From: an uncultured virus (IMG/VR IMGVR_UViG_2061766007_003026)
Lineage: Duplodnaviria > Heunggongvirae > Uroviricota > Caudoviricetes
Virus record (IMG/VR): IMGVR_UViG_2061766007_003026
Length of the DNA: 58,310 nt
Direction: 5' to 3' (one strand)
Shown: one piece after another, positions 1-58,310 of the stretch
Layout: every line of letters starts with the position of its first letter
Position numbering within the stretch: the stretch's first letter is position 1
The notes under the pieces: generated by a model
Told to the model about the DNA's origin: nothing
Seen by the model: only the letters and a program-made list of their open reading frames with translations
Database searches by the model: none
Program-made: the position numbers and the translations under genes

Positions 1-208
1 GTACCCACCGGGGCATCCCCGGGGATACCGCGGCATCACCCGGCAGGTAACATATACATAGCAAGGAGGCCAACATGGCAGAAGAACAGAAAAGAATCAA
101 GGTAAAGCTCGACGGTCGCAAACNNNNNNNNNNTGACCCACCGGGGAATCCCCGGAGACACCGCGGGGGAACCCGGCAGGTAATATATGCATAGCAAGGA
201 GGCCAACC

Positions 209-751
209 ATGGCAGAAGAACAGAAAAGAATCAAGGTAAAGCTCGACGGTCGCAAACGTGTGATGGTATACGAGAGCGACCGTGACGTTGACATGGACGA
301 AATCCGTGAATTCTGCGAGATTAACGAATTGGAGGTTCCCGAAGAGAACAGCCCCAAATACTGGGACATGGTAAACCATCTCCGCGAGCCGGAATGGGAT
401 GACTTCATAGGCAATGCGTCCTACCACTTCCCCGAGTACGTCGTCGTAGTCGGCAAGAACGGCCTATGGAACGGCGACAGGGCGGTCTTCCACCCGGAAC
501 GCGTTACCGACGTGGAAAAGTTCTTCGGCAAGTTCGTCCTGAATAGCCAGTGCGAAGTCCACATCGGGTACGACAAGGACGGCCTGTTCGTGGAGGTTCC
601 CCACCACGACGGCACGAATTTCTACCATATCCGCGAAATCAACGAACGCGGCAGGCGCTACTGGGATGCATGCACCGAAAGGTACGAAGACCCTTCCGCG
701 GCCCTCGCGCTTCCCTGCTTCAGCCGCAAGATTGACTGGTGGCTGGAATAG
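209..751 (+). CDS. hypothetical protein (180 aa); partial haplotype duplicate at 74-123
   Basis: AAGGAGG RBS, element at 138, coding-like codon use. Confidence 0.85.
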   Translation: MAEEQKRIKVKLDGRKRVMVYESDRDVDMDEIREFCEINELEVPEENSPKYWDMVNHLREPEWDDFIGNASYHFPEYVVVVGKNGLWNGDRAVFHPERVTDVEKFFGKFVLNSQCEVHIGYDKDGLFVEVPHHDGTNFYHIREINERGRRYWDACTERYEDPSAALALPCFSRKIDWWLE

Positions 752-931
752 AAAGTGCCGAAAATATTTCAAAAACGCCCACGGTGAACGCCGCGGGCAT
801 TTTTTGTTCCCTGGAGCTTTGTCGACCACAGAGGTCAGGAGCCTGACATCCTTATACACCCCACCGGGTACCTCCCGGGGACACCCGGTAATCACCCGGG
901 AGAGAACCTATTATACAGGGAGATTACACCT

Positions 932-1264
932 ATGGGAACCAGCAACACGAAAAAATTTTTAGATTTAATCAACAGCGCTGGAACCGTCAAGCGTCTTGGC
1001 GAGTTTGAGGTCTGCAAAAACGGCGATTGCAGCACGATGGTCGTATACGAGGGCCACGAGGGCTCCCGGTTCACCATCATGTGGAACCCGTCGCTCGCCG
1101 GGGAACCCGTGTACATCCGCAGGAGCGAACCCGTCCGAGGTACTGGCAGCTTCTGGGTATCCAAGGTCAGCTGCGTGGACAAGGACAGGGTATGGGGCTG
1201 GACGTGCAGGCCGGAGGAGTATCCAGCCGAAGTGGCCAGAACCTGGGACTTGAAGCTGGGCTAG
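932..1264 (+). CDS. hypothetical protein
   Basis: GGGAG RBS; element at 861. Confidence 0.8.
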   Translation: MGTSNTKKFLDLINSAGTVKRLGEFEVCKNGDCSTMVVYEGHEGSRFTIMWNPSLAGEPVYIRRSEPVRGTGSFWVSKVSCVDKDRVWGWTCRPEEYPAEVARTWDLKLG

Positions 1265-1344
1265 ACCATACCCACCGGGAAACCCCCGGGGACACCCGGG
1301 AGGAACCCGGGAGGGAACAGCTATATACAAGGAGACAATTTATT

Positions 1345-1656
1345 ATGGCTATGACAATCGAAAACATTATGGCGACCCAGCACGACGTGGCCCAGCGCGG
1401 CGATGTCAAGGAAACCACCGTCAGCAAGGTGAACGAAGCCATGAACCGCTGGGCGAAGAACAGTGCCAAGTACGGCATCACTGTCTGCACCGACCGTTTC
1501 ACCCGCGACCGCGAGCGTGCCTCCGAGAAGGCCTTCGCCGAGAAGTTCACTGCTACCTACCCGGGCAAGACCGGCAGGAAGACCGGCTTCGTGGTGATGT
1601 CCCGCTCGCCGCGCGCCGAACTCAAGTCCGAGAACGGGCAGCTCGTATTCAAGTAG
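1345..1656 (+). CDS. hypothetical protein (103 aa; start reassigned from 1027)
   Basis: AAGGAG RBS before ATG 1345; the upstream ORF extension runs through the element. Confidence 0.8.
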   Translation: MAMTIENIMATQHDVAQRGDVKETTVSKVNEAMNRWAKNSAKYGITVCTDRFTRDRERASEKAFAEKFTATYPGKTGRKTGFVVMSRSPRAELKSENGQLVFK

Positions 1657-2132
1657 GGGGGATAGCGGTATGGGAAAGGGTTGCCTCTTCGGGATTGGGA
1701 TAGGGATAGGGCTGCTGCTCGTCCCNNNNNNNNNNNNNNNNNNNNNNNNNNNNNNNNNNNNNNNNNNNNNNNNNNNNNNNNNNNNNNNNNNNNNNNNNNN
1801 NNNNNNNNNNNNNNNNNNNNNNNNNNNNNNNNNNNNNNNNNNNNNNNNNNNNNNNNNNNNNNNNNNNNNNNNNNNNNNNNNNNNNNNNNNNNNNNNNNNN
1901 NNNNNNNNNNNNNNNNNNNNNNNNNNNNNNNNNNNNNNNNTTGAAATTCAGGAGCCTCCCGGGAAACCCGGGAGGTTTTCCTGTATTTCCGGCAGCCGCC
2001 AGTGCGCCTCCTGAGCTTCGCCGGCTCCTACCGTACGCCACCGGGTATTGCCCGGGGGTGGCCGGGGTGGAATCGGCAGGCAACAATGATGTGTAAGGAC
2101 TCACGTTTCACCACCAAAACGAGGAATAACCT

Positions 2133-2295
2133 ATGATTATGAATGTTGGCATTACCGTAGACCAGACCAGCGAACTGTACGCCAAAGTCAAGCGGCTTTG
2201 CGAAGGCATCGAAGTGAAGTTCGGCGAGGAGTTCATCATCCCGTTTCCCATGCAGGAAGTGGATACCGGCGCAGGCAATTCCGAGTGCAACGCGT
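2133..2295 (+). CDS. partial (gap-truncated) allele of the 6463-6888 protein
   Basis: near-identical to 6463-6625. Confidence 0.8.
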
Positions 2296-2856
2296 TNNNN
2301 NNNNNNNNNNNNNNNNNNNNNNNNNNNNNNNNNNNNNNNNNNNNNNNNNNNNNNNNNNNNNNNNNNNNNNNNNNNNNNNNNNNNNNNNNNNNNNNNNNNN
2401 NNNNNNNNNNNNNNNNNNNNNNNNNNNNNNNNNNNNNNNNNNNNNNNNNNNNNNNNNNNNNNNNNNNNNNNNNNNNNNNNNNNNNNNNNNNNNNNNNNNN
2501 NNNNNNNNNNNNNNNNNNNNNNNNNNNNNNNNNNNNNNNNNNNNNNNNNNNNNNNNNNNNNNNNNNNNNNNNNNNNNNNNNNNNNNNNNNNNNNNNNNNN
2601 NNNNNNNNNNNNNNNNNNNNNNNNNNNNNNNNNNNNNNNNNNNNNNNNNNNNNNNNNNNNNNNNNNNNNNNNNNNNNNNNNNNNNNNNNNNNNNNNNNNN
2701 NNNNNNNNNNNNNNNNNNNNNNNNNNNNNNNNNNNNNNNNNNNNNNNNNNNNNNNNNNNNNNNNNNNNNNNNNGTGACCCACCGGGGAACCCCCGGAGAT
2801 ACCTAAGGATTACCCGGGAGGGAACATATAAACACAAGACGACAAGGAGAACAATA

Positions 2857-3954
2857 ATGACAAAGAAACCCCTTTCAGAAAAAATCACCAACCTTCCGGT
2901 GGAAACCCGAGACCGTAAAGCGGTCACTGTACCGAACCGCGCCGCAAAGCGCGCCGCAGCTAAGAACGGCAGCCTTCACAAGGCTAAGACCGCGAAGAAT
3001 GACGAGTTCTACACGAGGCTGGAGGATATTGAAGAAGAACTGAAAAACTACCGTAAATATTTCAAGGGCAAAATTGTCCTCTGCAATGCGGATGACCCGG
3101 AATGGAGCAACTTCTTCCGCTACTTCGCCATCAACTTCAGCTTCCTCGGTCTGAAGAAGCTCATCGCTACTCACTACGAGACGAACGGAAAGTCCTACGC
3201 ACTCGTCGTGGACTGCAACCTCGACGTGAATGGAGACGGCAAGATTGACCTCAAGGACGCCGTCCGCGTCGAACTTGAGGGCAACGGCGACTTCCGTAGC
3301 GAGGAATGCGTAAAGTTCCTCGATGAAGCTGATGTCGTGGTGACCAACATTCCGTTTTCCCTTGCCAGGGAATACTTGAAGGTCATGAAAGACAGTAAGA
3401 AAAAATTCCTTTTCCTCGGGAACCGCAACATGATTACCTACAAGGAATTTTTTGCGGAAATCAAGGCAAACCGCATGTGGCTCGGTGTAAGCCCGATGAG
3501 TTGCACCTGGTTTGAAGTTCCTCAACTTCCCGAATATAAAAAAGAAGGTAACCGTTTCAAGATTGAAAATGGAAAATGGTATCGTTCCCTCGGTAACGCC
3601 TGCTGGTTCACGAATATCCCACACTCGAAGCGCAACACCCCGCTCGACCTCGTAGGCAACGAGTACAGCCCGGAAAAATACCCGAAGTACGACAACTACG
3701 ATGTCATAGAGGTCTCGAAGGTCTCGGAAATCCCGGACGGCTACAATGGCGTCATGGCTGTTCCCATCACCTTCCTCGACAAGTACTGTCCTGACCAGTT
3801 CGAGATTGTCAGTTGCAATGACTACCGGGTCAATAATGCCATTCCAACTAAAGCACATGGCTTGATTAAAGATAAGGAAGGCACCATTAACGGAAAAGCC
3901 ACTTACGTGCGAATCTGCATCAAGGCGAAGCCCGCCAAGAAGGGCAAAAAATAA
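2857..3954 (+). CDS. adenine-specific DNA methyltransferase, EcoRI-methylase-like family
   Basis: AK..KNDEFYT, FKGKIVLCNADDPEWSNF, GNGDFRSEEC, VVTN(I)PFSL, CWFTN, YPKYDNYD..EV, GVMAVPITFLDKY motifs. Confidence 0.9.
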   Translation: MTKKPLSEKITNLPVETRDRKAVTVPNRAAKRAAAKNGSLHKAKTAKNDEFYTRLEDIEEELKNYRKYFKGKIVLCNADDPEWSNFFRYFAINFSFLGLKKLIATHYETNGKSYALVVDCNLDVNGDGKIDLKDAVRVELEGNGDFRSEECVKFLDEADVVVTNIPFSLAREYLKVMKDSKKKFLFLGNRNMITYKEFFAEIKANRMWLGVSPMSCTWFEVPQLPEYKKEGNRFKIENGKWYRSLGNACWFTNIPHSKRNTPLDLVGNEYSPEKYPKYDNYDVIEVSKVSEIPDGYNGVMAVPITFLDKYCPDQFEIVSCNDYRVNNAIPTKAHGLIKDKEGTINGKATYVRICIKAKPAKKGKK

Positions 3955-4204
3955 TCCAAAATTCTCCATCGTCTGACCCCCGGGTTATCCCGGGGGTTTC
4001 TTTTTTCTTTCGGATTCCACCTCGATGACCCCGGGCCCTCCCCGGTGGGTCACGTACTGTCCAGCCTTCCACGGTCGTCTCTCGACAACACACCCCTTCA
4101 GAACCCTGATGTCCGGTTATGCAACTCCTCCCGATATATTTGCATACCCACCGGGTACACCCCGGTGATACCGCAGCATTACCCATAAGGCAACGCAATC
4201 ATGT

Positions 4205-4576
4205 ATGAAGTGGCTACTGTTCATAAATGACCTAGTATGGCTGGCAACAGCAATCCGTTGTGCCACCTGTGAACACCTGGACGAACACCCGGTGCTCACC
4301 GGCATTATCATGGTCACTACGGTAATCTATGCAGTAGACCTGCTGACCAAGTTCCGCGCGCTGCACTGGAACCTCAAGGAAGGACTCCGCAGGTACTGGC
4401 TTGACATCCTGCTGCTGATTCCCTTCGTGAAGCTGTTCCGCGGGCTCCGCATCATCAAGGTGGGCCGACTACTGTGGATGGCAGACGCTGCGTGCGACTT
4501 CACCGAGATGCTCTACCGGGCAATCCACGCCATCCGCACGTGGCTCCACCGGGGAGGGCCCGGGGACACCCGGTAA
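4205..4576 (+). CDS. small membrane protein resembling an ion-channel voltage-sensor segment (S2-S4), no pore
   Basis: hydrophobic helices, then WLDILLLIPFVKLFRGLRIIKVGRLL with R/K every third residue; 3' end reads through element 4546. Confidence 0.6.
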   Translation: MKWLLFINDLVWLATAIRCATCEHLDEHPVLTGIIMVTTVIYAVDLLTKFRALHWNLKEGLRRYWLDILLLIPFVKLFRGLRIIKVGRLLWMADAACDFTEMLYRAIHAIRTWLHRGGPGDTR

Positions 4577-4618
4577 CTCCCGGGAAGGCAACCCGTACAT
4601 GCAAGGAGATTAACAAGT

Positions 4619-5263
4619 ATGAAAATCAACCCCTACAAGCTCACAATATCCGACTTGACCGGGCAATTCGAGGACAGCGTCCGCGGGGCATGGGTCATCC
4701 TCGTCTGCGGTATCAAGCTGATTATCCGTCCCGAATTCCAGCGGGAATTCGTATACTCCCTCGCCGACCAAGTCGCGGTCATCTTAACCATCTTGGAAGG
4801 CGCCCCGCTGAACTGCGTATACTTCAGTGTCAATACAGACGGTACCTTCGAGGTCATCGACGGGCAGCAACGAATCCTGTCCATACTTCACTTCATCGCA
4901 GGAGACTTCTCGGTGGAGTGGAACGGGGAGACCCTTTACTGGCACAACCTCCCGGCAGACCTCAAGGAGAAGGTGCTCTCCTACGACCTGCTCACCACGT
5001 ACACCTGCGAAGGCGGGGAAAGCGACAAGCTGAACTGGTTCCGTCGAATAAATACTGCGGGCGTCGAGTTAAATAACCAGGAGCTACTCAATGCAACCTA
5101 TCACGGTCCGTTCATCACCTCGGCACGAGAAATGTTTTCAAAACCGAACTGCCGCGCCGTCAAGGTGGCTTCCATGGAGGGAAAACCTTTGATGAAAGGC
5201 AGCCCTATTCGCCAAGACCTGCTCGAGCAAGTTTTGATTTGGGCCGCGGATGCGGAGACGTAA
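4619..5263 (+). CDS. DUF262 (GmrSD/ParB-like) domain protein, N-terminal part of a split DUF262-HNH nuclease
   Basis: IRPEFQREFVY, EVIDGQQRILS, WFRRINTAGVELNNQELLNA. Confidence 0.9.
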   Translation: MKINPYKLTISDLTGQFEDSVRGAWVILVCGIKLIIRPEFQREFVYSLADQVAVILTILEGAPLNCVYFSVNTDGTFEVIDGQQRILSILHFIAGDFSVEWNGETLYWHNLPADLKEKVLSYDLLTTYTCEGGESDKLNWFRRINTAGVELNNQELLNATYHGPFITSAREMFSKPNCRAVKVASMEGKPLMKGSPIRQDLLEQVLIWAADAET

Positions 5264-5341
5264 CCGCTACCTACCGGGTACACCCCGGAGACACCCAGGT
5301 ATACCCAGCAAGCCAAATGTTGAATGAAAGGAGACATGACC

Positions 5342-5815
5342 ATGAACAACATCGAATACATAGCCCAGCACCAGCATGACGCGAATGCCGATTCCCTGTG
5401 GGTATATTTTTCATCGGTTATGAGCTGGGTCAAGACAAAATTTAACAGCTACCGCAAGGAAATGGCTGGCGTCCCCTGGGGACTTCTCTACAATCGTTAC
5501 AAGCATGACACACGTACCCCCGAGGAAATCGAAAGCGAGGTGTCCCGCTTGATGCAAGATGAAGATGTCACTAACAAGAAAGGTATATACAGTTACATCT
5601 TCACCGGCGAGGAAAAGGAGCTGTCGATTCGCACCTTTACCGATGCACAAAAGCGTGAAGCCTATGAGCGCCAAGGAGGAACCTGTGCCTGCTGCGGTAA
5701 CAAGTTCCCTCTCGAGGGACTGCAAGCGCACCACGTAAAGCCGTGGCATTCCGGCGGGAAGACCATCCCGTCCAACTTGAAACTGCTATGCCCTACATGT
5801 CACCGAGACGTTTAA
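5342..5815 (+). CDS. HNH endonuclease, C-terminal part of the split DUF262-HNH nuclease
   Basis: CACC...AHHVKPWHSGGKT...NLKLLCPTCH; own AAGGAG RBS. Confidence 0.88.
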   Translation: MNNIEYIAQHQHDANADSLWVYFSSVMSWVKTKFNSYRKEMAGVPWGLLYNRYKHDTRTPEEIESEVSRLMQDEDVTNKKGIYSYIFTGEEKELSIRTFTDAQKREAYERQGGTCACCGNKFPLEGLQAHHVKPWHSGGKTIPSNLKLLCPTCHRDV

Positions 5816-5936
5816 CCTCCTGCCAGAGCCTCCCGGGAACCCCGGGAGGTTTCCTTCCATATAACCCACCGGGTACCNNNNNNNNNNGCTCAAGTCCGAG
5901 AACGGGCAGCTCGTATTCCAGTAGGAGGATAGCGGT

Positions 5937-6059
5937 ATGGGGAAGGGTTGCCTCTTCGGGATTGGGATAGGGATAGGGCTGCTGCTCGTCCCCGTCATTT
6001 TCAAGCTGCTGGTGGCGCTGTTCGCGCTGGTGGCTGTCGGAATCGCCTCGGTACTTTAA
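5937..6059 (+). CDS. 40-aa hydrophobic membrane peptide (partial allele at 1670)
   Basis: GGAGG RBS; MGKGCLFGIGIGIGLLLVPVIFKLLVALFALVAVGIASVL. Confidence 0.7.
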   Translation: MGKGCLFGIGIGIGLLLVPVIFKLLVALFALVAVGIASVL

Positions 6060-6070
6060 AGGAGACTATA

Positions 6071-6262
6071 ATGAAAAAATATTTTTTACGACTCGCCGCA
6101 ATTCTGCGCCATGCATTCATCGGGTACCAAATCATAGGTACCAACAAGAAAACCGGGAAACGGGAAGTAGTGTACTGCTATCCCGACTACGACAGCGCAA
6201 TGCTCGTGGGTTCCTTTGGCTGGAGGGGGCAGGAGCAATATACCGACCTTGAGATACGCTAG
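6071..6262 (+). CDS. hypothetical protein (63 aa)
   Basis: AAGGAG RBS before ATG 6071. Confidence 0.75.
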   Translation: MKKYFLRLAAILRHAFIGYQIIGTNKKTGKREVVYCYPDYDSAMLVGSFGWRGQEQYTDLEIR

Positions 6263-6462
6263 GAATTATTTTTGAAATTCAGGAGCCTCCCGGGAACCCG
6301 GGAGGTTTTCCTGTATTCCCGGCAGCCGCCAGTGCGTCTTCTGAGCTTCGCCGGCTCCTACCGTACGCCACCGGGTATTGCCCGGGGGTGGCCGGGGTGG
6401 AATCGGCAGGCAACAATGATGCGTAAGGAGTCACTTTTCACCACCAAAACGAGGAATAACCT

Positions 6463-6888
6463 ATGATTATGGATGTTGGCATTACCGTAGACCAGACCAG
6501 CGAACTGTACGCCAAAGTCAAGCGGCTTTGCGAAGGCATCGAAGTGAAGTTCGGCGAGGACTTCATCATCCCGTTCCCCATGCAGGAAGTGGATACCGGC
6601 GCAGGCAATTCCGAGTGCAACGCGCTGCGCTTCAGCGTGAACTACCGCAAGGGCGGGTACAGCTTCTACGACGGGCACAAGTATCCCTCCAGCTACTACC
6701 TCAATATCACTCCCATCGAACAGACCGAACACGGCTCCCGCTACGTGATGTTCGGTGGCGGCAACTGCACCATCGCGGAGTGCAACCGCAACACCCCGAA
6801 GCAACGCGGGATTGCCGCCAACGCCGTCCAGTCCGAACTTGTCGATATTGTCTACAAGAGCATTTGCCACTTCAAGATTACCCTCTAG
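6463..6888 (+). CDS. hypothetical protein (141 aa)
   Basis: GAGG RBS, element 6368, second allele at 2133. Confidence 0.85.
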   Translation: MIMDVGITVDQTSELYAKVKRLCEGIEVKFGEDFIIPFPMQEVDTGAGNSECNALRFSVNYRKGGYSFYDGHKYPSSYYLNITPIEQTEHGSRYVMFGGGNCTIAECNRNTPKQRGIAANAVQSELVDIVYKSICHFKITL

Positions 6889-7124
6889 CCGCATCACGGA
6901 CGTCATGTCTAGACTCCCCGGGATTTCCCGGGGATTTATTTTTTGAAATTCAGGAACCTCCCGGAAACCCGGGAGGTTTTCCTGTTTCCGACGACTGAGT
7001 CATCGAGATGACGGCCGCGGGCCTGGAGATATTCATGGCCCACCGGGGACACCCCGGAGATACCGGGGAAAACACCGGGAGGAAATACTGAAATAGATAC
7101 TAGATTTGAGCAAGGGAGATACCT

Positions 7125-8699
7125 ATGAACAAGATTACAAAGGCCGCACAGGAAGCAAGAGCTATCTCGGCGAAGATTAAGATTAGCGAGCTTGAAAAGG
7201 AGCTCCGCTCCATCTCCAACGACGCTACCGACCAGGAAAGCCTGGTAGCGATAGCTTGGCTCAAGGCTTTCAAGAAACACTGGAAGAAGGTGGTACTCAC
7301 CCGCCGCGAAAAGTGCGACGCCTACTTGAGCATCGACAAGAAGGCCATGCTCATCGAGTTCAAGAAGGACCAGAACATGCAGGACCCAGCAATCCGTGCC
7401 AGGGTTCTCACGCAGGCCATCCACTACTACTCCCGTTTCCTTAACGGCAAGACCGACCTCCGCACGCCGGACGTCATCTTCGTGGCCGACAAGAACGAAT
7501 GCTTCGCCCTCCATGTCAATTTTGTGAACCAATACGTCAGCATGATTGACGAAAGCCTTGCGCCCAGCGCACAGCACAACAACGCTAAACTGATAGAGGC
7601 GCTCATCAAGGATACTGACTTGCAGACGCAGGCAATTGTTTACCACATCGACGAGACCGACTTCAGTCCCGAAAAAATTTTTGACAAAATCGACCAGATG
7701 CTGGCCGGAGTCACCCGCATCGTCCCGGTGACTCCCGGTACCCTGAAGAAGGGATTCGATTATTTTTGCACTTCCATCCTTGTAGACATCAAGGACATGA
7801 CCGCCAATGAACTTGTCGGCCGTTTCTATGCATTCATGAAGGGACAAAAAGACGCCGTAATCGCCAAGGGAAAGCTCATGGGCATCGAAGGCTATGCCCC
7901 GGTAGCCATCAACGAAACCAAGGCACTCCAGTTCAAGGCACGCTTTGGCGTGTTCAGCGAAACTGACAGCCAAGAACTCGAACGCCTCTACGACACCCTC
8001 GTTGGCGAAGCCGAACGTCGCCGCAATGGGCAATTTTTCACGCCGAAAATTTTTGTAGACGAAGCTCATCGTCGCATTGCAAGAGTTCTCGGTGACAATT
8101 GGGAACAGACCAGTCTCGTATGGGACTGTTGCTGTGGGACAAAAAGTCTCACCCGCGATTATGAGTTTGGAAACCTGTACCTCTCCACTCTCGACCGCAA
8201 CGAGCTCAAGTGCTCCGAGTCTCTCTCTACTGAGGCCATGGAAACGTTTGTTTTCGACTTCCTCAACGGAGCCACCGCCACCCTCCCGAAGACACTGGTG
8301 GACGCCCTCAAGGCTCACAAGGACAAGAGTATTACATTTTTTGTAAACCCACCCTATGGACAAGCAACATCCGGTGCGGGCAAAGAACACAAGGAAGGTG
8401 TGTCCAAGACCGCCATACAGACCCGTATGATGGATGCCGGGATGGGCAAGGCAGCCAACGAACTGACCGTCCAGTTCCTCTACCGCTTCCTCGAACTCAT
8501 CAAGGAGTTCCGTCTCACCAACGTGACCGTAGGCCTGTTCTCTAACCCTGCGTGGATGACCGGGGATGCCTGCGAGAAGTTCCGCAAGGAATGGCAGGAG
8601 GTGTTTACCTTCGACAACTCCTTCGGATTCCGTTCCGAGGAGTTCGCCGGGGTAAAGCCGGGCTGGGCAATCAACTTCTCCGTCTGGAGGATGCAGTAA
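7125..8699 (+). CDS. N6-adenine DNA methyltransferase (type IIG-like architecture), N-terminal/catalytic part of a split gene
   Basis: GQFFTP, VWDCCCGTKSLT (motif I), FVNPPYG (motif IV); N-terminal PD..F.ADK segment may be nuclease-like. Confidence 0.85.
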   Translation: MNKITKAAQEARAISAKIKISELEKELRSISNDATDQESLVAIAWLKAFKKHWKKVVLTRREKCDAYLSIDKKAMLIEFKKDQNMQDPAIRARVLTQAIHYYSRFLNGKTDLRTPDVIFVADKNECFALHVNFVNQYVSMIDESLAPSAQHNNAKLIEALIKDTDLQTQAIVYHIDETDFSPEKIFDKIDQMLAGVTRIVPVTPGTLKKGFDYFCTSILVDIKDMTANELVGRFYAFMKGQKDAVIAKGKLMGIEGYAPVAINETKALQFKARFGVFSETDSQELERLYDTLVGEAERRRNGQFFTPKIFVDEAHRRIARVLGDNWEQTSLVWDCCCGTKSLTRDYEFGNLYLSTLDRNELKCSESLSTEAMETFVFDFLNGATATLPKTLVDALKAHKDKSITFFVNPPYGQATSGAGKEHKEGVSKTAIQTRMMDAGMGKAANELTVQFLYRFLELIKEFRLTNVTVGLFSNPAWMTGDACEKFRKEWQEVFTFDNSFGFRSEEFAGVKPGWAINFSVWRMQ

Positions 8700-8770
8700 C
8701 CCACCGGGTTCATCCCGGACATACCAGGCACATCATATGGAGGAAACCACTATAGGCAAGGAGATATAAT

Positions 8771-9709
8771 ATGGCACGAAAAAATACAACCCATACTACA
8801 AGACATCAAGTCCAAACTGAATTTCCGGTGGACTTGCTGGAAAACCTTGATGGACAGGAACTTGTCCTCGTCGGTACGCACATCTACTACAACCTCGACG
8901 GCAAGGTTAAGTTGTCCGATTGGATGCGCGGGGAACTTCCCAAGTGCAACAAGAGTGTATGCACCACCGACGGCATCAAGGTTATTCCTAGCACTGCAAA
9001 AAGTGCAACAGGTAATACCTGTGCAGGAGCATTGGGTTATTTCGTGAACAACAGCAATAATGTCTGTGAATCTGCCCAATATGTCATTCTGACATCATTA
9101 CCTCATTCACATGGCCATGGCTTCAACCTCCTCCCGGAGAACTTCGACCGAGCCGTGTCCGGGTTCGCCGCCCGCCGTCTCGTGGTGGACAATGTTTGGA
9201 ACCACCAGGACTGCTACATGGCCCCGAATACGGAACACCCCAAGTATGCCGAATGGCAGAAGGACTGCTACATCTTCTCCATGTTCGAGGCCAAGTCCAA
9301 CCAGACCTCCATCAAGGGCGAGGTGGACGGGGAAGCCTACGACTTCAAAAACAACTTCTACCCCTTCTCCAAGCAGGATACCTATTCCTTCCTCGGTCTC
9401 CAATGGAAGCAGAACTCCAAGGACGAGACCCGGTTCATCGCGGACAAGCTCACCGGCCTGACCCGGGAGGGACAGAAGGTGCTGGACGACTTCAAGGCCT
9501 GCCTTCAGACTTCTTCCAAGGTCCGCCCAGCCTATTCCAAGGCACACCCGGAACTCCAAGTGCAACGCTGGGATGCAGGGTGGCGACAGCTCAAGGGACT
9601 CTTTGAGGAGGCCTGCCCTGACCAGTTCAACCAGCTCAAGGCCGACTTCAAGGCACTCAAGGACAAAATGTTCCCCCTCGTCTACGAACTTGGCTTCCTT
9701 CGAGCCTAA
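8771..9709 (+). CDS. probable C-terminal/specificity part of the preceding methyltransferase
   Basis: SNQTS..., WDAGWRQLK, PLVYELGFL tail recalled from the C-terminus of this MTase family; own RBS after element 8701. Confidence 0.7.
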   Translation: MARKNTTHTTRHQVQTEFPVDLLENLDGQELVLVGTHIYYNLDGKVKLSDWMRGELPKCNKSVCTTDGIKVIPSTAKSATGNTCAGALGYFVNNSNNVCESAQYVILTSLPHSHGHGFNLLPENFDRAVSGFAARRLVVDNVWNHQDCYMAPNTEHPKYAEWQKDCYIFSMFEAKSNQTSIKGEVDGEAYDFKNNFYPFSKQDTYSFLGLQWKQNSKDETRFIADKLTGLTREGQKVLDDFKACLQTSSKVRPAYSKAHPELQVQRWDAGWRQLKGLFEEACPDQFNQLKADFKALKDKMFPLVYELGFLRA

Positions 9710-9841
9710 TGCAACTACCATATCTCCTGCCAGTGCCTCCCGGGAACCCCGGGAGGTTTCCTTCCATATAACCCACCGGGTACCTCCCGGGGAGAACCAA
9801 GGATTACCCGGCAGGCAACTTACCGATACAAGGAGACAATT

Positions 9842-10844
9842 ATGTCAACTTTCAACGCAGACAAGACCCTTTCCAAGACCAAGCCCGAAACCATCCTCAA
9901 GTGGGCAATCAAGAAACTCCGTGCCAACTGCAAGACGGCGCAGGCAAACGAAGTCGTGTACGAGAGCAAGCTGAACGACGAGGACTTCAAGCGTACCCTC
10001 GGCAAGCGTGAACTGAAGAAGCTCGAGACCGGGAAGGCGACCCTCGCTGAACTCCGCAAGGCCAAGCTCGACGCCGAGCTCGCATCCTACGCGGAGGAGA
10101 CCGAGAAGGCCATCCAGAACCTCACCGCCGCGTTCTCCAAGGAACTCCCGGCCGTCATCGACATCTCGGTGGACTGGAAGAAGCACCGCGTGTGGGGCTA
10201 CAACCCCAAGGCCGAAGTCTGGGCTAACGGGTATACCGCGTCTGACTATGTAGGCGGTTGCGGCTACGACAAGGAATCCACAGCGACAGCCGAGGCGTTC
10301 AAGCAAAANNNNNNNNNNGCCCGGGGAGACCCAAGGATTACCCGGCAGGGAACTTACCGATACAAGGAGGCATCATGACAACTTTCAACGCAGACAAGAC
10401 CCTTTCCAAGACCAAGCCCGAAACTATCCTCAAGTGGGCAATCAAGAAACTCCGTGCCAACTGCAAGACGGCGCANNNNNNNNNNGGCACCGCGTATGGG
10501 GCTACAACCCCAAGGCCGAAGTCTGGGCCAACGGGTATACCGCGTCTGACTATGTAGGCGGCTGCGGCTACGACAAGGAATCCACAGCGACAGCCGAGGC
10601 GTTCAAGCAAAATATTGTTTTTGCCCGTATCGTCGCCACCTGCGCATGGCTCGACATGAAGGAAACCAAGGCTACCGGGAAACCTACCCACACCTACGGG
10701 TACACCGACGGCTACGACGGCTTCCGCTTCGAGGGCGCCGTGGGCTTCAGGTGCCACCAGAGAATCATCGAAAGGGCTGGCTACAGCACTGCTGCCGAAT
10801 TCCACCCGAAATCTTCCGACTGCTACAAGTTCGAGAAGAAATAA
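9842..10844 (+). CDS. hypothetical protein present as overlapping haplotype fragments across two gaps (one gene of ~230 aa)
   Basis: 9842-10307, 10375-10475 and 10488-10844 overlap in sequence with SNPs. Confidence 0.75.
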
Positions 10845-11031
10845 TTTTGTTCTGACCTCCAAACGCCTCCCGGGAATCCCCGGGAGGTTTTCTTTTTTTA
10901 CACAGGGCCTCCTGAAGCTTCGTCGTCAAATCTGAGATGCGCCCTGAAGGCTATAGCCCCCACCGGGTACCGCCCGGGGAGACCCAAGGATTACCCGGCA
11001 GGCAATTTCATACTACAAGGAGACTAAACCT

Positions 11032-11772
11032 ATGGCTACTTTGAAAAGAAAAGACCTTGACACGATTATCCGTAATCATCAGCACTGGATAAAACAGGAC
11101 CGCAAGGGCTGGGAAACTATGAAGGCCAACCTGTACGAGGCCGACCTGTCCGGGGCCAATCTGACCGGGGCCAATCTGCCCCAGGCAACCCTGACCGGAG
11201 CCAACCTGACCGGGGCCGACTTGCGCAAAGCCGACCTGTTCAGGGCCCACCTGTTATTGGTCGAACTGCGCAAAGCTGACCTGTCCGGAGCCAACCTGTC
11301 CGGGGCAAACCTGCGCGAAGCCGACCTGTCCGAGGCCAATCTGTCCGGGGCAACCCTGACCGGAGCCAACCTGTACGAGGCCGACCTTACCGGGGCAAAC
11401 CTGCACGAGACCAACATGGAATATGCGGACATCTACACCACCTCCTTCGACGAGAAGGAAGCCATCCGCAAGGGTATCATCCTTGCCAAGCCAATCAAGG
11501 GCTACAAGAAAACCGCGGAAGGGGTAATCATCACCGCCGAAATCCCGGCAGGAGCCATTGTTTTTTCTATAAATGGGGGAAAATGTAGAACCAGTATGGC
11601 TACAATCCTTGATACAGCAGGGCATAAGTTGCTTCATTCGATATATGACTCGGGATTTACTTACAAACTGGGCAAAAAAATTATAATCCCCAATTTTGAT
11701 ATTCGCTATAACGTAGAGTGCGGTCCAGGCTTCCACTTCTTCCGCACGAAGAAGGAGGCGGAGGAATACTAG
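11032..11772 (+). CDS. pentapeptide-repeat protein with DUF5758-like C-terminus
   Basis: A(D/N)LSG repeats; C-terminal GYKK...KCR...ECGPGFHFF; variant allele fragment at 11909-12019. Confidence 0.9.
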   Translation: MATLKRKDLDTIIRNHQHWIKQDRKGWETMKANLYEADLSGANLTGANLPQATLTGANLTGADLRKADLFRAHLLLVELRKADLSGANLSGANLREADLSEANLSGATLTGANLYEADLTGANLHETNMEYADIYTTSFDEKEAIRKGIILAKPIKGYKKTAEGVIITAEIPAGAIVFSINGGKCRTSMATILDTAGHKLLHSIYDSGFTYKLGKKIIIPNFDIRYNVECGPGFHFFRTKKEAEEY

Positions 11773-12347
11773 CTCACCGGGTATTCCCCGGGGACACCCA
11801 AGGAATACCCGGCAGGCAACTTACCGATACAAGGAGACAACCATGGCTAGCAAGAAAACCTCCCGGGGGTTCCCGGGAGGTTTCTTTTTTGCACAGGGNN
11901 NNNNNNNNTCTGACCGGAGTCAACCTGTCCGGGGCCAATCTGACCGGGGCCAATCTGTCCTGGGCCAAGCTGACCGGGGCCAATCTGACCGGGGCCAATC
12001 TGCCCCAGGCAACCCTGACNNNNNNNNNNACTCCTGAAGCTTCGTCGCCAGAGAGACTGGTGGGCGCCGGTAACGTATACACCCCACCGGGTACCTCCCG
12101 GGGATACCACGATATACCACTCAAGCCAACCAGGTCGCATCAATCTAAGGATAAGGGGACAATATGGCTAAGGAAGTATACAAGCGTTTGGAATGGCGTG
12201 TAAAACGCNNNNNNNNNNCCTCCTGAAGCTTCGTCGCCAGAGATACCTGCGGGCGCCGGTAACGTATACACCCCACCGGGTACCTCCCGGGGAGACCACG
12301 ATATACCACTCGAGCCAACCAGGTCACATCAATCTAAGGGGAACAAT

Positions 12348-12671
12348 ATGGCTAAGGAAGTATACAAGCGTTTGGAATGGCGTGTAAAGCGCATCGTGAA
12401 AGGGCAACATGTGGAGTTCCGTCCACAGTGGTGCTTCAAGTTCCTGTTCATCCGCATCTGGGTCAACGCAACTCTCAAGAACGAGTTGAATTGCCAATAT
12501 ACAGATGACAAGGANNNNNNNNNNTACAGACACAAAAAGCACCCACTATGGAGCTTGACGTATGAAAAGCAAAAGTACGCCATCGGGTTCATCGAGAAGT
12601 ATGAGGCATGGCGCAAGTACATGGCCGAACTGAAGCACGATGTCAATACGCACCCCATTATCAAGGTCTAG
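12348..12671 (+). CDS. hypothetical protein (contains gap; partial allele at 12163)
   Basis: RBS, element 12273. Confidence 0.65.
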   Translation: MAKEVYKRLEWRVKRIVKGQHVEFRPQWCFKFLFIRIWVNATLKNELNCQYTDDKXXXXYRHKKHPLWSLTYEKQKYAIGFIEKYEAWRKYMAELKHDVNTHPIIKV

Positions 12672-12836
12672 GATATACCGACGCCTCCCGGGAACCCCCG
12701 GGAGGTTTCCTTTTTCCTGAAGCTTCAGTCCAGCGGCTGCCAGCCTCGGCCGGGAACATTCCGTTGCCCACCGGGGAACCCCCGGGGACACCCAAGGAAT
12801 ACCCGGCAGGGAACTTACAGATACAAGGAGACAATT

Positions 12837-13259
12837 ATGACAAGAACCGCAATCAACAAGATTACCCACGCATGGCTGTCTGACGTAATCGCCCGTCTGG
12901 ACAAGGAAAACCCGGACGGAACCAAGAGCAACGCCGTGTATTGGCACAAGGTCGCCGAGACGGAAATGGGAACCGGCCTCTACATCGTGGTGGGCTGGGG
13001 AGACGGCTTCGAGGAAGCCCCTAAACATACCAAGTATGCCGACGGAACCTACCGTATATGTGCGAAAATCGGGTATGCCAGTGGTACCGCCGGGATTACC
13101 GGGTACGAGGATTTCTACATGCCCTACGACCTCAAAAGCGGGGACATCTGCGATACCGACTCCGAGGTGAAGCCGTACAAGTACGTGACCGACCGCCTGA
13201 ACCGGGAAGCCCGGGAGGTGTGGCACGATTACAAGGACACGCTGGACAAGCTTGGCTAG
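12837..13259 (+). CDS. hypothetical protein
   Basis: AAGGAG RBS, element 12768. Confidence 0.85.
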   Translation: MTRTAINKITHAWLSDVIARLDKENPDGTKSNAVYWHKVAETEMGTGLYIVVGWGDGFEEAPKHTKYADGTYRICAKIGYASGTAGITGYEDFYMPYDLKSGDICDTDSEVKPYKYVTDRLNREAREVWHDYKDTLDKLG

Positions 13260-13421
13260 CATGGAAACCTCCCGGGAACCCCCGGGAGGTTTCTTTTTTC
13301 CTGAAGCTTCAGTCCAGCGGCGGCCAGCCTCGGCCGGGAACATTCCGTTGCCCACCGGGTACATCCCGGCGAGACCCAAGGATTACCCGGTAGGCAACTT
13401 GCCGATACAAGGAGACATAAC

Positions 13422-13973
13422 ATGCCGAACACCGTTCTTTCCAACACCCAGCTTGACGAAATCTGCCGCAAGTGCGGTATCACGTGCCTTCTCTGCGAGC
13501 AGGGCTACTTCGCCACTCTGGATGACGTTACTGCCGACAACCCCGACTACACCATCGGTTCCTACGAGGCCAAGCGCGACACCATCGACCGAATGCTCAT
13601 GGACACCCTCGACTTCGGCCCGTACAACGACAAGGACGACCTCGAAGAGGATATGCTCATCGAAGCCATGGAGGAACGTGACCGAGTCCTCGACATCGTG
13701 GTTCCCAAGTTCGTCAGCGGGTTCTACTGCGGACAGGAGATGAACGAGCTCGAGATGGCCCAGCACGAGTGTGTCACCCTGACCATGCCGGATACGGTGG
13801 GCAAGTTCCCGGGAAAAGACATCGTGGAGGAAATCACCCGGCGCGGCTGGAAACACGGGAAGGATTACGACTACACCTGCCTCCTGAACTTCCTGTCTGA
13901 AATCCCGGAGGACTCAATCAAGCTCCTCGACGACACGCTCGACGAATATGAAAACCTCGACGGGTCCGTTTAA
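13422..13973 (+). CDS. hypothetical acidic protein
   Basis: AAGGAG RBS, element 13352. Confidence 0.85.
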   Translation: MPNTVLSNTQLDEICRKCGITCLLCEQGYFATLDDVTADNPDYTIGSYEAKRDTIDRMLMDTLDFGPYNDKDDLEEDMLIEAMEERDRVLDIVVPKFVSGFYCGQEMNELEMAQHECVTLTMPDTVGKFPGKDIVEEITRRGWKHGKDYDYTCLLNFLSEIPEDSIKLLDDTLDEYENLDGSV

Positions 13974-13998
13974 CCCATTCCATACAGGACAATAATCC

Positions 13999-14244
13999 AT
14001 GAAGAAAATTTTTATTCTTATTCTGGCGTGCACGGCAATCGCGTGCGCATATTGCCAATACATGCCCAAGTCCGGCGAGTATACTTCAAACCGGACGTAC
14101 AATAACGGTTCCGTATACAGCAGCAAGATATGCGTATACGGTAACGGGGAACTGCATATCCCCGTGGCGTTCTTCGACCAGTACTATTGCCCATACTCAA
14201 TCGAATATGACAGGTACCGCGACAGGATATGCGACTGGAATTAA
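13999..14244 (+). CDS. small secreted Cys/Tyr-rich protein
   Basis: MKKIFILILACTAIACA signal-peptide-like N-terminus. Confidence 0.75.
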   Translation: MKKIFILILACTAIACAYCQYMPKSGEYTSNRTYNNGSVYSSKICVYGNGELHIPVAFFDQYYCPYSIEYDRYRDRICDWN

Positions 14245-14572
14245 ATGCCTCCTGCCAACTCCTCCCGGGAACTCCCCGGGAGGTTTCCTGTTTCCATGGA
14301 ATTCCTTCTGGCAGCCCCGGGTGCNNNNNNNNNNGCCAGTATTATTGCCCATACTCAATCGAATATGACAGTTACCGCGACAGAATATGTGACTGGAATT
14401 AAATGCCTCCTGCCAACTCCTCCCGGGAACTCCCGGGAGGTTTCCTGTTTCCATGGAATTCCTTCTGGCAGCCCCGGGTGCCCCTGACATCCACATACGC
14501 CCCACCGGGTACACCCCGGGGACACCGGGAGGGTTCCGGGGAGATAACCGGGAGATGCAAGGAGAAACAACC

Positions 14573-14881
14573 ATGAGCAATTCTACGACATTCGCGTGCT
14601 TGCAGGTCACCAAGGTCAACGTGTACCCGTTCAAGCCGGACACCACTCTCGGACACCTGAAGGGTATCGCCACGGTGACCCTGAACGACCAGCTCGTCCT
14701 CAGGGGCCTGCGCATCATGGAAGGGGATAACGGCATGTTCGTATCCTACCCGACCGACCCGTTCTACAAGGGCGACGACTTCCGTAACATGGTGGAACCC
14801 AATACTGAGCTCCGCGAGCACATCGAAAAGTGCGTCCTGGAGATGTACAACTACACTACGAAGGAGGATGAAAATGGCTGA
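14573..14881 (+). CDS. spoVG: SpoVG-family nucleic-acid-binding protein
   Basis: LKGIATVTLNDQLVLRGLRIMEGDNGMFVSYP...ELREHIEKCVLEMY. Confidence 0.88.
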   Translation: MSNSTTFACLQVTKVNVYPFKPDTTLGHLKGIATVTLNDQLVLRGLRIMEGDNGMFVSYPTDPFYKGDDFRNMVEPNTELREHIEKCVLEMYNYTTKEDENG

Positions 14882-15041
14882 TTACACTACCGCGGCCAAC
14901 GCCCGCATCGAGGAGCTCGTCAAGTCCGGGCTCAGCAAGGACGACATCTTTACCAAGTTCATTTCCGGCGGCAAGCAAATCATCTATCCGACAATCGGAG
15001 ACGACGGGAAGGCACATCTGGTGAAAGAAACGTTTAAATAA
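14874..15041 (+). CDS. hypothetical protein (55 aa, not in ORF track)
   Basis: AAGGAGG RBS; MADYTTAANARIEELVKSG... Confidence 0.7.
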   Translation: MADYTTAANARIEELVKSGLSKDDIFTKFISGGKQIIYPTIGDDGKAHLVKETFK

Positions 15042-15177
15042 TTTTACAAATTTCCATAGGTGGGTTTTGCCCATCCAATGGCAAGCATTGGCATGTTTTA
15101 TACTTTAAATATATAGTATAGCAAAACTACATATAGAAAAATAACAAGATTTCATCACTTTGTCAATATAAAAATGT

Positions 15178-15900
15178 AAATCCATAGGTGCAACAAGCGG
15201 CCGGATTCGTCCGGCCGCTTTCTTTGATACCGGGCTAACCTCTGAACCTCCCGGAGACCCCGGGAGGTTTCCCAGTTTCTGGCGGCCAAGTCATCGAGAT
15301 GACAGGCTGCCCACTGTAGCTCTCTATACCCCACCGGGTACCGCCCGGGGACACCCGGTAGGACCGGGGAAGCCAACCCCTTCCACGGGAGATAACGATA
15401 TGGCTATTCTTAACGAAAAATACGACACCGGGCGCCTCGGCCTTAGCGACGACGAAGTCCACGCGGAACTTGTATCTATCGCCAACGCGGCGAGGGCCAG
15501 GAACCCCGGCGAGCACAACGTGTACTTCTATATGCAGACCCCGCAGGAAATCCACCGCGAACGGGTACTGATGGCTATCCGGCTGGCCACGTCCATTATA
15601 TGCTACCACCATGACCCCGATTGGAACAAGTATGCCACCGAGTACATGTTCCCGAGACCTCTGACCGCCCGGGAACCGAGGTTCAACGGGACGGAGGAAC
15701 AGCAGGCAGCGCGCGCACTGACGCAGGCCGAATGGGACGCCATCTTCGCGGCCCAGAAGGAAAGGATGGCCAGTGCCAAGGTGATTCCCCACGTCTGCAC
15801 GGACGAGGACGGATTTTCCTACAGCCATATTCAGTGGAATTAAACCCAATATAATCCATAGGTGCAACAAGCGGCCGGCCTAGTCCGGCCGCTTTCTTTT
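15178..15900 (+). terminator. two near-identical ~48-bp units ATCCATAGGTGCAACAAGCGGCCGG-N5-CCGGCCGCTTTCTTT (15178-15226, 15853-15900)
   Basis: GC stem plus T tail, directly repeated. Confidence 0.75.
15400..15843 (+). CDS. hypothetical protein
   Basis: RBS, element 15331. Confidence 0.8.
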   Translation: MAILNEKYDTGRLGLSDDEVHAELVSIANAARARNPGEHNVYFYMQTPQEIHRERVLMAIRLATSIICYHHDPDWNKYATEYMFPRPLTAREPRFNGTEEQQAARALTQAEWDAIFAAQKERMASAKVIPHVCTDEDGFSYSHIQWN

Positions 15901-16149
15901 ACGAAATTTTACCCCACGATGCAACAAAAATTTTTATATTTTTTGCAATTATCCCTTACGTTCAGCAAGGAGCCTCCCGGAAACGCCGGTAGGTTCCTTT
16001 CTTATCACCCGGTGTACTGCCAGCAGCCCCAGTCGGCGACTCGAGATGCCTGGCGGCCGCCAGTTTCTACCCGTACCCCACCGGGTACGCCCCGGGGATT
16101 CCTGGGCACCTCCCGGGAGGGAACCATATATCATACAAGGAGACAACAA

Positions 16150-16524
16150 ATGTCAGCAAAAATCAACATTTCCAAGGAAGTCCAGGCGGCCCTCGACGCA
16201 AACAACCATGTCATCCGTGACATGAACCTCTACGTCCAGAACGCGTTCCTCAAGGTGCTCCCGGAAGGCGTCAACGCGGACAGGATAAACAGCACCTCTC
16301 GCTGCGACCGCGACGGGTACCTCATCGTCGAGCTCGGCTACACCGTCGAGAATGTGCCCGCCCATGGAACCTGGTACTTCACCTTCATCTTCAGGCCCAC
16401 CCGTGTCAACGTCCCCGCCGGTACAATCATGGTTACCCGCCGGACCGACACGTTCGATACCCGCAGCTGCCAGTTCCAGCAGGAAGCCCTCGACGGTATC
16501 GTGAAGGAACTGGCCGCCATCTAG
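16150..16524 (+). CDS. hypothetical protein (start reassigned)
   Basis: AAGGAG RBS, element 16078. Confidence 0.8.
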   Translation: MSAKINISKEVQAALDANNHVIRDMNLYVQNAFLKVLPEGVNADRINSTSRCDRDGYLIVELGYTVENVPAHGTWYFTFIFRPTRVNVPAGTIMVTRRTDTFDTRSCQFQQEALDGIVKELAAI

Positions 16525-16598
16525 CAACCCACCGGGGATTCCCCGGGGACACCCCGGGCGTTTCCGGCAGGAAATACTATATTTGCAAGGAGGCCACC

Positions 16599-16916
16599 AT
16601 GAAGAAAATTATTTTTTACAACCACTATGTCGAACCGGGGAAGGATTTCACGCCGGTAGAGGTAATCTGGGAAGGGGACGACACTGACGAGCAGGGTCTC
16701 GTGGAGGCGTTCTCCGATTTCGTCGCCGAGCTCTTCACCGACGATGCCAGGAAACCGACGGGTCTTCTCTGCGGTAAGCTTGCCAGGGAATTCGATGACT
16801 TCCAGGTTACCGTGGGAGACTTAGTGCAGGCGCTCGCGGACGGGGAAACCACTTTCCGTGTCTTCCACAACAAAGATGTTGGTATCGACCACGAATACGC
16901 GATTTTCGTAGTATAA
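16599..16916 (+). CDS. hypothetical protein
   Basis: AAGGAGG RBS, element 16529; allele fragment 17023-17164. Confidence 0.85.
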   Translation: MKKIIFYNHYVEPGKDFTPVEVIWEGDDTDEQGLVEAFSDFVAELFTDDARKPTGLLCGKLAREFDDFQVTVGDLVQALADGETTFRVFHNKDVGIDHEYAIFVV

Positions 16917-17174
16917 GGAGGGGAATATGGCAGTCGCTCTCAAGACCAAGAAGTTCACCGTTGAATGCGAAGTCACCGTCAAGCTCGACGTCGAGGTGGA
17001 AGCCTACGACAGNNNNNNNNNNGAAGCTTGCCAGGGGATTCGATGACTACCAGGTTACCATAGGAGACTTCGTGCAGGCGCTCGCGGACGGGGAAACCAC
17101 TTTCCGTGTCTTCCACAACAAAGATGTTGGTATCGACCACGAATACTCGATTTTCGTAGTATAAGGAGGGGAAT

Positions 17175-17357
17175 ATGGCAGTCGCGCTCAAGACCAAGAA
17201 GTTCACCGTGGAATGCGAAGTCACCGTCAAGCTCGACGTCGAGGTGGAAGCCTACGACAGGGAATGCGCGGTGGCCATAGCTGAAGCGCAGGCAGTCGAC
17301 CAGTACCTGACGGCTACCCCCAAGTCCGTAGACGCGCGGGCAATCCACGTCGGATAA
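17175..17357 (+). CDS. small protein, DpnD/PcfM-like pattern
   Basis: KKFTVECEVTVKLDVEVEAYDRECAVAIAE; paralogue at 19110; allele at 16927. Confidence 0.7.
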   Translation: MAVALKTKKFTVECEVTVKLDVEVEAYDRECAVAIAEAQAVDQYLTATPKSVDARAIHVG

Positions 17358-17546
17358 AAATTTTTATATTGTCTCCAGGCCTCCCGGGATTTCCCGGGAG
17401 GTTTTCCTTTTTTGCACCCGGCCTCCTGAAGCTTCCGACTCGTGCAGACCAGGTGCCTCCTGACATCATCATGCACCCCACCGGGTACCGCCCGGGGATA
17501 CCCGGGAATCACCCGGCAGGGAACCCTTACCCACAAGGAGACAAAT

Positions 17547-17927
17547 ATGCAGAAACTTATCACCAAGCCCATCATCGAAGCCCTCGCCAAGACCCCCTAC
17601 GCCTCTACCGACGGTGTGGAAAGGGATTCCAAGAAGGTAATCGCCAAGTTCTTCAACCCCATGGGCCCGGGCCGCTGGTACGTACTGGAGGACTCCATGT
17701 TCTTCACCGACCCGGAACACAAGGACGGCGACCACGTCGATGAGGACAAGATTGTGTTCGGCGCCGCGTCGCTGGGCTACGGGCTCGAACTGGGGGACAT
17801 CTCCCTCAAGGAGCTCGAGGACATCAGGCTGCCGCTGGGGATGCGTATCGAGCGAGACATCTCCGTCGAGCCGTTCGAGTACACCCTCGGCGAGCTGCGC
17901 CGCCGCGACGGAGAGGAGTGGATGTAA
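17547..17927 (+). CDS. DUF2958-like protein
   Basis: AKFFNPMGPGRWYVLE...FGAASLGYGLELGDISLKELEDIRLPLGMRIERD. Confidence 0.8.
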   Translation: MQKLITKPIIEALAKTPYASTDGVERDSKKVIAKFFNPMGPGRWYVLEDSMFFTDPEHKDGDHVDEDKIVFGAASLGYGLELGDISLKELEDIRLPLGMRIERDISVEPFEYTLGELRRRDGEEWM

Positions 17928-18253
17928 TGGCCTGGGACATCTTCGACATAGAGCGCGAGGCGCGCAAGGCTACCTGCTATTACGACGGGTTCACTTCGCC
18001 CGCGGGAATACGGGCGATAGGACCCGGTACCATCTACGTGAACAACACCCACGCCCCTTCCGACTTCAACGCCATCCTGCCGCTGTTCGAGAAATACAAT
18101 TTCAATTTCTCCACATATCCCGGCGGCTGCCTCAAGATTAAGAGGGGAGGACACACCTGGACCCGCCCGGTACTGCTGGGAGACCTCGTCGTCGCCCTCG
18201 GAAAGCACTGCTACGACAGGATTGTCAGGGAAATGGACAGGCGGCACCTGTAG
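17927..18253 (+). CDS. hypothetical protein
   Basis: TAATG stop/start overlap. Confidence 0.75.
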   Translation: MAWDIFDIEREARKATCYYDGFTSPAGIRAIGPGTIYVNNTHAPSDFNAILPLFEKYNFNFSTYPGGCLKIKRGGHTWTRPVLLGDLVVALGKHCYDRIVREMDRRHL

Positions 18254-18336
18254 CATCCCATATCCCACCGGGTTCACCCCGGTGTGTTCCCGGGAGGAAC
18301 CGGGAGGGAACTGGCATATACAACAAGGAGACACTT

Positions 18337-18735
18337 ATGGCTCAATCACTTCTTTTTAAGCTGATGAAAAAAAGACCCAAGATTAAGAAAACTTGGCATA
18401 ACGTCTACGCGCTCCGGCAGGAATACAACCCCTACCAGAAGGCCTGGTTCCCCATCATCTTCTACTGGAACCGCAGCAAGATAGGCCCGTCGAAATACAG
18501 GTGCTGGGTGGAAGCCCTCGCCACCGAGACGGGAGACTCCTACTACCACACCGAAATCGACCGCGGCGACTACAGCCGCCGTACCAGGCCGGGAACCGAC
18601 AAGTGCAACCCGGAACACGTCAAGGCCATCGTGGCGTACTACCAGCAGGAATGCGACAAGGAGAACCCGTGCGGCCCGGTGGTGGAAGTCAAGAAGCTCG
18701 CCGTCTACGCCCCGAAGGGCGACTCGCCGGTATAG
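18337..18735 (+). CDS. hypothetical protein
   Basis: AAGGAG RBS, element 18265. Confidence 0.8.
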   Translation: MAQSLLFKLMKKRPKIKKTWHNVYALRQEYNPYQKAWFPIIFYWNRSKIGPSKYRCWVEALATETGDSYYHTEIDRGDYSRRTRPGTDKCNPEHVKAIVAYYQQECDKENPCGPVVEVKKLAVYAPKGDSPV

Positions 18736-18808
18736 CCCACCGGGTCCACCCCGGGATGTTCCCGGGAGGAACCGGGAGGGAACTGGCATATACGACAAGG
18801 AGACAATT

Positions 18809-19108
18809 ATGAAAGACTGTTACGGAAAGGAACATAGCCAGGCACTCGTCACCGACTGCGACGACTACCTCGCCGAGCTGACCAACCCGAAGGAACCCGA
18901 ATGGGAATTCAAGGAGAAGCTCTGCGCCTCCAATGGACCCAACTACACGGGGCGCGCATGGGTGGTGTACGACAAGGCCAACGAAGTCGAGTGCCTTCTG
19001 AGCTACAACACCATCGTTTCCTACAAGGCGGGAGACCGAATCATCCGACTCGGCAAGTGGTCGAACACCACGTCCCGCCAGCAAAGCCTCTACGAAAGGT
19101 GGTACTGA
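18809..19108 (+). CDS. hypothetical phage protein (LLSYNTIV...WSNTTSRQQ)
   Basis: AAGGAG RBS, element 18737. Confidence 0.8.
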   Translation: MKDCYGKEHSQALVTDCDDYLAELTNPKEPEWEFKEKLCASNGPNYTGRAWVVYDKANEVECLLSYNTIVSYKAGDRIIRLGKWSNTTSRQQSLYERWY

Positions 19109-19109
19109 T

Positions 19110-19286
19110 ATGGCAAAAACAAAGGACTACACTTACTCGGTGACCGTGCAGGTTACCATAGACGTAACGGTACAGGCGACTAGCGAATGCGAGGCGCGGC
19201 AGCTCGCCGAGGACCAGGCGTACTCGGAATACCTGACCGCCGAGCCCGACTCCCTGATGGTCAACTCTTGCGTCCTCCAGGACTAA
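19110..19286 (+). CDS. 58-aa paralogue of the 17175 protein (not in ORF track)
   Basis: MAKTKDYTYSVTVQVTIDVTVQATSECEARQLAEDQAYSEYLTA. Confidence 0.7.
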   Translation: MAKTKDYTYSVTVQVTIDVTVQATSECEARQLAEDQAYSEYLTAEPDSLMVNSCVLQD

Positions 19287-19317
19287 AAAATTTTCAACAT
19301 TCAACCGGAGACAGACA

Positions 19318-19677
19318 ATGACCGCAAAAATCCGTATTATCCCGCGTATAGAACAGAGAAAGGAAAAATTTAACCAGGCCATGCGCCTCCTGAAGGAAGG
19401 ACAAGACCTGCTCAAGGAAGCTGGCTTCAAGCTACTTTTCGACAGCTATAACGATTATGGGGCGTATGCCGTTCCTATGGACGTAGACTTCCCCGATGAC
19501 TGTGCCGTGGTGACGGGCGAGTGCAAGAAGAGCTTCGATGAACTCACCGACGCGGGTGATTTTCTCAGGGGTTGCCCCGAAGTGCTCGAAATTGAAGGTC
19601 TATACAATGACGGCACGCGCCTAGTGGACAATGTCCCGGATTGGTGGACGGACTGGCAAGACTGCCCAGAAAAATAA
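19318..19677 (+). CDS. hypothetical protein
   Basis: GGAG RBS. Confidence 0.75.
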   Translation: MTAKIRIIPRIEQRKEKFNQAMRLLKEGQDLLKEAGFKLLFDSYNDYGAYAVPMDVDFPDDCAVVTGECKKSFDELTDAGDFLRGCPEVLEIEGLYNDGTRLVDNVPDWWTDWQDCPEK

Positions 19678-19864
19678 TTTTTTGTCTCCTAAGGCGCCTT
19701 CCGGGAAATCCCGGGAGGCCCTTTTCGTATCTCCAGCAGCACGAAGCTTCCGACTCGAGCAGACCAGGGCCCCCCAGTACATATATGCACCCCACCGGGT
19801 ACTCCCCGGGGATACCCAGGGAATACCCGGCAGGTAACCATTACACACACAAGGAGACAACACC

Positions 19865-20077
19865 ATGGATATTTCAGTAAGAGATGTTTGCGATAAGTTC
19901 GTCGAACCGGGCCTCCAGAAGGTCGGTATCTTCGACCTCAAGACCAGCAAGTAAGTCTATTCCGGTCCCTATGACGAGATGCCGGACGACTACGGGGAGC
20001 TCGAAGTCCAGTCCATCGACCTCACCGGCGAGTACGGCTCCGGCGAAGTCATCGTTTTCAACGTGGAGGTAGAATAA
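19865..20077 (+). pseudogene. 70-codon gene with in-frame TAA at 19952-19954
   Basis: RBS+ATG 73 nt after element 19792; the frame continues coding-like after the stop to a TAATG overlap with the next gene. Confidence 0.65.
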
Positions 20078-20484
20078 TGTCCTACGCAAGCACCGCACTC
20101 GATACCCGACTCGGGGCGCGCTTCATGGAATCCGTCACCCAGCTGCCGGATGCTCTCGAAACGCTCACGAAGGCAGTCAACAACCTGGTAGAGTCCAAGT
20201 CCGCGCCGCGCGCCATTACCGAGAAGAAAAAGTACTATATGGTCACCAAGGCCGCCCGCGACGGGTCCGAACCTATCCATGTGTCCGCAATTCCGTACAC
20301 CACTCTGGAACATGCCGCGGAAGGCCTGGTGTCCGACATACTTGATGAAGTCCAATCACATGACTGGGACTCCTCCCTGGCGCAAATTTTGCACAGCCAG
20401 GTTACCGACGGGTTCACCGTCCGCTCGCCGGACTCCGACCAAGACCACGAATACGTCTGGAAAGTTTTTGAAGTCTACATCTAA
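20077..20484 (+). CDS. hypothetical protein
   Basis: GGAGG RBS, coupled start. Confidence 0.8.
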   Translation: MSYASTALDTRLGARFMESVTQLPDALETLTKAVNNLVESKSAPRAITEKKKYYMVTKAARDGSEPIHVSAIPYTTLEHAAEGLVSDILDEVQSHDWDSSLAQILHSQVTDGFTVRSPDSDQDHEYVWKVFEVYI

Positions 20485-20498
20485 CAGGAGACCACGGC

Positions 20499-20663
20499 AT
20501 GAGACGTTACGTGATAATGTTCAAACATATAGATAGTAGTTGCGATGGCCATGAAAAACATGAAATCGTCAAGGCCGAAAATGTCGAGCTCGCCCTCGCC
20601 TATGTAAGGAAGAAATATGGCTACTGCACGATACTAAGGAACATCTATTCAGAAGAAATCTAA
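20499..20663 (+). CDS. hypothetical protein (54 aa, not in ORF track)
   Basis: AGGAG RBS; followed by terminator. Confidence 0.65.
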   Translation: MRRYVIMFKHIDSSCDGHEKHEIVKAENVELALAYVRKKYGYCTILRNIYSEEI

Positions 20664-20827
20664 CCGAACGCCTCCCGGAATCCCCCGGGAGGCATTCCCT
20701 TTCCGACAGCACTCCAACCTGCTGACCAGGTACCTCCCTGGACATATATGCATCCCACCGGGTACTCCCCGGGGATTCCGCAGGATTCTCCGGCAGGAAA
20801 CATCCACATATATTCAGGAGACAACCC

Positions 20828-22198
20828 ATGACCAAGAAAACAAGAAACATCGAACTCGACCGCTACCTCCGTCCCCATGCCGTGTGCTACGGGACCGCGG
20901 TCACCCGTTCCATCGTGAACATCATCCGCCTCTGGGCAAACGGCGAAATCGAACACAACAAGGCCAATGACAAGAGAGCCCTCGCCGCGGCCAATAAGGC
21001 CCTCGCCACCGATGCCGAATGGTTCGCCATCCAGCACAAGAAGGGAAACTGGTCCGCAGTGACCAAGCTTACCCCCATTACGTCCGTCGAGCAGGCCAAG
21101 AAGCTCGGCTTCAAACCCTACAAGACCCCCGCCTTCCCCAAGAGATACAACCCGGGAGAACTGGTGGGATGCCAGCACTTCACCTACGGGCAGCTGTACG
21201 CCGCATGGCGCGGCGCGTTCGAGAAAATGATTACCGCCAACACCGACGCGTTCCCGTTCAGCGCAGACCTCCGCGCCCACCCCGACTATTCCGTGGTCGA
21301 AGGAATCGAATGCGCCCCGGATGCAGTGGAAATTATTTTTGAATCTGTCGCCGCGATGTCCCGCGAAATCGACGCCATGTGTGTCGACTTCTACTTCAAC
21401 GACCCCTGGAACGACCAGGCCGACTTCGACGACTATGGCTTCCATATCGAAGGCGGGTTCATCGACAAGAAGGATATCGTCAAGAAGTACCTCCCGGAAG
21501 GCAGCGTGCCCTCCAAGAAAAAACCCGGCAGCGACCTCGACACCGATGCCCTGCTCGAAAAAATAAATGAATATGGCGATGCCCGTGCCGACCAGGATGC
21601 CCCGGCAGCCGAGAAGGCACTCAGCGATATCCGCGAAATCCTCGGCGTTCCCGAAGTGTGGAAACCGGCCAAGTCGGTATTCCATATCTACGAAATCCTG
21701 GATGGAATCGACCAGCGGCGCTCCATCCCGCAGAAAACCCGCAAGGACATCAAGGCCGAAGCCGAGACCATCCTCGGTACCTACCTGCCGGGCGCTACCT
21801 ACGAAGACCCCGTGGCAGACAACTCCAGTGAATGCGAACATGACGAGAATGACCCGGAATGCGACTGGCTGGAACTCTGGTTCAATTACCAAGGCAAGAA
21901 GTTCCACCTCGACTTCATCAAGTATGACAACGGGAAGACCGGGCTCAAACTCTGGATTGCGGGCAACGATGATGTGAATATTTCCTTCTCCGACACCACA
22001 CTGCAATCCCTCAAGGAAACCGCGGACTCCATGGTCAAAGAACAGACCCCGCCGGAAGACCCGGAAACCCGCACGTGGCGTCCGTTCGACGAACTCTTCC
22101 ATAAATACGACGAACTGGAAAAAATCGTCAAAAATCTCCAAAATGACGTAAATAAGCTCAAAAAGAACGAAAATAAATTTTTACTTGTCGCAAAATAA
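20828..22198 (+). CDS. hypothetical protein (456 aa, C-terminal coiled coil)
   Basis: RBS, element 20755, long ORF. Confidence 0.85.
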   Translation: MTKKTRNIELDRYLRPHAVCYGTAVTRSIVNIIRLWANGEIEHNKANDKRALAAANKALATDAEWFAIQHKKGNWSAVTKLTPITSVEQAKKLGFKPYKTPAFPKRYNPGELVGCQHFTYGQLYAAWRGAFEKMITANTDAFPFSADLRAHPDYSVVEGIECAPDAVEIIFESVAAMSREIDAMCVDFYFNDPWNDQADFDDYGFHIEGGFIDKKDIVKKYLPEGSVPSKKKPGSDLDTDALLEKINEYGDARADQDAPAAEKALSDIREILGVPEVWKPAKSVFHIYEILDGIDQRRSIPQKTRKDIKAEAETILGTYLPGATYEDPVADNSSECEHDENDPECDWLELWFNYQGKKFHLDFIKYDNGKTGLKLWIAGNDDVNISFSDTTLQSLKETADSMVKEQTPPEDPETRTWRPFDELFHKYDELEKIVKNLQNDVNKLKKNENKFLLVAK

Positions 22199-22398
22199 TT
22201 TTTGCTTGCCTCCTGACGAAGCCTCCCGGAACCCCCGGGAGGCTTTCGCCTTTCCGGCAGTTTTGTCCCGGAATTCCAGTCGCCTGTCCCAGTATGCCAT
22301 CCTGCTGTCCCAGCCAAAATATACACCCCACCGGGTACCACCCGGGGACACCCGAATCTTCCCCGGCAGGTAACCCTTACCCGCAAGGAGAACAACAC

Positions 22399-22827
22399 AT
22401 GATTGCACCTAAAATGAAGATTACCGGGGCCATCCTCGTCCACCTCGACCTCGTCGCCCGGAAGTACCCGGAAGAATACCAGCGCTTCTCCGAGGAGTAC
22501 GACAAGCTTCAGGAAGATGCCGCCACCCATTACGCCGTGCCGTCCAGCGTCCTCGAGGATGCCGTTGCCCAGTTCAACGACGAAGACCACGATAGCGACT
22601 ATGCCGGTATCACCGAGGCCGCCAAGGCCATCGTCGCCCGGTTCCGCCAGGACGGCATCGAGGTCGAACCAGTCTACACCAAGGACAGGCACGACATCAT
22701 GTTCGCCATCAGACCCGGCGACCTCTACACGGCCACCCTCACCAACACCGGCAGGCAGGTCATTGCCTTCCTCGGAGACGAATGCGACTACCTGCCAGAG
22801 GAGGACACCAAATGGCCCAACCAGTAA
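22399..22827 (+). CDS. hypothetical protein (start reassigned)
   Basis: AAGGAG RBS, element 22328. Confidence 0.8.
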   Translation: MIAPKMKITGAILVHLDLVARKYPEEYQRFSEEYDKLQEDAATHYAVPSSVLEDAVAQFNDEDHDSDYAGITEAAKAIVARFRQDGIEVEPVYTKDRHDIMFAIRPGDLYTATLTNTGRQVIAFLGDECDYLPEEDTKWPNQ

Positions 22828-23123
22828 AATTCTATTCCGCGCCAATGCTCGTCGCCCCGATTCTCACGACTGACGAACTCAGGGTGGCCAGGGTACAGCG
22901 CCCGGAAACCATAGCCCACCGGGTAATCCCCGGGGACACCCGAGGAACCCCCGGGAGGTAACACACATTCATCAGGACGGGTGTCCCCGCGCAGTAATCG
23001 TAGAAAAGGGCGTGGAACAGGACATGCCGGGAAGGAAAGCCCCACTACAGGCGAGTACTCCTAAGCCGGGAATGCCGACGCGGCCCCGGACCCGTCTAAT
23101 TTTTTTATCCATAGGAGACAAGC

Positions 23124-24206
23124 ATGGCAAAGACCAAGAAACCAGCCAAGAAGGCCACCATCGACGCTCTCGTCAAGACCGCCGGGAAGGGCTTGGAGAA
23201 GATTGACAATAAACTGGCCACTCTTGTTTTCGACGCGTTCCACAGCAGGAACTGCGTCCGCCAATTGAGGAGCGGGGTGACCGTTTCCGCAGAGGACTGG
23301 GATTCGTACGAATACACCTACGTGTTCGAGGTGGACGAGTCCTACTACCGCATCACCCACTTTAGCGGTACCAGTATGTACACCATCGGCCCCGACGAGG
23401 GCTTCGACGACAATAGCGTCGAGATACGACCCACCGCCAAGTCCATCCGCGAGGCGGTGGAGAACTTCGAGCGCAAGGACTCCGGCGAGGAAGAAGCCGG
23501 CGAGAAGAAATATGAATTTACCGGGGAAACCAAGAAGCTTTACGGGCACACCCTGCAACGCATCCGCGCCGTCCGCAAGATTACCGACCCTAATGTGGAT
23601 GATTGGGTAATCAATGAAGGCGACCTCGGTGGCTGGATTGAGAGCGAAAAAAATCTTTCTCACGACGGCGCGGCCTGGGTAGACCATGAGGCTTGCGTAT
23701 ATGAAGAGGCGAAGGTCTACGGCAATGGCTACGTCAGAGACACTGCCAATGTCTACGGCGGTGCCAGGGTCAGCGGCAATGCAGTTGTCTACGAAAATGC
23801 CGTTGTCTACGGCCTTGCAGAGGTATACGGCGGTGCCAGGGTCAGCGGCAATGCCAATGTCTACGGTAGTGCCAAGGTCTACGACCATGCAGAGGTATAC
23901 GACCATGCAGAGGTCTGCGGCAGGGCCACAGTCTTCGACAATGCCTTGGTCTACGACAATGCCCGGGTCTATGGCGATGCCGTGGTCCGCAGTGATGGCT
24001 GGGTCGGCGGCAATGACAATGTCTACGGCAATACAGTGGTCGGCGGCAATGACACCGATGAACCCGATAATACTACCGAGCCCGAGACCGAGGACACCCT
24101 CAAGCACCGCATGACCGTCCTCGAAGGCCGAGTTGACAAGCTTGCCTCCGAGATGAAGGCGACCGTCAAGGACATCAAGTCCATCAAGAAGAAACTCAAC
24201 ATGTAA
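23124..24206 (+). CDS. phage protein with hexapeptide (left-handed beta-helix-like) VYGNARV repeats
   Basis: KKYEFTGETK..LQRIRA..GDLGGWIESEKNL followed by (A.VYG/D/N)n repeats. Confidence 0.85.
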   Translation: MAKTKKPAKKATIDALVKTAGKGLEKIDNKLATLVFDAFHSRNCVRQLRSGVTVSAEDWDSYEYTYVFEVDESYYRITHFSGTSMYTIGPDEGFDDNSVEIRPTAKSIREAVENFERKDSGEEEAGEKKYEFTGETKKLYGHTLQRIRAVRKITDPNVDDWVINEGDLGGWIESEKNLSHDGAAWVDHEACVYEEAKVYGNGYVRDTANVYGGARVSGNAVVYENAVVYGLAEVYGGARVSGNANVYGSAKVYDHAEVYDHAEVCGRATVFDNALVYDNARVYGDAVVRSDGWVGGNDNVYGNTVVGGNDTDEPDNTTEPETEDTLKHRMTVLEGRVDKLASEMKATVKDIKSIKKKLNM

Positions 24207-24328
24207 CCCCGGGAAACCCCGGGAACCCAAGGTGCGTATGTAGCCCACCGGGTACTCCCCGGGGACACCCTGTACGGACCCGGGAGGTAACCGAGTATCG
24301 TAAACACCAACCACTCAAGGAGACTATA

Positions 24329-24829
24329 ATGGGACAATTCTCGTGGAAATGCGCCGATACCGGAAATGCCATCCTGGATGACTACACGGACACCACCGGC
24401 CTCAAGCCGAACGTCACCACCAAGGCGTACATGCCGATTCCCAAGGAATTCGGGGGCGGCTGCTTCTTCGTCGACAATTCAAAGAAGGGGTTCGTGTACG
24501 ACGGATACGGCAGGTTCTTCGACCAGCAGGGCAACAGCCATGACGTGTATGTCGAACTCGCCAGATGGAACGGGCTACTCCCGGAAAACTTCGACCCGAA
24601 CGACGAAAAACAGGTCCAGAAGGCCAGGTGCGCCGCAATCGAACTGTACTACACCCCGGAAAACCCAAAACTTTCCCAGTACAGCGAGGGCAACTACAAC
24701 TCCCCGGAAGTCATGAAGTTCCCCCTCAAGCTCACCGAAAGGGAAACATCCTACGAACGGGCAGGCACCGCGACCGACGACCCCAACCAGGGATGGGGCG
24801 AACCAGACGACGAGGACACCGGCTACTAA
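24329..24829 (+). CDS. hypothetical phage protein (MGQFSW...YDGYGRF...DPNQGW)
   Basis: AAGGAG RBS, element 24245. Confidence 0.85.
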   Translation: MGQFSWKCADTGNAILDDYTDTTGLKPNVTTKAYMPIPKEFGGGCFFVDNSKKGFVYDGYGRFFDQQGNSHDVYVELARWNGLLPENFDPNDEKQVQKARCAAIELYYTPENPKLSQYSEGNYNSPEVMKFPLKLTERETSYERAGTATDDPNQGWGEPDDEDTGY

Positions 24830-24923
24830 CAGTAACCCACCGGGTACACCCCGGACCATCCCGGGGATTCCCCGGGAGGGAACCAGGTTATTGAAAAAAT
24901 TTTTTTACCACAGGAGACACCAC

Positions 24924-25211
24924 ATGGCACTTCTCTCTATCATCAACAAAAAGAACGACCCCCTGATGGCCGTCCTCTCCGACAAACAGCTCGACACGCT
25001 CAAGGACCTCGTCAAGATTACGAGCGAACACCTCGACCTCGCCGAAATCAACTACGATACCGGCACGGTCCATGTCTCCATGACCTACAACGAGGGAACC
25101 CCGCAGCAGTTCACCGAACAGGACTTCATCGTCGTCAACGTCGGTGCCGACTCCGTCCCCGCCATCTTCAAGGACGTCTTCACCGCCGTCTACGACCGCG
25201 TAATGTACTAG
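24924..25211 (+). CDS. hypothetical protein
   Basis: AGGAG RBS, element 24837. Confidence 0.8.
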   Translation: MALLSIINKKNDPLMAVLSDKQLDTLKDLVKITSEHLDLAEINYDTGTVHVSMTYNEGTPQQFTEQDFIVVNVGADSVPAIFKDVFTAVYDRVMY

Positions 25212-25220
25212 GAGGAACCC

Positions 25221-25454
25221 ATGGGACAGATTACTGACTTCATCGTCAAGGCAAACAAGGCCAACCACGACAAGTACAGCCTGGAAGGCAGACCCCTACA
25301 GGAAGCCATCCTCGCACTCGGCTCACCATGGATTCTCGTCAGCTCGGAATCCGGCAAGGCCGAACTCCTCCGGCCCGGAACCGGCAGCGTCACCCTCCAC
25401 ACCGACCAAGACGGCACCGTAACCAAGGCGGTGTTCTCCACCATAAACGCGTAA
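25221..25454 (+). CDS. hypothetical protein
   Basis: GGAGG RBS. Confidence 0.75.
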   Translation: MGQITDFIVKANKANHDKYSLEGRPLQEAILALGSPWILVSSESGKAELLRPGTGSVTLHTDQDGTVTKAVFSTINA

Positions 25455-25545
25455 CCCACCGGGTACTCCCCGGGGACATCCAGGATTCCCCCGGAAGGCA
25501 ACCCCTCTCTTGCCGTAAAAATATTTTTTTATTACAGGAGCCACC

Positions 25546-26112
25546 ATGAACCTGAAATACATCACCGAACCGCTCGACAAGTACGTCACCCGTACCAAGA
25601 ACGCGAACATGACCTATACCCGCACGACAATCACGTGCCCGCTCTGCATGGCCCCGTTCGCCAAGCGCGACTTCGAGAACCATGTCTACAACGGCCACGG
25701 CACCCGCGTCGACGAATGCTTCGCCAAGCTCTTCGGTATCTCCCATCCCTCCCGCTGTACCTGCGGGAAGGAACTCCACTACTCCCCCAACCACAAGGGC
25801 TTCCCCACCACGTGCGGCAACTGCGCCACGGGAACCCTCACCGGGGTGGAGTACAAGTCGGTAGACGACGCCAACGCCCACGTCAGCCAGCTCGAGGCAC
25901 TCCTAGCACAGGCAAGGGCCCAGGCCAGGAAACTCGAGAAGGAAGCTGAACTCGAAAAGATTCCTCTCGAGAAACTACCCTTCCCCTCCAGGAAGGACCC
26001 CTCGCTCCTCATACGAATCTCCAAGCTCCTCCGTACACACGCAGTCAACGGGGACAGGAACAAGCTTATCGAACTCGCCAACTTCATCGACAAGAAGGTG
26101 GCCGAAATCTGA
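25546..26112 (+). CDS. zinc-finger protein (CxxC-H-H plus CxC...CxxC) with coiled coil
   Basis: CPLC...HVYNGH; CTCG...CGNC. Confidence 0.75.
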   Translation: MNLKYITEPLDKYVTRTKNANMTYTRTTITCPLCMAPFAKRDFENHVYNGHGTRVDECFAKLFGISHPSRCTCGKELHYSPNHKGFPTTCGNCATGTLTGVEYKSVDDANAHVSQLEALLAQARAQARKLEKEAELEKIPLEKLPFPSRKDPSLLIRISKLLRTHAVNGDRNKLIELANFIDKKVAEI

Positions 26113-26207
26113 TACCCACCGGGTACTCCCCGGGGACACCGTGCCTGCCCCCGGAAGGAAACCTACATCCACACGGACATTTAAACATTACAACAAGGAG
26201 CAACACC

Positions 26208-26726
26208 ATGCTTAAAACCGTAGCCGCCATCGTCGTCGCAGCCATCGTAGCAGTACTGGGCGCCGACATCTACCTGGTAGCCACCTGCCAGGCAACCACC
26301 AACACCTTCATCGAACTCGCTGTCGGTGCTGCCGCCACTCTCGCCCTCGCCGTCACCGGCATCGTCAGGGGAATCCGTGCCCTAATCAGGAACCGCGGAA
26401 ACTCCTCGCTGGCCACACGTATCGAGGAACTCTCCGACAAGGTCGACGACCTCAAGTATACCGTCGAACAGCAGACCAGTACCATCAGCGAACTCGAATC
26501 CACTGTCGACTCCCTGAAGGACTCCCTGCCCGAATCCCCGGATGCCTGGCAACCTGCCGTGAATACCGAGGACCCTGACGGGAAAATCCACCTGGTCTAC
26601 ACGCTGCCCAACGAAGGTACCTTCGACGAGGCCCTCCATGCAGCCCGCGACTCCATCAAGGCCAGGGAGGACGAAGGCCAGCCCATCACGAACCCGAGAA
26701 TCACGGTAAACCCCGTCTTCTACTAA
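26208..26726 (+). CDS. membrane protein, two TM helices plus coiled coil
   Basis: hydrophobic N-terminus; LATRIEELSDKVDDLK heptads. Confidence 0.8.
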   Translation: MLKTVAAIVVAAIVAVLGADIYLVATCQATTNTFIELAVGAAATLALAVTGIVRGIRALIRNRGNSSLATRIEELSDKVDDLKYTVEQQTSTISELESTVDSLKDSLPESPDAWQPAVNTEDPDGKIHLVYTLPNEGTFDEALHAARDSIKAREDEGQPITNPRITVNPVFY

Positions 26727-26744
26727 CCGAATCCGTCTCCTGAC

Positions 26745-26790
26745 AAAGCCCGGACCCATGTGGGTCCGGGCTTTTTTATTTTTTTATTTT
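26745..26790 (+). terminator. intrinsic terminator
   Basis: AAAGCCCGGACCCA-TG-TGGGTCCGGGCTTTTTT perfect stem plus T tract. Confidence 0.85.
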
Positions 26791-26899
26791 CCCGCCGGAA
26801 CATCCCGGGAACCCCGCCTTCCTCCCAGGGCCCCTGGGTTACTATATGCCCCACCGGGTACCACCCGGGGACACCCGAACCTCCCAGGGACCCCGCCGG

Positions 26900-27345
26900 A
26901 TTCTCCTAGGTGCTCCCATGTGCACTACAGGACACTCCCGGTTCCTCCCAGGTGCTCCCATGTGCAGTATATGGATGGCATGGCCACCCCGGATGCTCCC
27001 GGATGTTCCGGCGGGGTCTCCGGCGGGGTCTCCGGGAGGTTCCGGGAGGTTCCGGGAAGGGTCAGGGGAAGGTACGGGAGAGTACGGGAGAGTACGGGAG
27101 GAAACGGAGGGGAATCCGGCAGGAAACTTACAAAAATGTAAGTTTTGTGTAAATTTCTGGTTACGTTCATGTCCATAATGGATAAAAGTGGCGTTTTTGG
27201 GTCAAAAACGGCAATTTCACCTCTCGTTGAACGCGAATTTGACCTCCCGTTTCCTCCCATTTCCTCCCACGTTCCCCCCATCCTCCCCACTGCCTCCCGC
27301 GCGGTCTAAAAAATTGTGGAATACTGCACTTTAGTACAGTACCCC
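26900..27345. other. putative replication origin (or genome-end junction)
   Basis: non-coding; 10-bp-phased GGGAG repeats on the left and CCTCCC repeats on the right of an AT-rich core with palindromes; C-to-G skew switch. Confidence 0.55.
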
Positions 27346-27620
27346 GACCGTTTCCCCTGCGGGGTCTGCAAGTCGGTGCCCTAGCGCCATTTTTCTGTAG
27401 TGACCCTACCGGGGAGCCGGGGAACTTTCCGGGGGAATCCGGCGGTGGAGCCCATGGTGCAATCGGGGGGTGGGTGCGTGGTGGACGGCCCTGCCGGGGA
27501 ATCCTTCGGGTCTTTCCTGGTGGAAACCACCGGGTATCTCCCGGGGACACTCCGGGATTCTCCGGGAGGGAACGGGGGTATGTAAGAATTTAACATTTTC
27601 CGGGAAGGAGGACGAATAGG

Positions 27621-28010
27621 ATGCCAGTATTGAGCGCATACGAGGCGAGGGAGCTCCAGAAGAGTTGCGGGGTTCCGTCCACCGACAGCGAGGCAGCTGT
27701 CGGGAAGGCCATGGAGGTCATTTCCGATGAAATCCGGCAGATAGTGTCGAGCGACCCCAACGCGTGCCGCGTGACTTACCTGTACGAGGACGACCATGTC
27801 TGCAACACGATGATATACACGCAGGACGAGCGGGGGAAGCTGGCTGACCTCGTCCCGCTGAGGTACTACGAGGAATTGAAGAAGCGGCTCGAAGCTGCCG
27901 GTTACGTCGTGAGGCGCGTGGACTCGAGTCACGCTGACGGGAGCGTCCCCCGCACCGGGCGAATCATGGTATACTGGCGTCAGCCTACCGACCCTGCCGA
28001 GTGGCGCTAA
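27621..28010 (+). CDS. hypothetical protein
   Basis: AAGGAGG RBS, element 27527. Confidence 0.8.
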   Translation: MPVLSAYEARELQKSCGVPSTDSEAAVGKAMEVISDEIRQIVSSDPNACRVTYLYEDDHVCNTMIYTQDERGKLADLVPLRYYEELKKRLEAAGYVVRRVDSSHADGSVPRTGRIMVYWRQPTDPAEWR

Positions 28011-28105
28011 ATTCCCTAGGTCCCACCGGGTTCTGCCCGGGGATGTTCCGGGATTCTCCGGGAGGGAACGGGGGTATGTAGGAATTTTTTCACAAGGAGT
28101 CTTAT

Positions 28106-28528
28106 ATGTGGGAATTGGATACGGACAGGAAGCCGAAGAGGGCCATCGAGTACGTCATGGACATCCATACGAGGGCCGGGGCGTGCCCGGTCGGCGTGGT
28201 GGAGGAGTCCCTCGCCGGGGACGCCTGCCGCTGGGGAAGGGGCTGGTCTGTCGGCTTCGTGTACGGCGGGGACACCGTGAGGTGCACGGAGGGCACGGCG
28301 GGCACGCTGGACTTCGACGAGGGCGACTTCCTCGACATCGCGGCGTCCGTAGCCGGCCGTACCGGGATGTACCTCCGTTGCTATCCCGTGGTCGACACGT
28401 ACGGGGACCCGAGGTGCGTGAAGGAGCTTTTCTTCAGGTCGAGGCGTACCGCCGTCCGTTTCCTGCGAAGGCTCGGGGAGGTACGCTCGGAGGAGGAACG
28501 GGCGGTGCTCGGGTCCTCCGGGGAGTAG
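28106..28528 (+). CDS. hypothetical protein
   Basis: AAGGAG RBS, element 28023. Confidence 0.75.
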   Translation: MWELDTDRKPKRAIEYVMDIHTRAGACPVGVVEESLAGDACRWGRGWSVGFVYGGDTVRCTEGTAGTLDFDEGDFLDIAASVAGRTGMYLRCYPVVDTYGDPRCVKELFFRSRRTAVRFLRRLGEVRSEEERAVLGSSGE

Positions 28529-28641
28529 CGGTAACCACCGGGTTCTGCCCGGGGACATCCGGGGATTCTCCCGGAGGGAACGGGGGTATGGGAAAATCAA
28601 GGAAACCAAGGTAAAATTTTTTTAACATAAGGAGACGCGCA

Positions 28642-29202
28642 ATGAGCAAGAACAAGAGCGACAGCAAGAGCAAGGGAACGGGGAAGGGGACGGCGAAGGC
28701 GCCGGGGAAGCCCGCGAAGGCCTTCGACAGCATCATGGAGTCCCTGTTCGACATCCTCGGGGATATGGACACTAGCAACATGGAACACGGCGACGACTAC
28801 GACCTCGATGTCGGTTTCAGCGACGAGGTGGACTGCACCTTCATCGACTATTCCGTGAAGCGCCTCCTCGGCCTGGCGTTCGGCGGGGACGAGGACTTTA
28901 CCGCTGACGGGGACGTGCATATCGGGTGGGACGTGACTTCCCGGAAGACCGAGCACTGGGTCACGGTGTCCTTCGGCTACCGCGAGTGCACCGGGAGCAT
29001 CGTGCTGCTCGTCCGGGACGGGGTACGGAGCGCGAACATGAACGTGCGCTACTATTCCAGGGACTTCGACATGGCGCACGAGTCCAATGTCGCGTTCACC
29101 ACGGTGGACGGCCTGGGCGATACCCTCGGCAAAGTGTGTGACGCCCTCCGCGTGAAGTGCCTGAAGGCTGCCGCGAAGAAGTACGGGGTGAAGGTATTGT
29201 AA
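28642..29202 (+). CDS. hypothetical protein
   Basis: TAAGGAG RBS. Confidence 0.8.
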   Translation: MSKNKSDSKSKGTGKGTAKAPGKPAKAFDSIMESLFDILGDMDTSNMEHGDDYDLDVGFSDEVDCTFIDYSVKRLLGLAFGGDEDFTADGDVHIGWDVTSRKTEHWVTVSFGYRECTGSIVLLVRDGVRSANMNVRYYSRDFDMAHESNVAFTTVDGLGDTLGKVCDALRVKCLKAAAKKYGVKVL

Positions 29203-29229
29203 AAAATTTTTAACATAAGGAGACTCACA

Positions 29230-29949
29230 ATGCGCAAGAACAAGAAAAACCCGTTGCAGACGTACAATCCCGCCAGGCAGCTCCGTATGGGAACCTGCGA
29301 GGTCACCCGCGTGGAAGGCGCTATGGAAGGCACGGAAACGCTGTGCATCCAGTTTTTCCCGTACTGTTATAAGTACCCCGTCACGGTAGACCTGGGCGAC
29401 ACCGACCTTGAACCGTTCGCACCGGGAACCCCGTGGAAGGAAATTTTGAAGAGCGCGGTGGAGACCGAGTTCTCGTTCCTGGGCAAGACCTTCCATGTGT
29501 GCCTCCGCTGTGCCAAGTACCCGGACTTCGGGAGCGAGGGGGTCGAATTGGCCCTGCACACGACCTTCACGAAGAATGTGAAGTCCGGCATCGGCGTCAC
29601 CGCGAAGCCGTTCGCGGTTTGGAGTATCGAAGCCTGGAACGACCCCGGCAAGACGGAGAATGCCGAAAAGAAGGCGTTTGTCTACGCGGTGAGCGTGGCG
29701 TCGTACTACGAGGACAGCGGGGAGCTGACGAGCCACTGCGCCGCGTTCGACACGCCGGAGAAGGCCGCGGACTGGTTCGAGACGGACTGGAACGAGCAGG
29801 CCGGGTTCTACGGGGGCAGGAAGCTCACCAAGAAGGCCAAGGCCGGGTTCCTCGCGTCCCTGAAGGGGAAGGACGGGGTCGCCGAGGCCGCGAGCCCCGA
29901 CGGATGGGGCCCGTGGTTCCAGTGGAAGGGCGTGAGGAATGAACCGTAA
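29230..29949 (+). CDS. hypothetical protein
   Basis: TAAGGAG RBS. Confidence 0.8.
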   Translation: MRKNKKNPLQTYNPARQLRMGTCEVTRVEGAMEGTETLCIQFFPYCYKYPVTVDLGDTDLEPFAPGTPWKEILKSAVETEFSFLGKTFHVCLRCAKYPDFGSEGVELALHTTFTKNVKSGIGVTAKPFAVWSIEAWNDPGKTENAEKKAFVYAVSVASYYEDSGELTSHCAAFDTPEKAADWFETDWNEQAGFYGGRKLTKKAKAGFLASLKGKDGVAEAASPDGWGPWFQWKGVRNEP

Positions 29950-29963
29950 AAATTTTTTAACAT

Positions 29964-30063
29964 AAGGAGACGCATCGTCCATCGGGCCTTCGACGACTTC
30001 CGGGCGGCAGTCAAGGGCACGAAGTTCGAGGGAAAGGTCACCCTGGCGTTCCCCGCGGAGTAG
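29964..30063 (+). pseudogene. 5'-truncated remnant copy of gene 31274-31522
   Basis: RBS without ATG joined to ~85 nt nearly identical to 31436-31522. Confidence 0.8.
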
Positions 30064-30147
30064 CCCACCGGGTATCTCCCGGGGACCCGCCGGGATGTTC
30101 CCGGAGGGAACGGGGAGGTACAAGGGACACATCACAAGGAGACAACC

Positions 30148-31251
30148 ATGATTGACAAGATTTTGCGCAAAGTGTTCAAGGGGGACAAGCCCGTCAAGGT
30201 TTCCGCCAAGGAACTCGCGGTCATACTGGAAAACCACAGGCACTGGCTCGCCAAGGACTGCGAGGGCTGGAAGAACATGAGGGCGGACCTCGAAGGCAAG
30301 GACCTTTCCGGGCTCGACCTTACCGGGGCCGACTTCCGCAAGGCCCGTCTAAGGCTGGTGGACTTTGTCGGGGCGAAGATGGCCGGGGTGAAGCTCTCCG
30401 GTGCCGAACTTTGGTACTCCGACCTCACCGGGGCCGACCTCACCGGGGCCGACCTCAGCCGTACCGACGTGGAGAACGCCGACTTTTCCGGGGCGAACCT
30501 CACGGGGGTGAACTTCAACAAGGCCAAGGGATGCGAGGCGGCCCTGTCCGGGGCCGACCTCACCGGAGCGAAACTGACCGGCACGAACTTCAGCATGGCC
30601 GACTTCTCCGGGGCGAAGTGCGTCAAGACGAATTTCAAGGACGCGTACATCCGTGATGCAATCTTCGCGAAGGCAACCTTCGCCGGCGCAATCTTCGACA
30701 ACACGTATGTCGCCGAGGGCGACTTTTCCGGCGCGATGCTCGACAAGGTGGACTTTTCCGCCCTGCGCGATTCCTCGCGGGTAAATTTTTCAAATGCCAG
30801 TCTCCGCGAGGCGAACCTCCGCGCCAGTCTCGGCGAGGCGAAGTTCAACGGGGCGAACCTTTCCGGGGCCGACTTCTCCGGCGCATGGCTCAACGGTGCC
30901 AACTTCGCCAGGGCCGACCTGACCGGGGCGAAATTCTCCAAGGCAGACCTCGAGGACGCCAAGTTCGGCAAGGCAATCCTTGACGGGGCCGACTTCTCCG
31001 GGGCCGAAATGAAGGGGACGAGCATCAACGAGAAGCAACTCGCAAAGACCGCTTCCCCCAAGAAGGCGAAGGTGATGCCCAAGACCAAGGAAACCTTCAC
31101 GGTGACGGTGACGTACACCACCACCATCGAAGCCATCGGGGCCACCCCGGAAGAGCGCAAGGCGTCTGCCGAACGCCAGGCATGGGGAAACCTCGTGGGC
31201 AAGCTGGACGCGGACAATGTTGTCACCAAGGCCGTTTCCACGGGAAAATAA
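30148..31251 (+). CDS. pentapeptide-repeat protein with extra C-terminal small domain
   Basis: long A(D/N)(L/F)SG repeat run; N-terminus similar to the 11032 protein. Confidence 0.9.
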   Translation: MIDKILRKVFKGDKPVKVSAKELAVILENHRHWLAKDCEGWKNMRADLEGKDLSGLDLTGADFRKARLRLVDFVGAKMAGVKLSGAELWYSDLTGADLTGADLSRTDVENADFSGANLTGVNFNKAKGCEAALSGADLTGAKLTGTNFSMADFSGAKCVKTNFKDAYIRDAIFAKATFAGAIFDNTYVAEGDFSGAMLDKVDFSALRDSSRVNFSNASLREANLRASLGEAKFNGANLSGADFSGAWLNGANFARADLTGAKFSKADLEDAKFGKAILDGADFSGAEMKGTSINEKQLAKTASPKKAKVMPKTKETFTVTVTYTTTIEAIGATPEERKASAERQAWGNLVGKLDADNVVTKAVSTGK

Positions 31252-31273
31252 TTTTTAACCAAGAGGAGGCTAT

Positions 31274-31522
31274 ATGGCCAAGGGAAAGAAGAAAACGGAG
31301 AGCGAGGAACTCGAACAAATCCTGTCCGACAGCATCGGGAAATACGTACCCGCCGGGAGCTGGCGAATCAACCCGAGGGAAGGCAAGACCACCTTCGTAT
31401 GGTGCAGGGTGCGCCCTGCGGGCGGGGAGGCCGCCGTCCAGCAGGCCTTCGACGACTTCCGGGCGGCAGTCAAGGGCACGAAGTTCGAGGGGAAGGTCAC
31501 CTTGGCGTTCCCCGCGGAGTAG
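31274..31522 (+). CDS. hypothetical protein
   Basis: GAGGAGG RBS. Confidence 0.8.
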   Translation: MAKGKKKTESEELEQILSDSIGKYVPAGSWRINPREGKTTFVWCRVRPAGGEAAVQQAFDDFRAAVKGTKFEGKVTLAFPAE

Positions 31523-31606
31523 CCCACCGGGTAACCCCCGGGGACACCCGGCAAATCCCCCGGAGGAAACGGGGGATTGCAAGTTTTTTACCAAGGAGAC
31601 AGGAAA

Positions 31607-32167
31607 ATGGAAACGGTATACAAGATTACGGCCTACCCGATTAACCCGGCATACAGGCCCAGGGTCGTGCTCGTTCGCGACGAAGACCCTGTCGTGGCCA
31701 AGAAGAAGGCCGACGACACCGAACGGGAAATGAGGGAATCCTTCATGACCGGGCAGGTTGACCTGGTGGACTGCCGCAACGTGACACCCGTCAGGCTTTC
31801 GGAGTTCCTGGACACCCATTCCGCGCTCGAGAAGGCGGAGGAAAAGATGGTGAAGGAAATCCTCGGCCCGGCCTTCCACGTACCCGCCCCGTTCGGGGAG
31901 GGCCAGTTCGTAATCAGGATGACACGACATGCATACGGCGCATACTGCGTAGAGGGGTCATGGTACGCCCCGGGCGCGGACGAAGACCCGTGCGGGACGT
32001 GGAACTTCGGGATTACGGTATATCCCGCCGACCCGTCCATGAACTGCGTGGAAATCGACTGGCCCGGCCAGCGTAAGCACGGAACCGCGACGCTCGACCC
32101 GGACGACGTGACCTCGGTCGTTACCAAAATGGTGAGAAGTTCCCGGGAGCCGGATTACGAGGGATAA
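31607..32167 (+). CDS. hypothetical protein
   Basis: AAGGAG RBS, element 31524. Confidence 0.8.
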   Translation: METVYKITAYPINPAYRPRVVLVRDEDPVVAKKKADDTEREMRESFMTGQVDLVDCRNVTPVRLSEFLDTHSALEKAEEKMVKEILGPAFHVPAPFGEGQFVIRMTRHAYGAYCVEGSWYAPGADEDPCGTWNFGITVYPADPSMNCVEIDWPGQRKHGTATLDPDDVTSVVTKMVRSSREPDYEG

Positions 32168-32308
32168 TATTACCGTGGAGGAGACCACCATGCGCGCGGA
32201 ACCCGGCAAGATTGGCCTGTAACCTACCGGGCACACCCCGGGGACACCCGGCAAATCCCCCGGAGGCAACTGGGTATCGTAAGGAACAATTGTTAAAGGA
32301 GACATGGA

Positions 32309-32617
32309 ATGGACCCGATTGATAAATTCACACAGCTTGCGATGGCTGTCGGACGGCTCGCCGAGGGAGTTCCCGAGTGGTCATACAAGCCGCATACCGA
32401 CAACGGCATCCGTGGCTTCCGCTACGAGTCCCGCGGGAAGGCCGTGGCGTTCGTCAGCACGAATTACGTCCGCGTGGGGTTGGCCGACGGCATTGTCCTG
32501 TTCGACATGGCCATCACCTCAGACGACTTCCGCTTCGCGCTCGCGAACGCCGCCCGAAGCGCCGACTCGCTCTCGGCTACCTTACTGGAAATCGAAAACA
32601 GGCTGTCCAGCCTCTAA
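32309..32617 (+). CDS. hypothetical protein
   Basis: AAGGAG RBS, element 32224. Confidence 0.75.
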   Translation: MDPIDKFTQLAMAVGRLAEGVPEWSYKPHTDNGIRGFRYESRGKAVAFVSTNYVRVGLADGIVLFDMAITSDDFRFALANAARSADSLSATLLEIENRLSSL

Positions 32618-32664
32618 AGGAGACCTACCATGAAAATTGAAACTACCGAACCGGAGGAGACAAA

Positions 32665-32919
32665 ATGAGATACCTTATCGTGACCATGGACCAGAACTTG
32701 CTGAAATACGTTGAGGACAAATACCATACCGACGGACGCATTCCGTGCGGGTTAATCATCGAGACTAACGAGACCAAGTCCGAGACTGAGACCATCTTTC
32801 GCACCATCGGCACAGCAAACCCGGCCGCGGAATTTTCCGTTTTCTGCATTGCCGAGGTGCATCCCTTCGGAAGGCAGCGCATCATCATGGACGCCTGTTC
32901 TACCGCATGGCTCAAATAA
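32665..32919 (+). CDS. hypothetical protein
   Basis: GGAGGAG RBS. Confidence 0.75.
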   Translation: MRYLIVTMDQNLLKYVEDKYHTDGRIPCGLIIETNETKSETETIFRTIGTANPAAEFSVFCIAEVHPFGRQRIIMDACSTAWLK

Positions 32920-32940
32920 ATTTTAATGGAGGACAATCCG

Positions 32941-33165
32941 ATGAAAAAACTTTTGCTCGCCATCCCGTTCGCCATCCTCGTAGGATGCGGTGGGGAACCG
33001 CCAACGCCAGAAAACTTCTGCTGCATGGAGAAGGATTGCAACAATGTCTGGTCCATCCACGCGGAAAAGGTAAAATGCCTCTACACCGTGGCCAAGGACC
33101 TCGAGAAGAAAAACGAGATACTCGACACCCTGCTCAAGTACAGGTGCGCCGGGGAATCCAAGTAA
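32941..33165 (+). CDS. small lipoprotein
   Basis: MKKLLLAIPFAILVG-C lipobox; GGAGG RBS. Confidence 0.8.
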   Translation: MKKLLLAIPFAILVGCGGEPPTPENFCCMEKDCNNVWSIHAEKVKCLYTVAKDLEKKNEILDTLLKYRCAGESK

Positions 33166-33182
33166 AATACGGGAGGTACCGC

Positions 33183-33386
33183 ATGTTCATAAAAGACAAA
33201 AATGGTCGCAATGTACGCGTGGAATTTATAGAAAGTTTCGCCCTGTCTATCCCCGACGTTTACTCATTCGATGGCGTTTCGCCGAAAATATACAACGTAA
33301 CTATGGCGTCCGGTGCCAAGCACGAGATTCTACCGCAGGAATTCGATAAGTGCCGCAAGACGCTCATGTCCGATACCACCGGGTAA
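33183..33386 (+). CDS. hypothetical protein; stop codon lies inside element 33376
   Basis: GGAGG RBS; ends ACC ACC GGG TAA. Confidence 0.7.
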   Translation: MFIKDKNGRNVRVEFIESFALSIPDVYSFDGVSPKIYNVTMASGAKHEILPQEFDKCRKTLMSDTTG

Positions 33387-33455
33387 CGCCCGGGGACACC
33401 GAGGCCGGCTCCCGGAGGGAACCGGCCATTGAACACATCTACCAAGGATACATAC

Positions 33456-33809
33456 ATGCCGCACGTCGCAATCAAGAAGAATCCCTTTGCCAACAGAGAC
33501 ACCACCCCGCTCTACGTGAGCATCGAGGGCGAAATCGTCACAATGACCTTCAATCCAGGCAAGTACCGCAAGGACTACCTCATAGACGCCGGGAGGAAGG
33601 TGCGGCTGTCGTGCACGAACACGCTCATGTACGGGAGCCACGACCTTTCCGGGGTGTTCGAGTACGTCGACACGGTAAAGTACAGAACCGACGAGGGCTT
33701 CGCCGATACCCTCGTGGACGCGTACCGCGTACGCATCATCGCGAAACCCGGGCACTATTCCCTCACCAAGCGCGGTCTGACCCGCCTACCTGACTGGAAG
33801 GATTCCTAG
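33456..33809 (+). CDS. hypothetical protein
   Basis: AAGGA RBS, element 33376. Confidence 0.75.
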   Translation: MPHVAIKKNPFANRDTTPLYVSIEGEIVTMTFNPGKYRKDYLIDAGRKVRLSCTNTLMYGSHDLSGVFEYVDTVKYRTDEGFADTLVDAYRVRIIAKPGHYSLTKRGLTRLPDWKDS

Positions 33810-33894
33810 CGATACCCACCGGGTAGCGCCCGGGGACACCGAGGCCGGCTCCCGGAGGGAACCGGTCACGTGTAAAGATTTCAAGGAGACATAC

Positions 33895-34470
33895 ATGGCA
33901 GATAAGAAGAAAGCGTTGGTGATGGAGCCCATACCCGAGGAGACCCGGGCCAAGCTGAGGTCCATCCAGGCCCGTATCGACGAGCTCAAGGCGCAGATAG
34001 ACGACCTCAACAAGGAAGCCTACGCGCTCGTCCCAAAGCACACATTCGAGGAGTGCAAGGCTATGGGTTGCGAGCATACGTTTAGGAACCGTTGGGATTG
34101 CCACTGCCACTGTGTCCGCCGTAAGGACTACACGGGCGGCTTTAACGACTACTATAAGGCACAGGAGAAGAAGGTCTACATCCCGGAGAAGTACCCGATG
34201 CTCAACTGGAAGACAGTTGTGGGGTCGTGCAACGATTATGTACGCAAGGTCATCAAGGAAACCGACCGGACGCTCATACTTGAGGGAGGGGACCAGTTGC
34301 TGAAGAGCAAGGTGTTCATGATTGAGGATGCCCAATATATTAAGGACCGAAGTGATTACACTTATATGTGTGCCGACGTGCCGGAGAACGTGGAGATGGC
34401 CAAGACCCTGCTGAAGATACGGAACAGCGAGTGGGTTGAGAACTTCAAGGCAACCATACCCACCGGGTAA
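33895..34470 (+). CDS. hypothetical protein; stop codon lies inside element 34460
   Basis: AAGGAG RBS; ends CCC ACC GGG TAA. Confidence 0.8.
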   Translation: MADKKKALVMEPIPEETRAKLRSIQARIDELKAQIDDLNKEAYALVPKHTFEECKAMGCEHTFRNRWDCHCHCVRRKDYTGGFNDYYKAQEKKVYIPEKYPMLNWKTVVGSCNDYVRKVIKETDRTLILEGGDQLLKSKVFMIEDAQYIKDRSDYTYMCADVPENVEMAKTLLKIRNSEWVENFKATIPTG

Positions 34471-34530
34471 CGCCCGGGGACACCCGGCGTGACCGCCCGA
34501 GGGAACCCGTCATTACACAAGGAGAAGGAC

Positions 34531-34713
34531 ATGAAAAAATACTGCATAGCCGTCGCGATGTGCGACGGGAGAATCCTGAAGGACCTTTCGAGGACGGCTG
34601 ACACCCGTGAAGAACTCGAGGCGATGATGACGCCCAACGAAAGGGCCTTCGGCCACACGTACAGCTGCGAGTCCGACGACCCGCATTTCGGTGTCCTCAA
34701 CCGAGGAAACTAG
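34531..34713 (+). CDS. hypothetical protein (60 aa)
   Basis: AAGGAG RBS, element 34460. Confidence 0.7.
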   Translation: MKKYCIAVAMCDGRILKDLSRTADTREELEAMMTPNERAFGHTYSCESDDPHFGVLNRGN

Positions 34714-34723
34714 GAGGTGTAGC

Positions 34724-35226
34724 ATGAGCAACGCCAAACAATGGGTAGCCGCCCGTTTCAACCACTCCACTTCATTCAGCCCGGTCGACGCCGAGACCGT
34801 CAAATACGCGCACGTCGTTGAGACCGGCAAGAAGAAATTCGACGACTGGAACGCCTGCATGGACGAGTGCAAGCTGTTGACCGAGGAGAAGAATTGCGCC
34901 GAGTGGGAATTCGTGAAGCTGACCGACGATTATATCCGCAAGCTCAACGACCTCGCGATGGACAAGCGTTTCTTCGACCCCCGCGCTTCTTACGAGACGA
35001 TGGATTCCATCTACGCCGTTGTCCGCATACTGGAAGCGATGCAGCGCGGACNNNNNNNNNNTGCGATGATGACGCCCAACGAAAGGGCCTTCGGCCACAC
35101 ATACAGCTGCGANNNNNNNNNNCGGACAAGCGTTTCTTCGACCCCCGCACTTCTTACGAGACGAGGGATTCCATCTACGCCGTTGTCCGCATACTGGAAG
35201 CGATGCAGCGCGGACTCGTGCCGTAA
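34724..35226 (+). CDS. hypothetical protein (~112 aa) broken by gaps with duplicated flanks
   Basis: GGAGG RBS; 3' end ...MQRGLVP* recovered from the duplicate 35123-35226. Confidence 0.65.
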
Positions 35227-35521
35227 ATATTTTTCCTGGCCTGCCGGGCTATGTGTTAAACTAGCCTCCCGTGGTTGCCCGGCAGGGCCTNNNNNNNNNN
35301 TTTGCCGACCTGATACTTTTCCTGGTCTGCCGGGCTATGTGTTAAACTAGCCTCCCGTGGTTGCCCGGCAGGGCCTCCTTATGGCCACGGGAGGCACCCT
35401 TTTCGCCCGGCACCCGCCGGGCTTTTCCGCGTACCCACCGGGTACACCCCGGGGACACCCCGGGAGACTCCCGGAGGAAACGGGCTGATGTAAGGAACGA
35501 ACCTGCAAGGAGGATTCGACA

Positions 35522-35872
35522 ATGAGATTCAAGCATTTCGTTACGGCGGTGCCGACCAAGGGCCCGAGGGGCGCCCTCCTCGCCCGCCTTGATTTCAGCG
35601 GGCCGTCGGAATACGCCGCACTCGCCAGGCGCGCGGGACTCAACCCGGGCGACGACATCCGCGCATACTGCTGGGTGAACGTCGGCAAACACGGGGAAAT
35701 CATCCCGGGGAACGTGCTGAGCCTCAACGGGAAGCTCGGCAGGGGAAAGGTACGCTACCCCAGCGCAAGGGCCTGGCCGGGTCTCGTGAAGGCCGCCAGG
35801 GAGTTCATCGACAACCCACCGGGCACTTCCCGGGGATACCCGGCGGGAACCGCCGAGGAAACGGTCGGATAA
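35522..35872 (+). CDS. hypothetical protein; 3' end reads through element 35816
   Basis: AAGGAGG RBS. Confidence 0.7.
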   Translation: MRFKHFVTAVPTKGPRGALLARLDFSGPSEYAALARRAGLNPGDDIRAYCWVNVGKHGEIIPGNVLSLNGKLGRGKVRYPSARAWPGLVKAAREFIDNPPGTSRGYPAGTAEETVG

Positions 35873-35885
35873 GCAGGAGGAACGC

Positions 35886-36521
35886 ATGGCATACACAGGC
35901 AACAGATTCATCGGGGCTACGGCTCTCGTCGCGGGAATCGCGGTGTCCGCCGGTGGTGTACCGGGCCTGCCCGAGCCGTTCACCTACGGCGTGAGGCCGG
36001 GCCACCCGACCACGGCGTGGTACATCGACGGGCGCGAGGGCGTCCTCCGCGGAGGGATGTGTACATTCCTCGGGGACCTCGAGGTCCCGGCGATGGACGA
36101 CAGGGGCGGCCCTTCCTGCCCCGGAATCACGGTCAGGCACCTCGTCTCGGTAGACGTGGGCCCGGCGGTGGGCAAGTGCAGGGGGCTCGTCTGCGGGTAC
36201 GACCACAACGTCGACGGTACGGGGGAGACCCTCACTACCGACGTGGTGGAAGCCTGCCCGGATATCATCGTCACCGTGGCGATGGGCGGGGAGATGGAGG
36301 TCGTGGCCACGAAGTGGTTCGACCTCGGGGACGACCCGACGCCATACTTCGCGAGGGGGAAGCTCGTCGACATGAGCCTTCTCACCGAGAAGCGCCTGGT
36401 GGACAAGTACGGCGGAAAGCGGTACAGGAAACAGGTGGCCTATTGGCTAGGGAGTTCCGCCCTGATGCCGGGGGACAGCACGGTGGTATGGCGGGACAGC
36501 AGCGAGACATGCTACGAATAA
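35886..36521 (+). CDS. hypothetical exported protein
   Basis: GGAGG RBS; signal-peptide-like N-terminus. Confidence 0.7.
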   Translation: MAYTGNRFIGATALVAGIAVSAGGVPGLPEPFTYGVRPGHPTTAWYIDGREGVLRGGMCTFLGDLEVPAMDDRGGPSCPGITVRHLVSVDVGPAVGKCRGLVCGYDHNVDGTGETLTTDVVEACPDIIVTVAMGGEMEVVATKWFDLGDDPTPYFARGKLVDMSLLTEKRLVDKYGGKRYRKQVAYWLGSSALMPGDSTVVWRDSSETCYE

Positions 36522-36550
36522 TTTTTTAACTTTTGATAGGAGATAGAACC

Positions 36551-37741
36551 ATGACCTACATCGAACTCATGAACGGCGCTTTCGGCGGGAGCCTCCCGGA
36601 ATTCCCGGGAGACAACTGCGCCTCGCGTATCGACTCTTTCTTCGCCGCTAACGGCGTGGGCGTCAAGGTCGTGGACATGGAACACGGCCCGGTGGTCACC
36701 AAGTACATCGTGGATTTCGGTAGCGATACCGACCACGTGTCGAAAGTGGAGAACCTCCGCAGGGACCTCGGAATCCGTCTCGGTGTCGGCGCTTCCCGCG
36801 TCTACATCGGCGAAACCGAATGGAATGGGCAGGTGAAGCTCGCAATCGAGGTGCCGAACAGGAATCGTATCGCGGTTCCCTCCGGCACGGTAATCCCTGC
36901 AGTGAAGCGTGGCCAGGAATGGCGCGGACTGCGCGTGTGCCTCGGGGTGGACACCTCGGGCAAGCCCTACACAATCGACCTCCACAAGGCCCCGCACGTG
37001 CTCGTGGCAGGCCAGAGCGGAAGCGGCAAGTCCGTGTTCCTCAACTCGATGATTTGCGGCCTCCTCGCGAACTACAGCCCCTCGGAATGCCACATCGACG
37101 TGGTCGACCCGAAGGGTACGGAATTCAACGCATTCTGCCGTTGGCCGGCAATGCTCGACTCCGTCGACGTGCATCACGCCGACGATGCGGTTCCTCTGCT
37201 CGGCGAGCTCGTGGACAGCATGAAGTCCCGCATGGAAGAATTCGGCAAGTACGGCGTGTGCAACCTCCCCGAATACGGTGCGCTGTGCGACGAACGCGGA
37301 GTGGAATGGGGCTTCCCGTACAGGGTGGTCATCATCGACGAGTTCTACGACATGATGATGAACTACGGTTCCGCTTTCGAGGACCCGCTCTCCATTCTCG
37401 CCGCCAAGGCCAGGAGCTGCGGCATCCACCTCGTCCTTGCGACGCAGCGCCCCTCCGCGGACGTCATCCGCGGTGCGCTCAAGGCGAACCTTTCCACGCG
37501 CATCGCGCTGAAAGTCTCCTCCCGCACGGATTCCCAGGTCATCATCGACCGTCCGGGCGCGGAATCCCTCTGCGGTCGCGGCGACATGCTCTACTGCGGT
37601 CCGGATGGGGACATTCCCCTCCGCCTCCACGGCTGCATGTTGACTAAGGACGAACTCGAGGAACTCCACAGACGCGCCGTCAGCGTGGAATACATCGACG
37701 GGTTCCGCGGTACCGACGAGGTTTCGGTCGCCGCGGGGTAA
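36551..37741 (+). CDS. ftsK: FtsK/SpoIIIE-family ATPase (motor domain only)
   Basis: GPVVTKY, IEVPN, PHVLVAGQSGSGKS, DPKGTE, VVIIDEF, GIHLVLATQRPS, GAESLCGRGDML. Confidence 0.92.
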   Translation: MTYIELMNGAFGGSLPEFPGDNCASRIDSFFAANGVGVKVVDMEHGPVVTKYIVDFGSDTDHVSKVENLRRDLGIRLGVGASRVYIGETEWNGQVKLAIEVPNRNRIAVPSGTVIPAVKRGQEWRGLRVCLGVDTSGKPYTIDLHKAPHVLVAGQSGSGKSVFLNSMICGLLANYSPSECHIDVVDPKGTEFNAFCRWPAMLDSVDVHHADDAVPLLGELVDSMKSRMEEFGKYGVCNLPEYGALCDERGVEWGFPYRVVIIDEFYDMMMNYGSAFEDPLSILAAKARSCGIHLVLATQRPSADVIRGALKANLSTRIALKVSSRTDSQVIIDRPGAESLCGRGDMLYCGPDGDIPLRLHGCMLTKDELEELHRRAVSVEYIDGFRGTDEVSVAAG

Positions 37742-37797
37742 CCCGAAAGGCAGGAATTTAAATTTTAAATTTTGATTTTTCCTATACGGAGGACATC

Positions 37798-38397
37798 ATG
37801 ACTAACGAAGATAAAACCGCTTACATGGCGACACTGCTCGGGTCCAAGACTCTCGCGAACACGGCTATCAGCTACCTCTCGCGTTGCAGGGATATCCCGA
37901 CGTCCGCCCAGGTGGCCGAGCACCTCAAGGTGCCCGCCCGCACGGCCGGAAAGATTGTCGCCGCGGCCAAGATGTCGCAGTGCTTCCTGATGGACACCAT
38001 GCCGCTCAAGCTCGCCAACTCCAACGTGGTTGGCTGGTACCTGGCCGACCTCAAGGCCGAGCCGACCGAGGTCCTAATCGTTCTGACCCTCGGCTCCGAC
38101 AACTCCCTCATCGCTCGCCACCAGTGCGCGATGGGACCCCTCAGCAACGTGGTCGTGGACGAGGCCGCGGTGTACCGCTACGCCCTCGCCGACGGTGCCA
38201 AGGGAATCATCGTCGCCCACAACCACCCGAGCGGAGTTCTCGAGTTCAGCCAGGCCGACGTTGACTTCACGAAGAAGCTCATCGCTGCCGGAAAGATGCT
38301 CCATATCGCCATGCTTGACAGCATCCTCGTGACCCGCCGCGGAGTGATGAGCATGCGTAAAGTCAAGGAGGACATATTCATACAGAACGGTAAATAA
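37798..38397 (+). CDS. radC: RadC-like JAB/MPN domain protein
   Basis: IIVAHNHPSG...SQAD..FT..L..AG..L.I.MLD. Confidence 0.88.
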   Translation: MTNEDKTAYMATLLGSKTLANTAISYLSRCRDIPTSAQVAEHLKVPARTAGKIVAAAKMSQCFLMDTMPLKLANSNVVGWYLADLKAEPTEVLIVLTLGSDNSLIARHQCAMGPLSNVVVDEAAVYRYALADGAKGIIVAHNHPSGVLEFSQADVDFTKKLIAAGKMLHIAMLDSILVTRRGVMSMRKVKEDIFIQNGK

Positions 38398-38540
38398 CTT
38401 TTTACCTAAAATGTTACGAAAATGCTACTTCGACCCCGGAATTTATTTTATATTTAACGTACCCTTTTACAGGCAAACTAACAAACTTTTAATCAGAACA
38501 ACGAACCACCGCACCGCGGATTAACCCAAGGAAGAACATC

Positions 38541-39311
38541 ATGGAACTGGCAAGCGACAACTTCAAGGACAACGTAAGGAAGGCCTACACCCGGGCATGC
38601 AGCATCATCACCTCTCCCGAAGTCGAGAACATGCTCATCCTCAAGGCCAAGAAGGGCAACAAGTACGCCCGTAATATCCTTTTCGAAAAGCAGCTCCCGG
38701 CCCTCATCAAGCTGGCTAGCAGGAACAACTACGCCGTGTTCAAGGGCAATGCCGCCGAGCTCGTTTCCGAGGTGTTCGACGTGTTCGAGAACGCCATCTC
38801 CCTCTACAACCCATCCATGGGTCTCAGGTTCTGGACGTTCCTTAGCAAGCACGCCATGAACGCCATGAACAAGGCCAAGTACGAGGACCGCCTTATCCAC
38901 GTTCCCGAGAACTACGTGAAGCAGGGCAGGGCCAACGAATACGCCGCCATCGAATCCGGCTACCTCCCCATCGCTGCCGACGACAGCCACTGCCTCTTCG
39001 ATACTCTCGAGGGAGACTCCGCCGACACGGTCATCGACGAGAGCGCCATGAAGGAATACCGCGGAATCACGAACCGCATCATGGACGGCCTCGACTCCCC
39101 CGAACGCGAGCTCGTGAAGAAGTGCTACCTCGAGACTGAACCGGATGCCGACGGGAATCCCGGCAACAAGCCCTGGTCCATCACCAGCCTCGCCAAGTTC
39201 AGCGGCACCAGCAAGGAGTACCTCCGCCAGAAGCACAAACACGCGCTGGCCAAGCTCCGCAAGAACATTGAAGCCGACTGCGACTGGGTGCTCGACCCGG
39301 CTCTCGCATGA
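38541..39311 (+). CDS. sigma-70-family RNA polymerase sigma factor
   Basis: E..LI..AKKG...ARN.L (region 1.2/2.1), YNPSMGLRFWTF (2.3), RLIHVP, and region-4 HTH ITSLAKFSGTSKEYLRQ...ALAKLRK. Confidence 0.85.
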   Translation: MELASDNFKDNVRKAYTRACSIITSPEVENMLILKAKKGNKYARNILFEKQLPALIKLASRNNYAVFKGNAAELVSEVFDVFENAISLYNPSMGLRFWTFLSKHAMNAMNKAKYEDRLIHVPENYVKQGRANEYAAIESGYLPIAADDSHCLFDTLEGDSADTVIDESAMKEYRGITNRIMDGLDSPERELVKKCYLETEPDADGNPGNKPWSITSLAKFSGTSKEYLRQKHKHALAKLRKNIEADCDWVLDPALA

Positions 39312-39395
39312 TTTCCCCGCTCCCCCGGGGCTTGACACCTTAAGCCACAACACACCGGGGGAGCGTTTTATTTTTTGATTTTTCCCGAGGACACC

Positions 39396-39791
39396 ATGAA
39401 GAAAGACACGCTCGAAAAGTTTGCCGCCCTTATTGCCGCGCTCTCCGCCGAACGCGAAGCCGACGGCTCGTTCCCCCGCACCATCGCCCCGGACGTGGCT
39501 GAGCAGGTGAAGGACATCGAATCATTGTACTATGGCCTGCTTGACCGCATGGCCTTCTACCACGTCGACAAGGACGGTAACCCCATCTACCTCAAGAACC
39601 GTACCGCCGCGGCCTACCGGAAAACCGTAGATGCCGTCAGGGCTAACGAGGGTGATACCGGGAATGCTCCGGACAAGTGGTACAACGTACTTACCAACAA
39701 CCCCGCAGGTACCCTGGACGGGGTGCTCAATATCGAGAAGAGTATACAGAAGAAGGTATGCGAGAACCGGCCTAGCGCCGAGCCGACATAA
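39396..39791 (+). CDS. hypothetical protein
   Basis: GAGG RBS. Confidence 0.75.
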   Translation: MKKDTLEKFAALIAALSAEREADGSFPRTIAPDVAEQVKDIESLYYGLLDRMAFYHVDKDGNPIYLKNRTAAAYRKTVDAVRANEGDTGNAPDKWYNVLTNNPAGTLDGVLNIEKSIQKKVCENRPSAEPT

Positions 39792-39851
39792 CGNNNNNNN
39801 NNNNNNNNNNNNNNNNNNNNNNNNNNNNNNNNNNNNTAATTTTTTGTCCAG

Positions 39852-40805
39852 TTACTTCTTGGAGCGACGGTAGCAGGATTCGCAAATCATCACGATATCC
39901 TTGTCGCTGAACTTGCTGGAGTCGCCATAGACGCTCTCGAACGCGGCGCGTAGACCCTTGCCGTTGGCGGAAGCCACGAGTGCGGCATATTCCGGATGAG
40001 AAGCGAACCAGTCCTCGGAAGCGTCAAACGCATTGTCGGCCTCAGCACCGGTCTGCGTGGCGGAAGCCGGCTTCTCGGCGGAGTTGAACTTCTCGGAAGC
40101 GTTGGTAGCGGCATTCGCGTTCACGTCGGTATCGGTGGCACCGACGGACTGGGAGGCATCCCACTTGCGTTCGGTGGACTTTGTGTCAAGCGCATCGCGC
40201 TTCTCCTGTGCCTTGGCAGCCATGGCGCGTTCAGTAGCTTCCTTGGCCTCGTTGGCCCTGGTCTGTTCCTGCTCGTTTGCATAGGCGAGAGCGTCACCCA
40301 TCTCCTTCTTCTGCTTCTCGACGGCAGCTGCATCCTGTGCGGCGTATTCCTTGAGCTTGGCCTTCTTGGTGGCCTCGGCTCCCTTGCGGACCTCGGCGGC
40401 CGTATTGAACGCCGTGTCGGTGTTCATTGCACGCTCGATGGTCGGTTTGAGCCTACCGTCGACCCATGCATCCACGAGACCCGGGTCGTTCTCGGCGACC
40501 GTGGTAACGGTTTCTGCAGCCTGGTCGAATTCCTGGTTGGCCTTCTGGATTTTCTCGGCCTTGGCCTTGTCCTTCTGTACCATCTCGGGGGTGCGCACAG
40601 CACCCTTGTGGGCGGTATCCTTGGTGGCGAAGTCATTGCGTTCGGCAGTCTTGCCGAGCCCGCCGAACATTCGGTCGAACCACTGGCCCTCGAACTGGGC
40701 ATTCTTCTTTAGGTAGAGTTCCTTGGCTGCGAGGAAATCGGCCTTCTTGTCGACAGGGGCCTTGCTCTCGAGCAGCGTCAGGTAGTCATAGAACTTGTCT
40801 TGCAT
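39852..40805 (-). CDS. Ala/Lys/Glu-rich hypothetical protein
   Basis: long ORF, GGAG RBS, strong codon bias. Confidence 0.8.
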   Translation of the reverse strand: MQDKFYDYLTLLESKAPVDKKADFLAAKELYLKKNAQFEGQWFDRMFGGLGKTAERNDFATKDTAHKGAVRTPEMVQKDKAKAEKIQKANQEFDQAAETVTTVAENDPGLVDAWVDGRLKPTIERAMNTDTAFNTAAEVRKGAEATKKAKLKEYAAQDAAAVEKQKKEMGDALAYANEQEQTRANEAKEATERAMAAKAQEKRDALDTKSTERKWDASQSVGATDTDVNANAATNASEKFNSAEKPASATQTGAEADNAFDASEDWFASHPEYAALVASANGKGLRAAFESVYGDSSKFSDKDIVMICESCYRRSKK

Positions 40806-40859
40806 TTGGAGACTCCGGGTTAAGTTTTAATCATGATTACCCGTAGTTTATATTCCAAG

Positions 40860-41327
40860 CTACATCTTCTCGCCGGTCCTCTCCCGGTACTTCCTGGAAA
40901 TGCGCGACAGCATCGACCTGTTGATGCCGGTCTTCTTGACGATATCCCTGTATTTCATGCCCTTCCTGCGGAGCCTGAGGACCTTCTCCTCCATCTTGAG
41001 CTCGTTCTTCTCCCGGATAGCCCTCTTTGTATCCTTGGTGCATATCCCGTCGCCATAGGCGGCTATCTCGGCCCCGATAAGCCATCCCCTGCTCAGGCAG
41101 GAAGACTGCGACCTGCCGGGAGGCATCTTACCCTTCCTGAGCATGCTGTCCTCCTTCCGGGTCCACCTGGGAATATCCAGGGGTTCCGGGTGCCAGGCGA
41201 ATCCGAGTTCTCTTGCCTTTAGCCGGCAGGTGCCCACGCTGCGGCCTTCCGGCTGCCCGCCTTCCCTGAGCAATCGGATTTCGTCGTCCGTCCAGCGCTT
41301 CTTAGGAATCTTCACATATATGGCCAT
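40860..41327 (-). CDS. DNA-binding protein with Myb-like WT..E repeats and a C-terminal HTH (start reassigned)
   Basis: WTDDEIRLL, WTRKEDSML, LRRKGMKYRDIVKKTGINRSMLSRI. Confidence 0.7.
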   Translation of the reverse strand: MAIYVKIPKKRWTDDEIRLLREGGQPEGRSVGTCRLKARELGFAWHPEPLDIPRWTRKEDSMLRKGKMPPGRSQSSCLSRGWLIGAEIAAYGDGICTKDTKRAIREKNELKMEEKVLRLRRKGMKYRDIVKKTGINRSMLSRISRKYRERTGEKM

Positions 41328-41995
41328 TACTCGTCCTCCTTTCCTTCTACCATGTCCACCACCTCGAACGTGTCCCCGAACTCGATTTCCGTATCCACCC
41401 TCTCGAGCTGGTCGAGCGAGGCACAGTCGAACTTGACCTCGACGAACGTCAGGATGCCGTCCTTGTCCAGGTGCTCGAGGAACCTTAGGAGGTTCTTCCT
41501 GCCGTCTGAATCGAAGCAGTTGACCGGGATGCGCATCGTTGCGCCATCGTGGGAGAACCGGTGGTCCTCCATACCGTCCATGTGGACGAAATGCTTGAAC
41601 TTTTCCCTGACCACGGTTCGCACCGAATTGATAAGCGACGGTTGCTCGTTCCTGGTGGACAGGAACATGTCGCCCTTCGCACGCTTGAAGAAATGGGAAA
41701 TCGGGTTTGCATCCGGCAGGTCGTTGAGCATGCGGGTTGCATCGAGCGGCTCGACGATAATCTTGACGTACGGGTCCGGGTCGGGAGTGTTGGTCCCGTC
41801 CTTGTAACTGATGACCAGCGTGTCGATATTCCGTTCGGTGCCTGTGCATTCCCGGAGCGGCATGTCGGACTTGCCGTCAGTGAAGGTCACCCACGTGCTA
41901 TAACGGGATTCGGGGAATTCCTTGAGGATGGTATCGATGTCGTACTGGGTTACCCACTTGTGGCCGAATACTCCGGCGATGTTCTTGTAAGCCAT
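41327..41995 (-). CDS. hypothetical protein
   Basis: AAGGAG RBS. Confidence 0.8.
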   Translation of the reverse strand: MAYKNIAGVFGHKWVTQYDIDTILKEFPESRYSTWVTFTDGKSDMPLRECTGTERNIDTLVISYKDGTNTPDPDPYVKIIVEPLDATRMLNDLPDANPISHFFKRAKGDMFLSTRNEQPSLINSVRTVVREKFKHFVHMDGMEDHRFSHDGATMRIPVNCFDSDGRKNLLRFLEHLDKDGILTFVEVKFDCASLDQLERVDTEIEFGDTFEVVDMVEGKEDE

Positions 41996-42018
41996 GGTGA
42001 ACTCCTTTGTCGTGGACG

Positions 42019-42678
42019 TTAAGGGTTTCGAGGCATAATGTTGATGGAGAATGCCTCGTCAAACGAGATGACCTTTCCGTTCCTATTAACCGGAGGAAAG
42101 GGTTCAAATGCCTCGGGGACGTATGTTTCCGTCCCGAACCGTACCGCCCGGTCATATGCTCTATACCAGAACGGTGCATAACCATCATCAGGGCGGCCGT
42201 ATCTTCGGCCTAGCAGAATTGACAGGTGTCTTTGCTTGTATTCATCCTGCAGTCGTTCCATTAACCACGCGCTCATCATCCCGACGGCATAATGCACTGT
42301 GATGCGGCGAATCATGCTCTCGTAATCTTCTTGGGTTTGACCGGGTTCCAACCCATCAGGTTCACAGTCCCAGTCTACCCACGCATGCTTTCCGGCAAAC
42401 CACCGGCGCAAGTATCCGTTTTTTAGCGGCGTCACGACCAAGTCAACCACCAATTCTTCCCTGGTCTTTCCCTCCGGGGCATCCGCTGCAAATGTCAGTT
42501 CATCGAGACTGAGTTCTACCCAGTTAGGGTATTCTCCTTTCCCTCGGCTGATGGCATCATGTTCGGCTTCGCTCATTTTCCATTTGGGGTAAATCAACGC
42601 GCCCCAATTCTCAGCGGCATTGGCAATATCCTTTTCGTCAATAGACGCAATGATTTCATCCAGGGTCTTGTTAATCAT
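42019..42678 (-). CDS. hypothetical protein
   Basis: GAGG RBS and upstream promoter motif. Confidence 0.8.
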   Translation of the reverse strand: MINKTLDEIIASIDEKDIANAAENWGALIYPKWKMSEAEHDAISRGKGEYPNWVELSLDELTFAADAPEGKTREELVVDLVVTPLKNGYLRRWFAGKHAWVDWDCEPDGLEPGQTQEDYESMIRRITVHYAVGMMSAWLMERLQDEYKQRHLSILLGRRYGRPDDGYAPFWYRAYDRAVRFGTETYVPEAFEPFPPVNRNGKVISFDEAFSINIMPRNP

Positions 42679-42762
42679 GGTAAATTTTCCTCTCTATCCA
42701 AATATAGCAAAACCCCGGGAAATAATTCCCGGAGTTTATGTAAATTTAGATTTACAAACACA

Positions 42763-43635
42763 CTATTTCGGGAAATAGCGCAGGCCCTTGTAGTTGTATT
42801 CCGTGGTCTTGTAGTTCATGTTGCCGACCTCGATGATTTTTTCGACCCATTCGCTCTGCGGGACGTCGTTCTTGATGAGGACGTTCAGGTCCCGGCAAAA
42901 CTTCTTGGTTTCGGCCATGATAATCTCGTTGGGTACGCCTGGGAACCCGCAGTACCTGGCTTCCATGCTGTTGCTGATGAACATGGAGGACCAGAACCCG
43001 TAGAGGTGGGTGGCAACGGCGTAGTCGGAAGCGTGGCACCATACGGCGATTACGCGCTTGGCGTGAATCTTGTCCGCATCCTTGCGCTCGATAACGGTAC
43101 CGAACCGGTGGCTCATGTACTTAACAGTTTCTTCCTCTTCTGGCTGTTCTTCAGGGGCATCCTTAACTTCTCCGGTAAGTGCCGAGTCATCGTTCACGGG
43201 AGCAACATTTGCATTGAACTTATCGTTCACATCCGCATCTTCCGCCTCGTCATTGTCCACCATCTCGCCAATTGCACCTTCCCACGTATCGTCATCGCCG
43301 AAAAGGGCCGCGTATGCGTCGTAGATGCTGGTCTTCCCGCCGGTCTTCCTGGCCTTCTCGCCGTTCGCAAAGCGCCTGCTGTCGTATCCGTAGTACTTGT
43401 ACTTCTGTACAGTCTCCGGATACGCCTCGTAACCGAGCAGCCCGTACGGAGTCCCGTGGCCGCACATGATGAGCGTATCGTCCTCCGCCTCGATGGCCTT
43501 CAGGATGTCGTCTTTAGTGTAGTTGGAATGGTCGGTGAGCTGGAGCACCTTGACATCCGACAGGTCCTTCCACATGAGCGGAAGGCAGGAGCAGTCCGCG
43601 TCGCCGGCATCGGAGAAAATAACTGTTACTGACAT
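42763..43635 (-). CDS. hypothetical protein with acidic insert
   Basis: long ORF, AGAGGA RBS. Confidence 0.8.
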   Translation of the reverse strand: MSVTVIFSDAGDADCSCLPLMWKDLSDVKVLQLTDHSNYTKDDILKAIEAEDDTLIMCGHGTPYGLLGYEAYPETVQKYKYYGYDSRRFANGEKARKTGGKTSIYDAYAALFGDDDTWEGAIGEMVDNDEAEDADVNDKFNANVAPVNDDSALTGEVKDAPEEQPEEEETVKYMSHRFGTVIERKDADKIHAKRVIAVWCHASDYAVATHLYGFWSSMFISNSMEARYCGFPGVPNEIIMAETKKFCRDLNVLIKNDVPQSEWVEKIIEVGNMNYKTTEYNYKGLRYFPK

Positions 43636-43716
43636 AGAATCGTCCTCTTTCCGGAGTTTATGCAAAAAAGACGGCCGTTACGGCCGTCTTTTTCGTTTAT
43701 CAGCCCTGAATAGCAA

Positions 43717-43965
43717 TTAGCATTCGCGGCGGTCGCATGCGGTCTCGCAGTCGCATGCGGTCTCGCACTTGGTCTCGCGCATGGAGTCAGTGGCAGCGTC
43801 GGCCAAATAGTCCTGGTCGATATCGACCTTGCAGTCCTTTCCGCACTTGCACGGACTCTTCCTCGTAGCCCTGTACGTCTTGGCAGCCATGCCGGCGCTT
43901 ACCAGGCCGGCCAGTGTGAGAAGCCCGGCGATGGCGTAATAGATTTTCTTTGTCTTGTTCTTCAT
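43717..43965 (-). CDS. small membrane-anchored Cys-rich protein
   Basis: AAGGAAGG RBS; TM helix; CKCGKDC and CETACDCETACD. Confidence 0.7.
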   Translation of the reverse strand: MKNKTKKIYYAIAGLLTLAGLVSAGMAAKTYRATRKSPCKCGKDCKVDIDQDYLADAATDSMRETKCETACDCETACDRREC

Positions 43966-44036
43966 GGTTAACCTTCCTTGGATGGTGTTTTCGAAACTCC
44001 AGTACCAAATATAGCAAATTCCGCCGGTACCGGCAA

Positions 44037-44348
44037 CTACAGCAGGTCGATGTTGTCGTTCAGCGTGGCGTCCATCGCCTTCTCCGAGAGACCTTCGGCG
44101 GACTTTCCGTCCATCACCCTGGCTAGTGCCCCGTGCAGGGCATCGTTCGCCTCCCGGGAAACCTTGACCCTCCCGGAGTCGAGCAGGGTACACCCGGCGA
44201 TTACCTTAACCTCGGTGGACACGAAGTCCATGTCGAACCCCTCGCCGAGAATCGCGTTCATTATGTTGACGATTCCTGTGTCTTCCTGCTGCGTCGCCTG
44301 GTACAGTACCTCAGTGAACGCTTCTTCTACCGCTAGCATAGTTTGCAC
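44037..44348 (-). CDS. hypothetical protein
   Basis: AAGGAG RBS, GTG start. Confidence 0.65.
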   Translation of the reverse strand: MQTMLAVEEAFTEVLYQATQQEDTGIVNIMNAILGEGFDMDFVSTEVKVIAGCTLLDSGRVKVSREANDALHGALARVMDGKSAEGLSEKAMDATLNDNIDLL

Positions 44349-44601
44349 TCCTTTCTATTACCTTTGTCGACACCACCTTTCCCGGCTTTCCTATGCCGTA
44401 GGAATCCATGTTCCAGTCGTGCACCACCTCAACGAGTATGGCGCCCTCGTACGTCCTTTGTACGAACGTCAGCCGCCTGTTTCCAGATGGTCTTTCCGTG
44501 TTTGTCCTTCTTATGGCGAATCCCTTCCCGGTAAGCATCTTCTCCAGTTCCGTGTAAGGAGTTCCCTTCTTCCCTTCCAGCATCTGCTCGGTTTCTGTCA
44601 T
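44311..44601 (-). CDS. hypothetical protein
   Basis: GAGGG RBS. Confidence 0.6.
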   Translation of the reverse strand: MTETEQMLEGKKGTPYTELEKMLTGKGFAIRRTNTERPSGNRRLTFVQRTYEGAILVEVVHDWNMDSYGIGKPGKVVSTKVIERSANYASGRRSVH

Positions 44602-44818
44602 CGTTTCCCTCTTTGATTATATCTCCGAATTCTTCCAGCAAAGAAATCTTCTCCCTTGAAGCCGCCACCAGTACCGACCGGGTCATCGCCTCCGCCTCGG
44701 TAAGGTAGTCCTCGTATCCGTCATCCACCGCGGCCCTCTTGTCTCTTAGCCTGAGCGGAGTCATCCGTTCTTCAAGTTCCTTCTGCAGTTTCGCCTTTTC
44801 CTCGTCCAGCCATTTCAA
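44429..44818 (-). CDS. possible hypothetical protein (TTG start coupled to upstream TGA; long 3' overlap with next gene)
   Basis: fills the 44600-44815 gap with coding-like sequence. Confidence 0.45.
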   Translation of the reverse strand: MKWLDEEKAKLQKELEERMTPLRLRDKRAAVDDGYEDYLTEAEAMTRSVLVAASREKISLLEEFGDIIKEGNDDRNRADAGREEGNSLHGTGEDAYREGIRHKKDKHGKTIWKQAADVRTKDVRGRHTR

Positions 44819-45414
44819 AGTTCCATCAGGCTGTCCAGCTCCTTCTTCAGCTTCTGCTCGTCCTTCTCGTCTATCTGGCCCGTGATGCTGTCCGTGTACG
44901 CCACCATCACGCTTAAATCGCATAATCGCCATTTTCCCCTCTTGGCCTTGTCGTCGTATGACTCTACCTTGTAATACTTGAGTTCCCCACGGGTTATCTC
45001 CACCAGACCGTACTCGCCCTTGCCTATCAACAGACGGAGATTCCCGGCGGCATCAGGGGTGACCGTAGGCCATTTCCTTACCATGGCCTCGAGAAGGGTG
45101 ACCAGGCCGACATAGCTGCCGTACACCTTGGAACCCTTGTCGGAACCTTCCTCTATGACGTTCACCCCGCTGTAGTAGTGCTTGGACGCGTCCACCTGGG
45201 TCGAGCACGTGAACGCCACCATGTTGTCCCCCCTGGTAAGCATGCCCATGCGGTGGCCGCGCCAGTTCAGGTAGGTGTTCCACTCGTCGCCCTTGGCGGC
45301 CTCGACCGTACATACCGGCGAGATGTTGCACCACAGGTTTATCGCGGATGCGAGGAGCTTCTTGCCCTCGGCCAGTGACTGCGACTTCCTACTTGAGGTT
45401 GTTGTACCACGCAT
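44815..45414 (-). CDS. hypothetical protein (start reassigned)
   Basis: AAGGA RBS. Confidence 0.7.
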   Translation of the reverse strand: MRGTTTSSRKSQSLAEGKKLLASAINLWCNISPVCTVEAAKGDEWNTYLNWRGHRMGMLTRGDNMVAFTCSTQVDASKHYYSGVNVIEEGSDKGSKVYGSYVGLVTLLEAMVRKWPTVTPDAAGNLRLLIGKGEYGLVEITRGELKYYKVESYDDKAKRGKWRLCDLSVMVAYTDSITGQIDEKDEQKLKKELDSLMEL

Positions 45415-45670
45415 AGTATTCCTTTCCGTCCGCCGTGCGGGCAAAACTGTTGAACTCACCGTATGCCTGCTCGTACGCGCTATCCGGCGCACCAATGCTT
45501 TCAAGATATTCAAGGTAGACCTCGCGGGAAACCGTTTCCAGTTCCTTCTCGAACCCGGTACGCGTATTCTTCGGAGTATCGTAGCCCAGCTTGCCATCCA
45601 CGACGTGCATGTACCGTGCCACCTCGTGGATGCCGTCAAGCATCTGCATCATCATGTCGCCTAGTACCAT
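45389..45670 (-). CDS. hypothetical protein
   Basis: AGGTGG RBS, operon context. Confidence 0.65.
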   Translation of the reverse strand: MVLGDMMMQMLDGIHEVARYMHVVDGKLGYDTPKNTRTGFEKELETVSREVYLEYLESIGAPDSAYEQAYGEFNSFARTADGKEYYAWYNNLK

Positions 45671-45677
45671 GTTCCAC

Positions 45678-46217
45678 CTACGCGTTGTCGATTTCCAGCT
45701 CGTCAAGCTTCTCTATTTCGAACTTGGATAGACGGGCGAATCCATACGGGATGAGTCTGGAAGTGTTAAGCTCCGGTTCATCCGATGTTGAAATAGGTGC
45801 GAAGCCGGTGACGATATTGTAGCTGCTGGAAGGGTCGTTTCGTCTGCTTCGGCGCTCTACCTGGGCTAGAACCGGCACACCGAGGAAATCGCACTCGTCG
45901 AAGATACCTTCCTTGAAATATCCGTGTCTCGATAGCCATCCGTACAGCGAGGCGCTAGAGGAACACCCGGTAAGACCGCACAGCAACTTGTACAGCGGGC
46001 TCTCCTCGCAGATGCTCACGTCGAAGGGGCAGGTGGGTACGTAGCATACCCCTTCACCCTTGTGTACCTGTAACAGGAACTCCCCGCGATTGCGCTTGCA
46101 TTCCCCGTTTGATTCCTTCGGGTACACCATGGCGACGATGTGCGCCGGGTATGCACCCGGGGCGAGGTCCATCCTCGGTGTCCCTATCTTTGTAATTCTA
46201 TTAACGCTTACTGGCAT
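45678..46217 (-). CDS. hypothetical protein, possibly phage ssDNA-binding (OB-fold-like)
   Basis: LAPGAYPAHIV...FLGVPVLAQV...YNIV pattern and acidic tail. Confidence 0.55.
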   Translation of the reverse strand: MPVSVNRITKIGTPRMDLAPGAYPAHIVAMVYPKESNGECKRNRGEFLLQVHKGEGVCYVPTCPFDVSICEESPLYKLLCGLTGCSSSASLYGWLSRHGYFKEGIFDECDFLGVPVLAQVERRSRRNDPSSSYNIVTGFAPISTSDEPELNTSRLIPYGFARLSKFEIEKLDELEIDNA

Positions 46218-46227
46218 GATTAACTCC

Positions 46228-46596
46228 TTAAATGATTTTGATACGCGTGATTGTCCCTCGGAATACCGTGCCGTCCTCCCGGGACATGGTGAGGTCGACG
46301 CTGCCGCGCGCGACCTGCCTGGGTTCGGTCTTCGCCAGTTCGGTGTCGTTTCCGACGAACTTGGCCTTGGCGATGTTCAGGTCGTCCATCGCATCGCGCT
46401 TGACCTTGTAGTATGACCTCGTGATGCTGCAGCTCCCGCCTTCCTCTTCCCGTATTTCCAGGAAGTAGGCATCCTTCTGGTTCTTGATGGCGGCAAGGAG
46501 TCCGTTGAGACGGACGACCTCCTTCTTGAGGTCGTCAACCTCCTTCTTGAGGTCGTCCTTGACGAAATCCCGTCCCTTCATGGAAGTCCTGGCCAT
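46228..46596 (-). CDS. hypothetical coiled-coil protein
   Basis: DDLKKEV repeat; TAATG coupling. Confidence 0.75.
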   Translation of the reverse strand: MARTSMKGRDFVKDDLKKEVDDLKKEVVRLNGLLAAIKNQKDAYFLEIREEEGGSCSITRSYYKVKRDAMDDLNIAKAKFVGNDTELAKTEPRQVARGSVDLTMSREDGTVFRGTITRIKII

Positions 46597-47558
46597 TATG
46601 CGGCAATCCTGTTGAATTCTCGGTCGAACTCGGGATGCACGGTCCTCACGTTCGGATGTGCGATGATGTCGACCACCTCGTTGAGCGCCTTGCGGCTGTG
46701 CTGCGCGATGCCGCCGAGAAGGATGGACTGCGCCTTGTTGGCGGAGTTCCTAGTGTCATGCTGGAACGTGCCCTGGATTGCATTGTACAGGTTCCATGCG
46801 GTGAACGTCTCGACGTGCCCATTGTCGGACGAGTGGAAACGGTTCACCATACCGGTGAGCATATCCTCCCAGTGGGCATTCGGTTCCCCACCATCCGCTT
46901 CGTTTTCCTTGAACGGAAGACACCTGGCCATAACCTCGCGGACGTGGTCCATATTGACCTTGAAGTCGGCCATCCTGGAGTAGACTTCCTGGGTATGCTG
47001 GAACACGCCGTTCACCACGCGGACTGTCTCGGCGGCAATCTTGAGTCGACTCACGGCAAGCGAGTTGTGGCGGACGGAGAAGATGTTGTTCTCCTCGGCG
47101 CTCTTGATTGCCGGTGAAATCTGGTTCATGCAGAAGAAACGCAGCGGGGTGATTAGGATGCTGCAGCCCCTGCTGCCGTCATGGGAGTTGACAATGGAGA
47201 GATAGCGGCCTACCCTGTCGTCATTGCCGCCTACCGTAAGGTCGTCTCCGATTGAAATCTGCGCGTACACGCCGGCCCCGTTGCCCCAGCTGCCGACGTT
47301 CTTGAACTGCACGTCGCTCACCTGGCTGATGTCGCTGATAATCTTGAACGCATCCCTGTTCTGGATGGGATGGTACGCCTTCGTGAAGGTATGTTCGGAA
47401 ATGATTGTGCCGTTGTCGCTCCTGACCGGCGTCATCATCTTGGTCTTGTGGTATTCGCCGTCCTCACCGAGGAACGACACCGGACGCATCACCGCGTCGA
47501 AATCGAGATTCGCTTCCCTGAGTGCCGTCATGGCGGCATCGTAATTACCCTGTGGCAT
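46596..47558 (-). CDS. DUF932-family phage/plasmid protein
   Basis: YHPIQNRDAF, YLSIVNSHDGS, TPLRFFCMNQ, RH, TAWNLYNAI. Confidence 0.88.
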   Translation of the reverse strand: MPQGNYDAAMTALREANLDFDAVMRPVSFLGEDGEYHKTKMMTPVRSDNGTIISEHTFTKAYHPIQNRDAFKIISDISQVSDVQFKNVGSWGNGAGVYAQISIGDDLTVGGNDDRVGRYLSIVNSHDGSRGCSILITPLRFFCMNQISPAIKSAEENNIFSVRHNSLAVSRLKIAAETVRVVNGVFQHTQEVYSRMADFKVNMDHVREVMARCLPFKENEADGGEPNAHWEDMLTGMVNRFHSSDNGHVETFTAWNLYNAIQGTFQHDTRNSANKAQSILLGGIAQHSRKALNEVVDIIAHPNVRTVHPEFDREFNRIAA

Positions 47559-47656
47559 GGTTAACTCCTTGTTTTTAACTTTAACTGTATTGCGATTGTC
47601 TTACATCGCTTTCTCCAAATATAGCAAAAATCCGGCCATACGGCCGGATTCCTCAA

Positions 47657-48124
47657 TTAATCGTCTTTCTGCCCCATTTTTGCCAGTTTCCGGTCGGCAA
47701 GCCACAGGTACAGCTTCCATTTCCACCGGGAGAAACGACCTCCCATGTCGAATACCATGCCGCGGTCGTCTATGTACAGGTCGGCCGACACCTTCCGTCC
47801 GTACCTCATGCTCCCCTCAAGGTACTCGCCGAACACCTCGCCGACATTTCGGTTCACCGACTGGAAGAACATCCGGTTCCTTGTACAGAATTGGACCGCA
47901 TCGTTCAGGTATTCCTTGTCCGGGAAACGGATACCGCCGTAATTCTCCCGGCAGGTCCACAGGATTATCTCGTCGCCCATGCTCCTGCGCTTCTGCAGCC
48001 AGTCGCCGAGCAGCGTATTCCACCGGGTACCATCGTTTATCTCCGGCCAACTCCCGAATGCCAGCGTACCGTCGAAGTCTACGGCTATCCTGAGAGGCTT
48101 ATGCTTCCCGCTTGCCTTTACCAT
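47657..48124 (-). CDS. HAD-superfamily phosphatase (capless, phage type)
   Basis: IAVDFDGTL, IILWTCR, RK..ADLYIDDR. Confidence 0.88.
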   Translation of the reverse strand: MVKASGKHKPLRIAVDFDGTLAFGSWPEINDGTRWNTLLGDWLQKRRSMGDEIILWTCRENYGGIRFPDKEYLNDAVQFCTRNRMFFQSVNRNVGEVFGEYLEGSMRYGRKVSADLYIDDRGMVFDMGGRFSRWKWKLYLWLADRKLAKMGQKDD

Positions 48125-48638
48125 GTTTCCCCTTTCCCCTGAGCAGTGACTTCCCGGAAGCGACCTCGCTCCTACCGTGCTCGAACTCGGCAGTCTCCTT
48201 GAACGTCTCTAAAAGCTCATGCAGCGTGTCCATAGACGCCTTCCCCGTACAAATCAGGCTGGCTATGTAGTCGTGGTCTACAGTGAACAGTGCCTTCTTC
48301 TTGACCACGTAGTAGAACCGCTCGTCATCCTTGTCATATACCATCCCGAAATCGAGGCACGCCTTGGATATCGCATCCACATTGTCCTGATTGGACAGGA
48401 ATATGAACACCTTCTCGTCCATTAGAGCGGAGTTTTTCATCGCAGTAAGCTGCTGCCTTACCTGGTCAAGCGGGTATTCACCATCCTTGGTAAGCCACTG
48501 CACGGTAAACTCCATCACGAACTTCGACGGGGACGCGTAACGCATCACCGGACCGTGCTCGGTAACTTCGACGAACGTGAACCCGAGCGATTTGGCCAGG
48601 TTCACAACGCCGGCATACTTAATTGTCGGCTGAGGCAT
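48099..48638 (-). CDS. hypothetical protein
   Basis: GGAGG RBS, operon. Confidence 0.75.
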   Translation of the reverse strand: MPQPTIKYAGVVNLAKSLGFTFVEVTEHGPVMRYASPSKFVMEFTVQWLTKDGEYPLDQVRQQLTAMKNSALMDEKVFIFLSNQDNVDAISKACLDFGMVYDKDDERFYYVVKKKALFTVDHDYIASLICTGKASMDTLHELLETFKETAEFEHGRSEVASGKSLLRGKGKHGKGKREA

Positions 48639-49065
48639 GAAATTTCCTCCACAAATCCGTATCGCAGTAGAATCCGTTTATAATTACCGGGGAATACGGC
48701 TTTTCGTACGGGAGCGAGCGCTCCGTATTGAACGACATCCATTCCTCTGCCGCCGTATATAGCTGGTCATCATCCCAGTCCGGGTTATCCTCGCGGTAAT
48801 GCTCGACGAGACACTCTATGCAGAGAGACCTCTCATATACCGGGACTATGTGGCCGTACTCGTTCTCCATCGTACCCACCATCGCCCCTTCCATGCCGGT
48901 GATTCGACGGAAATCCGGCACCTCTTCCGGGTAACGCTCGTCAACTTCCTCGAGACGCTCGCGAGTCTGCGGGTCAAGGCTGGCCCTGAACTCGGCCTCG
49001 GCCTTCTTCATCTCCTCGAGTTCCTCTTCGGTCGGTTCAGTTTCCTTGTTTTTCTTAGTTTTCAT
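48619..49065 (-). CDS. hypothetical phage protein
   Basis: GAGG RBS, operon. Confidence 0.75.
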   Translation of the reverse strand: MKTKKNKETEPTEEELEEMKKAEAEFRASLDPQTRERLEEVDERYPEEVPDFRRITGMEGAMVGTMENEYGHIVPVYERSLCIECLVEHYREDNPDWDDDQLYTAAEEWMSFNTERSLPYEKPYSPVIINGFYCDTDLWRKFHASADN

Positions 49066-49072
49066 ATCTGCC

Positions 49073-50293
49073 TCACTTCACGTGCTTCTCGAACAGGTCA
49101 TGTATCTTCGGTACAGCCATGCAGATGAGCTTCTCCCACTTGGGTCCGTCATCCTTGCCCATTTCCTTCCGGCGATTGGCCTCCTGGAGGGCAGGGCTCA
49201 CCTTGGAATGGTATATGTCGCTCACCACCTCGGGCGGGCACAGGTAAAGGAACTTGAACACGTTCGTGCCGTATTTCGCGGCCGTGTTGCTCGGTCCGCT
49301 ATGGAAATCGTTCCACAGCGTGTCCTCTTTCCTTGCCAGCAAGCCCATCAGGTCGTTGCCGAGCTGCGCCAAGCCGGCGATGTCCTCCTTGGCCATCTTC
49401 TTGAGTTCCTTCACCATGTCGCTGTGCTTGGACCAGTCGTCCTCGGTACCGTACAGCAGCTGTTCCGCCGTAAGTCCCCTGCGGTAGTAGAACGGGGTGA
49501 ACCGCTCGGCCACTCCCACACCTACAAGGCCAGCCGTAACGTGGTAGAGCATGTCCTCCGCATCGTCGTAAAGCTTCATGTCGAACCTGGATTTCCCGGT
49601 GTTGTCGAAATTCTCGGCATTGTAAAGGCGGTATGAAAGCTCGTGGAACTGCCTGCGGCACGGGAGCACGTGGTGATAGTACTGCCCACGAGCAGCGGTT
49701 ACGTTTTCCTGGTTGTGGAAAGTATCGAGGTCTTCCGGGTGGTTTCGTATGTAGCTGAGCACTGTCTGGTGCAAGTGCTCCTTCTCGCCGAACGCGAGCC
49801 ATTCATCCACTGTAGGATTCAGCAGGGCAAGCTGGAACCTCGCCTTGTGTGCCGGGTCCATCTCGACGACCTGGTACACGTTGCCGAATTCCGGGTTGAT
49901 TGCGGCCATCACGTAGCTCCCCTCGGGAAGCACTATGTCACCGATACGGTGGTCCGTCGCGAGCCTCATCAGACCCTTCATCACCTGCTTGTTGCGGTTG
50001 ACCTCGTCCATGAACAGAACGCACTTCTGCCCCGGCAGATACCATGAAGGCGGCTTGTACACCGTCCGGCCGCTCTCGAAGTCCGGAAGGCCGAATACGT
50101 CCACCAGGTCGGTACTCTCGGACACCTGTATAGTACATAGGGGCAAGTGGGCGACATTCTCGGCGAAGTCCCTCACGATGGTGGTCTTGCCGATACCGGT
50201 ATCGCCCTCCAGGAGAATCGCCTCCCGGGTATCACAAATCTTTACTAGGTCATAGAACTGAGCAATGCTTATGCCTTCTGGCCGCCGTACCAT
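49073..50293 (-). CDS. MoxR-like AAA+ ATPase
   Basis: LLEGDTGIGKT, LFMDEVNR, AAINP, MDPAHKARF. Confidence 0.88.
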   Translation of the reverse strand: MVRRPEGISIAQFYDLVKICDTREAILLEGDTGIGKTTIVRDFAENVAHLPLCTIQVSESTDLVDVFGLPDFESGRTVYKPPSWYLPGQKCVLFMDEVNRNKQVMKGLMRLATDHRIGDIVLPEGSYVMAAINPEFGNVYQVVEMDPAHKARFQLALLNPTVDEWLAFGEKEHLHQTVLSYIRNHPEDLDTFHNQENVTAARGQYYHHVLPCRRQFHELSYRLYNAENFDNTGKSRFDMKLYDDAEDMLYHVTAGLVGVGVAERFTPFYYRRGLTAEQLLYGTEDDWSKHSDMVKELKKMAKEDIAGLAQLGNDLMGLLARKEDTLWNDFHSGPSNTAAKYGTNVFKFLYLCPPEVVSDIYHSKVSPALQEANRRKEMGKDDGPKWEKLICMAVPKIHDLFEKHVK

Positions 50294-50378
50294 TGCAATT
50301 TCTCCATAGGTGCATATTTCCACATGCAAATATAGCAAAAACAACAATGGCCGGGAGAAATCCGGCCAATTTTTCTAT

Positions 50379-50666
50379 CTATTTACCGTATTTTATTCGG
50401 AGGTACAGCAAGGCGAGCGTGAATCCCGTCGCCGTCCCGTAATTGGCATAGAGCGGCCACTGCCATACGCCCGTCTGCAGGTTGGTCCAGAACACGTATA
50501 TGCTGGAGCCTATGTTTCCTACCAGCGCCAACGCGAAGAAACCGTACGTGAGCCCGGTTTTCTTGTTTCTCAGTGCCCATATGAATTGCGGGAAAAGGTT
50601 GAATGCGAACGCGAACGCCCCGCAGCACCCGGCGAACCAGCACAAGATTCCAACTATACAGTCCAT
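50379..50666 (-). CDS. PQ-loop (SemiSWEET-like) three-helix membrane protein
   Basis: FNLFPQFIWALRNKKTGL, three hydrophobic helices, W..LYAN. Confidence 0.75.
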   Translation of the reverse strand: MDCIVGILCWFAGCCGAFAFAFNLFPQFIWALRNKKTGLTYGFFALALVGNIGSSIYVFWTNLQTGVWQWPLYANYGTATGFTLALLYLRIKYGK

Positions 50667-50669
50667 CCA

Positions 50670-51902
50670 CTATCCCGGTGTTTCCGCCACCAGTTTATAG
50701 AGGATTTCCCGGTCGATTTCCTTCCCGGACAGCATCATGCGGTATGCCTTCCGGCGTATCTCACGAAGCCTGTCACCGAACTCCCTCCCGGGCGCCATAC
50801 CGGTATCGGCAAGGGCGGCGCTGATGTCCCCCTGCGATGGGTAACGGGCCATGAACGAGCGGAACTTCTCCTCCTCGGCTGGCTTCAGCACGAAATACCC
50901 CTGCCTGGATATGGAATACGCCCTCAGGGCGTCCCACCGGGCGTCGCACACTCCGTCCACTATGTCCACCAGGTCGAGGCCGCCGGCCATGTACTGCTTG
51001 AACCGGGAGGCAACGAACTTCATGGTGGAAATCTCGTCACAGCTGCACTTGAAGTCGCGCATCTGCTTCTCCGAGTCGAATACAAGTGCCAGGGCGAATT
51101 CGGGCTTCCACCCGTTGTACATGCCGAAAATCTCTAGCCGTGCCAGCATCGGAGTGAGCTCTCCCCACTCGACTGCCGGGTCGACGTACTTGCCCACCCC
51201 TTCGGCCAGGTATCCGATGAACCGGCCGAATGCCGTCAGCCCGTATGCGGCGGTCTTGGTGAATTCGTCGTGGAGACGTTCCCTCGATAGGCACGATACC
51301 CTGTTCCCCATGGCCAGGCATGCCGCCCGAGTCACCGGATGGATGTCCATGTTGAACCTGGCGGCAAACCGGTAGGCCCGTATCACACGGAGGGCATCCT
51401 CCCCGAACCTTTCGAGTGGGTCACCAACGGTGGAAAGCATGCCAGTACGGATTGCCTCAACTCCGCCATGGAAATCTATCACCTCCAGCGACGAGGATAG
51501 ACCCATCGCATTCATGGTGAAATCCCTGCGGCGGCAGTCCTCCTCGAACGTCTCGGCCCACTGCACAGCGTCAGGATGCCTCCCGTCGCTGTATGACCCG
51601 TCAGCACGGTACTGGGTTACCTCGAACGGCATTCCGTCGTGAAATACCAATAGAGTGCCGTGCGCCTCGCCGTTGTTGCTCTCGCACCGGAACTTTTCGC
51701 GCAGTTCGGCCATCGGCATGTTTGTCGCTATGTCGACGTCATGTATACCCGGCTCCGTATCAAGACCCAGTTGCCACCGCACCAGGTCCCTCACGCACCC
51801 GCCGGCAAGAACTGCAGTATATCCAAATCCTTCAATCGCCTTCACCAGGCCTATCCCGCTAGATACCAGCGGTATATCCAATGCACCATCAATATTCATC
51901 AA
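50670..51902 (-). CDS. cca: tRNA nucleotidyltransferase (CCA-adding enzyme / poly(A) polymerase family)
   Basis: GGCVRD, DVDIAT, RRDFTMNAM, EDALRVIRAYRFAAR, SRERL..E. Confidence 0.9.
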   Translation of the reverse strand: MMNIDGALDIPLVSSGIGLVKAIEGFGYTAVLAGGCVRDLVRWQLGLDTEPGIHDVDIATNMPMAELREKFRCESNNGEAHGTLLVFHDGMPFEVTQYRADGSYSDGRHPDAVQWAETFEEDCRRRDFTMNAMGLSSSLEVIDFHGGVEAIRTGMLSTVGDPLERFGEDALRVIRAYRFAARFNMDIHPVTRAACLAMGNRVSCLSRERLHDEFTKTAAYGLTAFGRFIGYLAEGVGKYVDPAVEWGELTPMLARLEIFGMYNGWKPEFALALVFDSEKQMRDFKCSCDEISTMKFVASRFKQYMAGGLDLVDIVDGVCDARWDALRAYSISRQGYFVLKPAEEEKFRSFMARYPSQGDISAALADTGMAPGREFGDRLREIRRKAYRMMLSGKEIDREILYKLVAETPG

Positions 51903-51955
51903 AAAACCTTTTCGCTACCAACACAAAGATAGCCAAAAATCACAAATCTGTAAAC

Positions 51956-53800
51956 TCAGTTCGCGACGAAAGTGTCGAGTTCTTCCTTGAACAGGCACCA
52001 GTCCGGGAATTCCGCTGTACCGTGCGTCCGGAGTATCATAATCTGTCTCGGCTTGGGCGGCTCCGGCCAGGTGAACACGCAGTCGGTAAGGAACACCAGC
52101 CCGTCGTACTTAAACCTCTCCGGGCCGAGCTTCTTCAGTACACAGTCCGGGTCGGTGAACCCTCCGCCGTATATCGCCATGTCCCTTATGCTCTTCGGGG
52201 TGGTGAACACCGGACTGCACACGGCATCCCAGTATACTATGTCTATGCTGAGCCCGTTGACCACATTCTCCATCACGTTCATACACTTCGCTATCGCGTC
52301 GCCCTGGTACATCGAACCGGACACGTCGATACAGAACAGTATCCGCTGGGTATCCTCGTAACGGTATCCGGGTGCGAGCATGCCGTGCCGCATCAGCTTT
52401 CGGTTCCTCCTGCTCCACGTGGATATCACGTCATCGGAATCCGTGCTCGACATGAACTTCTTGAACATCGCCGTCGTATCGACCTTGAACCGGTTCGCCG
52501 TACGGAGCATCAGAGGGAGGGGGCCGCGCGTACGGTTGAACATTCCCTTGTCGAGGGCGCTGAGTACGGTGGATGTCGTACGGTCGCTCACCACGTCGTC
52601 CTGCTTCCAGTTCTCCAGGCTCTTCCCCGCATTGGTCAGCGAGAAATACTTGGCCATGCTGCCGAAGTCCCCCAGCTCGGGATTGCCCTCGCCGGAACCC
52701 TGCCCGGCATCCCCGGGGGAACCGGCGTTGTCGTCATGACTCCCGCCCTCACCGTCGCCGCTGTCGGTATCACCGTCGCCGGGACCGTCGCCGGAACCGG
52801 AAGAATCGTTGCTCTCCGAACCGCCGTCCTCCCCCTCGCCGGATGCACCGTCTCCGCCCTGGCTTCCCGCGCTGTCGCCACCGCCGGAAGAACCGGCAGC
52901 GTCATCGTCACCGGACCGGTCGCTTTCCCCGTCATCCTGGGGGTCACCAGGAGTACCTTCACCTTCGTGCTCGCATTCTCCGTCGGGACTTCCCTCGCTC
53001 TCGCCGTCCCCTCCGGATTCTCCCTTACCCTCGTCGCCGTCGCTTCCCTTCTGGCCGGAATCGCCCTTGCCGTCGTCATCCTTTCCTGTGCCGCCTTCCG
53101 ATTTGGACTTGCCGTCCCCGCCGGAATCCTTGCTTGACATTTCGCCCGACGAGTCGTCGTGACCGTCGTTCCTGTCGGACTCCCCATCGGATTTCCCGCC
53201 GGGGTTACCTGGCGTGGACTCCCCGTCCTCGCCTTCATCATCCTCGGTTTCTTCCGGGGTTTCCTCGTCGGAATCGTCCTCTTGCTCGTCCGGCTTCATC
53301 TGGGAATACTCTTCCTTGAATATGTCGAACAGCTTCTCGAGCACGAGGTCGCTTTCCGGCTGGAACCCGTGCTTGGAAAGAATAGGCCAGTAGTTCCAGT
53401 AAGTGGGGAACAGGCGGTTTACAATCTCGAGGTTGTTCCCGACCGACGTATCCACCACCTTTCGGGCGTACTCGGCGACCACGATGTCGCTGGACAGCTT
53501 CAGCATGTCTAGCGGTTCCCGCTTCCTCTTGTCGAAGTGGTGCAGGGCAACACGGAGACATTCCATGTAGACAATCGCCCCGAGCAGCGACGGCTCCAGA
53601 CGGGTAACGAAATACACGTTGTAGTCCATCACCGACCGACCGCCCACGATGCCCACCCGCACAGTTATGGCGGGGTCGTCGGTAGGCATAGTCGCAAGCG
53701 ACATGTACACCGGGAGCATTCCCGGCGCGGTGCGGGACATCAGCATCACCGAGTTCCGCAATGCCTTGACGGCAGCCTCTTTCAGTTCAGGGGAAATCAA
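51956..53800 (-). CDS. DUF2201-like protein with C-terminal VWA domain and long G/D/E/S linker (MoxR partner)
   Basis: IDVSGSM MIDAS motif, GGGFTD, VFLTD. Confidence 0.85.
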   Translation of the reverse strand: MISPELKEAAVKALRNSVMLMSRTAPGMLPVYMSLATMPTDDPAITVRVGIVGGRSVMDYNVYFVTRLEPSLLGAIVYMECLRVALHHFDKRKREPLDMLKLSSDIVVAEYARKVVDTSVGNNLEIVNRLFPTYWNYWPILSKHGFQPESDLVLEKLFDIFKEEYSQMKPDEQEDDSDEETPEETEDDEGEDGESTPGNPGGKSDGESDRNDGHDDSSGEMSSKDSGGDGKSKSEGGTGKDDDGKGDSGQKGSDGDEGKGESGGDGESEGSPDGECEHEGEGTPGDPQDDGESDRSGDDDAAGSSGGGDSAGSQGGDGASGEGEDGGSESNDSSGSGDGPGDGDTDSGDGEGGSHDDNAGSPGDAGQGSGEGNPELGDFGSMAKYFSLTNAGKSLENWKQDDVVSDRTTSTVLSALDKGMFNRTRGPLPLMLRTANRFKVDTTAMFKKFMSSTDSDDVISTWSRRNRKLMRHGMLAPGYRYEDTQRILFCIDVSGSMYQGDAIAKCMNVMENVVNGLSIDIVYWDAVCSPVFTTPKSIRDMAIYGGGFTDPDCVLKKLGPERFKYDGLVFLTDCVFTWPEPPKPRQIMILRTHGTAEFPDWCLFKEELDTFVAN

Positions 53801-54114
53801 AATACCTTACCGTACGGCAGAATCAGGTAGCTCACCTTCCGGGTACCCACACCCGGACGACCGCCTGAATAGAACACGTCCATCTTGACCACGGCCCGCT
53901 TCCCGGGATACTTCTTCCACAGGGTCTTCACCTTGCGGATTACACGCTCGAACATCATGTCGTAGTCGTATTCGCTGTAGCCGGGATAAATCTTGACCTT
54001 TTGGTACCATATGGTCACGCCGCGGCGCTTTACCGAGTGCCATCCGCACAGGAGCTGGCGTATCTTGCTGCTCACCGGGTTATGGGTGAGAATGTTTCCT
54101 ATCTTTGCGAACAT
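53797..54114 (-). CDS. hypothetical basic protein
   Basis: GAGGAGG RBS. Confidence 0.7.
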   Translation of the reverse strand: MFAKIGNILTHNPVSSKIRQLLCGWHSVKRRGVTIWYQKVKIYPGYSEYDYDMMFERVIRKVKTLWKKYPGKRAVVKMDVFYSGGRPGVGTRKVSYLILPYGKVF

Positions 54115-54124
54115 GTCTCCTCCT

Positions 54125-54421
54125 CTAGCCCCAACGTGATTCCGATATCCCTAGCTGTCTCCTGGCGTTTACCAACGTCTCGCGGAGAATCATGGCATCG
54201 CCTGCGCTGCCATCCGGCTTGTACCTCTCAAGCATCTCGTCCACCGCGTCGTCTATGGAGTAGGCCATCTTGCGCTTAGTGCCACCCCAGTCGAGGGTCT
54301 CGGACATCGACACGCCTATCTTCCTGAGCGCATCGCATATCGCATCGAATAAAAAGTTCACTTCGCCGACAGAAGGGTTGCGTGTCCCTACGCTCTCGGC
54401 GACTTCCATAGCTGTTATCAT
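54125..54421 (-). CDS. hypothetical protein starting at the IscB element end
   Basis: ATG at 54421; upstream codons belong to the element end. Confidence 0.65.
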   Translation of the reverse strand: MITAMEVAESVGTRNPSVGEVNFLFDAICDALRKIGVSMSETLDWGGTKRKMAYSIDDAVDEMLERYKPDGSAGDAMILRETLVNARRQLGISESRWG

Positions 54422-54957
54422 AATAAAATACGCAAGGAAACTCACTCATCTTTAGTGGGTGAGAGGAATTGCGCCTCCTATGATGTAGTTATTGTGGTTG
54501 ATTCTGGTCAGTTTCTTATAACTGACAGAGTTGGTTAAAACTTTCCCGCCGATATCTACAAGGGAGAAATAGCCTGATGTCCTACGTCCATTGACATAGC
54601 ATACTTGTCCATTGTATAGTACGGTATCCATAAGGCGGAATCCGAACACTTCTTTAGGGGCCTGGTTGTTCTTACGTATGCCTTCAGCTAAGATAGATGC
54701 CTTGTGTAGCTGTCGGTTATGGTGTCTCAACGGCTTAATGATATAGGTGGTGCCATTTGACGTTGCCAACGGATTGCCGCTTATGCATCGGGCGTCTATG
54801 GTATGTTCCTTGGGTAAGTTATTTGACATACGGAGATATTTAGTGACGTAGCCAAATGTGAATGATACCATATCTCTACCGTACTTGGCCTGCAACTGGA
54901 TACATAAGCTCATTCCTATTATGTTCATGCACGCTGCGTCACGGTATGCCGAACTAC
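54422..54957 (-). mobile_element. iscB: second, diverged IscB element (3' part only; 5' part lost in gap)
   Basis: paralogous to ~54994-55533 with many substitutions; same terminal hairpin. Confidence 0.85.
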
Positions 54958-55023
54958 NNNNNNNNNNAACAATGCGCTGATAAAAGGTTTCATAATAAAA
55001 TACGCAAGGAAACTCACCCACCT

Positions 55024-56292
55024 TTAGTGTGTGAGGGGATTTGCGCCTCCTATGATATAGTTATTGTGGTTAATTCTGGCCAGTTTCCTGTAACTGACAG
55101 AGTTGGTTAAAACTTTCCCGTAGATATCTACTAGGGAGAAATATCCTGATGTCCTACGGCCATTGACATAGCACACTTGCCCATTGTATAGTACGGTATC
55201 CATAAANNNNNNNNNNNNNNNNNNNNNNNNNNNNNGGGCCTGGTTGTTCTTACGTATACCTCCAGCTAAGATAGATGCTTTGTGTAGCTGACGGTTATGG
55301 CGTCTCAAGGGCTTAATGACATAGTTCACACTGTTGAACTTTGCCAACGGATTCCCGCTTATGCACCGTGCATCAATGATATGTTCCTTTGGCAGATTAT
55401 TCGACATACGGATATACTTAGTAATATAGCCAAATGTGGATGATACCATATCTCTACCGTACTTGGCCTGTAACTGGATACATAGGCTCATTCCTATTAT
55501 GTTCATGCACGCTGCGTCACGGTATGCCGAACTACGAGTGATATTTCTAGGCAGCACAATTTCACCACGGTGATACTTTTCGTGGCACGTGCGGCATAGT
55601 GTAACCAAGTTGTTCGGTGCATTCCCTCCGGTCTTCCGAGACTCAATATGGTGTACGTTAAGAACCATATCGTGGGATTTTCCCTTGCAGCAGCGACATT
55701 TATGCCCATCCCTGAACAGGACAAACTCCCTCACGTTATAGAAGCCGAGTTGGTCACCGTTCTGATAGTCAGCCCCTTCTGGAATGGGCATTCCCTGCTC
55801 TTGTGCTTTCAACTTTTGCATATCAAACTTACCGATTTCAACCGTGATATGCTTTACGGGAAGAATGGTGCAGATTCTATCTATCCAATAATGATGGGAT
55901 TGCCGTTTCTGTCTGATGGACGGGGACATCCACTGGCTTGGTTTCTTCCTATTAAGAAACCGGGGCTTGCGGTAGCGAGTCTTACGATTTCGTCTTGACC
56001 TGCGGAACTCGCATCTGGTAGCCAACTTCTTTACGATGTCATCCCGTAATTCCAGTTGAGCTTCAAACAATACTTTCTTCTTTGTGGTAGCAGACAGGCC
56101 TACGTGCTTACTGCCTGCATCTACACCTAGTGATACCTCCTGAGTCTGGTCGGGACACGTGTAGGTTAGCTTGATTGTGAACGGGCGGTAATTTACGATA
56201 ACGGCCTTACGTTCTTTCAACAGATGACGAACCCTGCCCGGCCTTTCGGTCGGCATCAGCGGTTCACCATATCTATTCAAAACATATACCAT
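55024..56292 (-). CDS. iscB: IscB RNA-guided endonuclease (IS200/IS605 OMEGA)
   Basis: PLMP N-terminus, RuvC-I LGVDAGSKHVG, Arg-rich RRSRRNRKTRYRKPRF, RuvC-II E, HNH HHIESR..GGNAPNNL..LC..CH, RuvC-III H..DA; lower GC than flanks. Confidence 0.95.
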   Translation of the reverse strand: MVYVLNRYGEPLMPTERPGRVRHLLKERKAVIVNYRPFTIKLTYTCPDQTQEVSLGVDAGSKHVGLSATTKKKVLFEAQLELRDDIVKKLATRCEFRRSRRNRKTRYRKPRFLNRKKPSQWMSPSIRQKRQSHHYWIDRICTILPVKHITVEIGKFDMQKLKAQEQGMPIPEGADYQNGDQLGFYNVREFVLFRDGHKCRCCKGKSHDMVLNVHHIESRKTGGNAPNNLVTLCRTCHEKYHRGEIVLPRNITRSSAYRDAACMNIIGMSLCIQLQAKYGRDMVSSTFGYITKYIRMSNNLPKEHIIDARCISGNPLAKFNSVNYVIKPLRRHNRQLHKASILAGGIRKNNQAXXXXXXXXXXFMDTVLYNGQVCYVNGRRTSGYFSLVDIYGKVLTNSVSYRKLARINHNNYIIGGANPLTH

Positions 56293-56379
56293 CTAGTCGT
56301 TATCCTTTGATTTTGAACCTAACTTAATAGGTAATGCAGGGATTTCTCCCTGTGGGTGTCCATCGGCAATGTTGGAAGA
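56293..56379 (-). ncRNA. 3' portion of the IscB omega RNA (remainder in gap)
   Basis: directly upstream of iscB; AACATTGCCGATGG and CAGGGA..TCCCTG hairpin. Confidence 0.6.
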
Positions 56380-56389
56380 NNNNNNNNNN

Positions 56390-56476
56390 CCCCGAATGGT
56401 GTAAAATAGGTAGCCACGCTGGATTTAGGATTCAGTTGCCATTACGGCAGTCAAAGTTCGAGTCTTTGTTCGGGGA
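56390..56476 (+). tRNA. tRNA-Leu(TAG)
   Basis: CCCCGAA/TTCGGGG acceptor, CTGGA-TTTAGGA-TTCAG anticodon arm, long variable arm, GTTCGAGTC. Confidence 0.85.
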
Positions 56477-56486
56477 CTAAACATAC

Positions 56487-56568
56487 ACCGGCGTCGCCTA
56501 AATGGATATGGCAACGGACTTCTAATCCGTCGGGGAACCCCATGCCAGTTCGAGTCTGGCCGTCGGTA
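56487..56568 (+). tRNA. tRNA-Arg(TCT) with long variable arm
   Basis: ACCGGCG/CGTCGGT acceptor, ACGGA-CTTCTAA-TCCGT, GCCAG-TTCGAGT-CTGGC. Confidence 0.85.
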
Positions 56569-56573
56569 CTAAC

Positions 56574-57023
56574 ATGAGGTTTTCTATGAGACGTCTTTTT
56601 ATTATCCGCAAGGACCTGAATTTGAGTAAGGGCAAGCTGGCCGCAATGGTGGCTCATTGTGCCGAAGCATTCTGGACTAGGTTGATATCCCGAAATGCAA
56701 TCATGGAAGATGGCGTATATGCAGTCAAGTTCAACCTGCCGGCATCTACTATGGATGAATACGTACGCGGACTGTTTGTCAAGACCATATGCGAGGCGAA
56801 GAACCTCGCTCACCTTATGAAGGTGGAACCGCTGGCAAACGAGTTCGGCCTTGTCAAGGATGTCGACTACGGATTCATCGACGACGCTTGTCTTACCGAG
56901 CTTACCCCGGAGGCTACTGACGAGAATGGCAACGGGTACTGCCGGGTCGGCATATGGTTCCGCCCGTTGCCGGACGAGTTGAGTCACCGGTTGAGCAAGA
57001 AGTATCAATTGTATAAGGAATAA
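56574..57023 (+). CDS. peptidyl-tRNA hydrolase, PTH2 family
   Basis: IIRKDLNLSKGKLAAMVAH...IDDACLTEL. Confidence 0.85.
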   Translation: MRFSMRRLFIIRKDLNLSKGKLAAMVAHCAEAFWTRLISRNAIMEDGVYAVKFNLPASTMDEYVRGLFVKTICEAKNLAHLMKVEPLANEFGLVKDVDYGFIDDACLTELTPEATDENGNGYCRVGIWFRPLPDELSHRLSKKYQLYKE

Positions 57024-57047
57024 ACGCCAAACACAGGGAGAAACAAC

Positions 57048-57224
57048 ATGAGCATGGTATCGCACCTGAACAAGGAATACATGACGACGAACTGTCCCGC
57101 CTGCGGACACGAGATAGATGTCTGCGAGGCCGACCTGAACGGCACAATGGACGACGGCACCAAGGAATACGAGTGTAGTTGCCCGGAGTGTGGCCAGGGA
57201 TTCTACAGTTCAGAAGTATATTAA
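57048..57224 (+). CDS. 58-aa zinc-ribbon protein (not in ORF track)
   Basis: GGGAG RBS; CPACG...CPECG. Confidence 0.75.
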   Translation: MSMVSHLNKEYMTTNCPACGHEIDVCEADLNGTMDDGTKEYECSCPECGQGFYSSEVY

Positions 57225-57226
57225 AT

Positions 57227-57301
57227 GCACACGTGCCGAAGCTGGTTAACGGAGCAGTCTGCAAAACTCGCTATTCGGGGGTTCAAATCCCTCCGTGTGC
57301 T
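57227..57301 (+). tRNA. tRNA-Cys(GCA)
   Basis: GCACACG/CGTGTGC acceptor, CTGCAAA loop, U73 discriminator. Confidence 0.85.
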
Positions 57302-57324
57302 CTAAAAAGTCATCCGGACGGATT

Positions 57325-57401
57325 TTTGCTATATTTGTAGTCCTGCCAGGCATCCCCCGGTTCTTCCGGGTTGCCGCCGGGGCAGAAATTTGCTATATTT
57401 G
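57325..57401 (+). promoter_or_regulatory. tandem TTTGCTATATTTG promoters (57325-57337, 57389-57401)
   Basis: same 13-mer as the - strand promoters, upstream of tRNA-Met. Confidence 0.7.
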
Positions 57402-57612
57402 ATAGCACGAGGGGAACCCGGGAGGTTCCCGAGCAGATTGACAGTTCGGATGCATTTTTAACGACGGAGGCCGGCAGCAAGGAAAACCGTGCCGGCCTCC
57501 TAGTCAGTTCTTTGGATTTGATGCCGGTTCATCCCCGGCGGTTCTTCCATGGCCGCTTCCTTTTTGGTTTGTTGTTTGACGCGGATGGGCCGGCATCAAG
57601 TCTAAGGATTAT

Positions 57613-57690
57613 CGCGGGGTGGAGCAGTTGGTTAGCTCGCCAGGCCCATAACCTGGAGGCCGCAGCGTTCAAGTCCTGCCCCCGCTACCA
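57613..57690 (+). tRNA. tRNA-Met(CAT), initiator-like
   Basis: CGCGGGGTGGAGCAG start, C1:U72 mismatch, CCAGG-CCCATAA-CCTGG, encoded CCA. Confidence 0.88.
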
Positions 57691-57694
57691 ATTG

Positions 57695-58170
57695 AGCAGT
57701 CGCATGCGGAAGGCGAACCGTATCCAGGGGTGACGGATTCCGGGGTCGGTCAAGCAAGGACCGGGGGAGTGCCGTCACGCGGGACCCCGGCAGGGAAGTG
57801 CTTCTCCCACCGTAGGGCCCCGGTGCCTTACGGCGGGTCGTGCTGGGGTAACAGTCTTCCACGTCGCGTGGCCTATACGTCCCGGGGGTTCTTGAGTGGA
57901 CGTGGCCGGATTGCTTCCCGCGCGGGATGCGCCTGCTCTCGAGTTTGACGACACCGGGGGTTCCTGGAATGGGGACTTTGCCCGGCGTCGGACGTGTATA
58001 GCCGCCAATGGCCCGTTCCTCTTATAGACGAACCTCACTACGGGCCGGCGGCACCTTTCTGCGGGTGCCCGGGTATTTCAGTGTCCATTCGCACCGGGCG
58101 CCCGCGTGCAGTCTACGGTATCCCGGGAAGGGTTATACGGGCGTTCTCCCGACCCGGGATGCCGATTCGG
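57695..58170 (+). ncRNA. candidate large structured ncRNA
   Basis: no credible ORF; dense stems; lies between two tRNAs. Confidence 0.5.
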
Positions 58171-58174
58171 TTTC

Positions 58175-58249
58175 GCCCCCGTAGCTCAGTTGGATTAGAG
58201 TGCCACCCTCCGAAGGTGGAGGTCATGGGTTCGAGTCCCATCGGGGACA
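58175..58249 (+). tRNA. tRNA-Arg(CCG)
   Basis: CCACC-CTCCGAA-GGTGG, GGTTCGAGTCC. Confidence 0.9.
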
Positions 58250-58258
58250 TACGGTATT

Positions 58259-58310
58259 CGGAGTGTAGCTCAGCCTGGTAGAGCGTCTGCTTTGGGAGCA
58301 GAATGTCGTC
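58259..58310 (+). tRNA. tRNA-Pro(TGG), truncated by window end
   Basis: CGGAGTGTAGCTCAGCCTGGTAGAGC, TCTGC-TTTGGGA-GCAGA. Confidence 0.88.

Follow-up and report, generated by a model that had tools for sequence, protein, structure and literature searches.

A DUF262-HNH nuclease of predicted restriction-modification type, encoded in two pieces around a gene-start repeat in a rumen mobile element

The window, a stretch of 58,310 nucleotides assigned to an uncultured virus of the Caudoviricetes (IMG/VR IMGVR_UViG_2061766007_003026), carries on its plus strand a methylase gene, a small hydrophobic ORF and two ORFs which together correspond to one nuclease. The features of this locus are as follows.

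2857..3954, plus strand: EcoRI-like N6-adenine DNA methyltransferase (PF13651, E 9e-114, positions 2-345 of 345; PADLOC MTase_II PDLC03297, E 9e-103)
3975..4008, plus strand: intrinsic terminator-like hairpin and T-run after the methylase gene (10-pair stem, 8 GC, at 3975-3998, then TCTTTTTTCT)
4146..4204, plus strand: gene-start repeat copy before the small ORF (exact 16-mer core at 4150-4165; family D3; RBS weak)
4205..4576, plus strand: small hydrophobic ORF of 123 aa, located between methylase and nuclease and overlapping the next repeat copy with its final codons
4544..4618, plus strand: gene-start repeat copy before the N-terminal half of the nuclease (family D2; core at 4548, 71 nt before ATG 4619)
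4619..5263, plus strand: N-terminal half of the nuclease (N-half), DUF262/GmrSD_N, 214 aa (Pfam PF03235, E 3.3e-19)
5264..5341, plus strand: junction, formed by a complete gene-start repeat copy of 78 nt (core ACCGGGTACACCCCGG at 5273-5288, RBS AAAGGAGA at 5327-5334)
5342..5815, plus strand: C-terminal half of the nuclease (C-half), HNH (His-Me finger), 157 aa (PF01844, E 1.2e-12, residues 115-155)
5829..5858, plus strand: terminator-type hairpin after the C-half (CCTCCCGGG..CCCGGGAGG, then TTTCCTTCC; same family as D7)

The last of these hairpins was missed by the terminator scan because its T-run is weak. The small hydrophobic ORF gave no match in Pfam and PADLOC searches; a homologue with 58.6% identity occupies the same position in one of the related loci described below (L023) and is absent from two others (L021 and L022).

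The N-half comprises a ParB/Srx-like NTPase fold with the DGQQR motif and the first helices of the middle region, and it terminates in ...LIWAADAET followed by a TAA stop codon (5261-5263). The C-half, which opens at ATG 5342 (MNNIEYIAQHQHDANADSLW.../MNNIEYIAQHQHD...), holds a helical region of about 95 residues and the HNH nuclease domain, matched in Pfam by PF01844/PF14279, while no Pfam match to DUF1524 was found on it. The whole of the PADLOC profile REase_II PDLC03418 is matched only by the two ORFs taken together, the N-half covering positions 28-210 of 372 (E 8.8e-53) and the C-half positions 218-362 (E 2.2e-47); the 'Type II' names of this profile and of the methylase profile are annotations of the PADLOC library, and function is here read from sequence. 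DGQQR is invariant in alignments of the N-half family, as are H131, N145, C115, C118 and C150 of the C-half in an alignment of 13 sequences, and the last position of the HNH motif reads CH in the window versus CN in most relatives. NCBIfam returned no match for the N-half or the methylase and only sub-threshold HNH-domain matches for the C-half. When solved structures were searched by sequence, none was found for the N-half and only distant HNH domains for the C-half.

The two ORFs share a reading frame, with two in-frame stops between them (TAA 5261 and TGA 5321). ATG 5342, rather than ATG 5324, is taken as the start of the C-half because its RBS spacing is the usual one and its distance of 69 nt from the repeat core falls within the mode of 67-71 nt seen for core-to-start spacing in the window. 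The original prediction had read this region as a nuclease split cleanly in two by a stop codon, an element and a new RBS and ATG, and the sequence is as it described, with the stop at 5261, the core of the element at 5273 and the ATG at 5342.

In nearly all related loci with both parts, these form one chain. Among 100 such loci, 96 carry them in one uninterrupted frame; of the other four, L016 is a degraded copy, and L021, L022 and L023 are split. The claim that the interrupted stretch is a single polypeptide elsewhere is confirmed by these counts and by the consensus of 50 fused relatives (GSPIRQDYLETALxWIxDxxxxxYMAxHQHDxNANxLWxYF). The N-half matches 1047 proteins in the longer length class (E <= 0.001), and the best 120 of these are 376-391 aa long, nearly all with both Pfam domains. 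The single-chain nuclease generally measures about 360-390 aa and usually lies directly 3' of the methylase gene (median of 47 nt between matches), a methylase homologue being found upstream in 93 of the 96 fused loci. In phage records searched by tblastn, the two halves fall at 1720-2325 and 2341-2811 of MT835503.1, in one frame and one ORF, and in Flavobacterium phage vB_FspS_laban6-1 both are located in gp08, directly after the PF13651 methylase gp07. The halves match adjacent, non-overlapping parts of the same proteins, the outcome named in the original prediction as support for the split. The further claim that almost no coding sequence has been lost holds as well, as 11 residues separate the conserved A from HQHD both in the window and in the fused protein P0002. 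Viral contigs matching the N-half amount to 17 loci, with a best identity of 46%, all of fused type or distant, and a search of viral contigs with the fused proteins P0004 and P0001 gave no close relatives. Single short forms other than the split group have scattered ends (residues 229-365 in P0001 numbering) and look like truncations.

The fused relative P0001 was modelled with AlphaFold from a 50-sequence alignment (pLDDT 90.4, pTM 0.78). The split maps to a loop between helices, residues 212-221, which is the internal block of lowest confidence in the model (65) and a site of length variation and insertions in the alignment. In a Foldseek search the best match of the model is BrxU, an enzyme of the GmrSD family (PDB 7P9K, E 2.3e-4), followed by HNH and ParB domains. 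According to the model, the cut falls at a flexible linker that joins the DUF262 part to the helical-HNH part.

The window is not the only place where the nuclease is found in two pieces. The nine best relatives of the N-half, each representing a cluster, are 59-67% identical to it (BLASTP), measure 215-221 aa, carry PF03235 only and all stop within a few residues of the stop in the window. At three of them, the metagenome loci L021, L022 and L023, the order is methylase, N-half, spacer and C-half, with a methylase homologue upstream of the nuclease as in the window; an adjacent C-half is seen at these three loci and assumed for the other six of the nine clusters. In the window as in L021, L022 and L023, exactly nine residues of the C-half precede HQH[DK]. 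The spacers measure 78 nt in the window and 84, 84 and 50 nt in L021-L023, respectively. A stand-alone C-half (P0241) is 97% identical to that of the window. The search with the C-half returned 185 proteins in the 'near' length class. Short matches to the C-half were considered as further split forms and are read as fragments, most of them starting at an internal conserved methionine (MA.HQHD, M[VI]Y.C, MKG..WG), frequently in contigs about 1 kb long. Some C-half forms of 154 aa sit on long contigs.

From these comparisons the split in the window is neither unique nor recent, and the arrangement is common to a few related rumen mobile elements. The notion of an element interrupting a coding region is accordingly only half retained: a full repeat copy does lie at the split, but with nine clusters and three loci sharing the arrangement it is neither private to the window nor recent. 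Homologues that are commonly two genes split at this site, without the element, had been named as the finding that would speak against an interruption. Relatives split at the same site do exist, but never without an element of some kind at the junction.

The spacer itself belongs to a repeat which is widespread in the window. With up to three mismatches, the core ACCGGGTACACCCCGG occurs 55 times (51 on the plus and four on the minus strand), whereas 100 shuffles averaged 1.0 occurrences and never gave more than 4. Exact matches to ACCGGG-N5-CCCGG number 46 on the plus and four on the minus strand, and all of them fall within about the first 36 kb. A full copy of about 75 nt consists of a yRTAmCCC box, three to four CCNGG blocks about 11 nt apart and ending in GGnAAC, a variable stretch, AAGGAGA and the ATG. 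A core is found 25-135 nt upstream of 32 of the 48 plus-strand ORFs that have a strong RBS and start before 36.6 kb. The junction copy shares 60-72% identity over its full length with 33 of 38 other copies, the best partner being the copy before the gene at 13422 (72%), and its third and fourth CCNGG blocks are degenerate. Across the IMG/VR collection, the repeat pattern was found in one stretch only, which yielded no relatives there. The junctions of the related loci carry repeats unlike that of the window, each of the lineage's own type: L022 contains ten GGAATCACGGG units, all on the plus strand, one type-matched copy of which lies at its own junction, and no copy of GGAATCACGGG was found in the window. 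Given its anatomy, its spacing, the copies before other genes and the lineage-matched types, the spacer is therefore an ordinary gene-start signal of the element, and the junction repeat has evolved in step with the rest of each genome.

The repeat would act as a promoter/operator or as an mRNA leader. No sigma-70-like site was found on the plus strand between 3900 and 6100. A sigma-like gene at 38541-39308, with a score below the curated cut-off, is a candidate partner of the putative regulatory repeat. A scan for hairpins followed by T-runs gave no terminator between the N-half and the C-half, and the two may therefore be co-transcribed.

Besides a working split protein, the original prediction had proposed that the interruption is removed at the DNA or RNA level. 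In a wider form of this proposal, an intron-like RNA, DNA excision, read-through or ribosomal hopping would yield one polypeptide, as the ORFs in the same frame in the window, L021 and L022 and the single stop between the halves of L022 might suggest. The halves of L023 are, however, in different frames, the spacer varies in length between the lineages, and the window has two in-frame stops and a strong RBS and ATG at the usual spacing. Rfam detected only tRNAs over the window and no family at the junction, whose predicted RNA fold is no better than that of shuffled sequences (z -0.81), and inspection of the junctions gave no pair of take-off and landing codons that match. The spacer, with its 78 nt, is also too short to be an intein. 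No joined molecule, linking 5263 to 5342 without the spacer, was found among the contigs, in which rare forms may be missed. Removal or bypass of the interruption is consequently regarded as extremely unlikely.

An assembly artefact at the repeat, or an inactivated and decaying gene, could in principle produce a similar picture: the scaffold that makes up the window contains 19 runs of N and near-duplicate segments, and one relative (L016) is degraded. Against this, positions 2774-5877 contain no N, and an independent assembly of the likely source sample has a contig of 2762 nt that shows no difference over 4100-5857. The boundaries of the junction are also covered by two other studies, one with a contig, about 92% identical, spanning 5046-5354 (the end of the N-half and the repeat), the other with a contig spanning 5303-5496 (the repeat and the start of the C-half). 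The sequence occurs in sequencing runs labelled as metagenomes of bovine gut, gut or faeces, and no RNA run was among the 19 listed. As had been claimed for the window, both halves keep open frames and their own translation signals, and do so in four lineages (the window, L021, L022 and L023) at a protein divergence of 35-45%. The dN/dS ratios are 0.13-0.29 for the N-half among the split lineages and 0.11-0.37 for the C-half in three pairs with computable dS, all between C-halves other than that of the window, and the methylase shows comparable values of 0.17-0.33; most pairs that contain the window are saturated in dS (1.8-2.4), and L021 versus L022, the only pair free of saturation, has few changes, with 103 codons for the C-half. 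The test of dN/dS on both halves thus gives ratios (0.11-0.37) consistent with constraint, and decay of one half, the other finding named as adverse to a split protein, is not what these intact ORFs display. Decay or artefact is very improbable as an explanation.

How often the gene was split is a separate question. The six fused proteins closest to the split forms (P0001-P0006) fall together with these in one clade with a support of 100/98, the internal forks of which are not resolved, and within it the fused proteins are interspersed among the split groups. The split state takes four changes on the best tree, and a single change is found in 0% of the bootstrap trees. A tree with a single origin is 8.9 log-likelihood units worse and is not rejected by the AU test (p 0.18). 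One old fission is favoured because the start of the C-half is identical in three lineages. The original prediction let the element enter the gene, and the fission could have come about by insertion of the repeat or by mutation to a stop codon, the repeat being recruited afterwards. A bolder minority reading is that the repeat of about 75 nt is a mobile 'stop-restart' cassette which lands in coding DNA and has cut the same nuclease linker more than once by independent insertions, the enzyme still being one of two subunits. The four changes and the interleaved fused proteins are consistent with this, as are the lineage-specific repeat types at the junctions. Of 43 copies, 12 have the stop codon of the upstream gene no more than 15 nt from the core, among them the junction, where the stop of the N-half is 9 nt ahead of the core; a TAA or TAG triplet is present at position -6 in 11 of 43 copies; and contigs from other samples diverge at the repeat borders, with loose ends at 4609 and 5817. 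Yet, given the shared start residue, the outcome of the AU test and the unresolved internal branches of the tree, and as neither a target-site duplication nor a transposase was seen, recurrent insertion is considered quite unlikely.

Another possibility is that both halves have been kept but no longer cooperate, one or both having acquired a role of its own, for instance as an independent HNH nuclease or as a free-standing ParB-like NTPase or DNA-binding protein. HNH and ParB do occur as independent proteins, as the structures among the Foldseek matches illustrate, and each half has a gene-start repeat of its own. Nevertheless, the halves are adjacent, in the same order and beside the methylase in four of four lineages with visible context, the C-half retains the helical region of about 95 residues that forms a continuous part of the single-chain model, and residue conservation in the halves matches that of the fused family. 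Separate roles for the two products are therefore doubtful.

The reading preferred here, to which we assign a probability of about 0.7, is that the gene was split long ago at a flexible linker and has been kept so by selection, giving rise to a two-subunit restriction enzyme. A two-piece enzyme is the most likely outcome because the split is kept in related elements and the halves are parted by an ordinary gene-start signal. In an ancestor shared by a small set of related rumen mobile elements, the linker between the domains of a single-chain nuclease gene would have acquired a stop codon, a copy of the repeat and a new start, and selection would have kept the fission. At its 3' side the repeat would supply the RBS and start for the C-half. 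The products of 214 and 157 aa most likely assemble non-covalently into the equivalent of the single chain of about 360-390 aa, and the methylase would protect the element's own DNA. As judged from sequence, the module is of restriction-modification type, with an EcoRI-like adenine methylase and a DUF262-HNH nuclease. The split-protein proposal of the original prediction fits the divided, intact and conserved halves; that they associate physically, that they act as a nuclease and how this relates to methylation is what we infer from them.

The closest known counterparts are single-chain DUF262-HNH nucleases paired with an EcoRI-like methylase, such as gp08 and gp07 of laban6-1, which share the protein families, the gene order and a collinear sequence with the window. 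Unlike these systems, the window encodes its nuclease in two cistrons, and between these and the methylase lie a terminator, the small hydrophobic ORF and two copies of the repeat. Restriction enzymes of two subunits are represented by BbvCI and BslI, heterodimeric Type IIT enzymes with the subunits encoded by adjacent genes. The subunits of BbvCI and BslI are each catalytic or paralogous, whereas the two genes in the window correspond to the N- and C-terminal parts of a single ancestral chain. Enzyme genes brought into pieces by mobile DNA are likewise known, an example being the topoisomerase genes 39/60 of T4. In phage Aeh1, the nrdA gene is reported to be split by a homing-endonuclease gene with the pieces still working (PMC3045599). 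The likeness to both cases lies in the division of an enzyme gene by mobile-element DNA; their inserts, however, carry a homing endonuclease gene, while that of the window and its relatives is a non-coding regulatory repeat of 50-84 nt.

The repeat in turn resembles the PeSLs of T4-type phages, described as short, repeated intergenic promoter/stem-loop units which lie beside small variable genes and bring about modular shuffling (PMC2839356; PMC4122927), in that it precedes 32 of 48 genes and in that contigs diverge at its borders. It differs from PeSLs by including the RBS and CCNGG blocks about 11 nt apart, and a relation in sequence is not expected. PeSLs are not known to split genes.

At the level of architecture only, the nuclease also resembles GmrSD and BrxU, in that a His-Me finger nuclease comes after an N-domain of DUF262 type (ParB/Srx-like, DGQQR). 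It differs from GmrSD in that the C-half is PF01844 HNH and not DUF1524 and in that a cognate-looking methylase adjoins it; the nuclease is for these reasons not a strict GmrSD member, and the adjacent methylase does not fit a modification-dependent (Type IV) enzyme. GmrSD systems are described as two proteins or as a fusion, the fusions being predominant (PMC4619093; PMC12707154). Some GmrS/GmrD pairs, including the founding one of E. coli CT596, may be sequencing or annotation errors (PMC4619093). Compared to these doubtful pairs, the split in the window is backed by independent assemblies and by its conservation. No description of the DUF262-HNH/EcoRI-like methylase pair or of its split form was found in the literature searched. 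The novelty lies in the combination, a short regulatory repeat at the domain linker of a restriction nuclease, conserved across lineages.

The split provides natural evidence, tested by evolution, that a DUF262-HNH nuclease tolerates a cut at the linker, at about residue 213 of about 375. Such a defined cut gives a handle for work on domain function and split enzymes in a family of which no close relative has been solved, and it offers a well-documented split form to set against the GmrS/GmrD split of CT596, which was later put down to possible error (PMC4619093). As a speculation, a nuclease in two pieces combined with a methylase in one piece could delay restriction relative to protection on entry into a cell. 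The case further illustrates that a genome-wide regulatory repeat of a mobile element can set gene borders at the level of protein domains. If the repeat were in fact a mobile cassette, the rumen mobile-element family would be one that actively breaks multi-domain genes into separately controlled pieces.

The gene-start repeats, units of approximately 75 nt placed ahead of many genes, are numerous in the window, with 46 exact ACCGGG-N5-CCCGG cores on the plus strand of positions 1-36000. Each is built of CCNGG blocks spaced by about 11 nt and a terminal GGnAAC, followed by AAGGAGA-ATG, and the sub-types vary with genome position, for example:

9.7-13.4 kb, sub-type with ...CCAAGGATTACCCGGCAGGCAAC
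27.5-30 kb, sub-type with ...CTCCGGGAGGGAACGGGGG

The related metagenome loci with the same split nuclease show the same repeat layout as the window, although the repeats themselves are quite different. The repeat may act as a promoter/operator or as an mRNA leader. Two copies also flank a region of about 680 nt (26853-27530) that has no convincing ORF and is densely filled with the short tandem units GGGAGGTTCC and GTACGGGAGA. A second repeat family in the window consists of terminator-type hairpins of the form CCTCCCGGG-N-CCCGGGAGG with a T-run behind them, which are located 3' of many genes and have a CCCGGG core in common with the gene-start repeat:

3975-3998, 5829-5858, 6917-6990, 10869-10905, 12687-12720, 13271-13305 and 17383-17420, terminator-type hairpins

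In the list below, the gene set from SpoVG to the CCA-adding/poly(A) polymerase-like protein hints that the window represents a large plasmid, a conjugative element or a phage; no virion genes were recognised when 53 ORFs were compared to PHROGs and 51 to Pfam. The list also gives other genes of the window:

11032-11772, pentapeptide-repeat protein (PF00805) with DUF5758 and, in its coding DNA, a 15-nt tandem repeat at 11110-11448
30148-31251, second pentapeptide-repeat protein (PF00805)
14573-14881, 17547-17927, 36551-39308, 46596-47558 and 50670-51566, SpoVG, DUF2958, FtsK/SpoIIIE-like ATPase, RadC, sigma-70-like (score below cut-off), DUF932 and CCA-adding/poly(A) polymerase-like proteins
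56390-58310, cluster of five tRNA genes (Leu-TAG, Arg-TCT, Cys, Met, Arg-CCG), with a sixth truncated by the window end

The window also contains near-duplicate segments (94-98% identical), and as these adjoin runs of 10 N, the scaffold appears to have put strain variants side by side:

1657-2258 versus 5924-6588
9839-10308 versus 10372-10612
12019-12150 versus 12208-12339

Copies of one such segment flank the methylase-nuclease block (2774-5877) on both sides. The contig carrying the block has a depth of 23, compared to 29-41 for the neighbouring repeat-bearing contigs, and the block may therefore be carried by only part of the population. Between methylase and nuclease lies one further ORF:

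4205-4576, small hydrophobic ORF of 123 aa, without a family match

Its final codons are supplied by the next gene-start repeat copy, and a counterpart (58.6% identity) occupies the same place in one related locus, L023, while none is found in two others, L021 and L022.

Searches with the C-terminal nuclease half retrieved many HNH proteins of 154 aa that start at the conserved Met in YMA.HQHD (P0256, P0263-P0267, P0309 and P0322), some encoded on contigs of 18-88 kb. These may be gene-calling fragments, or else other lineages may have a further type of split or truncated form.

In contigs from other samples, the match to the window stops at 4609, where a repeat has its 3' edge, or begins with the terminator/repeat at 5817; beyond the match these contigs continue into unrelated sequence. 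Gene swapping at the repeats would be expected to leave such loose ends at 4609 and 5817.
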